A stretch of 63,993 nucleotides of DNA, filler included, from Gonapodya sp. JEL0774 (lineage: Eukaryota), in assembly GCA_027604505.1 (NCBI GenBank). It is 3 parts of 3 records of this genome, joined end to end, with 100 filler letters (N's around TTAATTAATTAA, not from the genome) between each part and the next. Parts side by side here need not be neighbours in the genome. Positions count along the whole stretch, not along the records: positions 24,812 to 49,249 come from JADIIX010000229.1; 2 more parts are not named here. One strand, written 5' to 3'. The stretch's first letter is position 1. Every line of letters begins with the position of its first letter. This document shows, in pieces, positions 1 through 63,993 of this stretch. The notes below the pieces were generated by a model. The model was not told the origin of the DNA. It did not search any database and saw only the letters and a program-made list of their open reading frames with translations. A program made the translations under genes and the position numbers.

Positions 1-845
1 ATCATTTTTTAAAAATCGGTTCAGGGGTCTCGGCTTCCCCTGTAGGGGGGGGAAGCCCGGGAAGCCGGAATTTAGTGCTAAATTCCAACATCCGCTATAT
101 AGTGTTTAAAGTGCCTAGTTACAAATTCAAAGTTTTGGACCCTATCGCCAGTTTTGGCCCAAAAAGCCCCGTTTTCACAGGGGTAACTGTACTTCCCCAC
201 TCACAAAAAACAATTTACTATAAATGGGGAGTGTGTTGGGAGAGTTTGGGACAGTTTGGAGGGGTTCACACAATCGATTCACATTCACACACCCCTAGTA
301 GTTTAGCCTTCACCTTACCAAACCCAGCCATTGTCGCAACCAACACGAGCACCATAGACACTGGTTGCACGTGGTAGCAATGTAAGTGGATCTTTTGAAG
401 TCGACAAGGACATTTGCACTGTCTCATGAGGCTCACGAGACCACAAATATGGCTTCTGCATTGGATGTAATGGACTGTACAGCTTACTACCCTCGGGGTT
501 CTAGAATGAGTGCAGTTTGCGGCTGCACTTTTGAGATCAATTGGCGACTTCACTTCCAACATCACGCTCCGAATGTCATCTGTCGCCCGGTAAGGGTTCT
601 TCTTACAGATATTTTTAATTCAAAGACGTTCACTTGGGCCTCCATCACCATCAAATTGTTGCCGATGTGTTGTTACGATGAAACTTTGGCAAGTTGTGGA
701 GGCGGGTTGCTTCACGTGACCAAATGGTCGAGCACAGGACCGGGGCACTGTTCGAAATGCACTCTCCCCTCCACCACTCTGTTTCTGTCGCATGCGGATT
801 CCCACCGAACAAACCTTACTTACGAAGACAAGTAGTTAATATGTA

Positions 846-3594
846 TCACTTACTCCAAATCACGTGCAAATAATCTGCCCTAAAGTTATGCGATTTCGCG
901 AATCCTGCTTTTAAAAACGCCTTTGTAAGCACGTGGTCGTTGCAAAATTGCTCTCGTTGATTTTCCGCAACATCGTAATGTCGCATAGGAACAATAAATG
1001 GCATAAAAGTCATCTGGAGCTGTTCCATCTGCTCGCCAGTTCTAAGATCGCGAGGAAACCGCAAACCGATCTCATGGAACATCAAGCTCAGTGCTGGTCC
1101 GAGTACCAAATGACCGACAATCTGCGCCGTCGCAAGCCAAAGAGCAGCCAGATGAAGCTGGTCCGGTGTCTCCATTTCCATTTCCTCTAGATGAAGTCCG
1201 GAATCTTTTTGGATTATTGTTACGTGTGGGCGTGTCACAGGTTGCGGCATCTCATTTCGATTTCTCAAATAAGGGAGCGATTTTCGTCAGGATTTAAAGC
1301 TGGTGTCCGGTAAAACATTAATCGTCAACTGAGCTGTGGTGGTCACGTGGGCCATGAATAACTCACAGGTGAAATGATCTTCTCTTTTGAGCATGTCTTC
1401 GTTTCCCTCAATCCACGATTTCAAGCCGTCCAATAGGTGAATGTGATCGTAAAAGTCCCCGTTACTTTTCGATACGTGGTTATCAAGACGACGCTCGTCG
1501 CTCAAACATTGGGCCGCAAGTGCGTCCTACGATTGCGGACAATAAAAGTGTATTTTATACCAGAATGTAAAATGCAAAGAATAGGTACATGACCCTCTTT
1601 CATGAACGACACCGTCAGCCACTACGTAAACAGGAATCGTCCTTTAAATTTGATTCCGTTCTTCGTCAAATAATCGGAGAAACTGTACCTTTTTCGAGTC
1701 AAAATCCACACCATGAAACAAAAGTATTCGGCAAACCATTTCATGTGGGTTGGCACCTTTGCAAAGAGAAAGCGATAAGTGTTCATCTTGAATCTAGGGG
1801 CGGAAGGATCGTCCCTCACTAGGGGATCCAATCTTGCAAAGATTTGTTAGACGTGTGCCCAAAGAGCCATTCTTGCGGTTCTGAAATGAACAAAAAAGTT
1901 TGTACACTCGAGGGTCACTTGATGCAGTACCCGCAAGTTCTCGGAGAAGAGAAGAAAGTGTCGCATCATCGAGGTTGTAGCTGAGCAGGTTCGGGTCAGA
2001 GTCCCAAGGTAACAGAACACCGCTCCCCAGCTGTGTGCGGCAAAAGAAATGAAATTTGGCGCCAGTTGAATTCAATAACGGAATCATGTGGCGTTGGTTT
2101 GATTCAGTTCGTTCAGTGGAGTTCGATGGGAACCCAAATGCTCTTGCGCAAAGAGCAAGGCTGACTTCTTCCTTCCTATTCATCGAGTGCATGAGTAACA
2201 TCAACTCAACACCTTTTGTATCGACTTGCCAAGACTTTCTTTGCGATCCACGGTTTCCGCTTTTTGCGACAGCCTCTTCGATTAGCGCGTCTCCAAAGGA
2301 GCTCAGGATTTGATGGATATGTGCCACCATTGGCTGATAGCCAGCGACCAAGACGTGGACCGCATTCTTCATTGCTATTTCTCGATCTGTAAGTGTGGGC
2401 AGTACCGGAAATTGGGACACGGGCATGCGAAGCTTCTTAGACGAGCGAGGTGAGAGTATGCTTGGCTGCGTTGGCTAGCAAAGCGAACGAGGAACCGCTC
2501 AGTTCCCTGGATGATGTAAAAGCAATTGTTACGCTCACTGTGGTGCGGTCGGTTGACTCAAGACCGCGAGTAATCGTTGATGGGAAAGATACTTTTGTTT
2601 TTGGAGAGGGTTTGTGAGTGACCGACGGATGTGGGCTCGTTCTGTGGATGAGGGAGGTTTGGTGAAACTGACTTGGCGGTGTCTGAAAGTGAGGCTGGGC
2701 GGTCCAAAATGGGTTTTGGATAGTTGGCGGACTCCCCGCAACAGGTGGATGTAGCAACGGTGTTTGCTTGAGTTGAATACTTGTGGCTACTTTCGCTAAG
2801 GGATTGTCATTTTGGAACTCGTTAGGGTGAGGTACCACGGACGGACGGTCTTTCATCGGCTGACTCGGGTGGAAGACCGAAGAGCTTCTCGGCGATGGCT
2901 GAGGAGCACCGACGTTCATACGCGCTAGCATGCCTATCGTCCCTGGTAGCGAGGAGTGCACTCGAGCATCACCAGTTGCCGACTGCGGCGAAGGTGTCGC
3001 GGCGAAGAATTCCAACTCGTGATTAGAGGTTGATTCCGATTTCATTGAAAGGATGGTATCGTGGAGAGTGGTTGAATGAATGGACGACAGGCTCCGCGAA
3101 GGGGAGGGAGCTTTCGGGTACGGCTGAAAAGCCCTATAGTTCGATATGGCTGCTCCGATCGGGCTTCCTATTTTTCTCATCTCGCCCTCGCCAAACATGT
3201 CTGTACTGAAAATATGCGGTGGTGTCATCCCAGGGAGAGAATCGTTTTGAGGAGGATGAGGGGCACTGGCGGCAGGAGGAGAGTCGGAAATACATTGACC
3301 TTGCATCGAACGAAATGGGTCCGCCATCGTAATCGTAACAGTATCTCTAACGAGGTATCGACTTGGTTTCAGAGCACCGCAGTTGGTGCCTGCACCTGGT
3401 TTCCTCATGTATTGATTAAATATTCCCGAGTCTGGGACAAGACCTGAAGCAGTCCAGCCAGCGAGCACGGTTCGGAAGTCCGCTTTTTCGTGAGTCGGCA
3501 ACCAGCAATCCGACGCTAGCGAGGGGAGGAATAGGATACGCCAGTTGTTTTTCGAAGCTCCAGGCTGTATGAGGAGGAAGGCGGATGGGCGCAC
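846..3594 (-). CDS. Hypothetical multi-segment protein (Pro/Ser-rich N-terminus), possibly TE-derived; 3' part degenerate
   Basis: Consecutive minus-strand ORFs 2437-3594, 1794-2426, 1622-1831, 1287-1505 and 846-1268. No recognisable domain. Confidence 0.35.
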
Positions 3595-3901
3595 ATCTCA
3601 AGCGAATAAATGGAACTCTCTCGTGTAGGATACAAGAAAGTGATGTTGTCTATGTGATTTCTTGGATGTAAAATGTTGCACAGATGATATAGTGCCGCCG
3701 CCAGTGGATTGATGACCAAATAGAGAGCAATACGAAGTCGGTTCCGTTCGTGGTAGTAAATTTGTCAGTAAGAGCTACATTTAATACTAGTGAAGGAGAA
3801 ATATGTTGATGTGACTGTGTGTCTAGAATCTACGGTCATGACGGAGGTGGGGTATCTCGAATACGGGTAAAGTTCCATGCTTGTTTATCGGGCGCGGTTT
3901 T

Positions 3902-5788
3902 TCAATCCACTTTTTTGCCCATCAGGCGAAGATAATCGATGTGTAGCATAAAGGCGTCATACGTTGTTTCCTGTTCAAACACTGTTTCAGAGTGATTCAA
4001 ATCGAGGTTGCAAAACCAGGCAAAATTCTCACCCTATAGTTGTATTCAATACCAAAATCTGCGCACGTTGCTCTGACGATTTTATGGACTATCGGGTGGT
4101 AGTACTGGTTGATTCGTGGGAAGATGTGATGAGTTGCCTTGAGAAACATGTTGGAGATTGTGACTTGGAAAATTGAATTTGCCTGATTGAGTATGACTAA
4201 ATACCTGAAAATTGAATCCCACGGAGAATACTGTCCAGAAGTATGAGTCGTGCGCCCAATCCATTGACGTCCGAACTTGGTGCTCGGCCCAATCGTACGG
4301 AAGCACGTTGTTTTTATCAGGTTCTGGCCATTCGCAAGCTTCCATAAAATTGAAATCAGGGCGGCGATTGTGAGAAACTTGAATCATTTTCGAGTGACGA
4401 GTTTGGGGAAGGCTTACCAGTAACAACATGGTTTGTCCCAATCATAATTGTCAACCACCAGGAAAGAGTGAACTCGGCAATGATAAAAAGAATCGCCGCC
4501 CTCCATCCCAGCCAAATGCACGGAAGGATAAGCTGCGTCACATAGAAGAACACCTAATATGCGACCAAAGCATGAGCGCCCTATGTGTCGGAAAGGATCG
4601 ACAGTTGATCGTGCATACTTTGCCTCCCCAAAATATTGCATGGTCCAAAACGGTCATTTCATTCAGTCGGATCGACATGATCTTCTTCTTGACGTACATC
4701 TCCTTCACTTCCTCGGGTCGTTTGACAGTAGTCCACAAACAGTACATCAGAGGTGCCCAAATCTCTTGGCCCTCGTAGCGAGGAATCCAGCGTTGAATGG
4801 AATGCAGACGCCTGAACCCGCCGTCGTTGACCGAGTTGTCTGGGTCCACACCGGGCACGTTGGTGTAAGTATGATGACCGATAACGTGCTTGTAGAACCT
4901 GGATATGGAGTAGTGTTTGAGATGAAAAGTTTGTGGGCCTTTGAGTGACATGATTGGCTGGTGGTTGGTCTGGATTCACTCACCAGTGCACATGTGAGAC
5001 ACCGTTGAAAAAATCCCCGATAAGAGTGGAGGCCATTTTCCAAACCCACGGAAAGTGAGTCATAGAGAGGTGTGTGCCATCGTGCAGGAACATCGCGGTT
5101 TGGGCACGGAAGAACCCCAACCACACCGCCCAAGCGCAACGTGTGGAAAATGACGCCTTGTCCGGACCTCCAACGTATGTACCAACATAGCCCGCAAAGA
5201 ATGCCAATGTTATCAACGCATATCGGGCCCACATGTTCACCGGCGGAAGGGACGGATCCTGTCCCGTTTGTCGAAAGTGCTCTTTGACGCGGCGTTTCAC
5301 CTCGCGGAAAAAGGGTGACGGTTCAGGGAAGGTCGGGAGTTCTGTTGAGATGAGCTCTCCCACGTAGAATTTCGGGAGCATGGATAGGATGGCGAAGTCG
5401 TGGTATGCTTCTATGACCTGAGTGACGTCGCGACCAGCCGAAAGACGAATCTGCGCACCGAATAAGCCGCGATAACATTAAGCATGTCCCTTTAAAGCAA
5501 AGTTCAAGTACCCAAGGATGTTGTGGTCATAACTCACCACTTCGCTTCCGCCTGAGGCATCATCACGCCGCAACAGTAGAGCGTTGATCTGGTCAATCCA
5601 CGGATGCACGGTGGTACTTCCATCGTCTTTGTCTTACCTGGATGAGACTCAGCCCATTCCGTGAGGTCATAGACTTTTCCGCGTATGCTCACCCAGAGGG
5701 ACTTTGGGGTTGAGTGTTGAGCAACTTGCTCCCACGTATAGCTGGGATAGACTGAAGGCTTTTCTCGGTTGGAAACGATATCAGACAT
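3902..5788 (-). CDS. Front-end fatty acid desaturase (delta-5/delta-6 type) with N-terminal cytochrome b5 domain, multi-exon
   Basis: Cyt b5 motif WVSIRGKVYDLTEWAESHPG; histidine boxes HDGTH, HVIGHH and, after splicing, QATHHIFP. GT-AG introns; last exon ETTYDAFMLHIDYLRLMGKKVD*. Confidence 0.92.
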
Positions 5789-7534
5789 TGAAACGATGGA
5801 TTGATTAATACAGTGATATAGTGTGGAGAGAAATGCCTGCTTTTATTCACTTTTTGGGTCTCAAGCAAGTATATACAACTATATCCACTACAACAAAGCC
5901 TCAAACCCTCGATCAAATATATTGTGGGCAATACTGGAATTGGAAAGACGCTGGTTTGACGAAATGCAGATCCGTCAAAAATTATTCCTGCGGATTCATT
6001 CCGCATCTCTTTCGGGTGTACCCTTTCCCGCCGCCGGCGGGTGACGGAAGCGACGCTGTACCGGCAAGTATATAGATAAAGAAATATATTATATCGCCGG
6101 TTAAGGCACACACAAAGATTCCCCGACTCAAAGCAGTTATACCTGATGTCGGCAAGCACAAGTCTAAGCATGATTGGCATGCGCATCTCCAGTTTCACTG
6201 GGCGTTCCGCTTGCCGGCGGCGCGAATGTAGCATTGTAAAGCTTCTCACCGAGATTGGTAATTAATCCCGCAATGCGCCGAGCTTGTCTTCGGGCCAAGA
6301 ATACCATGCTCGAAAAATCATGCAATTTTATCTGGATTTATTGCTTCGAAGGCTTGGTGAGTGGGGCGCATTGGACATGTTCAAAAAATGATGGAGTCTG
6401 TACTCTGTTGACTGTCAGATCGTCGATGCCAGACCCAGAGGTATTAGACTGAAAATCATTGACTTTCACTCCTCCTCAAGATATCTGACGTTTCCAATCC
6501 CAATGAAACTGTGGAGAAATGGTGATGAGGCCCGGCACCGAGAGATGCAAACTCGGCAAAGCGGAAACGCCTACATTGGAAGGAAGCAAATTCGTCAATT
6601 TTGATTGCAGGTAGCGCATGCTTTTCACTTTATTTGATATCATTGAGGGCAAGTATAATACTTCCCACTGTTTGTGAAAACGAAAATGACAAGAAATACA
6701 TGAAAGTGCTCCCGATGTCTCTCAGTTCGCAGGAAACTGTGGGATGAAACTCGAGGAACCATGTACACGCAACAAAACTGTTTGAGAAAGTGCTGAACTC
6801 ATAGCGCATCGAGCATCTTCTTGCTGCATGAAACGCCACAAAAGCGAGCATGTGAGGATTCAATCTTTCATGCGCGCACAATCCGCACGTGCTCGCTGTG
6901 TGATTAACTAATAATGAGGGCGGGTTTGGGGCTGAGAGGCGCGCCTTGGCAAGAGTTGCAAGCTATTCTGTGAAGGTTACAGAAGCTCACGCATCTCAAA
7001 AGATCTCTGCTTTGATTGAAATTTGTCAGGTCCCGGCGACCGGGAGCAAAGGTCTGCCCGTGCTACGATGAACAAATCATTCAAACAGCGGACGCGTATC
7101 AACCGGTCTCTGATGAGCGGAGAATCGATTTTCCAGTGTGTGTCAATACCTTTCCATATCAAAACGTAAAAAAAATTTAATGGCAGGTTGGAAAGGGTCC
7201 CATCGGATCCCCCCACAAGTTTGAGCCGACAGGGACCAAGATCACTTTCCAACCTGAGTTTGGCAGTGGACGCACTGCATTCTATGTATACGCTCCACGC
7301 CAGCCGAGCAGCCACAGAAAACTCGATGGCCATCGTCCGGAATACCCGGTAGTTCTCGCACTCGTGTCCACCAACGGTTTCTGCCCGTTGCCTGGCGTCC
7401 TTTTATCGTCAATCGAGGAATCCGGCTCAATTTGGACCCCTCATTTCCTCTGCACGTGTCGCCCAAGATCAAGATTCTTGAAATGGACCAACAGTCTCTG
7501 CGGGGAGGAGCTGTACCTCTAAGCAGGTATTATA

Positions 7535-9951
7535 ATGATTCAAGCAGCATCAATTCTCTCTCTTCTGGCAATCTTTGCACCCGCGAGCATCACTGCCGCA
7601 ACGGCGGGCACGTTTACGACCCTTGCTTTCAACGTTGCTGGACTCCCTGCGCTCTTACAGAGTAATGGGGTTCCGGGAGATAAAGCAACCGTGGCAGGTG
7701 AAATCGGAACGTATTTTGCAAAGTATGGCTACGATGTGATCAACTTGCAGGAGGTGAGTAAGAGCCTCGTTCTGGTTCCCAAGACAATGGCGTGGGGTGC
7801 AATCACTCTTCCTCCATTTGGGACCCCTTTCTTCCTCCCTGCCAGGACTTCAATTATCATGCCTACATTTATGCTACGGACAATCACCCTTATCGGACCC
7901 CAACATCGGGGGGTGCCGCCGTCGGTTCTGGTCTGAACACTCTGTCGAATTTCCAATATCTCAGCTTCCAACGGATTAAATGGGACAAGTGCAACGGAGT
8001 GCTCGACGCTGGAAACGATTGCTTGACACCCAAAGGGTTCACTTTCATGAGAGTGCTGGTGGACGAGGGAGTGATTGTGGACATGTACAATCTCCACGCA
8101 GATGCCGAGTGCGTTTCATTGCATCCCAGAACTCGCGTTTGTCCTGCCTTTGTACCCCTTCACCCACATCTCGTTCTCGTTAAAATAGTACCACTGACGC
8201 AGATGAGGTCGCTCGAAACTCCAACATTCAACAAGTCAACGACTTCATCACCACCAACTCATATGGTAACCCTGTCGTCGTTTTCGGGGACACCAACAGT
8301 CGCTATACACGCGCTGCCGACAACATCCGCCAGTTTACCACTCAAAGCTCGCTCTATGATGCGTGAGTCTGGAATCATGCACTTTGAGTCGCGTTTTGCC
8401 CGGTTGTGACAAACAAACAAACTCTCGGTCAGATGGATCACCAACATCCGTGGTAACTCCTACCCTGCAGCTGGTGCTGCTGATATTGTGTGCGCTTCAA
8501 ATCCCAGCTCTGATTTGACTTGTGAAGTGGTGGATAAAGTCTTCTACCGTTCCTCGGGCGCCATTCAACTCACCGCATCGAGCTTTCAATATGTTGGGAG
8601 CAAATTCCTCCAGCCGGACGGTAACATCATGGCAGACCATGACCCTATATTGGTCAATTTCACGTGGAGTTTCAAGGATGGGTTCCGCCAGTCCAAACTG
8701 TTCGGCGGTGAAACAGGCACCTGGTTCAACGATCTCCCCAAGATTTCAATTCCCTCCAAAGCAGCAGTTCTTACATTCCGTGGTGCCAAGAGGCTGGACT
8801 CCGTCGGCCTCACTCTCTCAAACGGCGTGAAGCTGCGACACGGTGGTACAGGGGGCGACGAGGTCTCCCTTACGTTAGCCAACGACGAGTATTGGACATC
8901 GGCGCAACTTTGTCGCGACGAGTACCAAGGATCACAGAGAAACTACTACATCAAGGCGACGACGTCCACCGGTCGCACACTTTCTGCCGGTACCTCGGGT
9001 TCCGATTGCGAAACCTTCACCGCCCCATCGGGGTACCAAATCGTGGGCTTTTTCGGACAGGATGGCGACAACATGGACCAGCTCGGTTTCATTTACATCC
9101 CACAAGCTCGCCCGACACCCAACACCGCCGGGTGGTTCCGTCTTGGAACCGCCACATCTCCGACAAAATGCCTCGACTTCCCGCTCGGCCAAGTTGCGGG
9201 GACTCCGATGGAAATTTGGGATTGTAGTGGCGTTGGAGTGCAACAGTTCAAGGAGGTCAACGGTCAGCTGATCAACCGTGCGACGGGATGGTGCTTGGAT
9301 GTCTGGAACGGAAACGCTCAAAATGGGCAACGAGTTCAGCTCTGGCCTTGCAACGGCGCAGCAGCTCAGCAGTGGACACTCGAATCTAGTGTGAACGGCT
9401 ACTACAGGCTCAAGCTCACCGGAACAAATTATTGTCTCAACGATTTTAACTTCAACATCACGAACGGTGCGCCAGCCGTTTTGTACACGTGCGATACATC
9501 TGCTGCTTCTCTTTGGATTCCACAAAATGAGGTCGACCTTTTTGGCAACTTTGCTCTGGCATCCAAGTCTGCGCCTGCAAAATGTCTCGACTTTCCACTG
9601 GGTGCCATCCCTCAGACTCAAATGGAGCTCTGGGACTGCAACTCTGGTCTCAACCAGCGCTTTACATACCGCAACGGTCAGCTCGTGTCTCTCAGCAACC
9701 CGGATATGTGTCTCGACCTCTACAACGGTGTTCGTCAGGATGGCCAGAAGGTCGATTTGTTCCCGTGCAACAACAACGCGGCGCAGCAATGGTCGTTTGT
9801 CGCGAACACTGCAATGGGCGCGACGCAGATAAGACCCACCGGTAGCACGTTCTGTTTGAGCATCCTCAACTCCGCTACGGCAAACGGCTCGCCTGTAGGA
9901 ATTTCGACGTGTGCGGAGAATGGGGCAAGCACATGGCTGGTGCAGAGCTGA
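7535..9951 (+). CDS. Secreted EEP (endonuclease/exonuclease/phosphatase) domain protein with jacalin-like domain and two ricin-B lectin domains
   Basis: Signal-peptide-like N-terminus; EEP motifs FNVAGLP, LQEDF, NLHADA, GDTNSRY and DHDP; jacalin-like segment GGETGTWFND...HGGTGG...IVGFFG...DQLGFIY; two QxW ricin-B repeats (CLDF...QLWPCNGAAAQQW). Introns start near 7754, 8109 and 8363. Confidence 0.88.
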
Positions 9952-10148
9952 GACAGTGCAGCGCGGCTATTTGTAACCACGAATTGATGAATGGAGTGAG
10001 GAGAGACTTGTGGGGTTCCTTTCAATACTTGACACGTCTTCTTGAGTACCGAACAACTGAAAACTTTATAAACATGAATTATATTCCGCTGAGTAGAAGG
10101 TCTCGTAGGGTAGCTGAATGTTTTCGCTCCACCTGCCACTCGGGCCTG

Positions 10149-11255
10149 TCATCGACCCAATCTTCGCACCGCTCTGCTCCAGAGCCCCCGAATCTTGACT
10201 ACAGCTCCAGTAATGAACCCTTTCCCTTCTACAACTCTACGTCTCGTCGGCTCTTCTTGATGACGTTGCAAGATTCTCCCGGGAAGGTCTAGTCCATGTT
10301 GGCGGTCGTCGAAGAGTGTGGTGGTACTGGGAGTGCCGTTACTCCGAAAGATTACTGCTACAGGTGTTGCTGGGAGGAGCAGTGTCTCCCGTTTCTTTTT
10401 GCCCGCTGCGATGATTCGGTGAGCTCGTCGCAGCTTTGCTCGTACACCAGCGAACCCCTTTCGTTGGTCCGCGATGACCCTTTCAGTAGCGAGGATTTGA
10501 TTGTCCTTTTCATTGATAACCATCCGTGCCGGGGCAAGAGATGACCTGAGAAGGCATGACCTGTTCTCAGAGGCCTTCCTTCTCCACCGCAGCGGCGCGG
10601 GAAGAACCAGCAAGGTCGGATTTGAGACTTGCTATCTCCCTGCTCATCTCATCGGAAACTTCCAGCAACTGTCTGAGCTTTGTGACCGCCCAGAACCGTT
10701 CCCCGTCAATGGCAGCCATCCTGTCCGCATTTTCTTGCGCGCATGTCATCGCCGCGACAAGCAAACCATGAAAAATTTCCGAGACTTCCTCCAGCTTCAT
10801 TGACTCTGTGAGTGTCTCATCCAGCTGTGCTGTTGAGATCTCTGATTCCTTTTTGGCGGCGACGAGTTTCTTGCAGGTGTCCTCATGGAGGGCAAGGAGC
10901 TGAGACGAGTTGAGAACGGGTCCGTTGGGCCCCAGGGACAGCCCTGGCGGTTCATAGATCGTAATGGAGGATTAGGTTGGTGGTTCGGTGGCGGCCAGAG
11001 TCCGAGACCTCCGTGCTTTGGCGCAAACGGTGTGGGGGAAAGAGACTGGGGGGTCCAGTGAGTAGCCGGACGAACAGCATCCAGCGCTTTGTGTGTAGTT
11101 TTGCGATCCACCGATAATAGCGATCGACGATGGGCGGGCATGCGAGTGCGCTGAATTGGTGATGGAACGGACAAGATTATCTCAGACAGCCAGCTCTCGA
11201 ATTCGCAATCGCATCGCTTTCGGTACAGGTGAGCTGAGCGATACTTTGTAACCAC
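10149..11255 (-). pseudogene. Frameshifted copy of coiled-coil hypothetical protein (paralog of 11433-12455)
   Basis: Three ORFs in different frames (10797-11255, 10567-10800, 10149-10613) together match the single 340-aa ORF next door, e.g. GLWPPPN, ERFWA, REIASLKS, ARMVINEKD. Confidence 0.75.
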
Positions 11256-11432
11256 GAAATTGAACAGTGGAGTGAGGAGAGATTATGTAGGGTCCTTTCA
11301 ATACTTCGTTGTTATTCTTCAATAGCCAATAGTCAAAAGAGTTCTATTAATCTACTTCCAAACACTCTGAACCGAGGCTTTGCTGTCCACCACTGTTGAG
11401 TACTCTCTCCGCTCCATGTGTAACGCTGGCAC

Positions 11433-12455
11433 TCAGTTACCCAACCTTCCCACCAACCTGCTCCAAAGCCCCCGAACTTTGTTAACGGCGCCATTGACGA
11501 GTGCCTTTCTTTTCATGATACTCTCTCTCGGCGACTCTTCTTGATGACGTTGCAAAAGTTGCCCGGGAAGGTTGAATCCAAGTTGGCCCTCGTTGAAGAT
11601 TGTGGTGGTGCTGGGAGTGCCATCATTCGGAGATATCACTGCGACAGGTGTTGCTGGGGGGACCAGTGTCTCCCGTTTCGTTTTGCCAGCAGCGACCATC
11701 CGGCGAGCTCCTCGCAGCTTTGCTTTCAAACCGGCGATCCCCTTTCGTTGGTCCCCGATGACCCTCTCAGCGATGAGGACTCGATCATCCTTTTCGTTAA
11801 TAACCATCCTTGCGGCGGCCAGTGATGATTTGAGAAGCGTGACCTCGTGTCGGAGGTCTTGCGTCTCCACCTCTGCTGCACGGCGTGACGCAGCAAGCTC
11901 GGACTTGAGACTTGCAATCTCCCTGCTCATGCCATTGGTTACATCGAGCATCGCCCTGAGTTTTGCAATGGCCCAAAATCGCTCCCGCTCAATGGCCACC
12001 ATCGTCTCCGCCCCTTCCCACTCTCGCGTTGTCGCAGCGATGAGCAAGTGACGAAAAATATCAGAAACTTCTTGTACCTTGACAAGCTCAGTAATTGTCT
12101 CTTCCAGTCGTGCATTTGCGATCTCTGACACCTTGTTCGAGGCGACAAGTTTCCTACGAGTTTCCGCCAGCTGGGCCACATGCTCGGACGAGTCGGGAAG
12201 GGTTCCGTCGAGCCCAAATGAGAGCCCTGGCGGCTCACGAAACTTAATGGTCGATTTTGGTCGAGTGTTCGGTGGGGGCCAGAGTCCAAGAATCCCCCGT
12301 TCGTTGATTGCGACGACAGGATTCGCGATAGAGGTTTGGGGGCCTAGTGAGCGGCCGGACGAAGAGCATCCAGCGCTTTCCGAGAGCCTTTGCGATCCAC
12401 TGGTAACATCGATCGACGCATGACGAGCGGTTGGACGCACTGAATTGGTGAACAA
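11433..12455 (-). CDS. Hypothetical coiled-coil protein
   Basis: 340-codon open frame with heptad-like central region and an adjacent duplicate. Start codon uncertain. Confidence 0.55.
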   Translation of the reverse strand: MFTNSVRPTARHASIDVTSGSQRLSESAGCSSSGRSLGPQTSIANPVVAINERGILGLWPPPNTRPKSTIKFREPPGLSFGLDGTLPDSSEHVAQLAETRRKLVASNKVSEIANARLEETITELVKVQEVSDIFRHLLIAATTREWEGAETMVAIERERFWAIAKLRAMLDVTNGMSREIASLKSELAASRRAAEVETQDLRHEVTLLKSSLAAARMVINEKDDRVLIAERVIGDQRKGIAGLKAKLRGARRMVAAGKTKRETLVPPATPVAVISPNDGTPSTTTIFNEGQLGFNLPGQLLQRHQEESPRESIMKRKALVNGAVNKVRGLWSRLVGRLGN

Positions 12456-13281
12456 CAGACAACATTATGTCAGACAGTCCGTTATCGACTTCGCCGTCAC
12501 ATCTCTTTCGATAAAGTAGTTCCGCACCAAACGCAGGAGATAAACCCGAATGTCATTTATTCCTATTGTGCAAGGACTCACTGGACTGGCTCCAGTTTAC
12601 CGGAATGCCTCCCCATCCCGTCACAGGCACTCCAGGGGAAGACTCTGCCTCCCCACAGGCCCTAGAGACAAAGCGAGCTGGGACAAGCGAGCGATCGCTG
12701 TAAGAAGCCATGATAATTTGATTCTTCGTTGAATGAAAATGTGATGAGAAGATGGGCCTGTGCTTCTCAGGTTTCGCCGACCTGCTGCCTGAATCAAGGC
12801 GAGTTATTTATTTTACGGTTTGATTTGACTTGCCTAGGACTGTTACACTATCTGCTAGCAAAGGTTGCGCTATACGCTAGGCAATAGTAGGCAGCGAACG
12901 ACAGGCGGGACAGCAACTCTGTACGGCAATGGCTATTCGAAAGACTTTGAGCATTGGCGGAGGTCCCATTTGAAGATCATCGGCAACGCAAACAAATGCA
13001 ATGATGGTCAAGCGTTATTAATGTAAATAAAATTCCATTTGCTTTAGAATGTGCTCCCCATCATGCATCTTCACCTGAAGAGATTGGCTTCCTCCCTACG
13101 ATACAATATCACGGCGCGAGCCATCCACGACATTAAACATAAAGTAGTACTTTTTCAACGGAAACTGATGCGTTCAAATTTCGTTGACGATTGTTGATCA
13201 GGAGCTTGGTATTAATGTTGAAGTGGACCCTCAACTCCTACATTCCCCCGTAAAGAAGTGCATTTTCAAGCGCACCCGATC

Positions 13282-15108
13282 ATGTTTCCATCGAATCCAA
13301 GCGAGATAATCCCACTGCATCCGTACAATGCGCCAGATGTGCTTGAGTTCTCGCCTGACGGTACCACATTGGCAGCCGCGTTTTCGCAGACGGCGTCGTC
13401 GTCAGGCGCTCTCGGGGAGGGTGGAGGTGGTCGAGCCGGATGTGATATTCTATTGATTCGGCAGCAATCAAATCAGCAGCATCAGCATTGGAATCCACAG
13501 CACTGCTTGCACACCGAGCTCCAACAATCTCGAACACCAACAACTGCAATCCCTGCCGCATCTCGCTTTCTTTCGGCACTCGCTTGGTCTCCTGACTCTA
13601 CTGCCCTGTTTGCCGCCTACTTCACCGGTGAATTCCGGTCCTGGTCTCTCCCGCCGTCGTTCCCCATCACAGTTCCAGTGCCTGGTCCGGACCTCGCTCT
13701 TCCGGACGACTCCTTCACCTCGATCGCGGTTTCTTCAGACTTGGACCCCAGCTCCCCTTCCCGTACTTCTCTCATTGCTCTTGGCACGGCCCGTTCCGGT
13801 GTTCGACTCCTGTGGATCGCTTCGCAACCGAGTGACCCCATCACGCCTCTCCGCGCCCTTCGAGCCGAAACCTTGTCGTTCACACTGCCTTTGTCTGATC
13901 CTACTGCGCCGGAGCTTGCCCTCACAAACCAGCCCCGAGTTACCGCGGTAGCTTGGTGCCCCACCGCCCCATACCCAACCCTCGCAGCTGCACTCGCTGA
14001 CGGCCGGATTGCTTTGTGGGAACTCCGCTCAACCCCTTCTTCCCGCCATTTCGATCAAAACCCTCAATCTCTCACTCTCGTGTCTCCAAACCTTAATCCC
14101 TTCTCGCACACCCCGCTTCAACCGAACCTGCTGTACTGCCTCTGGCTCTCCACCCACACCGACCCGTCACAAATCCGTCTCCGCTGGTCCCCATTGGGGA
14201 CTTACCTCGCCACCACTGGCTCCGATCGTCGAGTTTCCATCTGGACACCTCATCGCGACGGAGACGCGAAGGACAGTTCAGCCGTAAACCGCAATCCTCC
14301 CACCACCCCCGCTGGCCACTGTTCACCCATATCTTGGCGCCGGCATTGGTCTGGGTTTGGAACGGACTGCGTTTTCGTGACCACTCCTTCATCGATGACA
14401 ACACTATGCGCTGTCGTCTCTGGTTCGTCCCTCGTGACCGTATCCTTACCTGCCGACCCTCTCCCACGTTCTCTATTTTCTGCGTCTATCGTCGAATCTT
14501 CGAATACTCTCCCCTCTTGGATGTCGCAATCTACCGCAAGCCCCACCGCCAACCTCACACCCCTACTTCTCCCCACACCACCTACCTGCATCGCTGCCCA
14601 CCCTACCCACCCCTCCATCGCCCTACCTTCATCCGTCTCTGGCGGTTTCGGATCTCATTCAGGCATGGCCGGGTTTATCGCTGCGTTTGTTGCCTCGGAC
14701 GTCGCACAAAGCATGCGTGAAGACGACATGATGGCCGGTTTGATGGACGCACGAGGCGGACTACACTTGGATTCGGAAAGCGAGCACCATGCTGGGGGAG
14801 CGGATGTGGCGGCCTACGCGATGGCGTTTGGGAGCACAGCATGGAGCGGGGTGTACGCGGGATCCGGCCGTGCATCCGCCAAACCACCAGCTCGTGCCAT
14901 CACCGGCACTACAGGTCTCCCTGGCTACGGTGTCTGGACGCCCACCGCAAACAATGTCACCAGTGATTTGAATCGCTCTGCTTTCACATCGATTGGGGTA
15001 CAGGTGGCGGGGTTATCCTCCGCTTCGGTCTTTTCCACGGGCGCGATGAGGGACGAAGAAGGTATTAGGAGCTTAGTGGGTGCAGTGGGTGGGTTGAGGA
15101 TCGGGTAA
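13282..15108 (+). CDS. WD40/beta-propeller-like repeat protein
   Basis: Intronless ORF with repeats LEFSPDGTTLAA, LAWSPDSTALFA, VAWCP...DGRIALWE and LRWSPLGTYLATTGSDRRVSIW. Confidence 0.75.
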   Translation: MFPSNPSEIIPLHPYNAPDVLEFSPDGTTLAAAFSQTASSSGALGEGGGGRAGCDILLIRQQSNQQHQHWNPQHCLHTELQQSRTPTTAIPAASRFLSALAWSPDSTALFAAYFTGEFRSWSLPPSFPITVPVPGPDLALPDDSFTSIAVSSDLDPSSPSRTSLIALGTARSGVRLLWIASQPSDPITPLRALRAETLSFTLPLSDPTAPELALTNQPRVTAVAWCPTAPYPTLAAALADGRIALWELRSTPSSRHFDQNPQSLTLVSPNLNPFSHTPLQPNLLYCLWLSTHTDPSQIRLRWSPLGTYLATTGSDRRVSIWTPHRDGDAKDSSAVNRNPPTTPAGHCSPISWRRHWSGFGTDCVFVTTPSSMTTLCAVVSGSSLVTVSLPADPLPRSLFSASIVESSNTLPSWMSQSTASPTANLTPLLLPTPPTCIAAHPTHPSIALPSSVSGGFGSHSGMAGFIAAFVASDVAQSMREDDMMAGLMDARGGLHLDSESEHHAGGADVAAYAMAFGSTAWSGVYAGSGRASAKPPARAITGTTGLPGYGVWTPTANNVTSDLNRSAFTSIGVQVAGLSSASVFSTGAMRDEEGIRSLVGAVGGLRIG

Positions 15109-15776
15109 TTTGGACAGAGTGCGTAAAAGTGAAAGGAAAAGGTGATCTGAAAGGATCTGGGCCATTCATAAGCTTGCCCTAGCGTGTTTTGCCGCGTCGA
15201 AGTAATTGTACGAACATTTTTGTTTTTGTATTTGCGCTTCGGTGTTTTGGTCTCGTACATGTTGAATGGTCGGACAGAGTGGATAACTCCTGCACTACTG
15301 GCACTGTTCCACGAACCATACATTATGGCATATAGCAAAAGAGAACATGTTGCAATCAGTACCCGAGTCCTTTGTGATTCGCACGAACGTGCACTACCAT
15401 TGTCGGCAGTTCCAGTCGTTTTTGTTCTGAAATTTCCTCGCGAGTTTGGATATTGGGTAAAGAAATGACAAGCTGGTGTGGGCGGTGATGGGCCGGGTTT
15501 TGTAGGTCCAGCCGCGTCAGCGTAAAAGAAACCATCTGAGCCACAAAATGTTCTCGGATTTCATTTTCAGAGATTGTAACACCCAGATGGAGCTCAAAGT
15601 TGTGAGAAGAGGGTACTGCGACCTTGTGTTGCTTTGTTTCCTCGTTTGGAATGGGTCGGAGCCAAGCAACTATGATGCCGATAACAAAGTGCGGGGATAC
15701 TCAATAACACCGAGAAATCTTGTGAATAAAAGCCCACCAAATTACATTCATCATCGTGCTCTCGATCCACAAACTT

Positions 15777-17286
15777 ATGGACGTAATTGCGTCGGTTCCA
15801 ACTTCAGTGAAGGTCCTTGCCGCCGTCGTCGCCAGCGCCGTGGTTGTTCATCAATTTTACTATGCTGGGGGACGTAATCCGTACAATCGGATCAATCTTA
15901 AGGGCAAAACGGCGATCGTTACAGGAGGTAACACTGGCATTGGATACGAGACTGCTCTTCAGCTCGCAAAAAACGGTGCGGAAGTTGTCCTCGCGTGCCG
16001 AGATTCCCAGAAGGTGAACCGTCTTTTTCTTGATGTTGGCACCTTGCTTCTGGTAACTTCAGCTAATACTTCCTTTTCAGACAAAAGATGCGGTGGAGGC
16101 TATTAAGAAGAGCTCTTCAAACCCCCGTATTTCTGCTGAAGCGCTCAACCTCGACTCCTTGGATAGTGTGAGGGGATTCGCAAAAAGGTGGAAGGATTCA
16201 GGAAAGCCTATTCACTTGCTGGTAAGTTTTTGATGTATTTTTTTGGCTTCACATGACGCCAACAGGCGGGACATTTGTCTCCAGATCAATAATGCCGGCG
16301 TCATGGTGAGCTTTCACAACGGTCAAGTCTTGACAACTCTCAGTGCAGCTCACTGCGAGCCATGTAGGCTCTTCCAAAACGTGAAACGACCAAAGACGGC
16401 TTCGAGATGCAGTTTGGGGTAAATCACTTGGGACACTTCTTGCTGACGTGGGTCAATCACAATCTGCAATCACAATCTGCGGGAGTGTGGTGTCCTTCTC
16501 ACGATTTCCCTTCTCAGAAACCTTCTCTTAGACGTCATTAAAACTACAGCTCTCTCTGGTGGACCTGTTCGTATCGTAAATGTTTCTAGTCGTGCAGGAA
16601 CACGCGGTGAGGGTTCCTCGCCGTGCTCGCGATTACTTGGCCGCCTAGAGACAAACCCTCTTGAAATCCAGGATTCATCGATTGGGATGACTTGATGAAG
16701 CAAAAGGAAGGCAGCTACGATCCGTTGATAGTTTAGTGAGTCCACGACTGTTATGGTGTCCGGGATCGACCCAATCTGAAAAGTAATTCATGCAAACTCT
16801 GCGATTCTTCCTTTTCACTCACTCAGCAACCAATCAAAACTCGCGAACGTACTCTTTTCTTTGGGCCTCCAGTCTCGTCTGTCCGAATCTGCCCCCAAAT
16901 CTGACATCATGGTCACTTCGCTGCACCCTGGTGTTGTGAGAACCGAGCTCGCACGTTACTTCCTTCAGAACAATCCAATTCTCTCGTTCACCCTTCAAAC
17001 CGTACTCGCGCCTGTGGTCTACACCATGATGAAATCGCCTTTCGAAGGAGCTCAAACGACGTTGTATTGCGCAACAGCACCGTCAAAGGAGCTCGTTCCT
17101 GGCGGGTACTATCAGGACTGCAAGTATTCTCGCCATCCGCAAGATGTAACGAGAGATCCCGAAGCGGTGAAGAAGGTGAGACAGATGTGTTTTATGCTTG
17201 CCACTGACACCGCGCGAAATTCAAATTCGATTGATCCTCAAAAGTTTTGGGCGGTGAGCGAGAAATTAGTGGGCCTTACCGCCTAG
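15777..17286 (+). CDS. Short-chain dehydrogenase/reductase (retinol dehydrogenase-like), multi-exon
   Basis: [37 protein letters not shown], spliced YNQSKLAN (YxxxK), [18 protein letters not shown]. Confidence 0.92.
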
Positions 17287-17420
17287 GTGACCAAATATTT
17301 CTTTGTTTACGTTGGTTTAATTTTGGATGTTCCATGGTGTAATTGGGAGATCCCCGTCCCAATAATAGAATTTTGAGAAGTTAGCTTACTCTGTGCATTT
17401 CCTCTACAACCTATTCTCGT

Positions 17421-18495
17421 CTATGTGAAAGATAGAAGTCCGTCATAATCGAATTCCGCGATGCCCGGGTGTGCAGCATTTGCGGCAGCCATCGGCATAG
17501 CTAACTTTACCGCCTCTTCCCATTCCATTCCTTTCACTTGTCGAGCGTAGATAATGACAGCCATCATAACGTCACCACTTCCAGTTGCCGAAACTTCCTT
17601 CACCAAAGGCGGAATGAATGAGACTGGCTGCCTATTCGAACCGTGGCAGACCCACACTGGATTCGGTCCATCAGACACAATCCAGCATTTGACAGGGTAC
17701 AATTCACATGCACGACGAAGGAGCCATGGAGTGTCGGGTTCAGTGCCTGAAGGTTCACCGAAAACATGCCCCTTAAATAGCTGCCGAATCTCATTTGCAT
17801 TGACTTTGACGAGCTCCACTTTGCGGGTCACAAGGTGACTTAAAGGAGGCCCATATGTGTCAACAAAGAGTGGTACGCCTGATTCAATCGCCGCGTCAAT
17901 TGCGTCACGGAATGGTGTTGCGTCATTCGAGTTCCACCCCGGAGCCGATCCGCAGATCGCTATAGCGCCCATTTTACCCTCTTCTTGTAGATGTGCAGCC
18001 AATTCAGCAGCTTGTCTCCAGGCATCTCGATCGGGCGGTGCGTCCGGCCCCAAGAAAGACGTTTCTGCAACACCGGTTGCCCGCACAACAAAGCCGGAGC
18101 GTGTCGGCACGCGTGTATTCACACTCAAGAACGGTATCCCTTTTCGTGAGAGCCAATCTGAACACTGCTGGCCAGAGGTCCCACCCAGAAAGGTCACAGC
18201 TGTGACTGGCGCGTCCAGTCTCTGGAGCATTCTACCCCATTAGCATCGGATCCCAAAAGCCATCCAAAACCAGTGAACGAAAGAGATCGAGCGGGAATCG
18301 ACGATTTGGCTCATAAATGATGTTTCATTCGGCAGGAGCTTCTGATGACGCTCACTTTGCCACATTGATTCCCTTCCCGCCAGTTTGAAAACTTGATTCC
18401 TTGGCGCGGTATGTACCACCCGGATTCCATGTTGGGCAATCAAAAGTCGTCTCCGCAAGAGGGTTTCCTGTGAAGGTTATAATTGCGGGAACCAT
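17421..18495 (-). CDS. PfkB-family sugar kinase (1-phosphofructokinase/tagatose-6-phosphate kinase-like)
   Basis: TGNPLAET...GGKGINVAK N-terminal signature, ICGSAP, FVDTYG, VKVNANE and SATGSGD anion-hole motif. One intron at ~18231-18353. Confidence 0.88.
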
Positions 18496-18629
18496 CTCTG
18501 TAAAGTTTGCTCGTTCAGTGCCGCTGACTATCTCACTCATGCAAACGAATAACATAAATATCTCTATCGTTAAACATGTAAATGAAGTCTCTTCCTAGAT
18601 TCTAGTAATCTACCTTCATACCGCTCTGC

Positions 18630-21190
18630 TCATAAAAACCTCTTTGCAAGCACCGGGTCGATGTTGAGCTCCTTGACCCAGTCAAGATCCGGGTAATGAA
18701 TGGCCTTCGCCTCGGGGTAGCTTTTCATCTGCTTGATGTAGAATCTGTGGCGAAAGAAAATGGACACGTGGAATTGGTGCCAAGTCCGTTTCCGTAATGG
18801 TAATAGTCTTTCTGCATATTTACTCACCTATACTCCCCAATGGTTTTGCACACCTTGCGGCTAAGATAGAGAGAAGACCCTGTCAGATTGCACAGCATGC
18901 GAACCCGCCTCATGCACACCACTTCGGCCTCACTTGAAATCCATGGCCTCATAACGGTTCTTCACATCTGGCTTTTGATTACGGACATACTCCGGCAACA
19001 TGTCGTCCGGAAGTGGGTCGACCCAGCGCGCGGATGTGATTCGCGCATGCAGAAAGTATGCTGGTAGTTGTGTGGGAATCCGAAGTTGGCAAAAGGAGGA
19101 ACAAGTAAAAGCAAGGGGTTGCATTCGTGAAATCTCAAGACACAGGATCGGCTCATTTTGGTTCGGCTGCACTCACGCCAGCTGTACCGGGATTGTCCAC
19201 TCGTGTTGAGCTTCACACGGTGGGAGGTTGCAATGTACCGTCCACCGGTTATGGCTTCAAGGAACGATCCGACGTTGCACACCATCTGGTGTATTATGAA
19301 TGGGGTCAAATGGACATAGTGTGCCGACCGCGGGGGAACAGTAACTCACAGTGCCTTCGATTGGAGTGACGTCGATCCAGCTGGAATAGGTGATGGGTGT
19401 CAGGGCATGATTGAATCATCTAACCATAGGTTATGCCCAATACTTACTCCCCGTCGAAATTCTGGACCTGCAATCCCCCAATCATATCCTCTGAGTAGCA
19501 AATGCACCACCAACATCACGAAGCAGAAGCAGAAGCCCAGACAATTTTTCATCACTGTACTGTAAGCGACATGTCAAAGCATGGCTCCAACTCACGTGCG
19601 AGAATCGTGAGCAAATCATCGTCTTGGTGTGCTGCATCGCCCAGATTTTCTGCCCACTGTGATAACACCCGCACACATCAACTGACACGTTTACTTTCAT
19701 CTCAGTTAATATCGACCACCCACCTCGGGATTGTCACCCACATCAATCGATGGATAGTGATTGAACTGAAACCCATGCGCCGGCCTCTCCAAGTCTCCCA
19801 CTCCCCAAAGCTCGTCGAAATACGTGGGAGGGAGTTCAAGCGTTTCTGCGACGGCGTGGAGCAGCGTGACTGCGACTTTGTGGATTGCCGCGAGGTATTC
19901 GCGGGCGGTGGTGCTGAAGTCGGGGACTTGGGTGTCCTAAAGTGAGTCATACGACCGAATAAATATCACGAGGAGATCAGAGTTTGTCGGTTTTGGTCGC
20001 GAGATGAGCCAGTGTGAGGTTCTACTCACAGTAGGCACGTTCCAGGGTCCAACGCAATTGTACCACACGGGCTCATCGGGTGTACGCATACGGTTATCAT
20101 AGGCTACCGAGAGTGTTTCCCGCATGTCGTTTCTGTTGAGGAACGCGAAGAGACAACCGAAGGGACGGGTCAATTGTGTCAGGGTAGTGGAAGGGGGCGA
20201 TTAGGTGGACCGGACATGATAAACCAGGCAGAGTAGAATGAGCCAGCATACTCGCAGTCAATGCCACTGTCTCCTCCACCAGGAACCACGTCCAAAGTTC
20301 TCCGTCCTATCCCACTCGTCACGGTCTGTTTACTCACTTGCCGTATGTCACCTCCCTCCCCAACTCGTTCCACCCCTTGAAGCATGGGCTCTTCTCGATG
20401 GCGAACTTGAGCTTCTCTTCACGGGGCAGAGCTTGAGGATCGTGTGGATGAGGTGGTAGTGGAACCGGTGGAGCGACGAGCGAATCGAGATTTGAGCTCG
20501 TTGATCGTTGGAATCGTTAAAGCGGATCAGAGAAGTAAATTGGACTTACCGAATGAGCTCTTTACAGTTTCGTAGATGCGATGCTGGAGCTCGTCAGGTA
20601 CTGGACGTGGGTCATGAGTTGTTGTTTGAGGTTGAGGTAGACGGGAGCGGTGAGGGGGTCATGACAAAAGATACGTAGTTCATGAGCACTTGTGCGCGAC
20701 AGGATTAAAAGGAGAGACTTCTTGAACGTGCAATGTCCAAGAAGTTCGTCATTTTTCTCTTGGACGAGCAGTACGGAGTGGCGAACGCTGGAGCGACTCA
20801 ATAAAACAGATACGTCGCTGGGAGCTTCGTGAGATATCGCCATTGTGCGATTCAGATGACCACCAGTGTTGAGCGCCGCTACATACGATATCTTGACGTG
20901 CTCGATGGTGGGCAGAATGGGACAAGCAGACACGCCGATATGAAATGCCCACCAACCACCAAGCCTCACCGTGCACTTGATGCACCTCCTACCATCGCCG
21001 TAGCACAGTCCACTTGCCCATTGGTACATTCCTGGACCCTCTTCGAGGTACTCACCTCCGGTATTCTTGACGTAGAAGAACCCACACGTCATGAGGACCT
21101 GTCTGAACTGGGCTAGGAAGTCACGTTTCTCTTCCGGTGTGGCGGAATCGGAGATCTGGGAGAGGTCGAGGATTGGAATGACTCTTTTGT
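18630..21190 (-). CDS. 2-oxoglutarate/Fe(II)-dependent dioxygenase (IPNS/DIOX_N family), many exons; start uncertain
   Basis: IPILDLS...CGFFYVKN, HKDDD (HxD), LQVQ, VCNVGSFLEAITGGRYIATSHRV and RYS motif. Confidence 0.88.
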
Positions 21191-21805
21191 GGGATTGGGA
21201 GTGTGAAGGGGGAACGAAAGGTGAGGAGATGAATGCGATTTGAGGGTTTTTTCACACCGACAAATCAACGATTTCGGTCACGTTAACCGATTTGTCACCC
21301 TCAGTTGTCGTTGATACGTGTGTGTCGCTCCTGATGCAGGTATCATCGTCCACAAGTCCTCGGAAAGCGATATCCCCGTGATTACTATCGACAGTTTGCC
21401 TTCCCGTTCGCTCCGCGTTGGTTACGCATTCTCGTTACTCTCTTCACAGTCCATATTGTACTGTGCAGTGTTAAGTGCGGCCAATGCAACTTCCGAATTC
21501 AGGGAGACTGGGCAGCATGAAGAGCCGAATATTTTCAATCACTTCTCCAAACAGTTTCAAGCATCATCCCTCAAGATACGAAAAATGGGAGAGCAGGTGG
21601 AAGAAACAACGAATCAAAATACCTAAAACTTTCAACTAAAGTACTCACTTAAACGACTTGGAAAACTTCTCGACGGCCGCCGACTCTTCCATGCCACCCG
21701 TGTTTTCTTTTGAGAGAACATGGCTGGATGAGCTTTGATGGGTGTTAGGTTGGTGTGCACGCATTATTATGTGCGAAGATCATCATGCAATGAACGGGCG
21801 GGTAC

Positions 21806-21861
21806 CAGGATTCAAGCGTGATGGAAATCGTTTCAGGATTCAAGCGTGATGGAAATCGTTT
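21806..21861. repeat. 28-bp perfect tandem duplication
   Basis: CAGGATTCAAGCGTGATGGAAATCGTTT x2. Confidence 0.9.
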
Positions 21862-22196
21862 CAATAAGCTACGAAAAGCATAAAGACAGCTGATGCAATC
21901 AATGTGGACACCTACGTCGGGGCATTCGCTGGAGAAGGGGATGAAGTGAGCATTGCTGTCCACGGAGATGTTGAGAACGTGAATGGTTGCGAACGGGCAG
22001 AGGATCGATAAGCGTAATGATAAGGTTAAACACAATACGGACAACCTGAAAGCGTCGATCAGCGTGCTTGTTTATATTGCCAAGACGTAGGATGATCGCA
22101 GAGCGGTTCGGGTGCCGGGGTGCCGGTGGGTCGAAAATTTGGAGCAAAGCCCTAGAAACTCCGCGCCAAAATTCAATTGATTCTCGAGACACAACG

Positions 22197-23497
22197 ATGG
22201 CGGACTTAAGCAAACAATCCATCCCAATTCATTCGATTACAGAGAAGGAAGCGGCGGCCGCCATGATGTCCATGGCCAATCGCAACAAGGTCGTGGCTCC
22301 CACCGCTGGGAGCCAGTTCCAGAGCGCTTTCCCAGTCAGCAACGGAACAACGCTACCAACCGGATTCCTAAAACCGCAGCTCGGTCGGCTACATCTCACC
22401 AAAAACGACTCGTTGTACAAGGATCGGTTCACGGTACACCAGCAAATTCGGAAAATCCTCGTGGAGTGGATGATCAAGGCTCTCAGCTACCACCAATTCT
22501 TTCAGGCCATCCTGCTGAATCAAATGCAGCGACATCAACCTTCATTGACTTCGTCTAGTATTACTTGGTCTAGTACTACTACGCTCAGTGGCAAATACAG
22601 TCTACTCAAGTGTTTGATCGAACGCACCAGTTCATTCTCACTTGATTGTCAGAAGACGCTCGACAGGCACGATGGATTCGGGCGATTGAAAGATGACGCG
22701 GGGTTCTTCTACGTCGAGGATCCCTGCATAAGATTCCCCCCGGAGGAAGTGGCCTTTATTAACGAGACAGCAATTGACGTTTTTCAAAGCTGTGCTGACT
22801 GGACGGTGCGCAATACAACAGAAACGCAGAGCCGTAACCAGTATCCGCTGTCGAACTCCACTGGGATGGCCGATGCCAATCGTCAAACCTCAAGTGTGCC
22901 ACCAGTGCACGCACTCCGCACTTGTCCGACAAACATACCATCGCGCAGTCTTGACCACCACCCCTCTCACCCGCCCACTGTTACCTCCACCAATGAGAAC
23001 CGACATCTGACTCGTAGCCCACAGTGAGTGTGGATCTTTCCCGCGTTCCCTCGCCGGTGCACCGACTTTGTTATTTGTAACTGTTGGACCTCTCTCTCCT
23101 CACCTGTACATCGTTTTGGTGGATATAGCACCCCCATTCCACCCTCACAATCTCTCAAACGACCTTCTCCATCCTCCGAAGGTTTCGAAAATGAACCTCC
23201 CCTAAGTCAGTTCCGACAAATCCTTTCGCACCCCGGTTTTCCTCACTCACTCATCTGCGTGCTTGACTCACTGCTGTCTCCCTCTTGCCCTTTGTAGAGC
23301 GCCACCAAGCAAGCACCTTCCATTCCGTGCCTTTAAGAGCACCCGCATCAGGAAGTCTGGCGCGTGACGCGGTTTCACGTGCACACGCATCTGGACTTTT
23401 GGCACGTCTTTTGAAACCACCACCTCTGGTGTCCACTGCCAGGCTATCGCCGCAACAGCAACTTCAACCGCTGGCAAGGTCCCAGAACGTGAAATAG
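22197..23497 (+). CDS. Hypothetical protein, probably multi-exon
   Basis: 319-codon ORF 22068-23027 followed by short exon-like ORFs and a T-rich 3' region. No recognisable domain. Confidence 0.4.
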
Positions 23498-24711
23498 TGA
23501 TGATTTGTAACTTCAGGGGCGCAGATCTGATTTATTGGGGTGTGATGAGTGTATGGAAACCAGTACCGAGGACGGACATATCTGTATTCACTTTCTTTGT
23601 TGTTGTTTTTTTTTGTGTTTTTTTTTTTTTTTTTTTCTTTTGAGTATCCTGTTATCTATAATTATTTCTTTGTTTGTGATCTGTGCCATCTCCTTTGCAA
23701 ACGTTTTTCTGACCCCAGTTTGGGATCCCCAATCTCTGCATCCCCCCGCCCTGTGCATGCTCTGTGCATCCTGTCCAAAAATGCACTCAACATTTTCTTT
23801 ACAACATTCTTTGCCCTCTCCCTATGTTTTTTCTCGAACACCTCTCTATATGCAGGGTTCCACTGAAGCACTTGCCGAGCTCCGGCAGACTACTGTCATC
23901 ATTGTGTCTGAGAAGGGCTCCAGCACAGAAGATCCTCTCGCAATCGGGTACGAAACAGATCGCCACAACTATCTGAACTGGACTGGAGTCTGGCACCTCA
24001 GGTGCCCTCACCCGTGAGTAAACCAAGGTGCCTTCTCCCCCGCTTGGTGCTACAACATGGAATCACACGCTCCGTGATCTGTGTTGATATCGCTAAACTG
24101 ATACATGTAACTTCATTCCCTCCGTTCTCCCAACTCTGTCACACCCTACTGGCTACCCATCTTTCCCAAAAGTGTCGAAAGGAGACGACCAGATGCATAC
24201 GTCAGAGTCACCTGACAACCACAAAACCACCCCAACAAGCGAGATTTTGCAGCACAAAACTTGGTGGTGCAAAACCAACCACTGCCCTGTCTCACACTGT
24301 GCTGAGCGGTTTCTTGGTAAGTAGTGAAAGTTCACAGACGCGATGAATATTTTCGTCATGACACCTGACCAAACCTGCCTCTACAAAACATGTGGCTGAT
24401 TGTGCATGCTACCTCTCTCTTTGGAACCTTTGGAGCACGAAAAGACCTGGCGCATTCACACTTGCAACGACCTCACCCACCCACGATTTGTGATCCCTCT
24501 GTGGTGTACTGGGCACCTGGGGTGACCACAGTCCTGCGATGCATGCAGGTAGTCATACATGTATTGTACGATCTAGACATACATCAGATCCCCGTCCTAC
24601 ATCTACCAGTCCAGTCCAGTCCAGTACGGGACAGCACAATTGGGGGGACGGCCGGCAGCATCTCGCATCCTGTCACTCCGCTGTGGCCTGTGTCCGAATA
24701 CCGATCGAATC

Positions 24712-24811
24712 NNNNNNNNNNNNNNNNNNNNNNNNNNNNNNNNNNNNNNNNNNNNTTAATTAATTAANNNNNNNNNNNNNNNNNNNNNNNNNNNNNNNNN
24801 NNNNNNNNNNN
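24712..24811. other. Artificial contig linker / gap
   Basis: N-run, TTAATTAATTAA (stops in all six frames), N-run. Confidence 0.97.
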
Positions 24812-26913
24812 TCAAATCTGTCCTTCCAATGACTATATCCAAGTACTTAATATATCTCGGAGACAAAGTTTTGTAAGAGATGCTGGGACGCTGGCCTGTC
24901 CCTTGAAGCACCGAGACCCTGGAATTCATTCGCAGCGACAGAATGCGCACAAACAGTACGAGGTTCATGATAAAGAAACAAAATCTTCTAAGGCACGAAA
25001 TTACCAAAGAGAAAGTGAAGGGGTTAGGCAGAAGTGGTGGCTCAACGGGTCACTCGTTGGAAAACTGAGTGGATTCATGCAGCAGAGGTTCAAAGAACGG
25101 TGGATTTCCGTTCATCGTAGTCGGCGCATAGAGATTCTTCCCACATTTGCGAAACAAAGCGTTTATCTCAAACTGCCAAGTGATTCGGTCACCAGGCAAC
25201 ACCAACTTGTCCACACTTACCGAAGAAATTGATCACACAATCAAGCTCTCTATATCTACCAGCTCCTGTAGCCACCATTCATCAGCGCGAAATGATCAAT
25301 GTTACCCGGGAGCTGAGGAAAATGGTGATGGGAATCTAAATAGACAGTGGGAGCGCACCAGATTCATCAGGAACTTTGATTGCCGTTTTTGCGTCCCAAG
25401 TTCCAAAACGTATGTGTCGTTTCAGCTTGAGAGAATCTCGAACATCAACAACGAGGTTATTCTGCAACGTCTCTCTTGATTTCGCGATGAAAGATTAAGT
25501 CGCACTCGTCATATTTCGGACAATAGACGTACAGATGACATGACAGCATATGAACGATAAAGAAAACTCAAAGTTTACACCTTTAGTCGGCGTAGATCCC
25601 GGATGACGTAACATGTTCCGGGTACCATGACCGAGAAGTCGCAAGGCGTGCCCTCCCAAACGACGACGTGTATTAACAAGTTGGCACAAAAAGACACTGC
25701 TCATTGAATCACGGCACATTGTTGCGTCTTCAACTACAAGCAAATAGATTTACAGAGTGACACCAACAACTTTTACGCTAAACTGACCGTGTGTGATCTC
25801 ATATCACACTTCTCGAAGTCGTTCCCCCGATACCGCATTCGATTTTAAAATTGAAGGCTTACGGCTTTCGCTTCCCTTACTATGATATCTTTGTTAATCG
25901 TGTAGATGTCCCTCATGCACGTGCACGCTGGAAACGGAGAGGATTGTCAACCGGCATCACAACGTCGGGAATGCGGTGCTTCGCAATACGTACGATCCTC
26001 TCTATATCCTCCTGGGCATTTACCCGATATCGAGCAACAGCCGTTGTTGTAGAATCTGCAATGGAGGAAACAACGAATCGTTCAGTCAACATTTGCTTGG
26101 TCTTGTTCCCCACCATCTATTCCGGTCCCTGTTGGCTCAAATCGATGATCGGATCACTCCACGAAAACAATATGTTATATTGTGTGGCGTTTCTCTCGAT
26201 CCGTCGTTGTTGGCAGGTGAGATGTTGGCTGGGCATGCATATGCGTTTGAAGAACTGCAGAGGAGCGTGAGCGCTGATCCACATGCTGAGCTCCTCTTCT
26301 TACACAAGCGCGACCACCAGGACCGCATTTGAAATTAATTAATTGAATTACAGCTCAAGTAAAACAGCTCAAGTAAACTTTTTTAAAGAAGCCAATTAAG
26401 CTGCACTATGGCCATCGTCTATTTCATATCTGACAGAGTGATAGCCTGCAACGCATGACATATTCACGTGTTCACCGACGCAAGGTGGTTAAATGACCAT
26501 TGTCGCAAGCCAGAAACTTATCTAAGCAACTTGTAGCAGCTCCTCCGTTGTTCTCCTTGCGTGATCTCAAGGAGACTCGGGAAGCGCGGGGATTTTCCTC
26601 CCCCTGAGGTAATAAATGCCGTCCTTCCCAGTCTCCTCTCTCGAGTGCACCACCATCAAAACGTGCAACTTTCTCTTTATAGTTCGACAACTTTGCGTTT
26701 GCAATAAGAGTGACCGTGATTTGTTTGAGTGAGTCTTTGTTTGAATAGTCATAAGTCGAGGTGCCTGCAACCATAGTGTGATCGTGATTTCATTATCATT
26801 TTGCTTTCCCATTTCCATAAACGAATGCAAATTAATAGCTCTATTCCCTCCGTGACCACGAAATATCCCAACCACTATGTGCCATCACCGTCCGCCCGTC
26901 CGAACCCTCCTCT

Positions 26914-29900
26914 TCACCTTCCCCTACCCCTCCCTTCATTCTTTCCCATCTGCACCGAGAACGACAGTGCAACACGGGCCGCGAGCGCCCGTCGTTGGTC
27001 CTCGGGGAGGGTTTGGGCCATGTCTGTTTGGTGGAACACGCCGTTGGTGCGACGTGTATTAGTGGGCCGGGGACGCAATGGATGATGGACCGACATAAAG
27101 GTGCGCGTAGAGAAAGACGAGTTGGGAATGTAGAGGTTTGGTCAATACCGTTCTACCATTCCCCATCCCCTCGGCACCCCATCCTCACCTCTCAACCCCC
27201 TCAACTTCTCAAACGCTCTATCAAACCCTTCAAACACTTCCTCGGGGTCTCCTTCCTCGCCCAACCCGAGATCGAAACCCCCGGCGGCCACCCCTCCCCC
27301 TCCAAACCCTGCAAACGCTCCAAAATCGTCGTCGAATCCGTCCGCGTCCACGTCCACCTCTTCCAACCGATCCGAGCCTCCATCTCTTTCGAACTTGTCC
27401 CCGGAACGCACAGGCTCCATCCCCTCGAACGCGGCCACCCAGGCGGGGTTGGCGTCCGCGTTGACGTGGCCGTCACCGACCAACGTCGCAGAGGAGGAGG
27501 AGGAGCGGGGTAAGGTGGGGCCGAAGATGTCGAGGTGCATGGCGCGGACGGAGGAGCGGGAGGGGGTGTGTGCGGCTGGGTGGGGGTGGTTGGTGGTGGT
27601 GGTTGCGATGGGGCCCGCGCGGGTGGGCGGTGGGGGAGAATGAGGTGGCGGAGTATGTTAGCCAGATGTACCGACGACGAACAAACAAACCACCGCCCGA
27701 AAGACACTCTGCGCGCACCATTTTTCCCAATTAGGGCTCAAAAGAACACTACGCCCCTTGCCCCCCAAAATACCCACCTAGCCCTGGATCAATCTCCACC
27801 ATAGCCCTCACCACACTCTCAAACTCTCCAAACCCATCGTCATCACCTTGCTCGTCCCCGTCCCTCGCTTTCCTCCTCCCCACACCACCAGCGCCCGTCG
27901 CACGCACCCCAGGCTCACTACCCCCGCCACTCCCGGCCGGCTCCGCCCCATCCCACACATGCGACACTAACGCCTCCACAATGCGGGGCACGCCTTCCCT
28001 CTCCCTCCCCAGTTCTTCGTCCTCGTCTTCCTCCTCCCCGTCCTCCCCGTCCCCCCCACCTCCGCCCAAAACACCGGTACTCGGATCCACCACCACGTAC
28101 TCGAACCCCCGCTCGGCACACCAGTCACGGTAACTTTCGTGCAAGGCGGCACGGCGTTTTTCGTGGCCCTGGACCGGAGCGTGCCGTGACCCTGAGCCGG
28201 TGCTGATGGGGTCCGGCACGGGGCCCGAGTGGAGAGAGCCTGCCGGGTCGTAGGCGACGCAGATGGAGATAGAGGGGGAGAATTTGGAGAGGGTGGTGGT
28301 GTGGGGAGTGAGGTGTTTGAGGGTGGAGGGCTGGATTGGGAGCGGAGGGGGGATAGTGTGATGGCAAACAGAGAGACTGAGTGAGTAACGTTTGCCGCGC
28401 TAGCTGAGGCACAATCAAGAGTATCGAGTGTACAGTGGATGCAGTGTTTCTCTCTCTCACCCATGCATCATGCGGTCCCCCGTCCCCGCGACGTGCTTCT
28501 CTTTTCTATAGTTCCGATTCCCGAATGCAGAATGCCCAATGCCGATGATACAGGTATCCCACTCCCCACCACGGCCCCTACCACGGCACGCACGCAACAC
28601 ACACTGTCTGGAACGCATCACACAAAAAGAGCCGTCACCTCGGACCGCAATCCAGGACCACGAAGCACCGCAAACCCACAACCCCGCACGCCCCCCGGCC
28701 CACCCAAACTCACGTTCGCTGGATCGAACACGACGACCACCGCGTCGACCATGGGTCCGATGAGGTCCCAGTCTTGTGGTGTGAGGAGGAAGGGTGAGCT
28801 CGGGGAGTGTGGTGAGGTGGGGGAAGTTGGTGAGGCGAAGGTTGTGTGTGCGGGTTCGGAGGGGGAGGTAGAATCGGGAGCGGGAGGTGTGATGGACAAC
28901 CCTGTGCCGCCTTGGGTGTCGGGTCGGGCGGCAGTGGCACCTCCACCCTCACACTCGGCCGCCCCGTCAGTTCCAGCCCCCGCAGGCACCGCTGCCACCC
29001 CCGCACCTGCCCCGCCGACGTGCCCCTCCACCGCCGCCACCCAAAAGTCCAGCTCGGCCCTATAGTACTTGTTCTCCACCGACCAGGGCACAATGGCGCC
29101 GTTGGCGAGTGCGGATGAGGGCGAGGGTGAGGTGGAGGTTGGGGAGGATGGGGAATCGGACGAGGAAAGGAGGGTGTCGAGGTGGGGGAGGAGGGAGGGG
29201 GTGGTGGTGTGGAGGATGTCTGGTGGGTTGACGAGTGACAAAGTGAAAGGTGAAAGAGAAATTTACAACATGTCGAAAGGAAGTCGATGTGAGGAGCGAC
29301 GGGCGGGACCCAGCCACCACTCCAACAAACACACGTGAAAGCAAGAAAAAGCCAACAAGGAAAGTACATTTGTATAGGAGATCCCCCGACCGACTGTGTT
29401 CCCTGACCACAACCAGCAAGCAGAGCGCGTGGAGGACACACCAACGCACGTGTTATAAAACAACTACAATCCGACCAAGAACCAACACGAACCAACGAAA
29501 ACGACAACCAACGACCACACGAGCATCCAAGCACGACGCACACACACAAAAGTCCACGAAAAACAGAACAATCTGTGCCCCCACCGACCGGCCGGCCTCT
29601 CAACCCCCCGGCTGTCTCTGAACGGTGTTTCTCCCACGACCGACGGACGCACCTCTGATCAGATGGACGGGTAAGTGGACTGCTGAGGGATGTGAAGATG
29701 AGACGACGAGGATCTTGTTTCGGGGGAGGTCGAGGTCCGAGTCGACGTCGGCGTCCATGTCGGCATCTTCACCACCGGGATGAGCGTCCCAGGAGCCGGC
29801 ACCGTTTCCGCTCGCTTTCCCCATGCCGTTGCCGGTGCCGTCGCCGAGACCCAGGGAGAGGAGCGCCATGTCGTCTGCCAGCGTCAGCGTCGACTGTGTC

Positions 29901-29947
29901 TTTGCCGTGCTCGCCGTCGTCGCCAGCGGATCCGAGGAATTGTCCAT
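26914..29947 (-). CDS. AAGAB: Alpha/gamma-adaptin-binding protein p34 (AAGAB/Irc6-like), multi-exon
   Basis: LPRNKILVV, PWSVENKYYRAELDFWV, DAVVVVFD, WCAERGFEYV, EREGVPRIVEALVSHVW and C-terminal LPEDQRRALAARVALSF. Confidence 0.8.
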
Positions 29948-30344
29948 CTGGTGCGAGTCTCAGACTGTGTATGCGGTGTATGGATGTGCTGGATTCCCAG
30001 TCTGGACGTCTTTGCTCTGCTCTCTCTGCGTCGCGGGAAATCAGGTGAAAATGGGTGATCTCGTGTGAAATCAATTCTTTGTGTGAAATTGGGATGCACC
30101 CGTGGTCACTGCATAAACACAAACCTCCATTCCCACTCGCTGCATCTATTCTATGTATTTGCGCATTCAGTTTTCCCAAATCATGGCTATCTGAGTCAAT
30201 CTGTGCATGCTCGGGCCGCTCATTCAAATCTCTTTCCCCTCCGTGGTGCCTTGCTCTTTGTCACTCCGACCAAATCCATACAAACCTTCTTCGTCCGTTG
30301 GTGCAATCCACAGCCTATCCTGTGCTCTGTCACCTGCTTGTTCG

Positions 30345-31996
30345 AAACGGTTTAGCTTCCTTGAGAGAGCCGTGATCAGGGAAAGGTCCAAGGATTTGTT
30401 CGAGACTTGAAGACTTCTGCAGACGAATCCAATCAAATGATCCAGAAAACGGAGACGGGTACAGGAATACGCGAAAATTGACTTTTCAGGTTTACCAAGG
30501 TGGTATGGTGCGGTAGACGATTTTCGGGTATTCCATCACCCGCACCATCACCTGTGTGTGCGGAGAGTACATTCATTTGTACTTATGTAGTACGCACTCG
30601 GGAGAGGCGTGATACCTGATTCTCGAAAAACACTCTACAACTATGGTTTCAGAGGCTTTTGGCCAAAACTGGTGGTTTTGGAGCAAAACAGTTTTGGAGC
30701 TGCCAAATACGCCCCAATGAGATCATCCTCGTCTTTCAGCAAACAAAGCTCCACAGCATGACGGGTGTGCCAGCTGCATGCCAAACTGGCAGACAATGGA
30801 TGTCTATCACCACGACGAACGGTTCGTTGATGATCAACACGCTCAACAGATTCATCTCCATCTCTGTCGACGAAAATCCCCTCGTTGTTCTGTAATCTGA
30901 ACGAGAATTAAAATTCGTGTATTGGACACCCAATGAACGTGGGCAACCTATCACGCCATCGTGGACGTGCCAATTGGCCACCCAAATGCAACGCCCCCTT
31001 TGGATCCAGTTTCATTCAACAATTGGAACCCCAACTACAATCGCGGCTTCACCACGAACGAATATTACGAACGTGCTGGTTACTTGGCCAACGAGTGAGT
31101 TGAAAACCTGGCCGCAATTGTTTCTTCATTTTCTGAAACATGGATAAACCTTCCCTTTATTCCATATGACATCCTCCCTTTACTTTCATTCAGGAGAATC
31201 CGCGCAAAATGGATGAATCGGAATGCCCGCGTGAACGACTTCAACAAGAGTGTGAAATCGTACAAAACAGTGGATCACGCAGCCCTCCTGGTCGATCTTC
31301 AGTTCCGCCTGAGGGAACTTACTTATGTGATGAGGTTTTATGCAATTCGGCGGTGGCGGTGGTATGTTTCTTCTGCTTCCCTCTCAGTGGCTCAGCACAC
31401 ACAGGTTGACGCTTTTGTGCTTTCCAAGTCTGCGGCTTAGGGCTAAATCTGGTCAACAACGAGCTCTAGCCCAGCTCATGGACAAATTTTTAGGTGGTAG
31501 GAACCCGAACGAGTGTGTGATAGCGTGGGGTGCAGCAGAGTTTCATCAAGTAAGTGGTATTTTCGGCCTGTGTCCTGCGAGTGCCAGGTTGATGATTGTG
31601 ATACTTCCAACCCAGGCTTCCAAAGGACATCGGACGTCGCCAAATAAGCTGATCCGAAGATACTTTGTGACGCGAGGGGTGACTCTGATCTTGATAGATG
31701 AATTTCGCACCTCAAGGATCTGTTCGAGTTGCCACAACTTCTTTCCCAAGGACGAGGGGACGAAGCAGAGGCTGTGGGGTGTACGGTGAGTTTGATCGGC
31801 TGTGACAATGCTGAGGACGATGGATGCCAAGGAAAGCATCACACTTGTTCCCGCACTCCCCACCAGGTCATGCGCGACCATGAATTGTGGCATAACCTGG
31901 AATCGTGACAGGAATGCCGCCCGGAACATTTTGTACCTCTTCTTCCACGCCAACGCCACTGGCACCGTCGTCCGCCCCGGCCTCTTCCAACGGTGA
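30345..31996 (+). mobile_element. Fanzor (eukaryotic TnpB-like RuvC nuclease), spliceosomal-intron-containing; 5' half disrupted
   Basis: Spliced 3' half reads FTTNEYYERAGY...SYKT...FYAIRRWR..LR...QQRAL...VIAWG...KGHRTSPNK...LIDEFRTSRICSSC...LWGVRSCATMNCGITWNRDRNAARNI...RPGLFQR*. Introns at 31095-31193, 31362-31428, 31550-31615 and 31786-31866. Stops and frameshifts lie upstream of ~30945. Confidence 0.88.
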
Positions 31997-32183
31997 AGCG
32001 CAGGCTGTTCACCAGTTAGTTTTATTTGTCATTTGGAGATTCTCTCTACCCACACTCCCTTCACATTTCTTTTGCACATGACTACTCCTGTTCCTGCCCT
32101 CCACTTCCCAACTCCCTCCAGCCATCTTCTACCAATTTCTCAATCCCTAGACGCTGCCGCCATCCAGGCAAAATAATAGGCGG

Positions 32184-32346
32184 TGCACATTCACATTGCA
32201 CCTCGTGAATGTGCATAGGCTCCTCCTGGCGTTGGGCTCTCAGGGCCGACTGTGATCCGGGGTAGGGACCTCTAAGAATTACAGAACGGCATAAGACCCT
32301 TAGGAGTACAAAGCAGTGTCATATTTTGGTTGTGCATGTTATAGGG
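32184..32346 (+). ncRNA. Putative Fanzor omegaRNA scaffold / element right end (copy 1)
   Basis: Non-coding, ~190 nt after the Fanzor stop. Begins with a perfect 11-bp hairpin TGCACATTCAC/GTGAATGTGCA. Its 105-nt core is near-identical to 33875-33979 and the similarity ends sharply after TTATAGGG. Confidence 0.55.
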
Positions 32347-32478
32347 GCAACTACTAGATATGTATCAGCCAAGTCGAGCCGAATGAGTCACGAGTCACCA
32401 CCAGAAGCTCAGCGTTCCCTACACCTAGTCCAACCAGCACACCCACCTATACGCTTCAAATCAAGCCGAACACAAACG

Positions 32479-33395
32479 ATGCAATCACGCCTGTTCTCGC
32501 TTTCTTACGTATCCCGGGTATCGCCGGTGTCGCGTGCGCTCCTCTCCATACCCCAGCAGCCTCCACATTCCATCCACAAGCCCCACCCCCACTTCTCCAA
32601 ACGACCACGGAGCACAAGCGCTCGTGCACAGGGTCAAGCACGGGACCCGAAACCAGAGAAGACGGAGTACTTTATGGAGTCGGGCGAAGGTAGGTGGTTC
32701 GGTCTTCAAAAAGGAGCGGGACAAGCGAGGAGTTGTTTCCCGGTTTGCTCTCACGCTCGGTTATGTCACCCCGCGTCCCTTCCCCCTGCACGTCTTGGTA
32801 CCCCACTCGCCACAATCCACCACCACCCGCCACTCTTCCAAGACGCCTTCTCCCCCGAACCTGCCCATCTCGATGACGTTGCCGTCAAAGTTGAGACGAA
32901 CAAGGACTGGGTCATGGCGAGCGGGGAATGTGTGTTGAATGTACTGGGGGTGACAAGGGTGGGGGCAGGGGGCGCGTGTTCTGGCAACCCGCACTCACAC
33001 AACGGCTCCTCTCTTCACTGCTTGCGTCGCCATGTAGTGGGCATTCCTGCGCACCAAACGTCACCGGTTGAGAACGTCCACTCGTGAGCGTGTGAATGCG
33101 CGTGACGTGCGTTTTCCACATGATTTTCACCTCATCACCTGCTACCCATGCCTGTCACTGCCTGCCTTTTGCCACCTGCTTCTACAACCGACCCAGCTAC
33201 TCTCTGGACTCTGGCGAGACCGTCACAACCACAAATACTCTCCATGGTGACTCGGAGCTCACTCCAGCCGACAGTGAGACACGGCTGGACGGTCGTCCCC
33301 ACCGGGGCGTGGAATACGATATGGAGAGCGGGGAGCACGGTGAGTGGTGTTCGTGGAAATTGTGGAAGAGTAATTTTTGTGGGGGATCTGTGTGA
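32479..33395 (+). CDS. Small hypothetical protein with mitochondrial-targeting-like N-terminus, multi-exon; 3' end uncertain
   Basis: MQSRLFSLSYVSRVSPVSRALL... followed by exon-like acidic segments with a repeated MESGE/LDSGE motif. Confidence 0.45.
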
Positions 33396-33836
33396 TGAAG
33401 AAGAGGATCGAGGAGTGGGTGGTGGGTGGACCCCAAGGGGCAACGGAGTGGGGATTGGTGAATGAGGAGGAGCGTCAAAAAAGGGAGTAAGACCAAAACC
33501 CTGGGCCATTTGGAGTTTCGGGAACCCTCGCTGTGGTCGTTTATTCGCTTATGTGCTCTTCCCGAGTCCTGCGTACATTGTTTACTGACGGGAATCTCAT
33601 CCCACACCCTTCCCCGCCAATCTCCACCTGCCTGGCCCCGTTACGTCCTCACAGTCGGCAAGTCGGCTGAGTAGCTGAGAAGTGTTGGATGGTCCTCACT
33701 TTTTTTTTCGAATGTGGATTGTTTGGTGGGGTTCTTGGGTTCACGAGTACTGCGTGTCGGACTGATCTGCATGCTTCATGTAAATAGAAACATTTAGTGG
33801 TTCTTGGGGGGGACAACGTGATGGGAGGAAGGTGCC

Positions 33837-34029
33837 AATGGTGCACGGCTCCTCTGGCGCCGGGCTCGGCTCTGAGGGCCGACTGTGATCCGGGGTAGGG
33901 ACCTTTAAGAATTACAGAACGGCATGGAACCCTTAGGAGTACAAAGCAGTGTCATCTTTTGGCTGCGCATGTTATAGGGTCTATGTGTATGGCGAATGGT
34001 GCACGGTCTCCTGCTGTGGTGCCGTGCTC
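33837..34029 (+). ncRNA. Stand-alone putative omegaRNA scaffold (copy 2), 15-nt spacer and start of a third copy
   Basis: Direct repeat of 32208-32346, followed by TCTATGTGTATGGCG (33980-33994) and then AATGGTGCACGG..., which repeats the element's 5' end. Confidence 0.5.
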
Positions 34030-34070
34030 CCACCCTCCTCACCGAACCGTCATATTCTCAGCACAAACCA

Positions 34071-35036
34071 ATGCCCGCCAAAGCGAACCCCACTCCCGCA
34101 CCCACTGCGTCTAAAAAAGACGCCAAAGACGCCAAGAAAGACGCCAAGGACACCAATCCTACCGACACAGACGAGAAGCGCGGCGAGAAGAACCTCGACG
34201 AGCTCGACGATGCTTTCGAGGATTTCCCGGCAGACGGTGCGTGGGCTGGCAGGTGGTTTGTGGGGATAGGGTGTGCGGGGCGGGAGGGGATTGGGGGGAA
34301 TGGGGGGGAGAATGGAAACGGACGGGCGCTTCACTTGACGGTTTGCGCAACTCCCAGGAGTGGACAACGGTGGCCACGCGGCGGGACAAAGAGCGACCAC
34401 AACCCGGCTTTATTTTTTCCTCCCGTTGAAACGTGGGGCTCGGTTTTCATTCCCTTTCCCTTCCCTAAAAATGTCGCTCCTCTTCCCCGTCGACAGTCTA
34501 CGACTCTCCAGACGCCGACTCCGACCCCGCAAAGACGGCTCACGTGTGGGAAGACACGTGGGAGGATGAGGACCAGGTCGAGGATTTCGGGGCGGGGTTG
34601 AGGTGGGTTGTGTGTGGTGCAGACGGGGGCGAAGTGGGGCGGTCGGCAAGGCGTCGTTGTCGGGGTGGGAGATTGGAGGGAGGGCGAGGCTCGCGTGTGC
34701 CGTGCGGGACGTGAACAAGGAACGTGGGTCCTTGAGAGCCACGACGCAGCCCCCGTTCTGGACACTCATCGTCCGGGCTCGTTTATGTTACACCCACCCA
34801 TGCGCTTGACCACTTTACGGTGACGCATCACTTACCCATATTTCCCTACCCATCCCTTACCCCTTGTCCCCGCCACCCTCTTCACCCGCTTGCGTGCCTT
34901 TACCACCTGTTTTTCTCCTCCTTCAACCATCCACCCCCACCGGTTCCCACCCCATCCCGCCCCCCCTCATTCGCGCCCCAACCCTTACAGAGCCGAACAC
35001 GAGAAACTTGCCGGGCCACAGCCTATGAAGATATGA
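34071..35036 (+). CDS. SEM1: 26S proteasome subunit Sem1/DSS1, 3 exons
   Basis: LDELDDAFEDFPAD | ...HVWEDTWEDEDQVEDFGAGL | RAEHEK...QPMKI*. Confidence 0.88.
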
Positions 35037-36179
35037 GGGGGGGGTGTTGGACCGGTGGGGAGATGTTGGGGACACGGGAGGGAGTGCGTGGTGCGGCGGC
35101 GATGGACAATCAACATGGCGGATGGCGAGTGGTGATTGGTGGTTGGTGGGACGGAGAAATGAGGGAATGAGGGTGGAATGTGGAATGAGTTGCTTTGTGC
35201 GTCGAAGAAAGAACCAAGTGCGTTGATTGGCGGAGGAGAGACCAAGCCGGGTGGTGAGCGAGCGAGCAGGATCACTCGGGAGTGTGCATTGTCTGCTGCG
35301 GACGGACGTGGTTGTGATTCTAGCCGCGGCTGTTGGTGTGTGGTGGTGCGCAGTGCGGAAAGAGAGGGTGTGGCGGTGGCGATGGCGGCGGTTGGTGGGA
35401 ACTGCACTCGGCGAGGTGTTGTAGACATGTCAGTCACCTTGCTACACGGGGTGGGGTGTCCACGTGATGCGCACAGCACAAGGCGCCGGTGTGCGATGTA
35501 CAGGCCACCAGTGGAACTTTGAGGTTCATTACCAGGATGATTCTAATAGCGCAAGGAGGCGCCAAAAACAACAACAACAATAAAAATTACATGGAGAGCA
35601 TGTTCACATTCGCGGTGACCCAGCCGGGCAAGATAGAACAAGGTACCGGCTCGATGTGAGCCATCGTTACATTTATGTACACGTGAACCGCACCGTTGTG
35701 GTGTGGTGTGGTGGTCCCCCTTCGTTCGGCGGGTGCGTTATGGTAATATCAGTTGCGCCGTCTTTTGAGATGGCACCAAACAGAGAACATGCGAAAACTT
35801 CGATTCACAGTGCACAACTCCCGACACCACGAGGCGTTATTTCTGTCTCCTGGTGTGCGATTCACAGTGACTTTTCTGCCCAGAGCAGTCAGGATTCAGG
35901 AGTATATGGACGCCTTCATCGACGCCGATCGGGAAAGGAACATTCAGTCGGGTCACTATGTAAAGAAAATGACTTATGATCCACATTACAAATGTCGCAT
36001 GCATGTTATGCTCGGCAATGTACCAAATCTGATAGTCTCGTGGCGGCATGCATGTAGGCTAAAAAATCGTGTATGCCGAATATTTGCAGTGGCCGATGGC
36101 TCGGACTGCGATGCTGTGGGGCGTTCGGAAAATCTCGACGAGAGCCCTGTTCATGATCCATGCAGGGCACCTGGTATTA

Positions 36180-36222
36180 GTACTGGTACTGGTACTGGTA
36201 CTGGTACTGGTGCTGGTGCTGG
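36180..36222. repeat. Hexanucleotide microsatellite (TACTGG/TGCTGG)n
   Basis: gtactggtactggtactggtactggtactggtgctggtgctgg. Confidence 0.85.
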
Positions 36223-36739
36223 TGATTGTTCTGGTGCCTGTGCTGGTCAGTCCAGGCTCCATCCCTTGGTTGAGTAGTGGGGTGTAAACGGGGAACATAC
36301 CAAAAATAATCGATGACAAGGTGTGCTTTGACCACGCCGGCCTTGGGCGGCGTGTGGTATGTAGAACAGCCGTACCTTGTGTTTGTGTAGGGCACGAGTG
36401 GTGAGTGGACTATTTGAGGGTGACATGTGTTCGGTTCATGGGCGGTACATGAGTCGTTTTGCTCAAAGGATCATGCTGTTCGCGTGGGGTCTAATGTTAC
36501 TATTTTACACGGGTTCCCGGTTGGTCCCGAGAACCACACCCACACCAACGACGCACAGAGCCACACGCCACTGTGGTGAATGGTGGGACAGTGGCCGCAG
36601 TCTCAAACGGGAATGGGGAACCGATGCTCCACATCCTCCATCCCCTCAAGTCCGCCCACCCCACATAGCGTGTGCAGTCCAAGTGCCTCCAGTCCACCTC
36701 CTTTGCAATCACCGCCATCAGCACTCCCAGCCACGACTA

Positions 36740-37258
36740 CTACATCTTCTGGTCCTTTGGCTTCTTGGCGCCGTATTTACTCCTGGACTTCATCCTACCA
36801 GCGACTCCGCCCAGGTCGTATGCACCCCGTATACACTTGTACTTGACACCGATCAAGTCTCTAATGCGTCCACCTTTGATGAGAACGACCGAATGTTCCT
36901 GCAACGTGTGGCCCTCGCCCGGGATATAGGCGTTGACAGTTTTCCCCGTGGTGAGCCGTACGCGGGCGACTTTCCGCTGGGCCGAGTTTGGTTTTTTGGG
37001 AGTCATGGTGAAGACTTTGACGCAGACGCCTTTACGGTTGGGGCAGGCGTTCAGAGCGGGGGATTTGGAAAGTTTTGTTTTGGGTTTGCGGATGCCGCGG
37101 ATTACTTGGTTGAGAGTTGCGGAGGTTGGGGTTGAAGAGTGGAAGGGGCGGGAGAATGGGAGGGACGGGTGTGTGTGCGTGAGGGAGGAGTGCAAGTGCG
37201 AAAGGGAGCGAGACACGAGAGACGGAGCGCGGGCTGAGTACATAGGGCGGGCTGACAT
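36740..37258 (-). CDS. MRPS12: Mitochondrial ribosomal protein S12
   Basis: Presequence, then ATLNQV...[15 protein letters not shown]...[16 protein letters not shown]...[14 protein letters not shown]...[12 protein letters not shown]...[11 protein letters not shown]. Confidence 0.96.
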
Positions 37259-38511
37259 GGCAGCGAGGGCTGAGCTGGACGACAACTTTCTTGTGCCCAG
37301 TTGGGTCACCGGTCCCGCCACTCCTGCCGGCCCCCGACCCCCCAGCGACACGGACGGGGACCAGCCCATGCAGGTTTTCCATCGCCATCGCGCAGATTCC
37401 CGGCTCAGCGTCCGCGATGCCATGCACGCTGTTGACTCCATCCTCCGGTCCGCTGAAACGCGATATGGACTGGTGATTCTGAAGACCTGGGTTTGGGTAA
37501 TGGGAATGGTGAAGAGGCCCGATGGACGGCACCGTGCGCGACCACAGAAATCGGCTGGAGAACAACGGAATAAACCACTGGCCAGTAGTATTTTGACAAT
37601 TGGCCCCAAAAATGGGCTGGTGGACAGATGTTCATCATGATCGAATATGTATGACTGCATGTGGAAGGGTTTTCTGGGAATGCGCACCGAAGTCTGTCCC
37701 AGCCGCGCCCACAGACGAAGACGGTATGTTGGATTATGGTTTACTTACTAAACGCTGGTTTATTCATCTAAAATGTGCCCGGTTCTGACGGGGCCCGGGA
37801 TGGCTTGGGTTTGAAGAAGAGCGGAGGAACGAGACGTGAAAGAGGTTGTGATCAGGACGTAAGATCGCGAGCTGAAGAGTTGGTTGTACGTTCTATAAAA
37901 CCTCAGAAGCCAGTTCGCAGACTAAAGTGAATTTGCTTTTTCGATACTCGACGGGTACGGCACATGGACCAACGGGCCAAGGACAAAGGACGGGTCACAT
38001 GCATACAATATCATTCCCATATACGTCTGTGTCAAAAAAGCATTACACCTTGACAGAGTGCACTGGTGGGGGGACAAGGGAATGGGGACGGACCCGACGT
38101 GTGAACCGTGACCACACGGCTTGACTCTCCAAAGTCACAACTCTCCAAAACAAACTTTTGATCCCTGATTAATGCAACGCGTCGTGTGGCTACAAGCACC
38201 GTCGGCGGCTTATTTCGACAGTCCTTTTGGATCACTAGGTCCTGGACGGGACTTCCCGCCATGTACTCTGTATACATGAATCTGTAAGTGCAGTGTTTCC
38301 AAACGCAACGAGAGATACAAAATCGAATTTATGTAATGGCACTTCTGACGTGACTCTCACGCTGTGCTTGTCGGATTATGTGCACATTTTCCTCCCTGTT
38401 ATATTCGAGGGTCCGAGCTTGTCTCGGTCCGGTCTTTTGGCCTGCTTACGAGGACCGAACCCCAACCTCCGATTCTTCCCAAACAGCATTTTCGACTTTG
38501 TCTTTGCCAAA

Positions 38512-40357
38512 ATGACCTCCTACCTCACAAAACACCGCCCAGGACGCACGATATTCGCCAATCCAGGACCTACGAATGTGCGATTTGGCGGACCTCGGTT
38601 GCTGTTTTGAAACCACGTCTTCTCATTGCTCGTGTTTCTTTCTCCCCCGCCGCCCTCCACAAACGATCCGGCTCAACTCCCTTGTTCCGCGATCGTGATT
38701 GCTCACATGTCATCGTACGACGACGACATTGTAGATTCCAGAGTCGGTCCTCCATGCCAGCGCGGTTCCGTCTCTCGAGTGAGCAGAGGAACCAAAATCG
38801 AAATCGGAGCGCATGCTCGCACCACCGTAGTCTCATCCCACGCTCTCTCTTTTCCTCACAACTCCCCTCTTGCGTTTATTACCCTGGTTCTCTTCTGGCC
38901 TTCCCCCCATGCCTTCTCGATATCCCGTTGTCTCAAGCTTCATGGATGAAGACTTCACCAACAACGTCTACCTCCCCTCAGTCGAGTACCTCAAAAAGAT
39001 CCTCAAGACTGAAACCGCCCAGATTTTCCTCTCCGCGTCGTCGGGAAATGGATCGTGGGAGTCGGTTCTGGTCAACCTCTTGTCTGCCGGTGACAAGATC
39101 CTCATCATCGAGGGGGGTTTCTTCTCGGATTTGTGGGGCTTTATGGCGGTATGTGGTCTTTCTCTGTTTCTTGCATGAGCAAACTCGAGCTTTCGATGCC
39201 CATCCTCACTACTCGTCCACCCAACCCGCCCCTTCTTCCCCCAGCGCAACCTCAGCCTCGAAACCCAAGTCCTCCCCACCCCCGTTCGCACTGGCCTGGA
39301 CCTCGACTCCCTCCGCACCACCCTCCTCGCCGACCCGGAGCACACCATCAAGGCCATCTGCGTGGTCCACAATGAGACGTCGACGGGCGTGACCCTCCCC
39401 CTTGGCGAGATCCGCCAGGTCATTGACGAGACGGCCCACCCGGCACTGTATCTGGTCGACACTATCAGCAGTCTGGCCAGCATTGATTTCCGTATGGACG
39501 AGTGGAAGATCGATGGTGTGGTGTGCGGGGGGCAAAAGGGACTCATGCTGCCCACGGGGCTTGCCATCTCCGCAGTATCGCCTAAAGGGTGGGCAGCATC
39601 GGCGACTTCCAACCTCCCCAAACACTACTTCAACTGGCGGTTCCAGATCCAACGCCTGCCGCACAAATCGTTCGCCGGGACCATACCCACACACATGATC
39701 TTCGCGCTCCGCGAGTCACTCCGAATCATCGAGGCTGAGGGTGGCGTAGACGCGGTCGTTGCAAGGCACAAGAGGCTCGCGGAGGGGGTCAGGCGGTGTG
39801 TCGCGTATTGGGGCAACGGAGGCACATCCACTCAGTTGGAGGGCGCGCCAGAGTTTTTCTGTCAGGACCCCACGCGGTACTCGGATTCCATCACAGCGGT
39901 GGTGATTCCTGGAGAGGGGAAACCAACCGAGGTGAAGAAGGCATGTTTGGAGCTTGGAGTGAGCTTGGGTGGTGCGATCGGGAAGTGGACGCAGGGCAAG
40001 GTGATCAGGATTGGTCACTTGGGTAAGTGTCTGATGATGAATCTCTGTCTGTTCTGCTTTTGTGTCGTTGTGGTTTTGCTACTTTTTTGTTCAGAGGGGG
40101 GTGAGAACTCTACTTCGAACCGTCTTACCATAACACACGTCCTCCCCTACCCTTAAGGCGACAACAACGAATCTTCCATCCTCGCCATCCTCGCCACCGT
40201 TGAAACCGCCCTCAACATCACCGGAGTACCTCACCACGCCGGCGGTGTGACACAGGCCGTAAAGTATTTCGCGGAGGCGAAAAAGACGGCCAAGAAGGCG
40301 GCCGAGGCGGCGGAATCCGCGGAGCCGGCGCAAGTGAAGACGAACGGACACGCGTGA
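38512..40357 (+). CDS. Class V PLP aminotransferase (serine/alanine-glyoxylate aminotransferase-like), copy 1
   Basis: PGRTIFANPGPTN, VVHNETSTGV, VDTISSLASIDFRMDEW, GGQKGLMLPTG (PLP lysine), IRIGHLG. Ends TNGHA*. Confidence 0.92.
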
Positions 40358-41227
40358 AAACAACTCGCGTGTGAGGGTGGTTCTGTTGTATGTATGGACT
40401 ATATAAATGCGGTTCTTTTGATGGATTCTTCCCAGATCTATCAACAACCCAGACAAATGTATCAACCCAGATAAATTTCATGCGCCGTCAGTAGAATCAG
40501 AAATACCATTTGATCTAGTCTACCTCTGCTTTGGGCGTACTCCGGGAGAATCCCAGTAGTATAAGTATCTTCACCATTATAAGTAATTACTCATCTCTAT
40601 TCACTACCAATACATGAAGCAGCAAAATACAGCAAGCCGAGGGTGTGACGCCTGATCGGCCAGCAAAAGAAACGGAGGCAGAGCAAGCGATGCCTGCGAT
40701 TACACACAGGCACGGCCCCAAATTTGGTGGAAAAACCATGCAAGCACTTGCGGCATGACCACGGTGTGAGCCTGTTGGGTCAAAGTGGTACAAATAAAAC
40801 AAAACAAACTTCACAATCACGGAGACGGACTATTTCGAGTCCTGATTCGGTGCGTTAACAATTCCTACTGTGTATGCGTACCAACACCATGTGCCAGGGT
40901 TTGAGCTTGAGATTTCACTTCCGGGCAGGAAACAGGAGAGGGCGCACAGGTGACCAGCCTCATTGCCTCACAAACATGTATTAATGAAAACACATGGTAC
41001 GGATATTGCCAACATATGGGTGCCATTTCGGGCTGTGAACAGACTGTGTGCCATCATAGTTCGCGGGCAAATGGCTTCCTCTTACGCGCTCTCTCGGCGA
41101 GAGATTTGGAAACTTCGATCGAAATTTTGTTTCCCACAAAACGCCCTTACAGTGATCCGGGATCGATAATTGTCGCATGCTTTGATTGTCACTTTACACC
41201 AATGACGACAGTACTTCACCTCGTGAT

Positions 41228-41460
41228 ATTCTAGAGTAGGTCCCCCATACCAGCGCGGTTCCCTCCCTCCACACGGATCCAAAGTCGGACCATATCCTTA
41301 CACCATCTCATCTCATTCCCCTCTCCTCACGGCCCCCTCTAGCATTTTAATCCGTGGCGGTTGTCGGTTGTGATCTTCACACGATGGATTCTGGATATCG
41401 CTGTGCGCGAGCTCCTTGATGAAAACGTCACCAACAACGTCTACGTTCCCTCTGTCGAGT
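41228..41460 (+). pseudogene. Degenerate 5' fragment of the aminotransferase (third copy)
   Basis: AGAGTAGGTCCCCCATACCAGCGCGGTTCC matches copy 1 at ~38740. GATGAAAACGTCACCAACAACGTCTACGTTCCCTCTGTCGAG matches ~38946. Confidence 0.7.
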
Positions 41461-42054
41461 GGCCAACCTCGTAGTGACCGGAGACACGATGTCAGGGGCT
41501 CTGGGCGAAATGTTCATTCGGGTCTGCCGAAGACTGAGACATCTGCTGTTTCTTCGGAGGACACATCTTGGACGCTTTGTTGGAAAAGAAAATCAAAAAG
41601 ATGGTGGAGAATCTCAAAGAAAATGAAACAGTCTCAGGTGCAGTGCCCTGTCAGGGCGGTCTTGGGCGAACATTTGCTCGTTGCGTAAAAAGATGGTTCT
41701 CTATGAGATTCAAGCAGAAAAGGACGATCCAGATATTGGCGCCTTTTCAAAGAGCAACAGAAGTCCTAGGAATGGCGGTACTGATTTGGACCGATGTGAG
41801 AGTTGAAGAAAGGGAGCCACCAAAGATTTGAGGGAGAGAACGGGTGATAAGAAATACATTGAGAGGTATCAACGAGGCGTAGCATGCAATAATATTAATG
41901 TAAGAATATTAAGACAATTCTATTGCGAGGTCCCACTGTGGGGAATCTAGTTTCCGATATATAGATTATTGGGGGTTTCTGTGGGATATCCAACACCCGT
42001 TCCCGGATCGCTTCTCTTCCGACCCCAACCCCTTTCCTCCGCCCTGGCCCCCCG

Positions 42055-44623
42055 ATGGCGACCCGCCCTGGTCTCCACCTCCCTCGCCGCCATCTGCTCC
42101 TGGTGCTTGTGGTGTGCCTCTCCAGCGGGTTCTTTTTCGCCCGGTTTTTTGCCTACGACTCTATAGATATGAAGCGGTTTACACGGGGATCGGGATCGCG
42201 GGCGGATGAGTGGGAGAGCGCGGAGGGGATACCCGGTGAGTGTGATTGATTTCTCCGGCATGATACAGATCCGGCGAATCACCACACCAGAATGTGGACA
42301 AATGCGGGGTCCATTTACACCAAGCGGGACACTGACTTACAACTCACGCCGCCCAACCGCCCACGCATGCCATGTCATTTCTCGCAGCCGATCTCCGTGC
42401 CCTTTTCGATCTCTCGAGACCGACCGCGCATCACGGCGAGGGGGACGGTGCGGAACCGACAACCGCCACCACCGCCGGCAGGATCGCACCAGCTCGGCGG
42501 ACGACAACTCCGCGCCGCAGTACCACGGTACGGCCGGCGCGTGCTGTGAAAACGACGACTTCGTCCACGGGTGCTGGTGCGGGTGATTCGACCACCCCGA
42601 GGACGGGTTCCGTGAGCCCTGGTCCGGGGCCAGGGCCAGCCACGACCGGCCCGGTTCCAGTTGCCCCAACTCCGCCCTCGGCCTCCGCTTGGGCGTCACC
42701 TGCCCGCTCCGCCTCCACCTCCACCTCCCCATCCCCATCCCCTACCACAGACAATTTCGTCTTGGACATCACGCACGTCCCCTACGTTCACAAAACCGTC
42801 CACTTCCCCTCCCGCTCCACCGATGTCCCCACCTACGATGAAGCCCGCGCCTACTACGAACACACCCAGCACCGCCGTCCTCCGCGTCTCTTCAAACCCT
42901 TCTACGACTTCGCTGTGGCCAACAAGTGCAACGTGCTGGGTCACGCACGATTCCAGCAATACTTCAAACACCTACCAGACAACATCACCCTCGAAATGAT
43001 CGAAAAGGCCGGCAATCTCGAAAGAGTTGTGACGGTGGTGGTGGGGCCGCCTGAGGGGAAGGATGACGGGCGCGACGGGGACGACTGTTGGTGTGACGGG
43101 GAAGGGAACCCGTTGGAGCACCCTGAGTACATCGTGCAGGACTCGAAGGATATGGGGATCGAACATCCAAAGTGAGCCTTTGTCGGCACTGGGGGTGTTG
43201 AAACTCGCCTAGCGTGAGTTTCGCGTTTTGTGGGTAAAACTCGAATCGAATCCGAATTCCGTTGTGCTAGGTGGGCGAACCTGATCAAGCCCTTCGCCAA
43301 GTGGTTGCCCAAAAATTTTCGGATTCCGGTACGTTATGTCGTTGTGATGGGGAGGGTCCATTTGAAGTAAACCATCTTCTGTCGTTACACAACTCTAACC
43401 CGTGATCTCTCACTTCGTTCTCAATCCCTTCACGCCCCACATTCACCACTTCCTTACTACGGTCCTACCAAGACAAACGAACTCGACTGGCCCCGCGTGC
43501 CCCTCCCCAACGTCAGTTGCGTGTACGGCGATAAGATCCCGCCCTCTGTGCTCAACTACCGGGGCCCCGAGACACCTCAACTGCTGCCCGTCCCACCCGA
43601 TCCAGAGGGCACCCCATACAACTGGACACGGCTCAGATCGATGGATCTGAGCAATCCTTTCGACATGAGGGTGCCGCCGTCCATGACGCGGTACCACAAT
43701 TTTTACTACTGGCCCAGTGACGAGAGGTACGCGAAGGAGATCGTGCCGCTGTTCTCTCCGGGGATCATTCCGGGGTGTCATGCGGATATTCCTTTTCCGG
43801 TAAGGCGAGTTTTTGAAGCTGTGGGAGTGTCCAGCTGCTGACGCGTTCTCTTCTTTCCACACGAACCTCTGAACCCCTTCGTAAGACGTGGTACGCAGCC
43901 GACGACGCTGTCATTAAAGTTGGCCCCGACCTCACACAATTTGGTGCCGACCTACCTTGGGAGAACAAGACCCCCGTGGCGTTCTGGCGTGGGTCGTCCA
44001 CCGGCGGCGGGAGCACCGATGATCCCTCGAGCTGGCAACGCCACCATCGGCTCCGGCTGGCTAAAATCTCCCACGACTTGCACGTCAAGGAGTGCTCCGG
44101 CCCAGGTCCGCCGTGGAACAGCTCGTGTGAGCCGGTGGTAGACGCGCACCTCTACAGGTACATGTTCGCCTCGGTTGGCCTGACCAAGTACTTTGGGGAA
44201 CATCAGGAAGGTGTGTTTGTGCCGTTGTGGAAACAACTAGCGTATCGCTACTTGATCGACGTGGACGGGAACGGGTGGTCTGCGAGATTGTACAGTTACT
44301 TTAGGGAAGCACATTCGTTGATACTACGGGTGAGGGCTTTCGTGGACTTTTTGGACGTGTGGGCAGTGCCGTACGTACACTACATTCCTCTTAAAATGGA
44401 CTGGTCGGATCTCTTGGGGGCGATACAGTGGGCAGAGGAGAATCCCGAGGAGGCGAAGAAGGTGGTCGAACGTGCGATGGAACTAGGCGAGAACGGGTTG
44501 AGGTGGACGGACGCTCACTGCGAAATGTTTGCGCTCGTCGCTGAACTGGATGATAGGTTGGTTGGGAGGGGGAAACTTCCTCCTATCTCGAAACCAAACA
44601 AGACTGAAAATGCAGCAACTTAA
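42055..44623 (+). CDS. Glycosyltransferase family 90 (CAP10/Cxt1-like), type II membrane, multi-exon
   Basis: N-terminal TM segment, Ser/Thr/Pro stalk, then FWRGSSTGG, RHHRLRL, YRYLIDVDGNGWSARL and VPYVHYIPLKMDWSDL. Confidence 0.88.
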
Positions 44624-44915
44624 TGACAATGCTCTACTTCTCTACATAACTAATAAGTACCGATATACTTGTATTTGAAGCAATCATAGATTAAGTTTAT
44701 AAAATGCGGAGTTTAGAGAACGACGGGTATTCCGGATTCTCACTACGGGAACCAGTACACGACGCCCAAGAACATAGCTCATTGAAAGTAGCAAAGATAT
44801 CAAACATTGCTTGCGCTGCCCGTATTCAGGAAATTGTTCCCTGCTGTGTGGGGTAAAACCTAAGTCAGTGCGGAAGTCCGCACATCTTGTGTCTTCACCT
44901 CCCCAATTGAAACAA

Positions 44916-47295
44916 ATGAAGGTCGTTTTCAAAACGCCAGCTTCCAAACCGGCAGGGAACCTTCCACCACCGCCTGTCTCTGCTGCGTCGCCGAGTCCCC
45001 TAGTGCGTGTGGCCTCCACTGCTGGGTTCGGTGACTCAGAGCCGTCTCCTGGACCGTCCTCGCCAGCCGCAATCCCCGCATCACCAGCCACTCCACAGCA
45101 TCAATCCTCTCCATCACATGCGTCGAAATTGCCGACTCGTGAGGGTCCTCGAGACCTGTTTCCGGTTGCGATAGAGCTGGACCCAGAGGCTGCAGCACTG
45201 GATTGGGACGCAGCGAAGACGGCTCGTACGATAGCAGTTGCGACAGTACTCTCGCGGGACCTCAGAGTCTCGCATGTCACTCAGGGTGCACTTGTAATGC
45301 TCGCAGATGCGTTCGACTTTTGTAAGTCTGGATCGTTCTTTGGTTGTGGAATCTCTGCGGGCTACTTTGGAGTGGGATTGGATTCAGGAAATTGTGGACG
45401 CACTCATCATTGTTAATTGGTCTCTGCGAATGGTGTTTACTGGGCAAATGGCGGTTTGGACGTGAATATAATGGAACCCGCAGTTTCAATGAGAGCACTC
45501 CTCCTGGACAGGTGGACTTGATGACTCTACGCTTGACCCGGTTGCGAGGATGCTATAACGTGCTTTCTACTTGTGCGATGACGATCGGGCATTCACATAT
45601 ATTCTGGAATAGGATATCGCCCGTTTCACGTGTTCTCCTGTCTCCACACTAATCAACTCTTACCCAATGAAAACCACCGTCTGGTTCATAGACTTCCTAC
45701 AAATTCTCCGCGCCCTGCGCTCATACCTTGATCTCGCCGGCCGCCTGTACCCAAACCTTCTCGACGTACGAAATCTCCTCGCTGACGCAGATCTTCCCCT
45801 CCTCCAACTCCAGCGATACGCGGACTCACTCGCCCGGAAAAGTGAACAGGGGGCGCCGATTCTTCGCACTCGTCCGGGACGATGGAAGAGATCTAATGTG
45901 TCACCCGAATTCACCTTTCGAAAGCACCCACTCTTGGGTCCGGAGGACGCTGGGCCGGTCGATAAGAGACCCGCCGCGGTACCTCGGTGGATGCCCCCTT
46001 ATCCGATGCCGTACACGTACCGCTTTACTCCCGTGAGTAATGAGCTTGTTGTCGCTGTGGTGGTGGTGGCCGGGGGAAATGAGGGAACATCCACCAATTT
46101 CCGGACGCTTCCTCCGTAACTTGTGAGCTCAAAACTTCGACTCTAGGTCGTTCTCCGCCCCGCCCTTACCCCTGCCCAAGTCCGTGCTCTCTATGCCAAC
46201 CAATCCCGAAATGCCATCACCCTTCTCCTCCAACGTGCTGCTTCCAATCCCGACTTCCTCCCAGCATCTCGAGGCTTTGTAAATTACGAGCGCCAGTTTG
46301 ACGGACCAGCCGAGGGACCCAGAGTGGTCCAAGTCGTTGCGGAAGATGTGGATGTGTGGAGGAGGCGCGTGGTCGAGGCAAAGGAGATTGAGGACGAGTG
46401 GAAGGCTGAGTTGTTGAGCAAGCTGGCGGAAAGAGAAGAGGCAGAAAAGATGGAGGAGGAGGAGAAGAGACAGGCGGGTATTGGAGGTGCAGATGCTGTC
46501 GAAGCGAGAGTGGGTGGAACGATGGCAGGAGAGCGTGAGAATGTGGCCGTTGCAGAAAGTATTCAGATTGGAGGGCAAACCGGGATAGACACAAGTCGAA
46601 ATACTGTGGAACCTGGGAGAGTGCCTGAGGACTCTGGCATGGACAATGTGGGTTCGGCCACCGAAGGAATCGCCCAAGACCAAGAAGATGATATCGTGAG
46701 CGAAGCTTTAGTCGCTGAGGCTGTGCATTCCATGGAAACAACATTCCCATCGGAGCCGCGACCTGTCGTCACCGACCAAACTGCCAGCCCCGACCGGCCC
46801 CCTCCTCCACCAGATTTCGACAAGGTCATGGTCGCGAATATCGCGTCACACAATACCTGGGATTCCTCAGAGCGTCCACCGGACGAGCGAGTGGTTCATC
46901 CAGAGTATTACTACGATCCTCAGGAAGATGAAGGGGATGGTGACGAGGCCGACCTGGAAGCAGACCTCGCGATGGAACTTGATCAGGCTGCTCAGGAGGA
47001 ACTTGACAATATGGCTGCGGAGCGTGACGCATCATCCAAACCGCTGGAGTACGCGGTGGATCACGGGGTAGGCTCAGCACCTCACACCGTGACGGACTCG
47101 ACAGGGATGGGGAGTGACATTGCGACTGTTCATACTGAGGAGGACAGGCGCGGGGATATAATTGAGACATCGCAAACTGTGGGAGACTCGATCACGGCGT
47201 CCCAAGACTGGGGGGGACTCTTGAGTGGCGACAGTACTCCACAGCCGGACCTACCTCGGTCTCAAAATCGATTTGAAGATCACCGGGAGGGTTGA
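44916..47295 (+). CDS. TAF8: TFIID subunit TAF8-like with long acidic tail; 3' end uncertain (47295 or 47455)
   Basis: Histone-fold-like region (GALVMLAD...RSYLDLAGRLYPNLLDV) followed by PRWMPPYPMPYTYRFTP, which resembles TAF8_C. Confidence 0.72.
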
Positions 47296-47529
47296 TGGAG
47301 ACGTTCCCATGGGATACGAAGATGGCCCGGAGTTTAATCAATTCATGGCGTCGGCCAATGACGCCATGAATGTGATGGCGGAAAGAGGGAGTGTGGACGG
47401 GAGGAGGAAGGAAGGAGACAGGGTTCTCGCGGAGGAGCACGGTGGAGGCACATAATCATTTCTATCACTTCTCTATATAAGTTTTGATTTCTGCGAGCGA
47501 GTGCAATGTATTCTCGCATGCATGTCTAC

Positions 47530-49114
47530 CTACAGCTTGCTCCCGGTCTCGCCAGACCGTGCTTCTGCAAAGAACCGAACCGCCTTGGTGACCCCACCCG
47601 GGTAGTGAGGAACTTTGGCGATGTTCAAGGCAACTTCGATGGTGCCAAGGACACCAAGAATGGATGATTCGTTGTTGTCCCCTGTTATGTGCAGCGGATG
47701 ATGAGTTGAGACACACACACAAAGCACGGTGCACCGTTCGACCCACCCAAGTGTCCGATTCGAATAATCTTCCCCTGTGTCCACTTTCCGATTCCTCCGC
47801 CAAGACTCACGCCCAACTCTAAGCTCGTCTTCTTCACCGCCTCGGGCTTCCCGACTCCCGGAATCAGCACCGCGGTTATCGAGTCCGAATATCTCGTGGG
47901 ATCCTGGCAAAAGTTCTCTGGTGCACCTTCCAACTGCTTCCCCGCGTCCCCTTTACCCCAGTGGTCCACGCACCGCCTCACACCCTCGGCCAGCCGGTGA
48001 TGCCTGGCGGTGACGGCGTCGACCCCTCCTTCGGCTTCGATCAAGCGCAGCGACTCGCGGAGGGCGAGTATCTGCTGTGTGGGCATGGTGCCGGCGAAGG
48101 ATTTGAAAGGGACGCGGGTGATGGCGACTTTGTAGTTGAAGTAGTGCTTGGGAAGGTTGGAATGGGCGGTGGCGGCCCACGCTTTGGGAGACACGGCGGA
48201 AAAAGCCAGACCGGTTTGGAGCATGAGGCCCTGTGTCGTTATGTGATGATAATGCGAGGGTGTTGATGAGGGGGGGCTGACTCCGTGGACGTGTATGTGC
48301 CGCCACGTGCAGCAAAAAGGTACTGGAACACACCTTCTGCCCCCCTCCAACGACCCCGTCCACTTTCCACTCGTCCATCCGAAAATCTATACTTGCCAGA
48401 CTGCTGATGGTATCCACCAAGAACAATGCCGGGTGGGCCACCTCGTCGATCACCTTCCTAATCTCTGCCAGGGGCAGGGTGAGACCTGTGCTGGTCTCGT
48501 TGTGGACCACGCAGACGGCCTTGAGCCGGTGAGCCGTGTCGGCCGAAAGCACGGTGCGGAGTTCGCCCAAGTCGAGGCCGATACGGGCGTTTGTGTGGAT
48601 GTACCGGACTTGGAGGCCCAGGTTTTTCTGTGGTGGGTCGGTCATCGGGTGGCCCCACCAGTGAGCATTGAGCATGCAGGCGGGGTTTTAACACAAGTTC
48701 GCACACCGGAATGGTCGAAGGCTCACCGCCATGCCCCCCCACGCCTCGGGGAAAATCCCGCCCTCGACCATGAGTATTTCATCACCCGAGGACAACAAGT
48801 TGACGAGCACGCTTTCCCACGCGCCGTGGCCCGAGGACGCGGACAGAAAGACCTGCCCTGAGGTGGTTTTGAGCACGCGTTTCAAGGCGGCCACGGTGGG
48901 GAGGTACACGGTGTCTGCGAAGTCGTCGCTTTGGGGGCTTTATGGGACGGGCATGAGAGCAATAGGGGAATGGAGAAGACGGGGAATTTTGATGGGGGAC
49001 GGAAGAGGGGGGCATCGGAGTTCCGGATGTGATTGGATCGGGTGGCACTATTCTCCAGAATAAAACTCACTCGAGGGACGGGATCGACGCGGCCTGCAAG
49101 ACCGAGTGTGGAAT
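47530..49114 (-). CDS. Serine/alanine-glyoxylate aminotransferase-like copy 2 with PTS1; first exon not found before the contig end
   Basis: Same motifs as copy 1 (VVHNETSTG, VDTISSLASIDFRMDEW, GGQK). C-terminus ETGSKL*. Confidence 0.9.
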
Positions 49115-49249
49115 CTAGAAAGCAAAACAGCCGATTTGTGACATCAGAATGATCAAGAACTCCCCGGGGTAGGGGGACGGGGGGGGGGGGGGGGGGGGGG
49201 AGGGGAACCATGTAAACCAAACCCCCCCTTTAACCTTTACACGGGGGCA

Positions 49250-49349
49250 NNNNNNNNNNNNNNNNNNNNNNNNNNNNNNNNNNNNNNNNNNNNTTAATTA
49301 ATTAANNNNNNNNNNNNNNNNNNNNNNNNNNNNNNNNNNNNNNNNNNNN
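49250..49349. other. Artificial contig linker / gap
   Basis: N-run, TTAATTAATTAA, N-run, preceded by a poly-G stretch. Confidence 0.97.
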
Positions 49350-49399
49350 ACGTATCGTGTTGGGGATTCATGCGTTTGGAGGACGAATGTTCGCTTCAA

Positions 49400-50113
49400 A
49401 ATCTCACCAGCCAGCGCGCCTGCCAACATAGCCTCTGTCGTGGTTAGCAAAGTCGCGGGAGCCCCCGTCCGCTCCTTGCTGACGGTAATTCCAAGTTTCA
49501 CAAATTCGTACCAGTAATAATAAACTGAGGGTTACCACCGAATGAGAATGGTCGGTATGCGTGATAGCGAGGAAATCTCAAGTCATACCGCCATTGGTCA
49601 CCGCATTGCCGAACATTGCTGAATCAATACCTCTAGTGTCAATTCATATATCGATGAGCCCGCCAGGTAAACTCTTCCATAAAAAGGACCAACTAAGCGA
49701 CATGCCTGTAGAATCCCCCGAATCCCTCCTCTCTGAGAATTTCCTTCGCTGTCTGCCACTGTCCACTCAATCCTGCAGCAGCACGAGACTTGTCGACTTG
49801 GCTTCGCGTTGATACAGTGATGAGTGGGTCTTCGGATGCAAATCAGGGAATCACAAATTGTCCTCACGAACTCGCTGCCTCAAAAATGAACGGACTCACA
49901 GGTCAGAGCCATCGATACCACCCCTGCACCGGCACCTGGCATCGACAAGAGTTTCCGATTGCGGCCGGGCGGGTTCGTAGGGTCCCAGGAGTCCACAACC
50001 GTGATCGTGATCGAATAGGGTGAGACAATCACAGAATGAATACATTGTTGTTTCGCAACATCCCACATACCAGCGATGGAGTGCACAAATGTATTGTTTG
50101 ATTGATCCGCCAT
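49400..50113 (-). CDS. Mitochondrial-carrier-family protein, PMP47/SLC25A17-like (peroxisomal), 5' part only
   Basis: MADQSNNTFVHSIAG|AGAGVVSMALT...ISTRSQV...ILREEGFGGFYR...YYWYEFVK...EAMLAGALAG. Truncated at the linker. Confidence 0.75.
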
Positions 50114-50357
50114 TGTTGTTTGTGGTCGGATTCGGAAACGAGGACGATGTGATGTCGGGCAAAGAAGGTGAAGACCGCAAGGAATCATGAACACAATGCC
50201 ATCCGCAAACAAACTCTAATCGAATTCAGTGAGGTACTTTCTAAATACATTGAATGTGTGGGTATGACAAAACTACAAATAATTCTTTGGGAGCTCAAAG
50301 ACGTATCAAACTAGTAAACGCTGGTCTCCGTAGAACGTACAGCCCTGTAAACCTCCC

Positions 50358-50981
50358 TCAATTCTCGAGTTTCTCACGTTCCTGTTGTGACGGGAGATGT
50401 CAAGCAAAAGACGAAGCTTCAACCAAAAGCAACGGAGTACTGCGATAGGAAGACACACTCACCACCAACTCCATATCTATCCGCTCCTTTGCCCGATAAA
50501 TCTTACTTTGAAGGTAAAAGCTGCCCTGTCCGCCTTCCCGGGGTGGTGCGTTCACCTTGAACAGGTGCTCATATCGTTGGAGGACCGCCTCTGGTGACGG
50601 ATTCTCCTTATCCACGTTAAGAATCATCGCAGCCTCCTCGAATGTCATTCCCGTTTGTCGGGTATGTGTGGAGGTCCTAGATCCACCCGCCGCAGCTCCT
50701 CGTGCAGCGTCATTCGCCGCGGCTTTCATGATCATGAGCAAATGGTAAAACCTTTAGACAACGGAGAAGCAAGAACTCCGGATTGACATATTGTCGCTCA
50801 CAAGCTGCAACTTCTCTCCATGCCTCCACAAAAGCTTTTCCAACGATTGTAGATCCCTGAAGGATTATCTGTGTCAGTACGCGAGGAAGTGACTGTCGGG
50901 ACCAGGGAACGGGTTCAGTGATGATCGCTCAGAGAGGTCTCAAGAAGCAAGAAAGTTTTCTGCCAACTGGTGTCGCACCAT
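50358..50981 (-). CDS. PAM16: Mitochondrial import motor subunit Pam16/Tim16
   Basis: IVGKAFVEAWRE, GMTFEEAAMILNV, YEHLFKVN, GSFYLQSKIYRAKERI. Confidence 0.93.
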
Positions 50982-51308
50982 TTTCAAAGCTGATGGGTGC
51001 GAACACGTTGTGTGCTGTCTGCTGCCGAAAGAGAAGGTGCTGAATCAGCCTGTGCCAAAGGGTCTTGTGTGATACCCTACCTGGTAACTGGACACAATGC
51101 GGACACCTCCGTGTGACACAGCCGATCCCAGATACGCATTCGTTTGTGGGTTTTCTCTCTGCAGAGCGGCGAGGGTGCCGGATCGCGAGAGTAGGAGACA
51201 TACCGATCGCAGAAAACACAGCCTGACTCGCATCCCGGCATCCAGTCGCAACGTACAGCCCATCTAGAAAACTTTAACACAACACCTCAACGGTACACGA
51301 TCAGCCAC

Positions 51309-54300
51309 ATGGCGGATGATGACGATGCTCGCAGTGACGCGGTCAACGTGAGCGCAGACACAGGGCGGAGCGTGGGACGAGGGGCCACACGGGGTCGGAG
51401 TCATCAAGGGGCGACCCCGCGGGGAGGCCAGGCTCGAGGCGCAGGCAGAGGCGGCGAGGGTGATAACAGAGGGCGAGGGAGGGGAAATACTCTGCAGGGA
51501 AGAGGGGGGAATGAACGGGGTGGTGGTGGAAGAGGTGATACCAGTAACTACAGAGGCGGCCGAGGGTCGGACCCCAGAGGGCGTGGAGACGGTCGTGGCG
51601 GAGGACACGACAATGGCCATGGTCGAGGTTACTTAGGAGGAGGCGGAGATCGCGGTGGAAGAGGGGCTGGAGGTGGGTCATTGGCCTCGCGCGGTCGTGG
51701 CCGTGGGGCCGACGGCACAGGTGGACAGCCGTGGCGCGGGTACAGCGGACGCGGCGGGGGTCGTGGGGCGGGTCTCGGCCCTAGCGGTGCCGGTGTGAGA
51801 GGCACCGACGCTGTGCACAGGTTCATTAAGCTGATGCGGTACGCCGGGCACAACATCGCGCGCACCATTGAGAGCAGCCGGGCGGAGTGGAATACGTGCT
51901 GGATGCACGCGCGCCACCTCTCCCCAGACGAGTTGCGCTCGCTGTTGACCGCCGTCGCAACCATTCCTTACTCTGCCCATGTCGAGGCGCCACCCCTGGC
52001 GGGACTGAGTGAGGCATTTGATGTCTTTAACTCGCAGACACAGAGTGTGCGCAAGTCTGATCCGACCGGTGCAATGGGGCAGGTTGAAATTGTATTCAAC
52101 GCAGTGCGGGTGAGTTCCTTTCATTTTGTGCCGAATGTCAGGAATAAGAATACAGATTGCGTATTATTGCTAGACACTGAGAACGTTCTCGTGGGATGCT
52201 GACGGAGATCAAGTCCGGCAGTGCTTGAGCAACGCTCTGGACGAAGCCTCCTCGGCACTGAAATCTTCCATCCCCGGTGAGTCCAGGTTCCTCGATCTCC
52301 ACAATTTGTTTCCCAACTGACTAGTTGTTCTGCCTCACCGAACCCTCACCCGTACACTAGATCACCGGATCCTTCAGGAGAAAATCAACGGGGAGCTCCA
52401 ACACCTCGAACGCCCGTGGTCCATCAAGACCATATCCAAAGACGCCGAGGAGGTTGTCGCCGCGCAGGCATCCTCGTTTTTGGAGGCGGAGGGCACAAGC
52501 AAAGCCCTCATTGCCGCCTCCAGGTGGAAAGACGCCAACGTCGGGTGGCTGTCCGACAGCCGATGGTTCCAGCCACCGTGCCTGCCCATCTTCCACGTGC
52601 CGGGTACCAAAACGGACGGCTTCTACAAGTCGCCCGAGGAATACTTTGAGACGGTGCTTCCTGTGTGGACGGGCCTCATGTTTCAGGATGGCAACAGCGC
52701 ACTGATCCCCAAATGCAAGTGGAAGGACGCGGCGTCTGGGAAGGATTGCGGGCATGTCCTGTGGCCCGTGGAAGAGCACGTACGTCGAGGACGTTGTCGC
52801 ACGAGGGGATGCGAGAACAGCTGCTCTGCTGTGTGCAGCAACCCGCACCACAACTCCGGCCTCTGTACGCCGTGCGCCGATAAGGTACGCGAGCAGCTCC
52901 GCGGACCACCAGGGCCGGGAGCGTCTACTCATTTGTATGATGGGACTGTGAACAGACTGGACCATGACGATCAGGTGTGGCTCGTGGGAATTGCGAGCCG
53001 GCGACCCCCACAGCAACCTATCCATTGGAAAACAACGGCGCGGCTCGCATCGCCCAATTTGGTCGGCGTTGTCAAGGTCGCGTACACAGGAGCGGGGCTG
53101 AGGATGTCCGATCGCATTTTTTGGGCGGAGGTGAAGCAGCACTCATATTCAGGACAGCCCGAGTTTGAGTACCGAGAGAGGGGCCAGCTTGTTGTCGCGT
53201 TAATCCACCAGGACGGGTCGGCGGAGAAGTACTTCCGGAAGGGGGACACTGTGGTGGTGATCGACTGCCTCACTTTCGCGCCAGAGTTCGTGCCCGTGCT
53301 GAATGCGGTGGAGAAACTGCGTCTCTTTTCTGTGCCGTTTCGCAACGGCGCTCTGCTGCATATGGCGGCCGGGTTGGCGGAGTCTACCGAGGAAGAACCG
53401 GTCTCGGATCAAGTTCGGGGCGCCGAAGTGCTTCAACTCGACGTGTCCGATGACGACATGGAGCAGCGAGTGGTGCAGATGCTTCGTGATTCTCAGTTGA
53501 TTCCGATCGTGCATATCAGAAGGTGAGTCATTGAGAGCTTGGGTGTGACGGAATTGAGATTTGAGATGAAAATGTCGGGTTATAGCAATTCCAGATGTCT
53601 TGCTGATCTCAAGACAAGACTTACTGCCCTTCTGAAATCCGCCACATTGGACGAGAAACAGCTGGATGCGTTTATTCAAGGATTTATCCATCCCGTCCAT
53701 CTCACGCAAGGGCCTCCGGGGACGGGCAAGTCCTACCTTGGCGTGGTGATGGTTCGAGCGCTACTGATTGTCAGAGAGCTCTGGATCGCCTCCGACCCAT
53801 CGGTTGGCCAGCCACCGATCCTCGTCCTCTCATACAAAAACCACGCTATCGACGAGTTCATGAAAGATTTGGTGACTATGGAGGCGAGCATTAAACAGTT
53901 TCCGTTTAGGCGCGGAAACATCAACAGCGTTGTTCGTATTGGATCTGGGAGTAAAGACCCAATCTTGCAGCCTTACACTGAAGGGCAGATGAAAATGACG
54001 ACGCCGCAGGTTACTGAGGCGCGAAGGAACCTGCTCGCTCGGCACGGACAATTGAAGGAGTACAGCGCCGCACGTGAGAGATTGAACGGATTTATTGAAC
54101 TAAAGATTGACATGTTAGCCGCAGAGGACGAGAAGGTCAGTCGACAAGCTTCGTACAAACTTGCGCAGTTTCTTGGAAGTTCGATTGCGCTTCTGAATGT
54201 GATGAAGGAAAGAGTCGAAGATGCCGCCTGGAAGCGCATGGTCGAGCTTGCTTCAAAGGGAGCCTTGCTTGGTGACTCGATCAGCGAGACAAACTTCTGG

Positions 54301-57300
54301 CGCAAGGGCAAAGACACAGAGGATGATCAATTGAGCGAAGAGGGAGTTGACCTTTTGTGGACAACCCCGCTTGAAGGTCAAATATCCAAGGCTGAAAATT
54401 CACGCTTGAGTGGTATTTTGGGCCAACTGTACCAATCTATTCGACATATGGAGCTGCGTGACGGAGCGTGGCACCCGCAAGAGGTCCTTTGGAAGTGGGT
54501 TGGTGGATTCCAGCCTCGCCCACAGGTAAGAGGATTTATCTGCGAAGGCTTTTGATGCATTTTTTTTATCTTTGAACGTGAGTCTTTAGTGCTCCTATTC
54601 AACAACTAGCGTCGATGGTGGGTCGCTGAGGTGCATTAATTCCGCTGATCGCGATGGTATTCTTTGTCGATTGCACCGGTGTCAATTTATCGAAATTATG
54701 GATGAAGTTAGGATATTTTGCTCTCATCCGGTTGGCGAATGGGGTGGCCCCTGCTGCGACGTTCACACGTGCTCAGCGCGAACCGTCGAGCCTCCTTTCC
54801 GATGCATCTATCCTCTGCGGCCAAACAAGGGGAGGGCGATGGTTCCATTCTGCGAGGACCATGGTTGTCGAATATGTGTAGCTGAATGGATCGACACGAA
54901 TCCTGAGGCAGTGCTGTTGGCCGTTGATGCTCCGCCTCGAAATGTATGTGAGGAGCATCCGCTCTGCAGCGCGGTTGACAAATCCGCCAAGAGTCTTTGC
55001 AACAATCTCGCTGGACCAGCTGGATACTGCGAGAGACATGTACCCGTACGGTGTGTTTCGAAAACGAGAAGGGGAGGCATGTGCAAGGGCCGCGGGGAAT
55101 CCGCCGAATTTCCCTTTTGCTTAAATCATGCAAACAACGCACCAAGCACCCATAAACAGGCAGTCCAGCCACGAGAGGTACCACCGAAGCCTTCCTTTGG
55201 ACTCGAGGAGTTTGAAATACCCATTGATTATGCAGATGATGATGATGGTGCCCCGATTTTCGACAATGGAAACTCCTCAGAGTTGGTTAAGGATGATGAG
55301 TGGGATATTGTGGCAGACCTTACACCCGAGACAAAGACGATCAGTACTACCGAACCACGCAGATTTGAGAATACGAGACCATCAAATGTGCTTGATTCGG
55401 TTGGACATACAGTGTCAAGCAAGGGACTACAGGGTGAAGTTGCACCAAAGCCTGAAGATGATGTCCCATCTGCTGAGACTCATTCGGCCACCTCCGACGA
55501 TTCAGACGTGGGTGATATCCAAGTTGCAACGGACAATGTCGACGAGGTGGAAGTTGAGATGGAAGATGAAGAGCCAGAGGCAGTTCAGCACATGAGAGAT
55601 GTCTTTGGCATTGAGAGCGATGATGATGACGAATTGGAAGCACCAGTCACCTTGTCTAAGCGAGACACTGTCCACAAAGATAATCTACAGCCAATTGACG
55701 AAAAGCGTGTTCAAAGTCGCTTTGTACCGATCGATAAGTGGACATGGACAATGTCTGGTGAAGAGAGATGGCAAGCTGTTGAAGGGCTTCTCAATGTGAT
55801 TCAGTTCCTGATGGGGCGGTCCATCGATCACATCATTGGGAAAATTGAAGATGCTCAAGACCTCTATCGCGAGGCAAAGGTAAAGGCGACAGCACACGTC
55901 TATGAAGGGAAAGCCGTTATTGCCGGAACAATGGTTGGCACGATTGCACGCCTCAAGTCCATCACGGCAACGAAGCCGTTTGCGATAGTATGTGAAGAAG
56001 CATCTGAAGTCCTGGAACCACTCCTGCTCGCTTGCATGTCGCAGTACACCATCAAGTTGGAAATGATTGGGGATCACCGACAATTGAAACCAATGATAAT
56101 GCAAAAGTTTGATTTTGAGCGGGTGAACAAGATCAATATTTCCCTGTTTGAGCGATTAATCCGAGCTTCGAGTAAGGCTCAGGCTCCATCGACAGCGTTG
56201 AGCATTCAGAGGCGAATGCGAAGCAATATTGCAGACCTCACCAGAGACTTTTACGAGGATATTGTCGAGATTGTCGACCATGATATGACGAATACCAGGA
56301 AGATTGGTGGGATGGGGCGACCAACCAAGAACGAGTTGCAGTTGTTAGCTGTGTGTGAGACTCAAGGTAAATATGCAATGGAAGAATCTTATTATGCATT
56401 TGAGTTTCATGTTCCGTGATAGGCCGAGAAATACCTGGTGTTGTCCCCCACATTTTTTGGTGGTCGCACCAGGGAGTGCAAACTATTGCTTCCGTGGGAC
56501 TAAGCAAGATAAACAAGACTGAAGCTGACCTTGTCGTGAACCTGGCCGCTTATCTCCACACGTGTGGAGTGCCCAAACGTTCCATCGTGATCTTGACGCC
56601 GTACAAGGGTCAGTTAACGCTTATTCGGAAGGCATTACAGAACAAAGGTCTCCTTCCACGATTTGGACAAGGTGTACCGGCCAGCGATGGGGTTGTTTTG
56701 TCCACTGTAGATCGGTTCCAGGTGGGTTTGACACTACAACCGCCTTTCGAATTTGGTCATGAGAAAGCTGTTGTTCTCCAGGGAGACGAAGGTGACATCA
56801 CCTTGATTTCGTTGGTGACTGATGGAAAGTCCAGGACGCCTTTTGTGCAACTTGTAAACAGGATGATTGTTCTCCTTTCACGTGCACGCTTGGGGATGTT
56901 TATTGTGGGAAACACTGACTACTTTGAGAAAAATATGCCACCTCACTGGCAAAAGACTTTTGCGAAGCTTTCGACAATAGTACCGACGGATACTGAAAGA
57001 AAACATGACCTGCACCCAGAGATTATAAGCTTGGAGGCATCAGCTAGTCCCCAACCGCCCGAAGAGATTCAAGATGGAGAAGTTCCAAGCGTCCCGACTC
57101 GCATTGGAAAAGGACTGCCAATCTGTTGTCCCCAACATCGCGACAGTGCCAAGCTTGCGTATTCTTCAATCGATCTAGCGCTTGGGTTTTGCGAAATTCA
57201 ATGCACCCACACGCTTTCCTGCTCTCATACCTGTGGGAAAAAGTGTCACTATCCCAAGTTGGCCGACCACACTGTGCAATGTGCAGAAAAGGTACCTTCT

Positions 57301-60300
57301 ACCTGCCCTAAGCACCCGCGAGATCTTGTTTGCCATCAATTGATTACGGCTTCGTCGAAAGCGAGAAGCGTTAAAAGTAACACAGTTTCAGTTCAGGACG
57401 CGTTGGCCAACTATCAATGCGACGTTAAAGTGGAAGGCCTGCTTCCCTGTGGCCATCGCCGAAAATTCACATGCTACGAACTTGATCAAATCATGCAAGG
57501 CAGGTCCTCGTGGCCGCAGTGCACATTGCCTGCGGAATCTCCGTATATATACTCCTGTGGTCACTCTCTGGCTGTTTTGTGCAAGGAAAAAACGTTGTGG
57601 GACTCTACGCCTGCCCTTGCGAAGCCCTGTCAACAAAATGTGACGTATTTCCCCGCTTGTGGACATGATATTGAAGTTCCGTGCACCCTCAAGACAGCGT
57701 ATGAGATGGGGAAGTCCTCGTACACGTGTAACTACATCGTTGAAGTTTCCTTGCCCCGCTGTAGGCATACGCAGCGTATTCCTTGTGCATCTTCGCTTCA
57801 GCTTGAACGTTGGAATGGCGTTCGATGCACATCCGGTATTGTGATACAAGGCAGCCTCTATGGCCCCACAGATGCCATTTGCAAGGACAAAATTACTTTT
57901 CGCCCTCTCTGTGGGCATGAGACCATTGTTGATTGTGATAGAGCATTTGCCATGTCAGCGGCATCAGGTCTAAACTGCAAAGTTGACGTTAAGGTAGTAA
58001 ATCCTGATTGCGGACATGCTGCGACTATGGAATGTAGGAAAGCAATGGCGTTGAAGCTTGTCAACCCTAATGCAACTACAGAGCGAGTGGATGTGGTCAG
58101 CGAGTCAGACATTAATGCCGGCAAGTTCATTTCAAACAAGATTGTCTCTAACTGTACGGAATCTGTGACAGCAATTCGAAACTGCGGTCACAAGGAGGTT
58201 CTTTCCTGTTCTTCCATGCGCAAGCTTTACAGTCTGCAGCGATGTGAGCATGTAATAGAAACAAGAAGTCCTCTTTGCGGACACATCTTGGAGTCACCAT
58301 GCTACTTGGACGAAGCAATAAAACAGTACAAGCCGTGGGAAGAGGAAACTCTCAAGGATAACGCTATCTATGACAATGTGAAGGTTCCGACGCCTCCTCC
58401 CACACAAGAAATGGCGAAGCTGCTCCAATCTTGCCGAGGTCGTATCACCCTTCATCGCGCCTTATGTGGCCACGCTCATCAAGGATCGTGCGTCGATATT
58501 TTGAGAATCGTTTCAAAAAAGAAGCCCATCCCCACTTGCAAAGAGAGTGTGACAGTAGCATTGCCTTGTGGACATGAGGCTACTGAGCCATGTCACATTC
58601 AAGCCAACAAAATTCCCGTTCGCATCTGCCGCCAAAAAACACAGCGCAACTGCTGGAATCACCAGAATTGCGCGCAGGTCGTGACTGGTCAATGCTCGTT
58701 GACGGAGCTACCGACATGTGCAGAGAAGAGTATCTGGAAGTGCGCGGCCGGTACCCACACATTTGAGTCCACATTTTGTAAGATGGGAACTCCAACTGCG
58801 TGTCCATCCTGCACACAAGAGCAAGTAAAGCAATTTTCAAGTGAAGCCATCGACCTTCTGAATGAGGAAAGCGATCCGAAGGAGTACATCCAAAATCTTG
58901 AAGAGAACAATTGGGTCAGCAATATGGAGATCTTTGTTAGCAACAAACTGGCTTTCGACCCATCGCGATTTTTTGGAGCGCGTGTCAAACTTTTGGAAGA
59001 GTTTACTGTGCTATGTCAACGTATTTCTCCATGGGCTATGCCGCTATTTACACCACGAATGCATTTTGGTGAGTGGCTCTGTTCTGCAGAGTATGTGCGA
59101 TCACTCATATTAAGATATCACTATATGTTTAGCGTTTCGGTGGTATCCGCACCTGCAACCTCCACACAAGGAACTTTCGTCTAGATTGGCGATTCGAGAG
59201 CACTACCATGGCATTCAGCTGCATCTCTTTACGCCAAGCAACATCAATCACCTCGTTAAAGTGGGAAAGTCAGGAACAATGTTGTGCGGTTATGTATTCA
59301 CCTGCATGACCTCAACTCCCTCAATACTTCCTCCGACAAACCTTGGAAAAGGTGCGAAGAACAAAGGCCAGGTTGAGCAATGGGTTGCAGATCAGCGAAG
59401 GCGGGGATATGACAGCCTCTTTGTTCGCACAAAATCGGAAGAGGATCGAATTATTTGTTGGGATCCTTTTGCTGTGATTACAACACACTGCCTTTCAAAC
59501 GTTTCGGTCCAGCAGTTGAAGAATATGTGGGACCACCTTGCATCAAGCAATGACCCCGAAATGTCACTGGCAGCAGCAGACACAACATTTTATGGACCGT
59601 GCTACATTCAGCTGGCAAAACCTACGTCCGATAGTGCCACTCCCACAACAAAAGCACCCGTGGAACAGACGCTTGATTCACACACTCAGGAGTTTGACTT
59701 TGAGGGGACGCCTTTGGATGGATTGAAATTTGGAAACTGGAATGGTGTTTCTCTTGGTAACTTGAATCAGTCGTTCCAGGACAAATTAAGCAAAGTCCTC
59801 GCTTTTGTGCCAGGAAACAGAGGAGAAGCTTTTGCTGGCAAGAATGCGTTAGTAAATCAACTATCCCAACGAGAAATGCCGATCATGCGCTTGCTTCTAG
59901 CTTTGGAGCTTCATTCCCTCGGGGCTCCCCTCAAAGAATCCGCCGAAGAACTTAATAAGTACTTGAATGCAATGCAAAATGGAGCTGAACCAAACCCGCA
60001 CCCTTTGCTATTAATGGCTCTGTCACGGATCTGGTCTCCTCCCATCCCAAATGCCCTCCATGCATTCGCAACATGGTATCCAAACGCAAAACGCTGGATG
60101 ACACCAGAAGAGCGGAGTGCAGTGGACGCTGTCTCCAGTAGTGAGCAGATTGGTACACCACCGAAAGATGCTATTGCGCTCTGGAAACAACTCAAATCTG
60201 AACAAGGATGTCGCTCAAAAGCGATGGATGAATTGCTGGCTCTAACTGGGCTGAACAAAGTCAAAGTTTTTGCGGTCGAACTGTTCAAAACAGCTCTGGC

Positions 60301-63225
60301 ACTTGCCAGACTCTCAACTGAAAAGCGCAAAAAAAACCTCATTGCCTTGAACTTCATTTTCACGGGAAACCCGGGCAGCGGTAAAACAACAGTTGCCCGC
60401 CTGTTTGCAGGCATTCTCCACGACTCTGGGATGCGCAAAGCGTCCACTTTTCTCGATCTAACTGCGCAAGGGGCGAAGGATGAGGGCATTGATGAGTTCC
60501 GTAAATCACTCAAACAAGCAGAGAATGGCGTGCTGTTTGTTGACGAAGCACCAGACCTTGACCCTGGGTACGTTTAACACTTGAGCTTTGTTCCATGGTT
60601 CTAGGATTGATTCACATCTACACCATTGCTTAACTTAAAGCGGAGACTTCAAGGGCAAGCCGATTGTGAACGAACTACTCACAACGAGTGAGAACAAGCG
60701 AGACAGCATATCAATCATCCTGGCGGGGTACGAGGACGAGATGCATTCCAAACTATTCAGCTTCAACGAAGGGCTCAAATCGCGTTTCCAGCAAGTTCAG
60801 TTTGAAGATTACGACGAAAAGGAGCTTTGCACTATATTCCACAAGATGGTTTCAGACCGCGGATGGGACTGTCCGGAGGAGGCGGGAATCATAACAGCCA
60901 AACGCCTTGCAAAGCAGCGATCTTCTAAAGGGTTTGGTAACGCTCGCGCCGTACGACAAGTTGTGGAGCGGGCATGCCAAAGAGCAATGTCAAAGGGGAT
61001 ATCGGATGATAACATGACACTGACTCTGGAAGATGTTATTGGAGAGAACCCGCTTTATAACCCCAAAGTTGCACAAGTGCTCCAAAAGTTTGACTCCAAG
61101 ATCGGTTGGGACTCGGTAAAGAAGTCCGTCCGTGATTTGGTTGAGTTATGTGGAAAAAACTATCAGTTGGAGTTGGACGGAAAACCACCTTATCCAGTAT
61201 TTTTGAATCGAATGTTCCTGGGGAATCCGGGTACGGGAAAAACAACATGTGCAGAGCTTTACGGAGAACTGCTCAAGCACCTCAATTTTCTATCGATTGG
61301 AGATGTGGTGAAGAAGGTAGCGTCAGACTTTATCGGGGATGTGGTTGGCGCATCCACCAAAAAGACTGCAACTATTTTGAGCTCAGCGAAGGGAAAGTGT
61401 CTCATTATCGGTAAGAAGCAGTGCTGTTCCTGAATACCACACTGCAAGCAACGCTGTTCTTTCTGACAGATGAGGCTTATAACCTCGATGATAACCTCTA
61501 TGGAAAGCAAGCCCTTGACGTGCTCGTTGAGAAAGTTCAAAACTCCGAGACAGACGATCTCTGTGTCCTTCTGCTTGGGTATGAGCAGCCAATGCTGGAA
61601 ATGCTGCGCAAACAAAATCCTGGTTTGGCCAGACGGTTCCCAAGGGAGCACGCGTTTTGTTTCGAAGACTATGACGATCGCGCTCTGTTGAGTATCCTCA
61701 ATGGATCTGCCTCTCGGAACAATGTTACCATCCCCTCTGACGTGTCTGAGAGATTTCTGCAAGCGCTCGCAATGCAGCGCAGCATGGCCAACTTCGGAAA
61801 CGCAGGTGCAGTCAACACTCTGCTTCAAACAGCCATAGCCAAAGCTGTTGCTCGTGATGACCTGGAATACGAGGAGAGTGGGAAAATGGTTCTTGCGGTT
61901 GCGGATCTTGGTTTGCCGGATGCGGACAACGAAGATCCCTTTGCACATCTGGAGAGCTTGTACAGGATGGAGGATGTCAAGAATACCTTGCAGAATCTTC
62001 GCAATGCGTTTTTGGTTGCGCAGAGAGAAGGGACCCGGATACCAGAAGTCGGCCACTTTGTCTTCCGTGGGTCTCCAGGAACAGGCAAGACAACTGTTGC
62101 CAGGGTTATGGCGAAACTTTTGCACAAGTTTGGCTTGATTGCAACGGATCGTTTGGTCGAGACGTCAGGCCTCGATATGACAGGCCAATATGTTGGGCAA
62201 ACGAAAACAAAAGTTACTGACATGATGAACGCCGCTCGAGGATCTGTTCTTTTTATCGACGAGGTGAGTGCAGTTGTGCTCTTTGCAGTTCTTCCACCAA
62301 CTCCACTACCTTTTGAAAGGCGTACGAACTTGGAAATGGTCCTTATGGGATAGAAGCTATGACAACACTGCTGGCAGGAATGACGGATCCGACGTACAAA
62401 GGAACAGTATTTGTGGTTGCTGGCTATCCAGGTGACATGGACCAAATGCTCGATCGCAACTCAGGGCTGAAGTCCCGGTTTACCCGCTTTTTGGACTTCC
62501 CGGACTGGGATGGCGACGACTGCATTCGTTTCTTGCGCAATGTTCTGGAACAAGAATTATTTGTCGTGAAAGACGTCAGAGTCTGGCAGGCGGCGAAGAG
62601 CGGCTTCGATGAGTTGATCAGATATCCAGGCTGGGGAAATGGTCGCGATGTTGCCAAGGTCTGGAAGGAAATAAAAGGCGTCAGGTCGAATAGAATTATT
62701 GATCTTCCTCCCGAAGAGGAACCCACTATCCATCTGGTGGACGTCATTGGAGCTATCAAGCAGATTGTGAACGCTCGGAAACCGCCTGAGGGTCCAAGTG
62801 GGCGAGCCTTCGACCCGAAAGCATACGAGAATTTATTAATGCAAACCCAAGAGCAACAGAAAGAAGACCGCACGATGGAGGTCAAACTGGAAGAGGTTGT
62901 GGAGGAGAAACAGAAAGTTGAGCAGCAGGAGGAGAAACAACACGACGGGCGGGATCCAGGAGTGTCAGACAATGACTGGGCGGAACTCGAAATAGCGAAG
63001 AAGGAGCACGCAGAACACCTTCAGCGGCTAAAGAAGGAGCGTCTTGACGCCGAGCTACAAGAAGAGCTTAAGCGGCAACAGAAGATGCAACAGAGGCTGC
63101 GCCAACTGATGAATTGTCCGGCAGGTTTCCAATGGTTCCAGACTGCGAGTGGATGGCGTTGTGCTGGAGGGTCGCATTATGTCAGCAATGATGTCTTGGA
63201 GAAGCATTTTATGCGTGATGTCTGA
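51309..63225 (+). CDS. Very large ZNFX1-like protein: RGG-rich N-terminus, SF1 (Upf1-like) helicase, NF-X1-type zinc-finger array, three CbbX/SpoVK-type AAA+ modules; multi-exon
   Basis: Helicase motifs QGPPGTGKS, SYKNHAID, CEEASEV, IGDHRQLKP, SLFERL, QRRMR, LTPYKGQ, TVDRFQGDE, VLLSRAR. Repeated CGH zinc fingers. AAA Walker A GNPGSGKT, GNPGTGKT and GSPGTGKT with FVDEA/FIDE and FGNARAV/WGNGRDV. Terminal CPAGFQW...WRCAGGSH. Confidence 0.9.
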
Positions 63226-63791
63226 AAATTTTGTTCGTGTAAATAAACCGTGTTTCCTTTTTAGATTGATTGCGTATTCTGGAGACATTTGTAAGCGTTT
63301 GAGTCATGCGTTTGTGATCTGCCGCGGGGCCGATTCAACTGGTCATGTGGAGGTGTGTGGTGGTGGGGCCTTTTGCTGTCTCCCTTTCCCATGCAGGTTC
63401 ATTTTATCGCGTGCATGAGACATCTCTCCCGCACGTTGCACACATGGTCGCTATAGAGGAACACGACGTATTTGTCACCTCTTTTATTGCACACTCGCTG
63501 GCGGCCACGTCGAGATGCGGCAATGCATACTTTAGATGATTCATCCGCCTCATCAACCTTTTCGAAATCATACCATGTACCGCTATTTCCACTTGGATTG
63601 ACCCCTCGTCTTCACATCAAAATATCTCAGTTCCTATACTAGTTAGATTTGGACTAGACCAGTATGATTTGGAGGAATTGTAGACGAAAGGACTTGCTCA
63701 CGTTGTGCGTTGCATGTCTCAAGAGAATGTGCCGAATCGGATGTGCCACAGGTCTTGTGTTCCACCTTCCTCCTCACAGACATCTTTCGCC

Positions 63792-63993
63792 ATGCCGTTC
63801 GCACAGGTCATCGTGGGACCGCCCGGAAGCGGGAAGACTACATATTGCAAGGCGATGGCGCACTTTCTTGGACTAGCAGGCAGGTGAGTTCCTTTCAGAA
63901 CGAGAAAAATTCCCTGTCCCCAACCAGATGGCATCTCCCGCAATGATAAACAGGGACGTGGCTATCGTAAACCTGGATCCAGCGAATGAAAAC
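63792..63993 (+). CDS. GPN2: GPN-loop GTPase 2, 5' part
   Basis: MPFAQVIVGPPGSGKTTYC...|DVAIVNLDPANEN. Confidence 0.85.

What the first reader, a model, noticed from the sequence alone, without database searches (positions are those of the whole stretch)
30345..31996. Intron-containing Fanzor RNA-guided nuclease hidden from the ORF track
Seen: removing four canonical introns (31095-31193, 31362-31428, 31550-31615, 31786-31866) joins short ORFs into one frame. It carries RuvC-II (IDEFRTS), a CxxC...CxxxxC zinc finger, RuvC-III (WNRDRNAARNI), plus EYY..G, SYKT, FY..RWR, VIAWG and a terminal RP..F.R. Known: these motifs characterise TnpB/Fanzor nucleases, and Fanzor1 from the chytrid Spizellomyces punctatus is an RNA-guided DNA endonuclease. 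Inference: this is a Fanzor lineage that has acquired host spliceosomal introns. No transposase is visible nearby.
Basis: partly seen in the sequence, partly recalled or inferred. Interest (0 to 1): 0.9.

Follow-up and report, generated by a model that had tools for sequence, protein, structure and literature searches.

The report
Headless intron-split Fanzor, spare tail copy
This is the back third of a four-intron Fanzor gene (an RNA-guided DNA cutter carried by jumping genes) that lacks its front part and first catalytic residue, so it is predicted to be a dead copy of a kind already catalogued in the same fungal genus, while its likely guide-RNA tail occurs a second time 1.6 kb away.

Summary
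The four introns and all motifs are real. The spliced frame (30946-31996, 245 codons) is 59% identical, with 2 gap positions in 245 columns, to Gonapodya prolifera KXS17374.1, which Saito et al. 2023 already list as Fanzor1; each proposed junction is the best-scoring choice against it. But the gene is headless: homology starts just after the RuvC-I Asp, and nothing matches residues 1-551 of a close paralog (REC/WED lobe, RuvC-I) anywhere in the window; 30345-30940 is not Fanzor. Downstream, a 112-nt non-coding block (32235-32346) recurs at 33868-33979 (93% identical), both ending at the same base: a candidate right end and guide-RNA scaffold, plus a protein-less copy. Both copies sit between short direct repeats (7 and 12 bp); the second carries 15 extra bases at its 3' end. 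This is the 5'-truncated, variable-TSD signature described for Chlamydomonas CRe-1 Fanzor elements. Intron-bearing Fanzors, partial copies and protein-less loci are all published, and this scan noted similar dead fragments on other genomes. Verdict: a nuclease-dead, front-truncated Fanzor1 copy; low interest, with the insertion signature as a modest lead. Splicing and RNA expression were not tested.

The parts
30941..30947 (+). Left copy of a 7-bp direct repeat (GGGCAAC), candidate target-site duplication; its end coincides with the start of Fanzor homology
   Evidence: chance 0.6-1.9% depending on search window
30946..31094 (+). First retained exon piece; begins just after the RuvC-I Asp position of homologues; no start codon and no splice acceptor in front of it
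   Evidence: 48 of 49 residues identical to P0001 aa 552-600, 27 of 46 to P0002; AG only at 30904 and 31008 within 30880-31020
31095..31193 (+). Intron 1, 99 nt, GTGAGT...CAG
   Evidence: the same 33-codon stretch is absent from P0001 and P0002
31194..31361 (+). Exon with SYKT and FY..RWR (helical region between RuvC-I and RuvC-II)
   Evidence: 27 of 34 to P0001, 28 of 55 to P0002
31362..31428 (+). Intron 2, 67 nt, GTATGT...AAG (shifts the frame if retained)
   Evidence: best of 18 frame-keeping alternatives
31429..31549 (+). Exon with VIAWG strand
   Evidence: 39 of 40 to P0001, 24 of 38 to P0002
31550..31615 (+). Intron 3, 66 nt, GTAAGT...CAG (in frame, no stop)
   Evidence: best of 12 alternatives; retention lowers the score 773 to 741; the P0001 gene model runs into a similar sequence at the same place
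31616..31785 (+). Exon with RuvC-II Glu (IDEFRTS) and first Cys pair of the zinc finger
   Evidence: 35 of 56 to P0002; PF07282 E 0.0015, under the curated cut-off
31786..31866 (+). Intron 4, 81 nt, GTGAGT...CAG, splits the zinc finger
   Evidence: best of 8 alternatives
31867..31996 (+). Last exon: second Cys pair, RuvC-III (WNRD), terminal RP..F.R, stop
   Evidence: 30 of 40 to P0002; PF07282 E 0.00018, under the curated cut-off
32184..32215 (+). Perfect 11-bp hairpin (10-nt loop) just before the conserved end block
   Evidence: sequence, fold
32220..32346 (+). Conserved non-coding block, candidate element right end and omegaRNA scaffold (core 32235-32346); similarity to the second copy stops after TTATAGGG
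   Evidence: no Rfam family; folds no better than shuffles
32345..32351 (+). Right copy of the 7-bp direct repeat; the bases from about 32345/32347 on would be the guide if the block is an omegaRNA
   Evidence: guide role inferred from Saito 2023
33837..33848 (+). Left copy of a 12-bp direct repeat (AATGGTGCACGG) around the second, protein-less copy
   Evidence: 12-bp match, about 1 in 20,000 random window pairs; only two occurrences in the window
33849..33979 (+). Second copy of the end block with no Fanzor coding sequence (93% identical over 112 nt)
33980..33994 (+). 15 extra bases between the shared end and the right direct repeat: guide-length, candidate flank carried over from a donor copy
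   Evidence: no match with fewer than 3 mismatches elsewhere in the window
33995..34006 (+). Right copy of the 12-bp direct repeat, 65 nt before the start codon of a SEM1/DSS1-like gene

Best explanation
This is the 3' third of an intron-containing Fanzor1 gene that lacks the recognition lobe and the RuvC-I aspartate, so it is predicted to be nuclease-dead, and it likely arrived as a front-truncated DNA copy of a Gonapodya Fanzor transposon. Shown: four GT-AG introns, an open frame with RuvC-II, zinc finger and RuvC-III, the missing front, a conserved 3' block present twice with a common end, and direct repeats around both copies. Inferred: copying started at the right end and stopped early (one-ended copy-and-paste by a transposase supplied from elsewhere, as proposed for CRe-1), and repair of a staggered break gave target-site duplications of variable length; because the introns are still there, the template was DNA or unspliced RNA, not mRNA. 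Inferred, weaker: the conserved block is the omegaRNA scaffold, so both copies could only act as guide-RNA donors for full-length Fanzor paralogs encoded elsewhere in the genome.
For: Spliced frame vs full-length G. prolifera protein 59%/245 columns/2 gap positions, listed as FZ1 by Saito. A profile of the 11 homologues ranks SpuFz1 (E 9e-19), PpFz1 (2e-14), GtFz1 (1.5e-10) first among solved structures, then Cas12g/Cas12f/Fanzor2/TnpB. Homologues P0001, P0002, P0003, P0005, P0011 carry the RuvC-I DP[G/N] motif; the window copy starts a few residues after it. No match to P0001 aa 1-551 in the window although the retained exons match it at 48/49, 27/34 and 39/40 residues. No assembly gap near the break (N runs only at 24712-24811 and 49250-49349). 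In the 1,050 bases upstream only 2 words of 7 or more bases match the 3' end zone, and one sits exactly at the homology break. 5'-truncated, 3'-intact, multi-exon Fanzor1 copies with 7-19-bp TSDs are described for CRe-1/2/3; TIR-less copies with 11-12-bp TSDs for fungal MCi-2.
Against: Only two copies of the end could be compared; no whole genome was held. The 7-bp repeat alone has a 0.6-1.9% chance rate and was spotted after the fact. The sequence at and after the right 12-bp repeat resembles the element's own interior (19 of 26 aligned columns), so copy 2 could be a local partial duplication. The block folds no better than shuffled sequence (z from -0.51 to +0.62 for the six folds; -1.79 and -0.75 for the longer stretches) and starts ~220 nt after the stop, farther than in SpuFz1. 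The retained frame and splice sites show no decay, which fits a young dead copy but also a selected one.
Confidence: 0.72

Rival explanations
1. The fragment was not inserted truncated: a once complete element lost its front by deletion or was interrupted by unrelated DNA (30345-30940), and the 7-bp repeat is coincidence. The copy is dead either way.
For: 7-bp repeat has a 0.6-1.9% chance rate; partial and internally deleted Fanzor loci are common (19 of 42 S. punctatus loci full-length; CRe-1 internal deletions); the 600 bases upstream are of unknown nature and lower in G+C (0.47 vs 0.52).
Against: No remnant of the front of the gene and no terminal repeat of the right end upstream on the 6 kb of contig; the repeat ends exactly at the break; the second copy shows a 12-bp repeat in the same geometry.
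Confidence: 0.13
2. The 112-nt block is not part of the Fanzor element but a separate small mobile or non-coding element that landed twice in this neighbourhood.
For: No Rfam match, no structure signal, 220 nt from the stop codon; no third copy found in metagenome contigs (1 hit, a chance 20-mer with unrelated flanks) or viral contigs (0).
Against: No direct repeat of 7 or more bases encloses the first copy of the block alone (best 6), whereas the 7-bp repeat encloses gene fragment plus block; position and sharp common 3' end match what is described for Fanzor RNAs.
Confidence: 0.1
3. The locus is a complete, active nuclease whose front exons were missed or lost by misassembly.
For: The retained part is intact, with no stop or frameshift in 245 codons; an Asp lies upstream in frame at the RuvC-I distance (30924-30929 region); reads could not be checked.
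Against: That Asp is separated from the exon by a stop (30934-30936) and its context is unlike the paralog's; no acceptor AG between 30905 and 31007; no homology to the paralog's first 551 residues on this contig, apart from one weak hit (E 0.03, 23% identity, interrupted by a stop) to a distant homologue P0011.
Confidence: 0.04
4. The fragment is kept by the host as a short, catalytically dead RNA- or DNA-binding protein started at the internal ATG (31213).
For: Open frame and intact splice sites; domesticated dead TnpBs exist in bacteria (search listing only, PMC10705468).
Against: The break removes WED/REC and the first RuvC strands, which bind the guide and form the core (Xu 2024 passages); the part in front of the ATG is as well conserved with the paralog as the part behind it (48 of 49), as expected of a recent copy.
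Confidence: 0.03

Closest known systems
Gonapodya prolifera Fanzor1 KXS17374.1 (M427DRAFT_133504), listed as FZ1 in Saito et al. 2023, PMC10432273, supplementary file 3 (row seen)
   Same: 59% identity over the whole retained part; same motifs and C-terminus; its 3,489-bp span for 845 codons implies about 950 bp of introns (inference from the listed coordinates)
   Different: It is full length with the RuvC-I Asp (DPN); the window copy covers only its aa 600-844
Gonapodya sp. JEL0774 proteins HDU93_002717 (KAJ3336482.1) and HDU93_001104 (KAJ3337404.1), both annotated hypothetical
   Same: Close relatives (48/49, 27/34, 39/40 identical residues for the first; 46% for the second); the first appears to share introns 2 and 3, which its gene model misreads
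   Different: Both keep the RuvC-I SCDPG motif; the first keeps the N-terminal lobe; their database models miss the RuvC-II region or the last exons
SpuFz1 of Spizellomyces punctatus and its partial and ghost Spu-1 loci (Saito 2023; PDB 8gkh)
   Same: Best solved-structure hit of the family profile; partial genes and protein-less end-bearing loci beside full copies
   Different: SpuFz1 is a single ORF between 30-nt inverted repeats with the RNA right after the stop; here four introns, no inverted repeat found, block ~220 nt after the stop, and the protein-less copy has only the right end
CRe-1/2/3 Fanzor1 elements of Chlamydomonas reinhardtii (Bao and Jurka 2013, PMC3627910 section 8; CrFNuc in Jiang 2023 section 10) and MCi-2 of Mucor circinelloides (section 12)
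   Same: Multi-exon Fanzor1, 5'-truncated and 3'-intact copies, variable TSDs of 7-19 bp (CRe), TIR-less copies with 11-12-bp TSDs in a fungus (MCi-2), stand-alone RNA copies
   Different: No TTTT or ATAATT target motif at the two sites here; no link to a Helitron2 or any transposase could be shown
Replitron-1 insertions of C. reinhardtii (Craig 2023, PMC10288648, passages)
   Same: Fixed right end, extra donor-derived bases after it, variable TSD, as in the second copy here
   Different: Replitron-1 encodes a HUH transposase, has terminal direct repeats and no Fanzor

Membership tests
Fanzor1 nuclease (intact) | RuvC-I catalytic Asp in a DPG motif (first D of the Bao-Jurka motif) | tested here: not met
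   Homology starts a few residues after it; profile positions 1-363 unmatched in the window; definition
Fanzor1 nuclease (intact) | N-terminal REC and WED domains, length about 600-850 aa | tested here: not met
   No match to P0001 aa 1-551 or P0002 aa 1-599; 245 codons retained
Fanzor1 nuclease (intact) | C-terminally shifted RuvC-II Glu followed by [TS][TS]xx-C4 zinc finger | tested here: met
   IDEFRTS 31694-31714, Cys pairs 31721-31732 and 31871-31888; aligns with PpFz1 LIDEFRTS
Fanzor1 nuclease (intact) | RuvC-III RD motif 5-50 residues after the zinc finger | tested here: met
   WNRD at 31898-31909
Fanzor1 nuclease (intact) | Closer to Fanzor1 than to Fanzor2/TnpB/Cas12 | tested here: met
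   59% to a catalogued FZ1; homologue profile ranks three Fz1 structures first; no tree was built
Fanzor1 nuclease (intact) | omegaRNA encoded at the right end, guide from the flank | tested here: inconclusive
   Conserved block with sharp 3' end in two copies; no structure signal; expression not tested
Fanzor1 nuclease (intact) | TAM-dependent RNA-guided dsDNA cleavage | not testable with these tools
   Needs biochemistry; predicted absent for this copy
Spu-1-type ghost element | Both inverted repeats around a conserved ~550-nt interior without Fanzor ORF | tested here: not met
   Second copy is ~145 nt with only the right-end block; no reverse complement of the end in the window
CRe-1-like one-ended Fanzor1/Helitron2 element | 5'-truncated, 3'-intact copies flanked by 7-19-bp TSDs | tested here: met
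   2 of 2 copies: 7 and 12 bp; small sample, caveats in the Against line
CRe-1-like one-ended Fanzor1/Helitron2 element | Ends shared with an autonomous Helitron2 (ATIRs, terminal hairpins) and a fixed target motif | not testable with these tools
   No genome held; the left end is absent; the two target sites share no immediately adjacent motif

The most novel reading that the evidence does not exclude
Gonapodya Fanzor1 elements spread by a right-end-anchored copying route that can carry the donor's 15-base guide along: the second copy would be a complete omegaRNA unit (scaffold plus foreign guide) dropped between 12-bp duplications just upstream of a host gene, so that guide RNAs multiply on their own and keep pointing at the donor's site. 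It would be a fungal case of the fuzzy-end plus variable-TSD signature that Craig (2023) saw only in Chlamydomonas and tentatively blamed on Fanzor cuts, in a system where that idea could be tested by comparing all copies in one genome.
Probability: 0.2. Interest if true: 0.6.

Novelty: new member of a known kind. Interest (0 to 1): 0.25.

Why it matters
As a gene it matters little: a dead fragment of a family already catalogued in this genus. It is useful in two small ways. Its exon structure corrects the database models of the Gonapodya sp. JEL0774 relatives, one of which (HDU93_002717) keeps the front lobe and RuvC-I and may be a complete, untested Fanzor1 once its last exons are called; and the twice-seen 3' block gives a concrete candidate for that enzyme's guide-RNA scaffold. 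If the insertion signature holds genome-wide, it bears on the open question of how transposase-less Fanzor1 elements move and why some HUH-type insertions have variable target-site duplications.

Tried and rejected
No whole genome is held, so paralogs could not be counted. Sequencing runs, kind RNA: none was listed, so splicing was not checked against reads; this is no evidence either way. Upstream 30000-30946 read in six frames through stops gave no Pfam family below E 0.09; the 91-aa frame 30620-30892 had 0 of 23 candidates at E<=1; a 6-phosphogluconolactonase-like hit at 30721-30897 (E 0.015, 25 residues) was judged chance. Related loci: none in viral contigs with P0002; 0 of 50 pattern matches confirmed in metagenome contigs with P0003. 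DNA patterns from the end block: 1 metagenome hit, a chance 20-mer; 0 in viral contigs. Rfam: 0 at gathering score; 4 weak, unrelated matches at E<=10. Two-sequence consensus fold: 1 of 37 pairs with a change on both sides, in a loosely aligned part; uninformative. phmmer of P0001 and P0002 alone against solved structures found no Fanzor; only the profile did. Structure models of P0002 were poor (mean pLDDT 36 and 45); Foldseek on the better one put SpuFz1 and PpFz1 first (E 6e-5 to 5e-4, TM under 0.25) and VIA-align gave TnpB at Z 6.8, within its background range: weak, not relied on. Candidate guides had no match with fewer than 3 mismatches elsewhere in the window. The bacterial promoter scan is not relevant to a fungus. 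Main-text search for Fanzor plus Gonapodya: 0 papers, but the supplement of Saito 2023 has it; the 2 supplementary files of Jiang 2023 had 0 hits. One Saito file (scanned PDF) could not be searched, and the supplements of the Yoon preprint, Bao and Jurka, Xu and Craig were not seen; they may list Gonapodya loci or RNA scaffolds.

Full report
Setting. The window is eukaryotic, with short spliceosomal introns, and is made of three contigs joined by N linkers (24712-24811, 49250-49349). No whole genome is held. The nearest proteins are from Gonapodya (Monoblepharidomycota; phylum name recalled): HDU93_002717 of Gonapodya sp. JEL0774 (P0001), G. prolifera KXS17374.1 (P0002) and HDU93_001104 (P0003). 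I infer a Gonapodya-like fungus; I did not establish the exact source.

The observation. All four introns have GT...AG ends at the stated places. It aligns to P0002 at 59% over 245 columns with 2 gap positions (E 5e-96) and to P0003 at 46%. The P0001 model lacks the intron-1 stretch and runs into sequences like the ends of introns 2 and 3 at the same places, so those introns predate this copy (inference). Splicing itself was not observed.

Family. Unspliced pieces give only sub-threshold PF07282 hits and a weak PpFz1 hit (E 0.028). P0002 passes PF07282 (E 8e-12). A profile of the 11 homologues found with the window piece and with P0001 ranks SpuFz1, PpFz1 and GtFz1 first among solved structures (E 9e-19, 2e-14, 1.5e-10), followed by Cas12g, Cas12f, Fanzor2 and TnpB. 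The Atlas places P0002 and the window piece next to PF07282-bearing clusters of giant viruses and eukaryotes. Saito et al. list KXS17374.1 as FZ1 with a 3,489-bp span, so an intron-bearing Gonapodya Fanzor1 is already catalogued.

Homology begins at 30946, a few residues after the RuvC-I motif found in 5 of 5 homologues checked (DPG in four, DPN in P0002). P0001, which matches the retained exons at 48/49, 27/34 and 39/40 residues, finds nothing for its residues 1-551 in the window or on the 6.1 kb of contig upstream; P0002, P0003 and P0005 likewise; P0011 gives one weak hit (E 0.03, 23%, crossing a stop), which I count as chance. A five-protein profile hits only positions 364-608 of 608. There is no acceptor AG between 30905 and 31007, and the first in-frame ATG is at 31213. 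SpuFz1 needs D383, E541 and D606 and a REC lobe that clamps the target (Xu 2024, passages); the equivalent of the first Asp and the whole REC lobe are absent, so this copy is predicted to be inactive. The stretch 30345-30940 is unassigned.

The 3' end. A 112-nt block at 32235-32346 recurs at 33868-33979 (93%), with looser similarity back to about 32220/33849 and an abrupt end after TTATAGGG. Fanzor RNAs come from the non-coding region abutting the right end, with the flank as guide, and occur as stand-alone copies (Saito passages; Jiang section 10), so this is the natural scaffold candidate. Against it: no Rfam match, folding energies within the shuffled range, and no third copy available.

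Insertion signature. GGGCAAC lies at 30941-30947, ending at the homology break, and at 32345-32351, starting at the shared end; random window pairs reach 7 bases in 1.9% (25x25 nt) or 0.6% (16x16 nt) of trials, and only 2 words of that length link the 3' zone to the 1,050 bases upstream. The second copy lies between two AATGGTGCACGG (33837-33848, 33995-34006; about 1 in 20,000 trials), with 15 unassigned bases between the shared end and the right repeat. The target there resembles the element's interior (19 of 26 columns): this fits homology-guided joining of the truncated 5' end, but also a local partial duplication. Bao and Jurka describe multi-exon Fanzor1 elements CRe-1/2/3 as frequently 5'-truncated, 3'-intact and flanked by 7-19-bp TSDs (section 8, read whole), and fungal MCi-2 as TIR-less with 11-12-bp TSDs (section 12, read whole; an earlier scan note pointed me to it). 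Craig reports donor-derived fuzzy right ends with variable TSDs for Replitron-1 and suggests, tentatively, a role for Fanzor cuts (passages). Three papers held all of Fanzor, Helitron and fuzzy, seven held Fanzor, target site duplication and truncated; I saw none about Gonapodya in these listings.

How it most likely works. Shown: exon-intron structure, missing front, duplicated end block, flanking repeats. Inferred: a Gonapodya Fanzor1 element was copied from its right end by a transposase encoded elsewhere; copying stopped just short of RuvC-I at this site and after ~130 bases at the second; staggered breaks gave the duplications; retained introns argue for a DNA or unspliced template. The copy makes no nuclease. 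Its only plausible activity is to supply a guide RNA to intact paralogs, which is untested. I put 0.72 on this reading, about 0.9 on the copy being a dead Fanzor1 fragment by any route.

Novelty. Intron capture by Fanzors is in the abstract and results of Jiang et al. 2023 (passages); partial and ghost loci are in Saito et al. 2023 (19 of 42 S. punctatus loci full-length, 134 ghosts); the defining motif is from Bao and Jurka (passages; section 15 read whole) and the DPG/shifted-Glu signature from Yoon et al. (bioRxiv 10.1101/2023.08.09.552727, passages). Earlier notes of this scan report similar dead or truncated Fanzor pieces on other genomes; none exist for this genome or this block. The locus fails two defining features of an intact Fanzor1 and is filed as a Fanzor1-derived truncated copy: a new member of a known kind, interest 0.25. 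The bold reading, self-spreading scaffold-plus-guide units, rests on one 15-base insert and gets probability 0.2.

Noticed in passing
window 24712-24811 and 49250-49349: N runs with a TTAATTAATTAA linker: three contigs are concatenated, so neighbourhoods across these points are artificial.
   Followed up: yes
window 32351-32479 and 34006-34071: Both insertions end 128 and 65 bases upstream of the start codon of the next plus-strand gene (an unidentified gene; a SEM1/DSS1-like gene, PF05160 E 1e-5), in the same orientation; possible preference for promoter DNA.
   Followed up: partly
window 30936-30941 and 33815-33820: The hexamer AACGTG occurs just upstream of both insertion sites, but at different distances from the duplications (adjacent vs 16 bases); possible target motif or chance.
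   Followed up: no
window 30456-30542: 28-bp imperfect inverted repeat (79%, 31-nt loop) in the unassigned stretch upstream of the fragment.
   Followed up: no
window 26900-29947, minus strand: Intron-split upstream neighbour with acidic, low-complexity segments; resembles an adaptin-binding p34/AAGAB-type gene by recall only; no Pfam support for the three frames scanned.
   Followed up: partly
window 39179-40153 (+) and 47688-48687 (-): Two inverted paralogs (71-76% DNA identity) of what looks like a class-V serine/alanine-glyoxylate aminotransferase (name recalled, not scanned), with a further partial duplicate near 41228-41460.
   Followed up: no
window 9982-12464, minus strand: Tandem duplicate genes 1.28 kb apart (71-77% identical) for a coiled-coil-like protein with no Pfam match.
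   Followed up: partly
window 7762-9948, plus strand: Secreted-type protein with a jacalin domain and two ricin-B-type lectin domains, preceded by what may be an endonuclease/phosphatase domain (recalled).
   Followed up: partly
window 51195-63222, plus strand: Very large multi-exon gene or gene pair with an SF1 helicase (AAA_11), many Cys/His repeats and several AAA/AAA_lid_6 modules, reminiscent of NFX1-type zinc-finger helicases with CbxX-like ATPases (recalled).
   Followed up: partly
P0001 (KAJ3336482.1) and P0003 (KAJ3337404.1): Database models of two Gonapodya sp. JEL0774 Fanzor1 relatives appear mis-spliced: the first ends inside intron 3, the second skips the RuvC-II/zinc-finger segment; both are named hypothetical protein.
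   Followed up: partly

What the first reader, a model, noticed from the sequence alone, without database searches (positions are those of the whole stretch)
33837..34029. Orphan second scaffold with a 15-nt spacer and a restarted repeat: possible guide mini-array
Seen: a second copy with no adjacent nuclease gene, followed by a different 15-nt sequence (TCTATGTGTATGGCG, 33980-33994). A degenerate repeat of the element's own 5' end comes next (AATGGTGCACGGTCTCCTGCTG vs AATGGTGCACGGCTCCTCTG). Known: nuclease-less 'ghost' omegaRNA loci exist for Fanzor and can act in trans. Inference: a scaffold-guide-scaffold arrangement giving one Fanzor family several guides, loosely analogous to an array. 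The duplicated 12-mer could instead be a target-site or local duplication.
Basis: partly seen in the sequence, partly recalled or inferred. Interest (0 to 1): 0.8.

Follow-up and report, generated by a model that had tools for sequence, protein, structure and literature searches.

The report
Truncated Fanzor end, not guide array
A second, gene-less copy of the tail of a fungal Fanzor nuclease element sits just upstream of a housekeeping gene, and the short repeat after it is most likely the duplicated insertion site rather than a second guide unit, so this is probably an ordinary truncated jumping-gene remnant of a kind described in green algae.

Summary
33837-33979 copies the DNA behind a Fanzor1 gene 1.6 kb upstream (104 of 112 nt identical in the core). 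The 15 nt follow, then a repeat of the copy's start that chance does not explain (0 of 3000 shuffles). The mini-array reading is not supported. The restart repeats only the 5' ~34 nt, lacks the conserved core and guide-proximal end, and lies 42 nt before the start codon of a SEM1/DSS1 gene. The neighbouring Fanzor gene is itself 5'-truncated (last 245 codons, four introns, no RuvC-I) and has a 7-bp direct repeat at its two ends. Removing copy 2 rejoins its flanks into one long hairpin, and the first 7-8 nt of the 'spacer' extend the scaffold's predicted terminal stem. Each of these tests is modest and post hoc. Best reading (0.6): a one-ended, 5'-truncated insertion with a 12-bp target-site duplication and a short extra end, as described for Chlamydomonas CRe-1/2/3 Fanzor elements and Replitron-1. 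It may still yield one extra guide RNA; expression, targets and other copies could not be tested, as no genome or reads were available.

The parts
30941..30947 (+). Candidate 5' target-site duplication of copy 1 (7 bp), overlapping the point where protein homology starts
   Evidence: Identical to 32345-32351; 63 of 5000 random site pairs reach 7 bp in +-10 nt windows, 331 of 5000 in +-20 nt. Found post hoc.
30946..31996 (+). 5'-truncated Fanzor1 gene: five exons (30946-31094, 31194-31361, 31429-31549, 31616-31785, 31867-31996), 245 codons plus stop, RuvC-II E, zinc finger and RuvC-III D present, RuvC-I and everything upstream absent
   Evidence: Spliced frame has no internal stop and 145 identities to aa 600-844 of P0019; P0019 is KXS17374.1, listed as FZ1 in the supplement of PMC10432273; no significant tblastn match to the first ~550-600 aa of P0001/P0019 in the contig. 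Introns are inferred from GT-AG ends and homology.
32184..32215 (+). 11-bp hairpin just 5' of copy 1, absent from copy 2
   Evidence: -15.1 kcal/mol, z -5.9 against mononucleotide shuffles
32208..32346 (+). Copy 1 of the repeated 3' end (putative omegaRNA scaffold), starting about 210 nt after the stop codon
   Evidence: the omegaRNA role is inferred from position
32345..32351 (+). Candidate 3' target-site duplication of copy 1, overlapping the shared end by 2 nt
33823..33834 (+). Host flank complementary to 34031-34043; likely the outer left arm of the pre-insertion hairpin
   Evidence: Empty-site fold -34.2 versus -17.9 kcal/mol for the downstream part alone; 29 of 3000 random 15-nt flanks do as well, 169 of 3000 at 30 nt
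33837..33848 (+). 12-bp direct repeat, left copy (likely 5' target-site duplication; 15 bp with one mismatch from 33834)
33849..33867 (+). Weakly conserved 5' part of copy 2, similar both to copy 1 and to 34007-34029
33868..33979 (+). Conserved 112-nt core of copy 2: predicted central hairpin (33883-33917) and long terminal stem-loop (from about 33922)
   Evidence: 104 of 112 nt identical to copy 1; all 8 differences fit the consensus fold, but 111-186 of 1000 random mutants do as well
33980..33994 (+). The 15 nt: first 7-8 nt predicted to close the terminal stem, last 3 nt possibly part of the site duplication, the rest parent flank or filler
   Evidence: Anchored pairing: 33 and 111 of 20000 random 15-mers; unanchored: 241 and 794 of 5000; no homology with copy 1's flank, 537 of 1000
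33995..34029 (+). The 'restart': 12-bp repeat (33995-34006) plus 23 nt similar to the scaffold's 5' part; forms its own hairpin; likely host DNA upstream of SEM1
34071..34601 (+). SEM1/DSS1-like host gene (likely start codon at 34071; intron-containing; end approximate)
   Evidence: Pfam PF05160 hits on two exon pieces, E 1.1e-05 and 0.035, both below the curated cut-off; ATG position

Best explanation
33837-34006 holds a gene-less copy of the 3' end of the Fanzor1 element between two copies of a 12-bp sequence, and is most likely a 5'-truncated, one-ended insertion whose repeat is a duplicated target site, not a second scaffold. Shown: the duplicated end, the 12-bp repeat, the truncated Fanzor gene beside copy 1, and a 7-bp repeat at that copy's two ends. 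Inferred: a staggered break in a hairpin-forming site upstream of SEM1 primed DNA copying from the right end of a parent element towards its left. Copying stopped after about 146 nt, where the scaffold happens to resemble the target, and the new strand annealed there; that would explain why similarity runs past the 12-mer. The 15 nt would be element end that copy 1 lacks (about 7 nt) plus parent flank or filler. Copy 1 would have arisen the same way from a 1.4-kb copying tract; it kept its introns, so it was copied as DNA. Untested: if transcribed, copy 2 would supply at most one extra guide RNA, with the guide starting near 33987, to an intact Fanzor elsewhere. The enzyme that made the break (a Helitron/Rep-type transposase, Fanzor itself, or host repair) is unknown.
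For: Family context: the gene fragment is Fanzor1, 5'-truncated with an intact 3' end. The 7-bp repeat lies at both independently defined ends of copy 1 (63 of 5000 random pairs). The 12-bp repeat lies at the ends of copy 2 (4 of 3000 random pairs at +-30 nt), with no similarity to the left of the two 12-mers (696 of 1000). The inferred empty site folds into one hairpin across the junction (29-169 of 3000 random flanks). The first 7-8 nt of the 15-mer extend the terminal helix in both copies' versions of the partner strand, although these differ at three adjacent bases (21 of 20000 for both). The similarity of copy 1's version to the downstream DNA is of a kind that 149 of 3000 shuffles reach, so chance homeology of that strength is common. 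Precedent: CRe-1/2/3 intron-bearing Fanzor1 elements are often 5'-truncated and then flanked by 7-19-bp TSDs (PMC3627910, passages); 20 extra RNA-only copies exist in that genome (10.1101/2023.06.13.544871 section 10); Replitron-1 insertions carry parent-derived 'fuzzy ends' plus variable TSDs (PMC10288648 section 9 part 1).
Against: Similarity between copy 2 and the restart continues 22 nt beyond the 12-mer (1 of 1000), and the 12-mer itself aligns weakly with copy 1 (31 of 1000); common descent explains both more simply. The supporting tests were all designed after the pattern was seen and weaken with window size: the 7-bp repeat to 331 of 5000, the empty-site hairpin to 447 of 1000 shuffled 30-nt flanks, the spacer pairing to 794 of 5000 unanchored and 295 of 1000 in a full fold. 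Neither 5' repeat follows the T-rich tetranucleotide of CRe elements (sequence). No transposase was found among the ORFs scanned. No empty allele, parent copy or read was seen.
Confidence: 0.6

Rival explanations
1. Relic head-to-tail pair: the restart is the 5' stub of a third scaffold, made by local tandem duplication or by reverse transcription of two mature omegaRNAs in a row, and has lost its 3' 110 nt. It no longer provides a second guide.
For: Three-way similarity of the 5' segments; copy 2 and the restart begin at the same base; extension beyond the 12-mer 1 of 1000; 15 nt equals the 14-15-nt native guide of SpuFz1 (PMC10432273 section 7).
Against: The restart pairs with host DNA upstream of copy 2 once the insertion is removed; its similarity to copy 1 is weak (149 of 3000); copy 1 shows the site-duplication pattern without any tandem; part of the 15 nt is predicted to belong to the stem.
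Confidence: 0.2
2. The repeated DNA is the terminal DNA or 3' UTR of the element, or a small repeat beside it, and gives no working guide RNA at either site.
For: Fold z-scores of only -0.33 to -1.64; structure-compatibility of the substitutions not significant; the only adjacent nuclease gene lacks its first catalytic motif; no Rfam match.
Against: Position behind a Fanzor1 stop codon, two-stem layout and length resemble characterised Fanzor1 RNAs (PMC10432273 passages); the core is better conserved than the 5' part. This rival is compatible with the insertion origin and differs only on function.
Confidence: 0.1
3. Working mini-array or guide cassette: scaffold, 15-nt guide and a restarted scaffold 5' end that acts as the next unit or as a cut signal fixing the guide's 3' end.
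For: The arrangement and the 15-nt spacing are real; the restart forms a hairpin (-17.9 kcal/mol, z -2.9 against mononucleotide shuffles); a bacterial TnpB trims its RNA at the scaffold's 5' side (PMC10278001 section 11).
Against: Only one complete unit; the repeated piece is the guide-distal end; no sequence could serve as a second guide except the SEM1 leader; the restart's hairpin is weaker against dinucleotide shuffles (12 of 200); no target in the window; viral 15-mer matches share no adjacent motif.
Confidence: 0.06
4. Assembly artefact joining diverged repeat copies in a fragmentary assembly.
For: The window is three short contigs joined by N linkers; the region could not be checked against reads.
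Against: The copies differ at 8 of 112 nt and by indels, which a simple assembly duplication would not give; flanking repeats sit at the junctions.
Confidence: 0.04

Closest known systems
CRe-1/2/3 Fanzor1 elements of Chlamydomonas reinhardtii (Helitron2-associated; PMC3627910; 10.1101/2023.06.13.544871; PMC10530073)
   Same: Intron-bearing Fanzor1; RNA region starting 100-200 nt after the last exon; 5'-truncated copies with intact 3' ends; variable direct repeats of 7-19 bp around truncated copies; extra copies of the RNA region without the gene.
   Different: Fungal (closest proteins are from Gonapodya); no T-rich tetranucleotide before the 5' repeat; no asymmetric inverted repeats or Helitron transposase identified; only two copies seen.
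Replitron-1 / Replitron-N1 insertions (PMC10288648)
   Same: Right end followed by a short variable stretch and then a variable-length target-site duplication; the author tentatively links this signature to Fanzor.
   Different: No Rep transposase or terminal direct repeat shown here; the parent of the extra 15 nt was not found; copy 2's repeat ends in RG but copy 1's does not.
Ghost Spu-1 elements of Spizellomyces punctatus (PMC10432273)
   Same: Gene-less copy of a Fanzor1 right end that could give an omegaRNA in trans.
   Different: Ghosts are ~550-nt elements with 30-nt inverted repeats at both ends; here there is no left end and the copy is about 145 nt.
Stand-alone omegaRNAs of prokaryotic OMEGA systems, and arrays derived from omegaRNA duplication (PMC10691335 passages)
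   Same: A scaffold without its nuclease gene near a related effector.
   Different: Here there is one complete unit only, and the repeated piece is the 5' end, not the part that precedes a guide.

Membership tests
Fanzor1 (gene beside copy 1) | Homology to a classified Fanzor1 protein | tested here: met
   145 identities over aa 600-844 of P0019, listed as FZ1 in the PMC10432273 supplement; PF07282 hits below cut-off on two exon pieces
Fanzor1 (gene beside copy 1) | RuvC-II E shortly before the C4 zinc finger, and RuvC-III RD | tested here: met
   Alignment
Fanzor1 (gene beside copy 1) | RuvC-I aspartate and N-terminal REC/WED region (active nuclease) | tested here: not met
   Homology starts 7 residues after the RuvC-I D of P0001; a stop lies upstream in frame; no N-terminal match in the contig
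Fanzor omegaRNA | Expressed small RNA bound by Fanzor, ending 14-15 nt past the conserved end | not testable with these tools
   No genome; no run could be listed
Fanzor omegaRNA | Conserved, structured right end followed by variable flank | tested here: inconclusive
   Two copies only; fold and substitution tests not significant
Ghost element (Spu-1 type) | Inverted repeats at both ends | tested here: not met
   13 matches to the 13-nt end at up to 3 mismatches versus 10.6 expected; the only exact ones are the two right ends
CRe-1/2/3-type one-ended Fanzor insertions | 5'-truncated copies with intact 3' region | tested here: met
   2 of 2 copies in the window
CRe-1/2/3-type one-ended Fanzor insertions | Variable TSD of about 7-19 bp | tested here: inconclusive
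   Direct repeats of 7 and 12 bp at the junctions of 2 of 2 copies, but no empty allele seen
CRe-1/2/3-type one-ended Fanzor insertions | T-rich tetranucleotide before the 5' TSD | tested here: not met
   0 of 2 copies (sequence)
Helitron2 | RepHel transposase or asymmetric terminal inverted repeats | tested here: inconclusive
   No Helitron domain among the window ORFs scanned (a selection, not all ORFs); left end missing; one 11-bp inverted match at E 7.4
Replitron-type fuzzy end | Extra end matches the flank of a parent copy | not testable with these tools
   No match in the window; genome not held
Guide array (CRISPR-like or tandem omegaRNA) | Two or more complete guide-adjacent repeat units with different spacers | tested here: not met
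   The restart covers only the first 31 of about 143 nt of the unit

The most novel reading that the evidence does not exclude
A natural head-to-tail Fanzor guide cassette in a fungus: a mature omegaRNA (scaffold plus a 15-nt guide from another locus) was copied in front of a second scaffold start, which now marks the guide's end. It would be the seed or relic of a eukaryotic guide array that arms an intact Fanzor in trans.
Probability: 0.07. Interest if true: 0.8.

Novelty: new member of a known kind. Interest (0 to 1): 0.3.

Why it matters
As it stands it is a remnant. Its value is that both copies show the insertion signature (5' truncation, variable site duplication, extra end) that the papers I read describe in Chlamydomonas, where the cause is stated to be unknown and Fanzor is a tentative suspect (PMC10288648, PMC3627910). 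A fungal family with the same signature would let one test whether Fanzor cutting drives these insertions and whether scaffolds travel with their parent's guide. A true array would matter far more, but the anatomy argues against one.

Tried and rejected
Genome: none held. Sequencing runs: none was listed for 29000-36000, which is no evidence either way, so no reads were laid. Relatives of the repeat by exact pattern: 0 in metagenome contigs; 12 viral loci for a 16-mer, none extending past 17 nt; 0 viral loci for an 18-mer; 3 bacterial loci for a 19-mer, the longest match (23 nt) lying in an open reading frame on the other strand and judged chance. Related loci from a three-protein alignment: 0 of 185, 0 of 57 and 0 of 50 candidates confirmed. 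Targets: in the window each 15-mer matches only itself, plus one 3-mismatch site for the copy-2 15-mer against 1.1 expected. Viral contigs gave 119 and 65 exact loci, with 84 and 44 distinct contexts, no motif shared between the two sets and no extension beyond 5 nt. No control 15-mer was scanned, so calling these chance is my inference from their length. Known RNA family or tRNA: no match over either copy. Left end or inverted repeat: none. Tandem duplication of a 158-nt unit including the spacer: rejected, no similarity left of the 12-mers. Homology of copy 1's flank to the 15-mer: rejected. A host gene split by copy 1: no long frame across the inferred empty site, and no homologue of the neighbouring frames. 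Earlier scan findings: nothing on this genome or sequence. Literature: 'Fanzor + Gonapodya' 0 papers; 'Fanzor + ghost' 2; 'Fanzor + array' 88, of which 40 seen as listing; 'Fanzor + tandem + guide + fungal' 11, 8 listed. None of the titles or abstract openings described a natural Fanzor guide array, but most were not read. One search returned mostly unrelated papers. The original IscB omegaRNA paper was not held.

Full report
Setting. The window is three contigs joined by N linkers; the finding lies in the middle one, 24812-49249. No genome is held and no sequencing run could be listed, so all DNA evidence comes from the window. The closest proteins are from Gonapodya assemblies, which points to an early-diverging fungus.

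The observation. A 112-nt block at 33868-33979 matches 32235-32346 at 104 positions without gaps. Gapped similarity extends about 30 nt further 5' (31 identities, 3 mismatches and 8 gap positions for 32208-32243 against 33837-33876). The copies part after 32346 / 33979 (537 of 1000 shuffles extend as far). The 15 nt follow, then a 12-mer identical to 33837-33848, which occurs only twice in the window, and similarity continues to 34029. This restart is not chance: 0 of 3000 shuffles and 0 of 629 window tiles reach its score, and the part after the 12-mer is matched by 1 of 1000. A SEM1/DSS1-like gene begins 42 nt after it, at 34071.

The neighbouring gene. Five exons at 30946-31996 splice to 245 codons without an internal stop and share 145 residues with aa 600-844 of P0019. 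P0019 is KXS17374.1, listed as FZ1 in the supplement of PMC10432273 (one PDF file of that supplement could not be searched). The fragment keeps the RuvC-II glutamate, zinc finger and RuvC-III aspartate. It starts just after the RuvC-I motif, and nothing upstream in the contig matches the first 550-600 residues of P0001 or P0019. Copy 1 therefore also lacks a working nuclease. P0001 (93% identical over the 46 residues matched) has the N-terminal part and RuvC-I, but I cannot say whether it lies in the same genome, and its predicted protein stops early.

Is the repeat an omegaRNA? Its position about 210 nt behind a Fanzor1 stop codon and a two-stem predicted fold fit characterised Fanzor1 RNAs (PMC10432273, section 7 and passages). 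The direct evidence is weak: fold z-scores are -0.33 to -1.64. All 8 substitutions fit the consensus structure (5 unpaired, 3 G-C/G-U), but 111-186 of 1000 random mutants do as well. There is no Rfam or tRNA match. The omegaRNA label remains an inference.

Why not an array. In Fanzor RNAs the guide follows the 3' end of the scaffold. A second guide therefore needs a second copy of that end. The restart repeats the first 31 of about 143 nt and none of the conserved core. A tandem duplication of the whole 158-nt unit is also not indicated, because nothing to the left of the two 12-mers is similar (696 of 1000). No target for either flank was found in the window, and viral 15-mer matches share no adjacent motif. 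These target searches have little power.

Evidence for a site duplication. (a) Copy 1's element has the same 7-mer at 30941-30947, where protein homology begins, and at 32345-32351, where DNA homology with copy 2 ends; 63, 182 and 331 of 5000 random pairs reach 7 bp in +-10, 15 and 20 nt windows. (b) Joining the flank before 33837 to 33995 onward gives one long hairpin, -34.2 kcal/mol against -17.9 for the downstream part alone and -22.1 with the present spacer. Random genomic flanks match this in 29, 89 and 169 of 3000 cases for 15, 22 and 30 nt, and shuffled flanks in 38, 44 and 447 of 1000; DNA parameters give 43-255 of 3000 and 75-477 of 1000. This suggests the restart is host DNA that once adjoined the upstream flank. 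(c) The first 7-8 nt of the 15-mer extend the terminal helix with either copy's partner strand, though these differ at three adjacent bases: 33, 111 and (both) 21 of 20000 random 15-mers when anchored, but 241, 794 and 190 of 5000 unanchored, and 295 of 1000 in a full fold. Copy 1's own flank gives no such pairs. The element may thus end near 33986, with copy 1 a few bases short. All three tests were built after I saw the pattern, and none is decisive alone.

What does not fit. A plain site duplication does not predict 22 more nt of similarity. Over that stretch copy 2 sides with copy 1 at four differences and with the restart at one (alignments), so it is mostly element DNA. Copy 1's version resembles the downstream DNA only as well as 149 of 3000 shuffles do. 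I read this as chance homeology that set the point where copying stopped and annealed. Common descent of three scaffold starts remains the main rival (0.2).

Mechanism. Shown: the duplicated end, both direct repeats, the 5' truncations and the retained introns. Inferred: copying from a parent's right end leftwards into a staggered break, early termination at homeology, and fill-in giving the duplication. Unknown: the enzyme; no transposase was found among the ORFs scanned (a selection). Untested: transcription of copy 2 and its use by an intact Fanzor.

Comparison. PMC3627910 (passages) describes CRe-1/2/3 Fanzor1 elements as frequently 5'-truncated with 7-19-bp TSDs, and a TIR-less Mucor family, MCi-2, with 11-12-bp TSDs. 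10.1101/2023.06.13.544871 (section 10) and PMC10530073 (passages) report 20 additional copies of the Cre RNA region. PMC10288648 (section 9 part 1 and passages) describes parent-derived extra ends plus variable TSDs and tentatively suspects Fanzor. Spu-1 ghosts have inverted repeats at both ends; this copy has none. Stand-alone omegaRNAs acting in trans are summarised in PMC10691335 (passages) and PMC11610941 (first part). PMC13565253 (passages), 10.1101/2023.08.09.552727 (passages) and PMC10278001 (abstract, passages, section 11) gave background. It works like the CRe-type truncated insertions; membership of Helitron2 is not shown, and the T-rich target rule is not met. My searches found no paper on Gonapodya Fanzor loci and no listed title on natural Fanzor arrays. 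Supplements of bioRxiv preprints could not be seen and may list such loci.

Verdict. Real feature; new member of a known kind; interest 0.3. Truncated insertion with site duplication 0.6, relic tandem 0.2, non-RNA terminal DNA 0.1, working cassette or array 0.06, artefact 0.04.

Noticed in passing
window 33649-33659 and 33878-33888: An 11-bp inverted match to the scaffold core lies 220 nt upstream of copy 2 (E 7.4 for the window); could be chance or an asymmetric inverted repeat.
   Followed up: no
window 33863-33872: A 5-nt tandem duplication in copy 2 sits exactly where similarity to the restart ends and the 93% block begins; it may mark a recombination junction.
   Followed up: partly
window 32184-32215: Strong 11-bp hairpin just before copy 1; its left arm starts within the same 7 nt (32182-32188) as found at 33840-33846 in the 12-mer.
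   Followed up: partly
window 32352-33674: Possible intron-containing gene on the + strand between the two copies; no Pfam or homologue match for the pieces tried.
   Followed up: partly
window 53539-63225: A run of long, nearly intron-free ORFs with AAA_11/AAA_12 helicase and several AAA domains, apparently one very large gene broken into frames.
   Followed up: no
window 9982-11162 and 11258-12451: Two diverged tandem copies (71-81% identical, spacing about 1280 nt) with ORFs of no Pfam match for the one scanned.
   Followed up: no
window 8488-9951: ORF joining a jacalin-like lectin domain to ricin-B-type lectin repeats.
   Followed up: no
window 39239-40024 and 47745-48633: Two class-V aminotransferase genes in inverted orientation, about 72% identical.
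   Followed up: no
P0001, P0002, P0019: Gonapodya Fanzor1 proteins are large (up to 845 aa) and form a small group: only 2 hits among 4918 candidates for P0001 residues 330-690 within the length range searched.
   Followed up: partly
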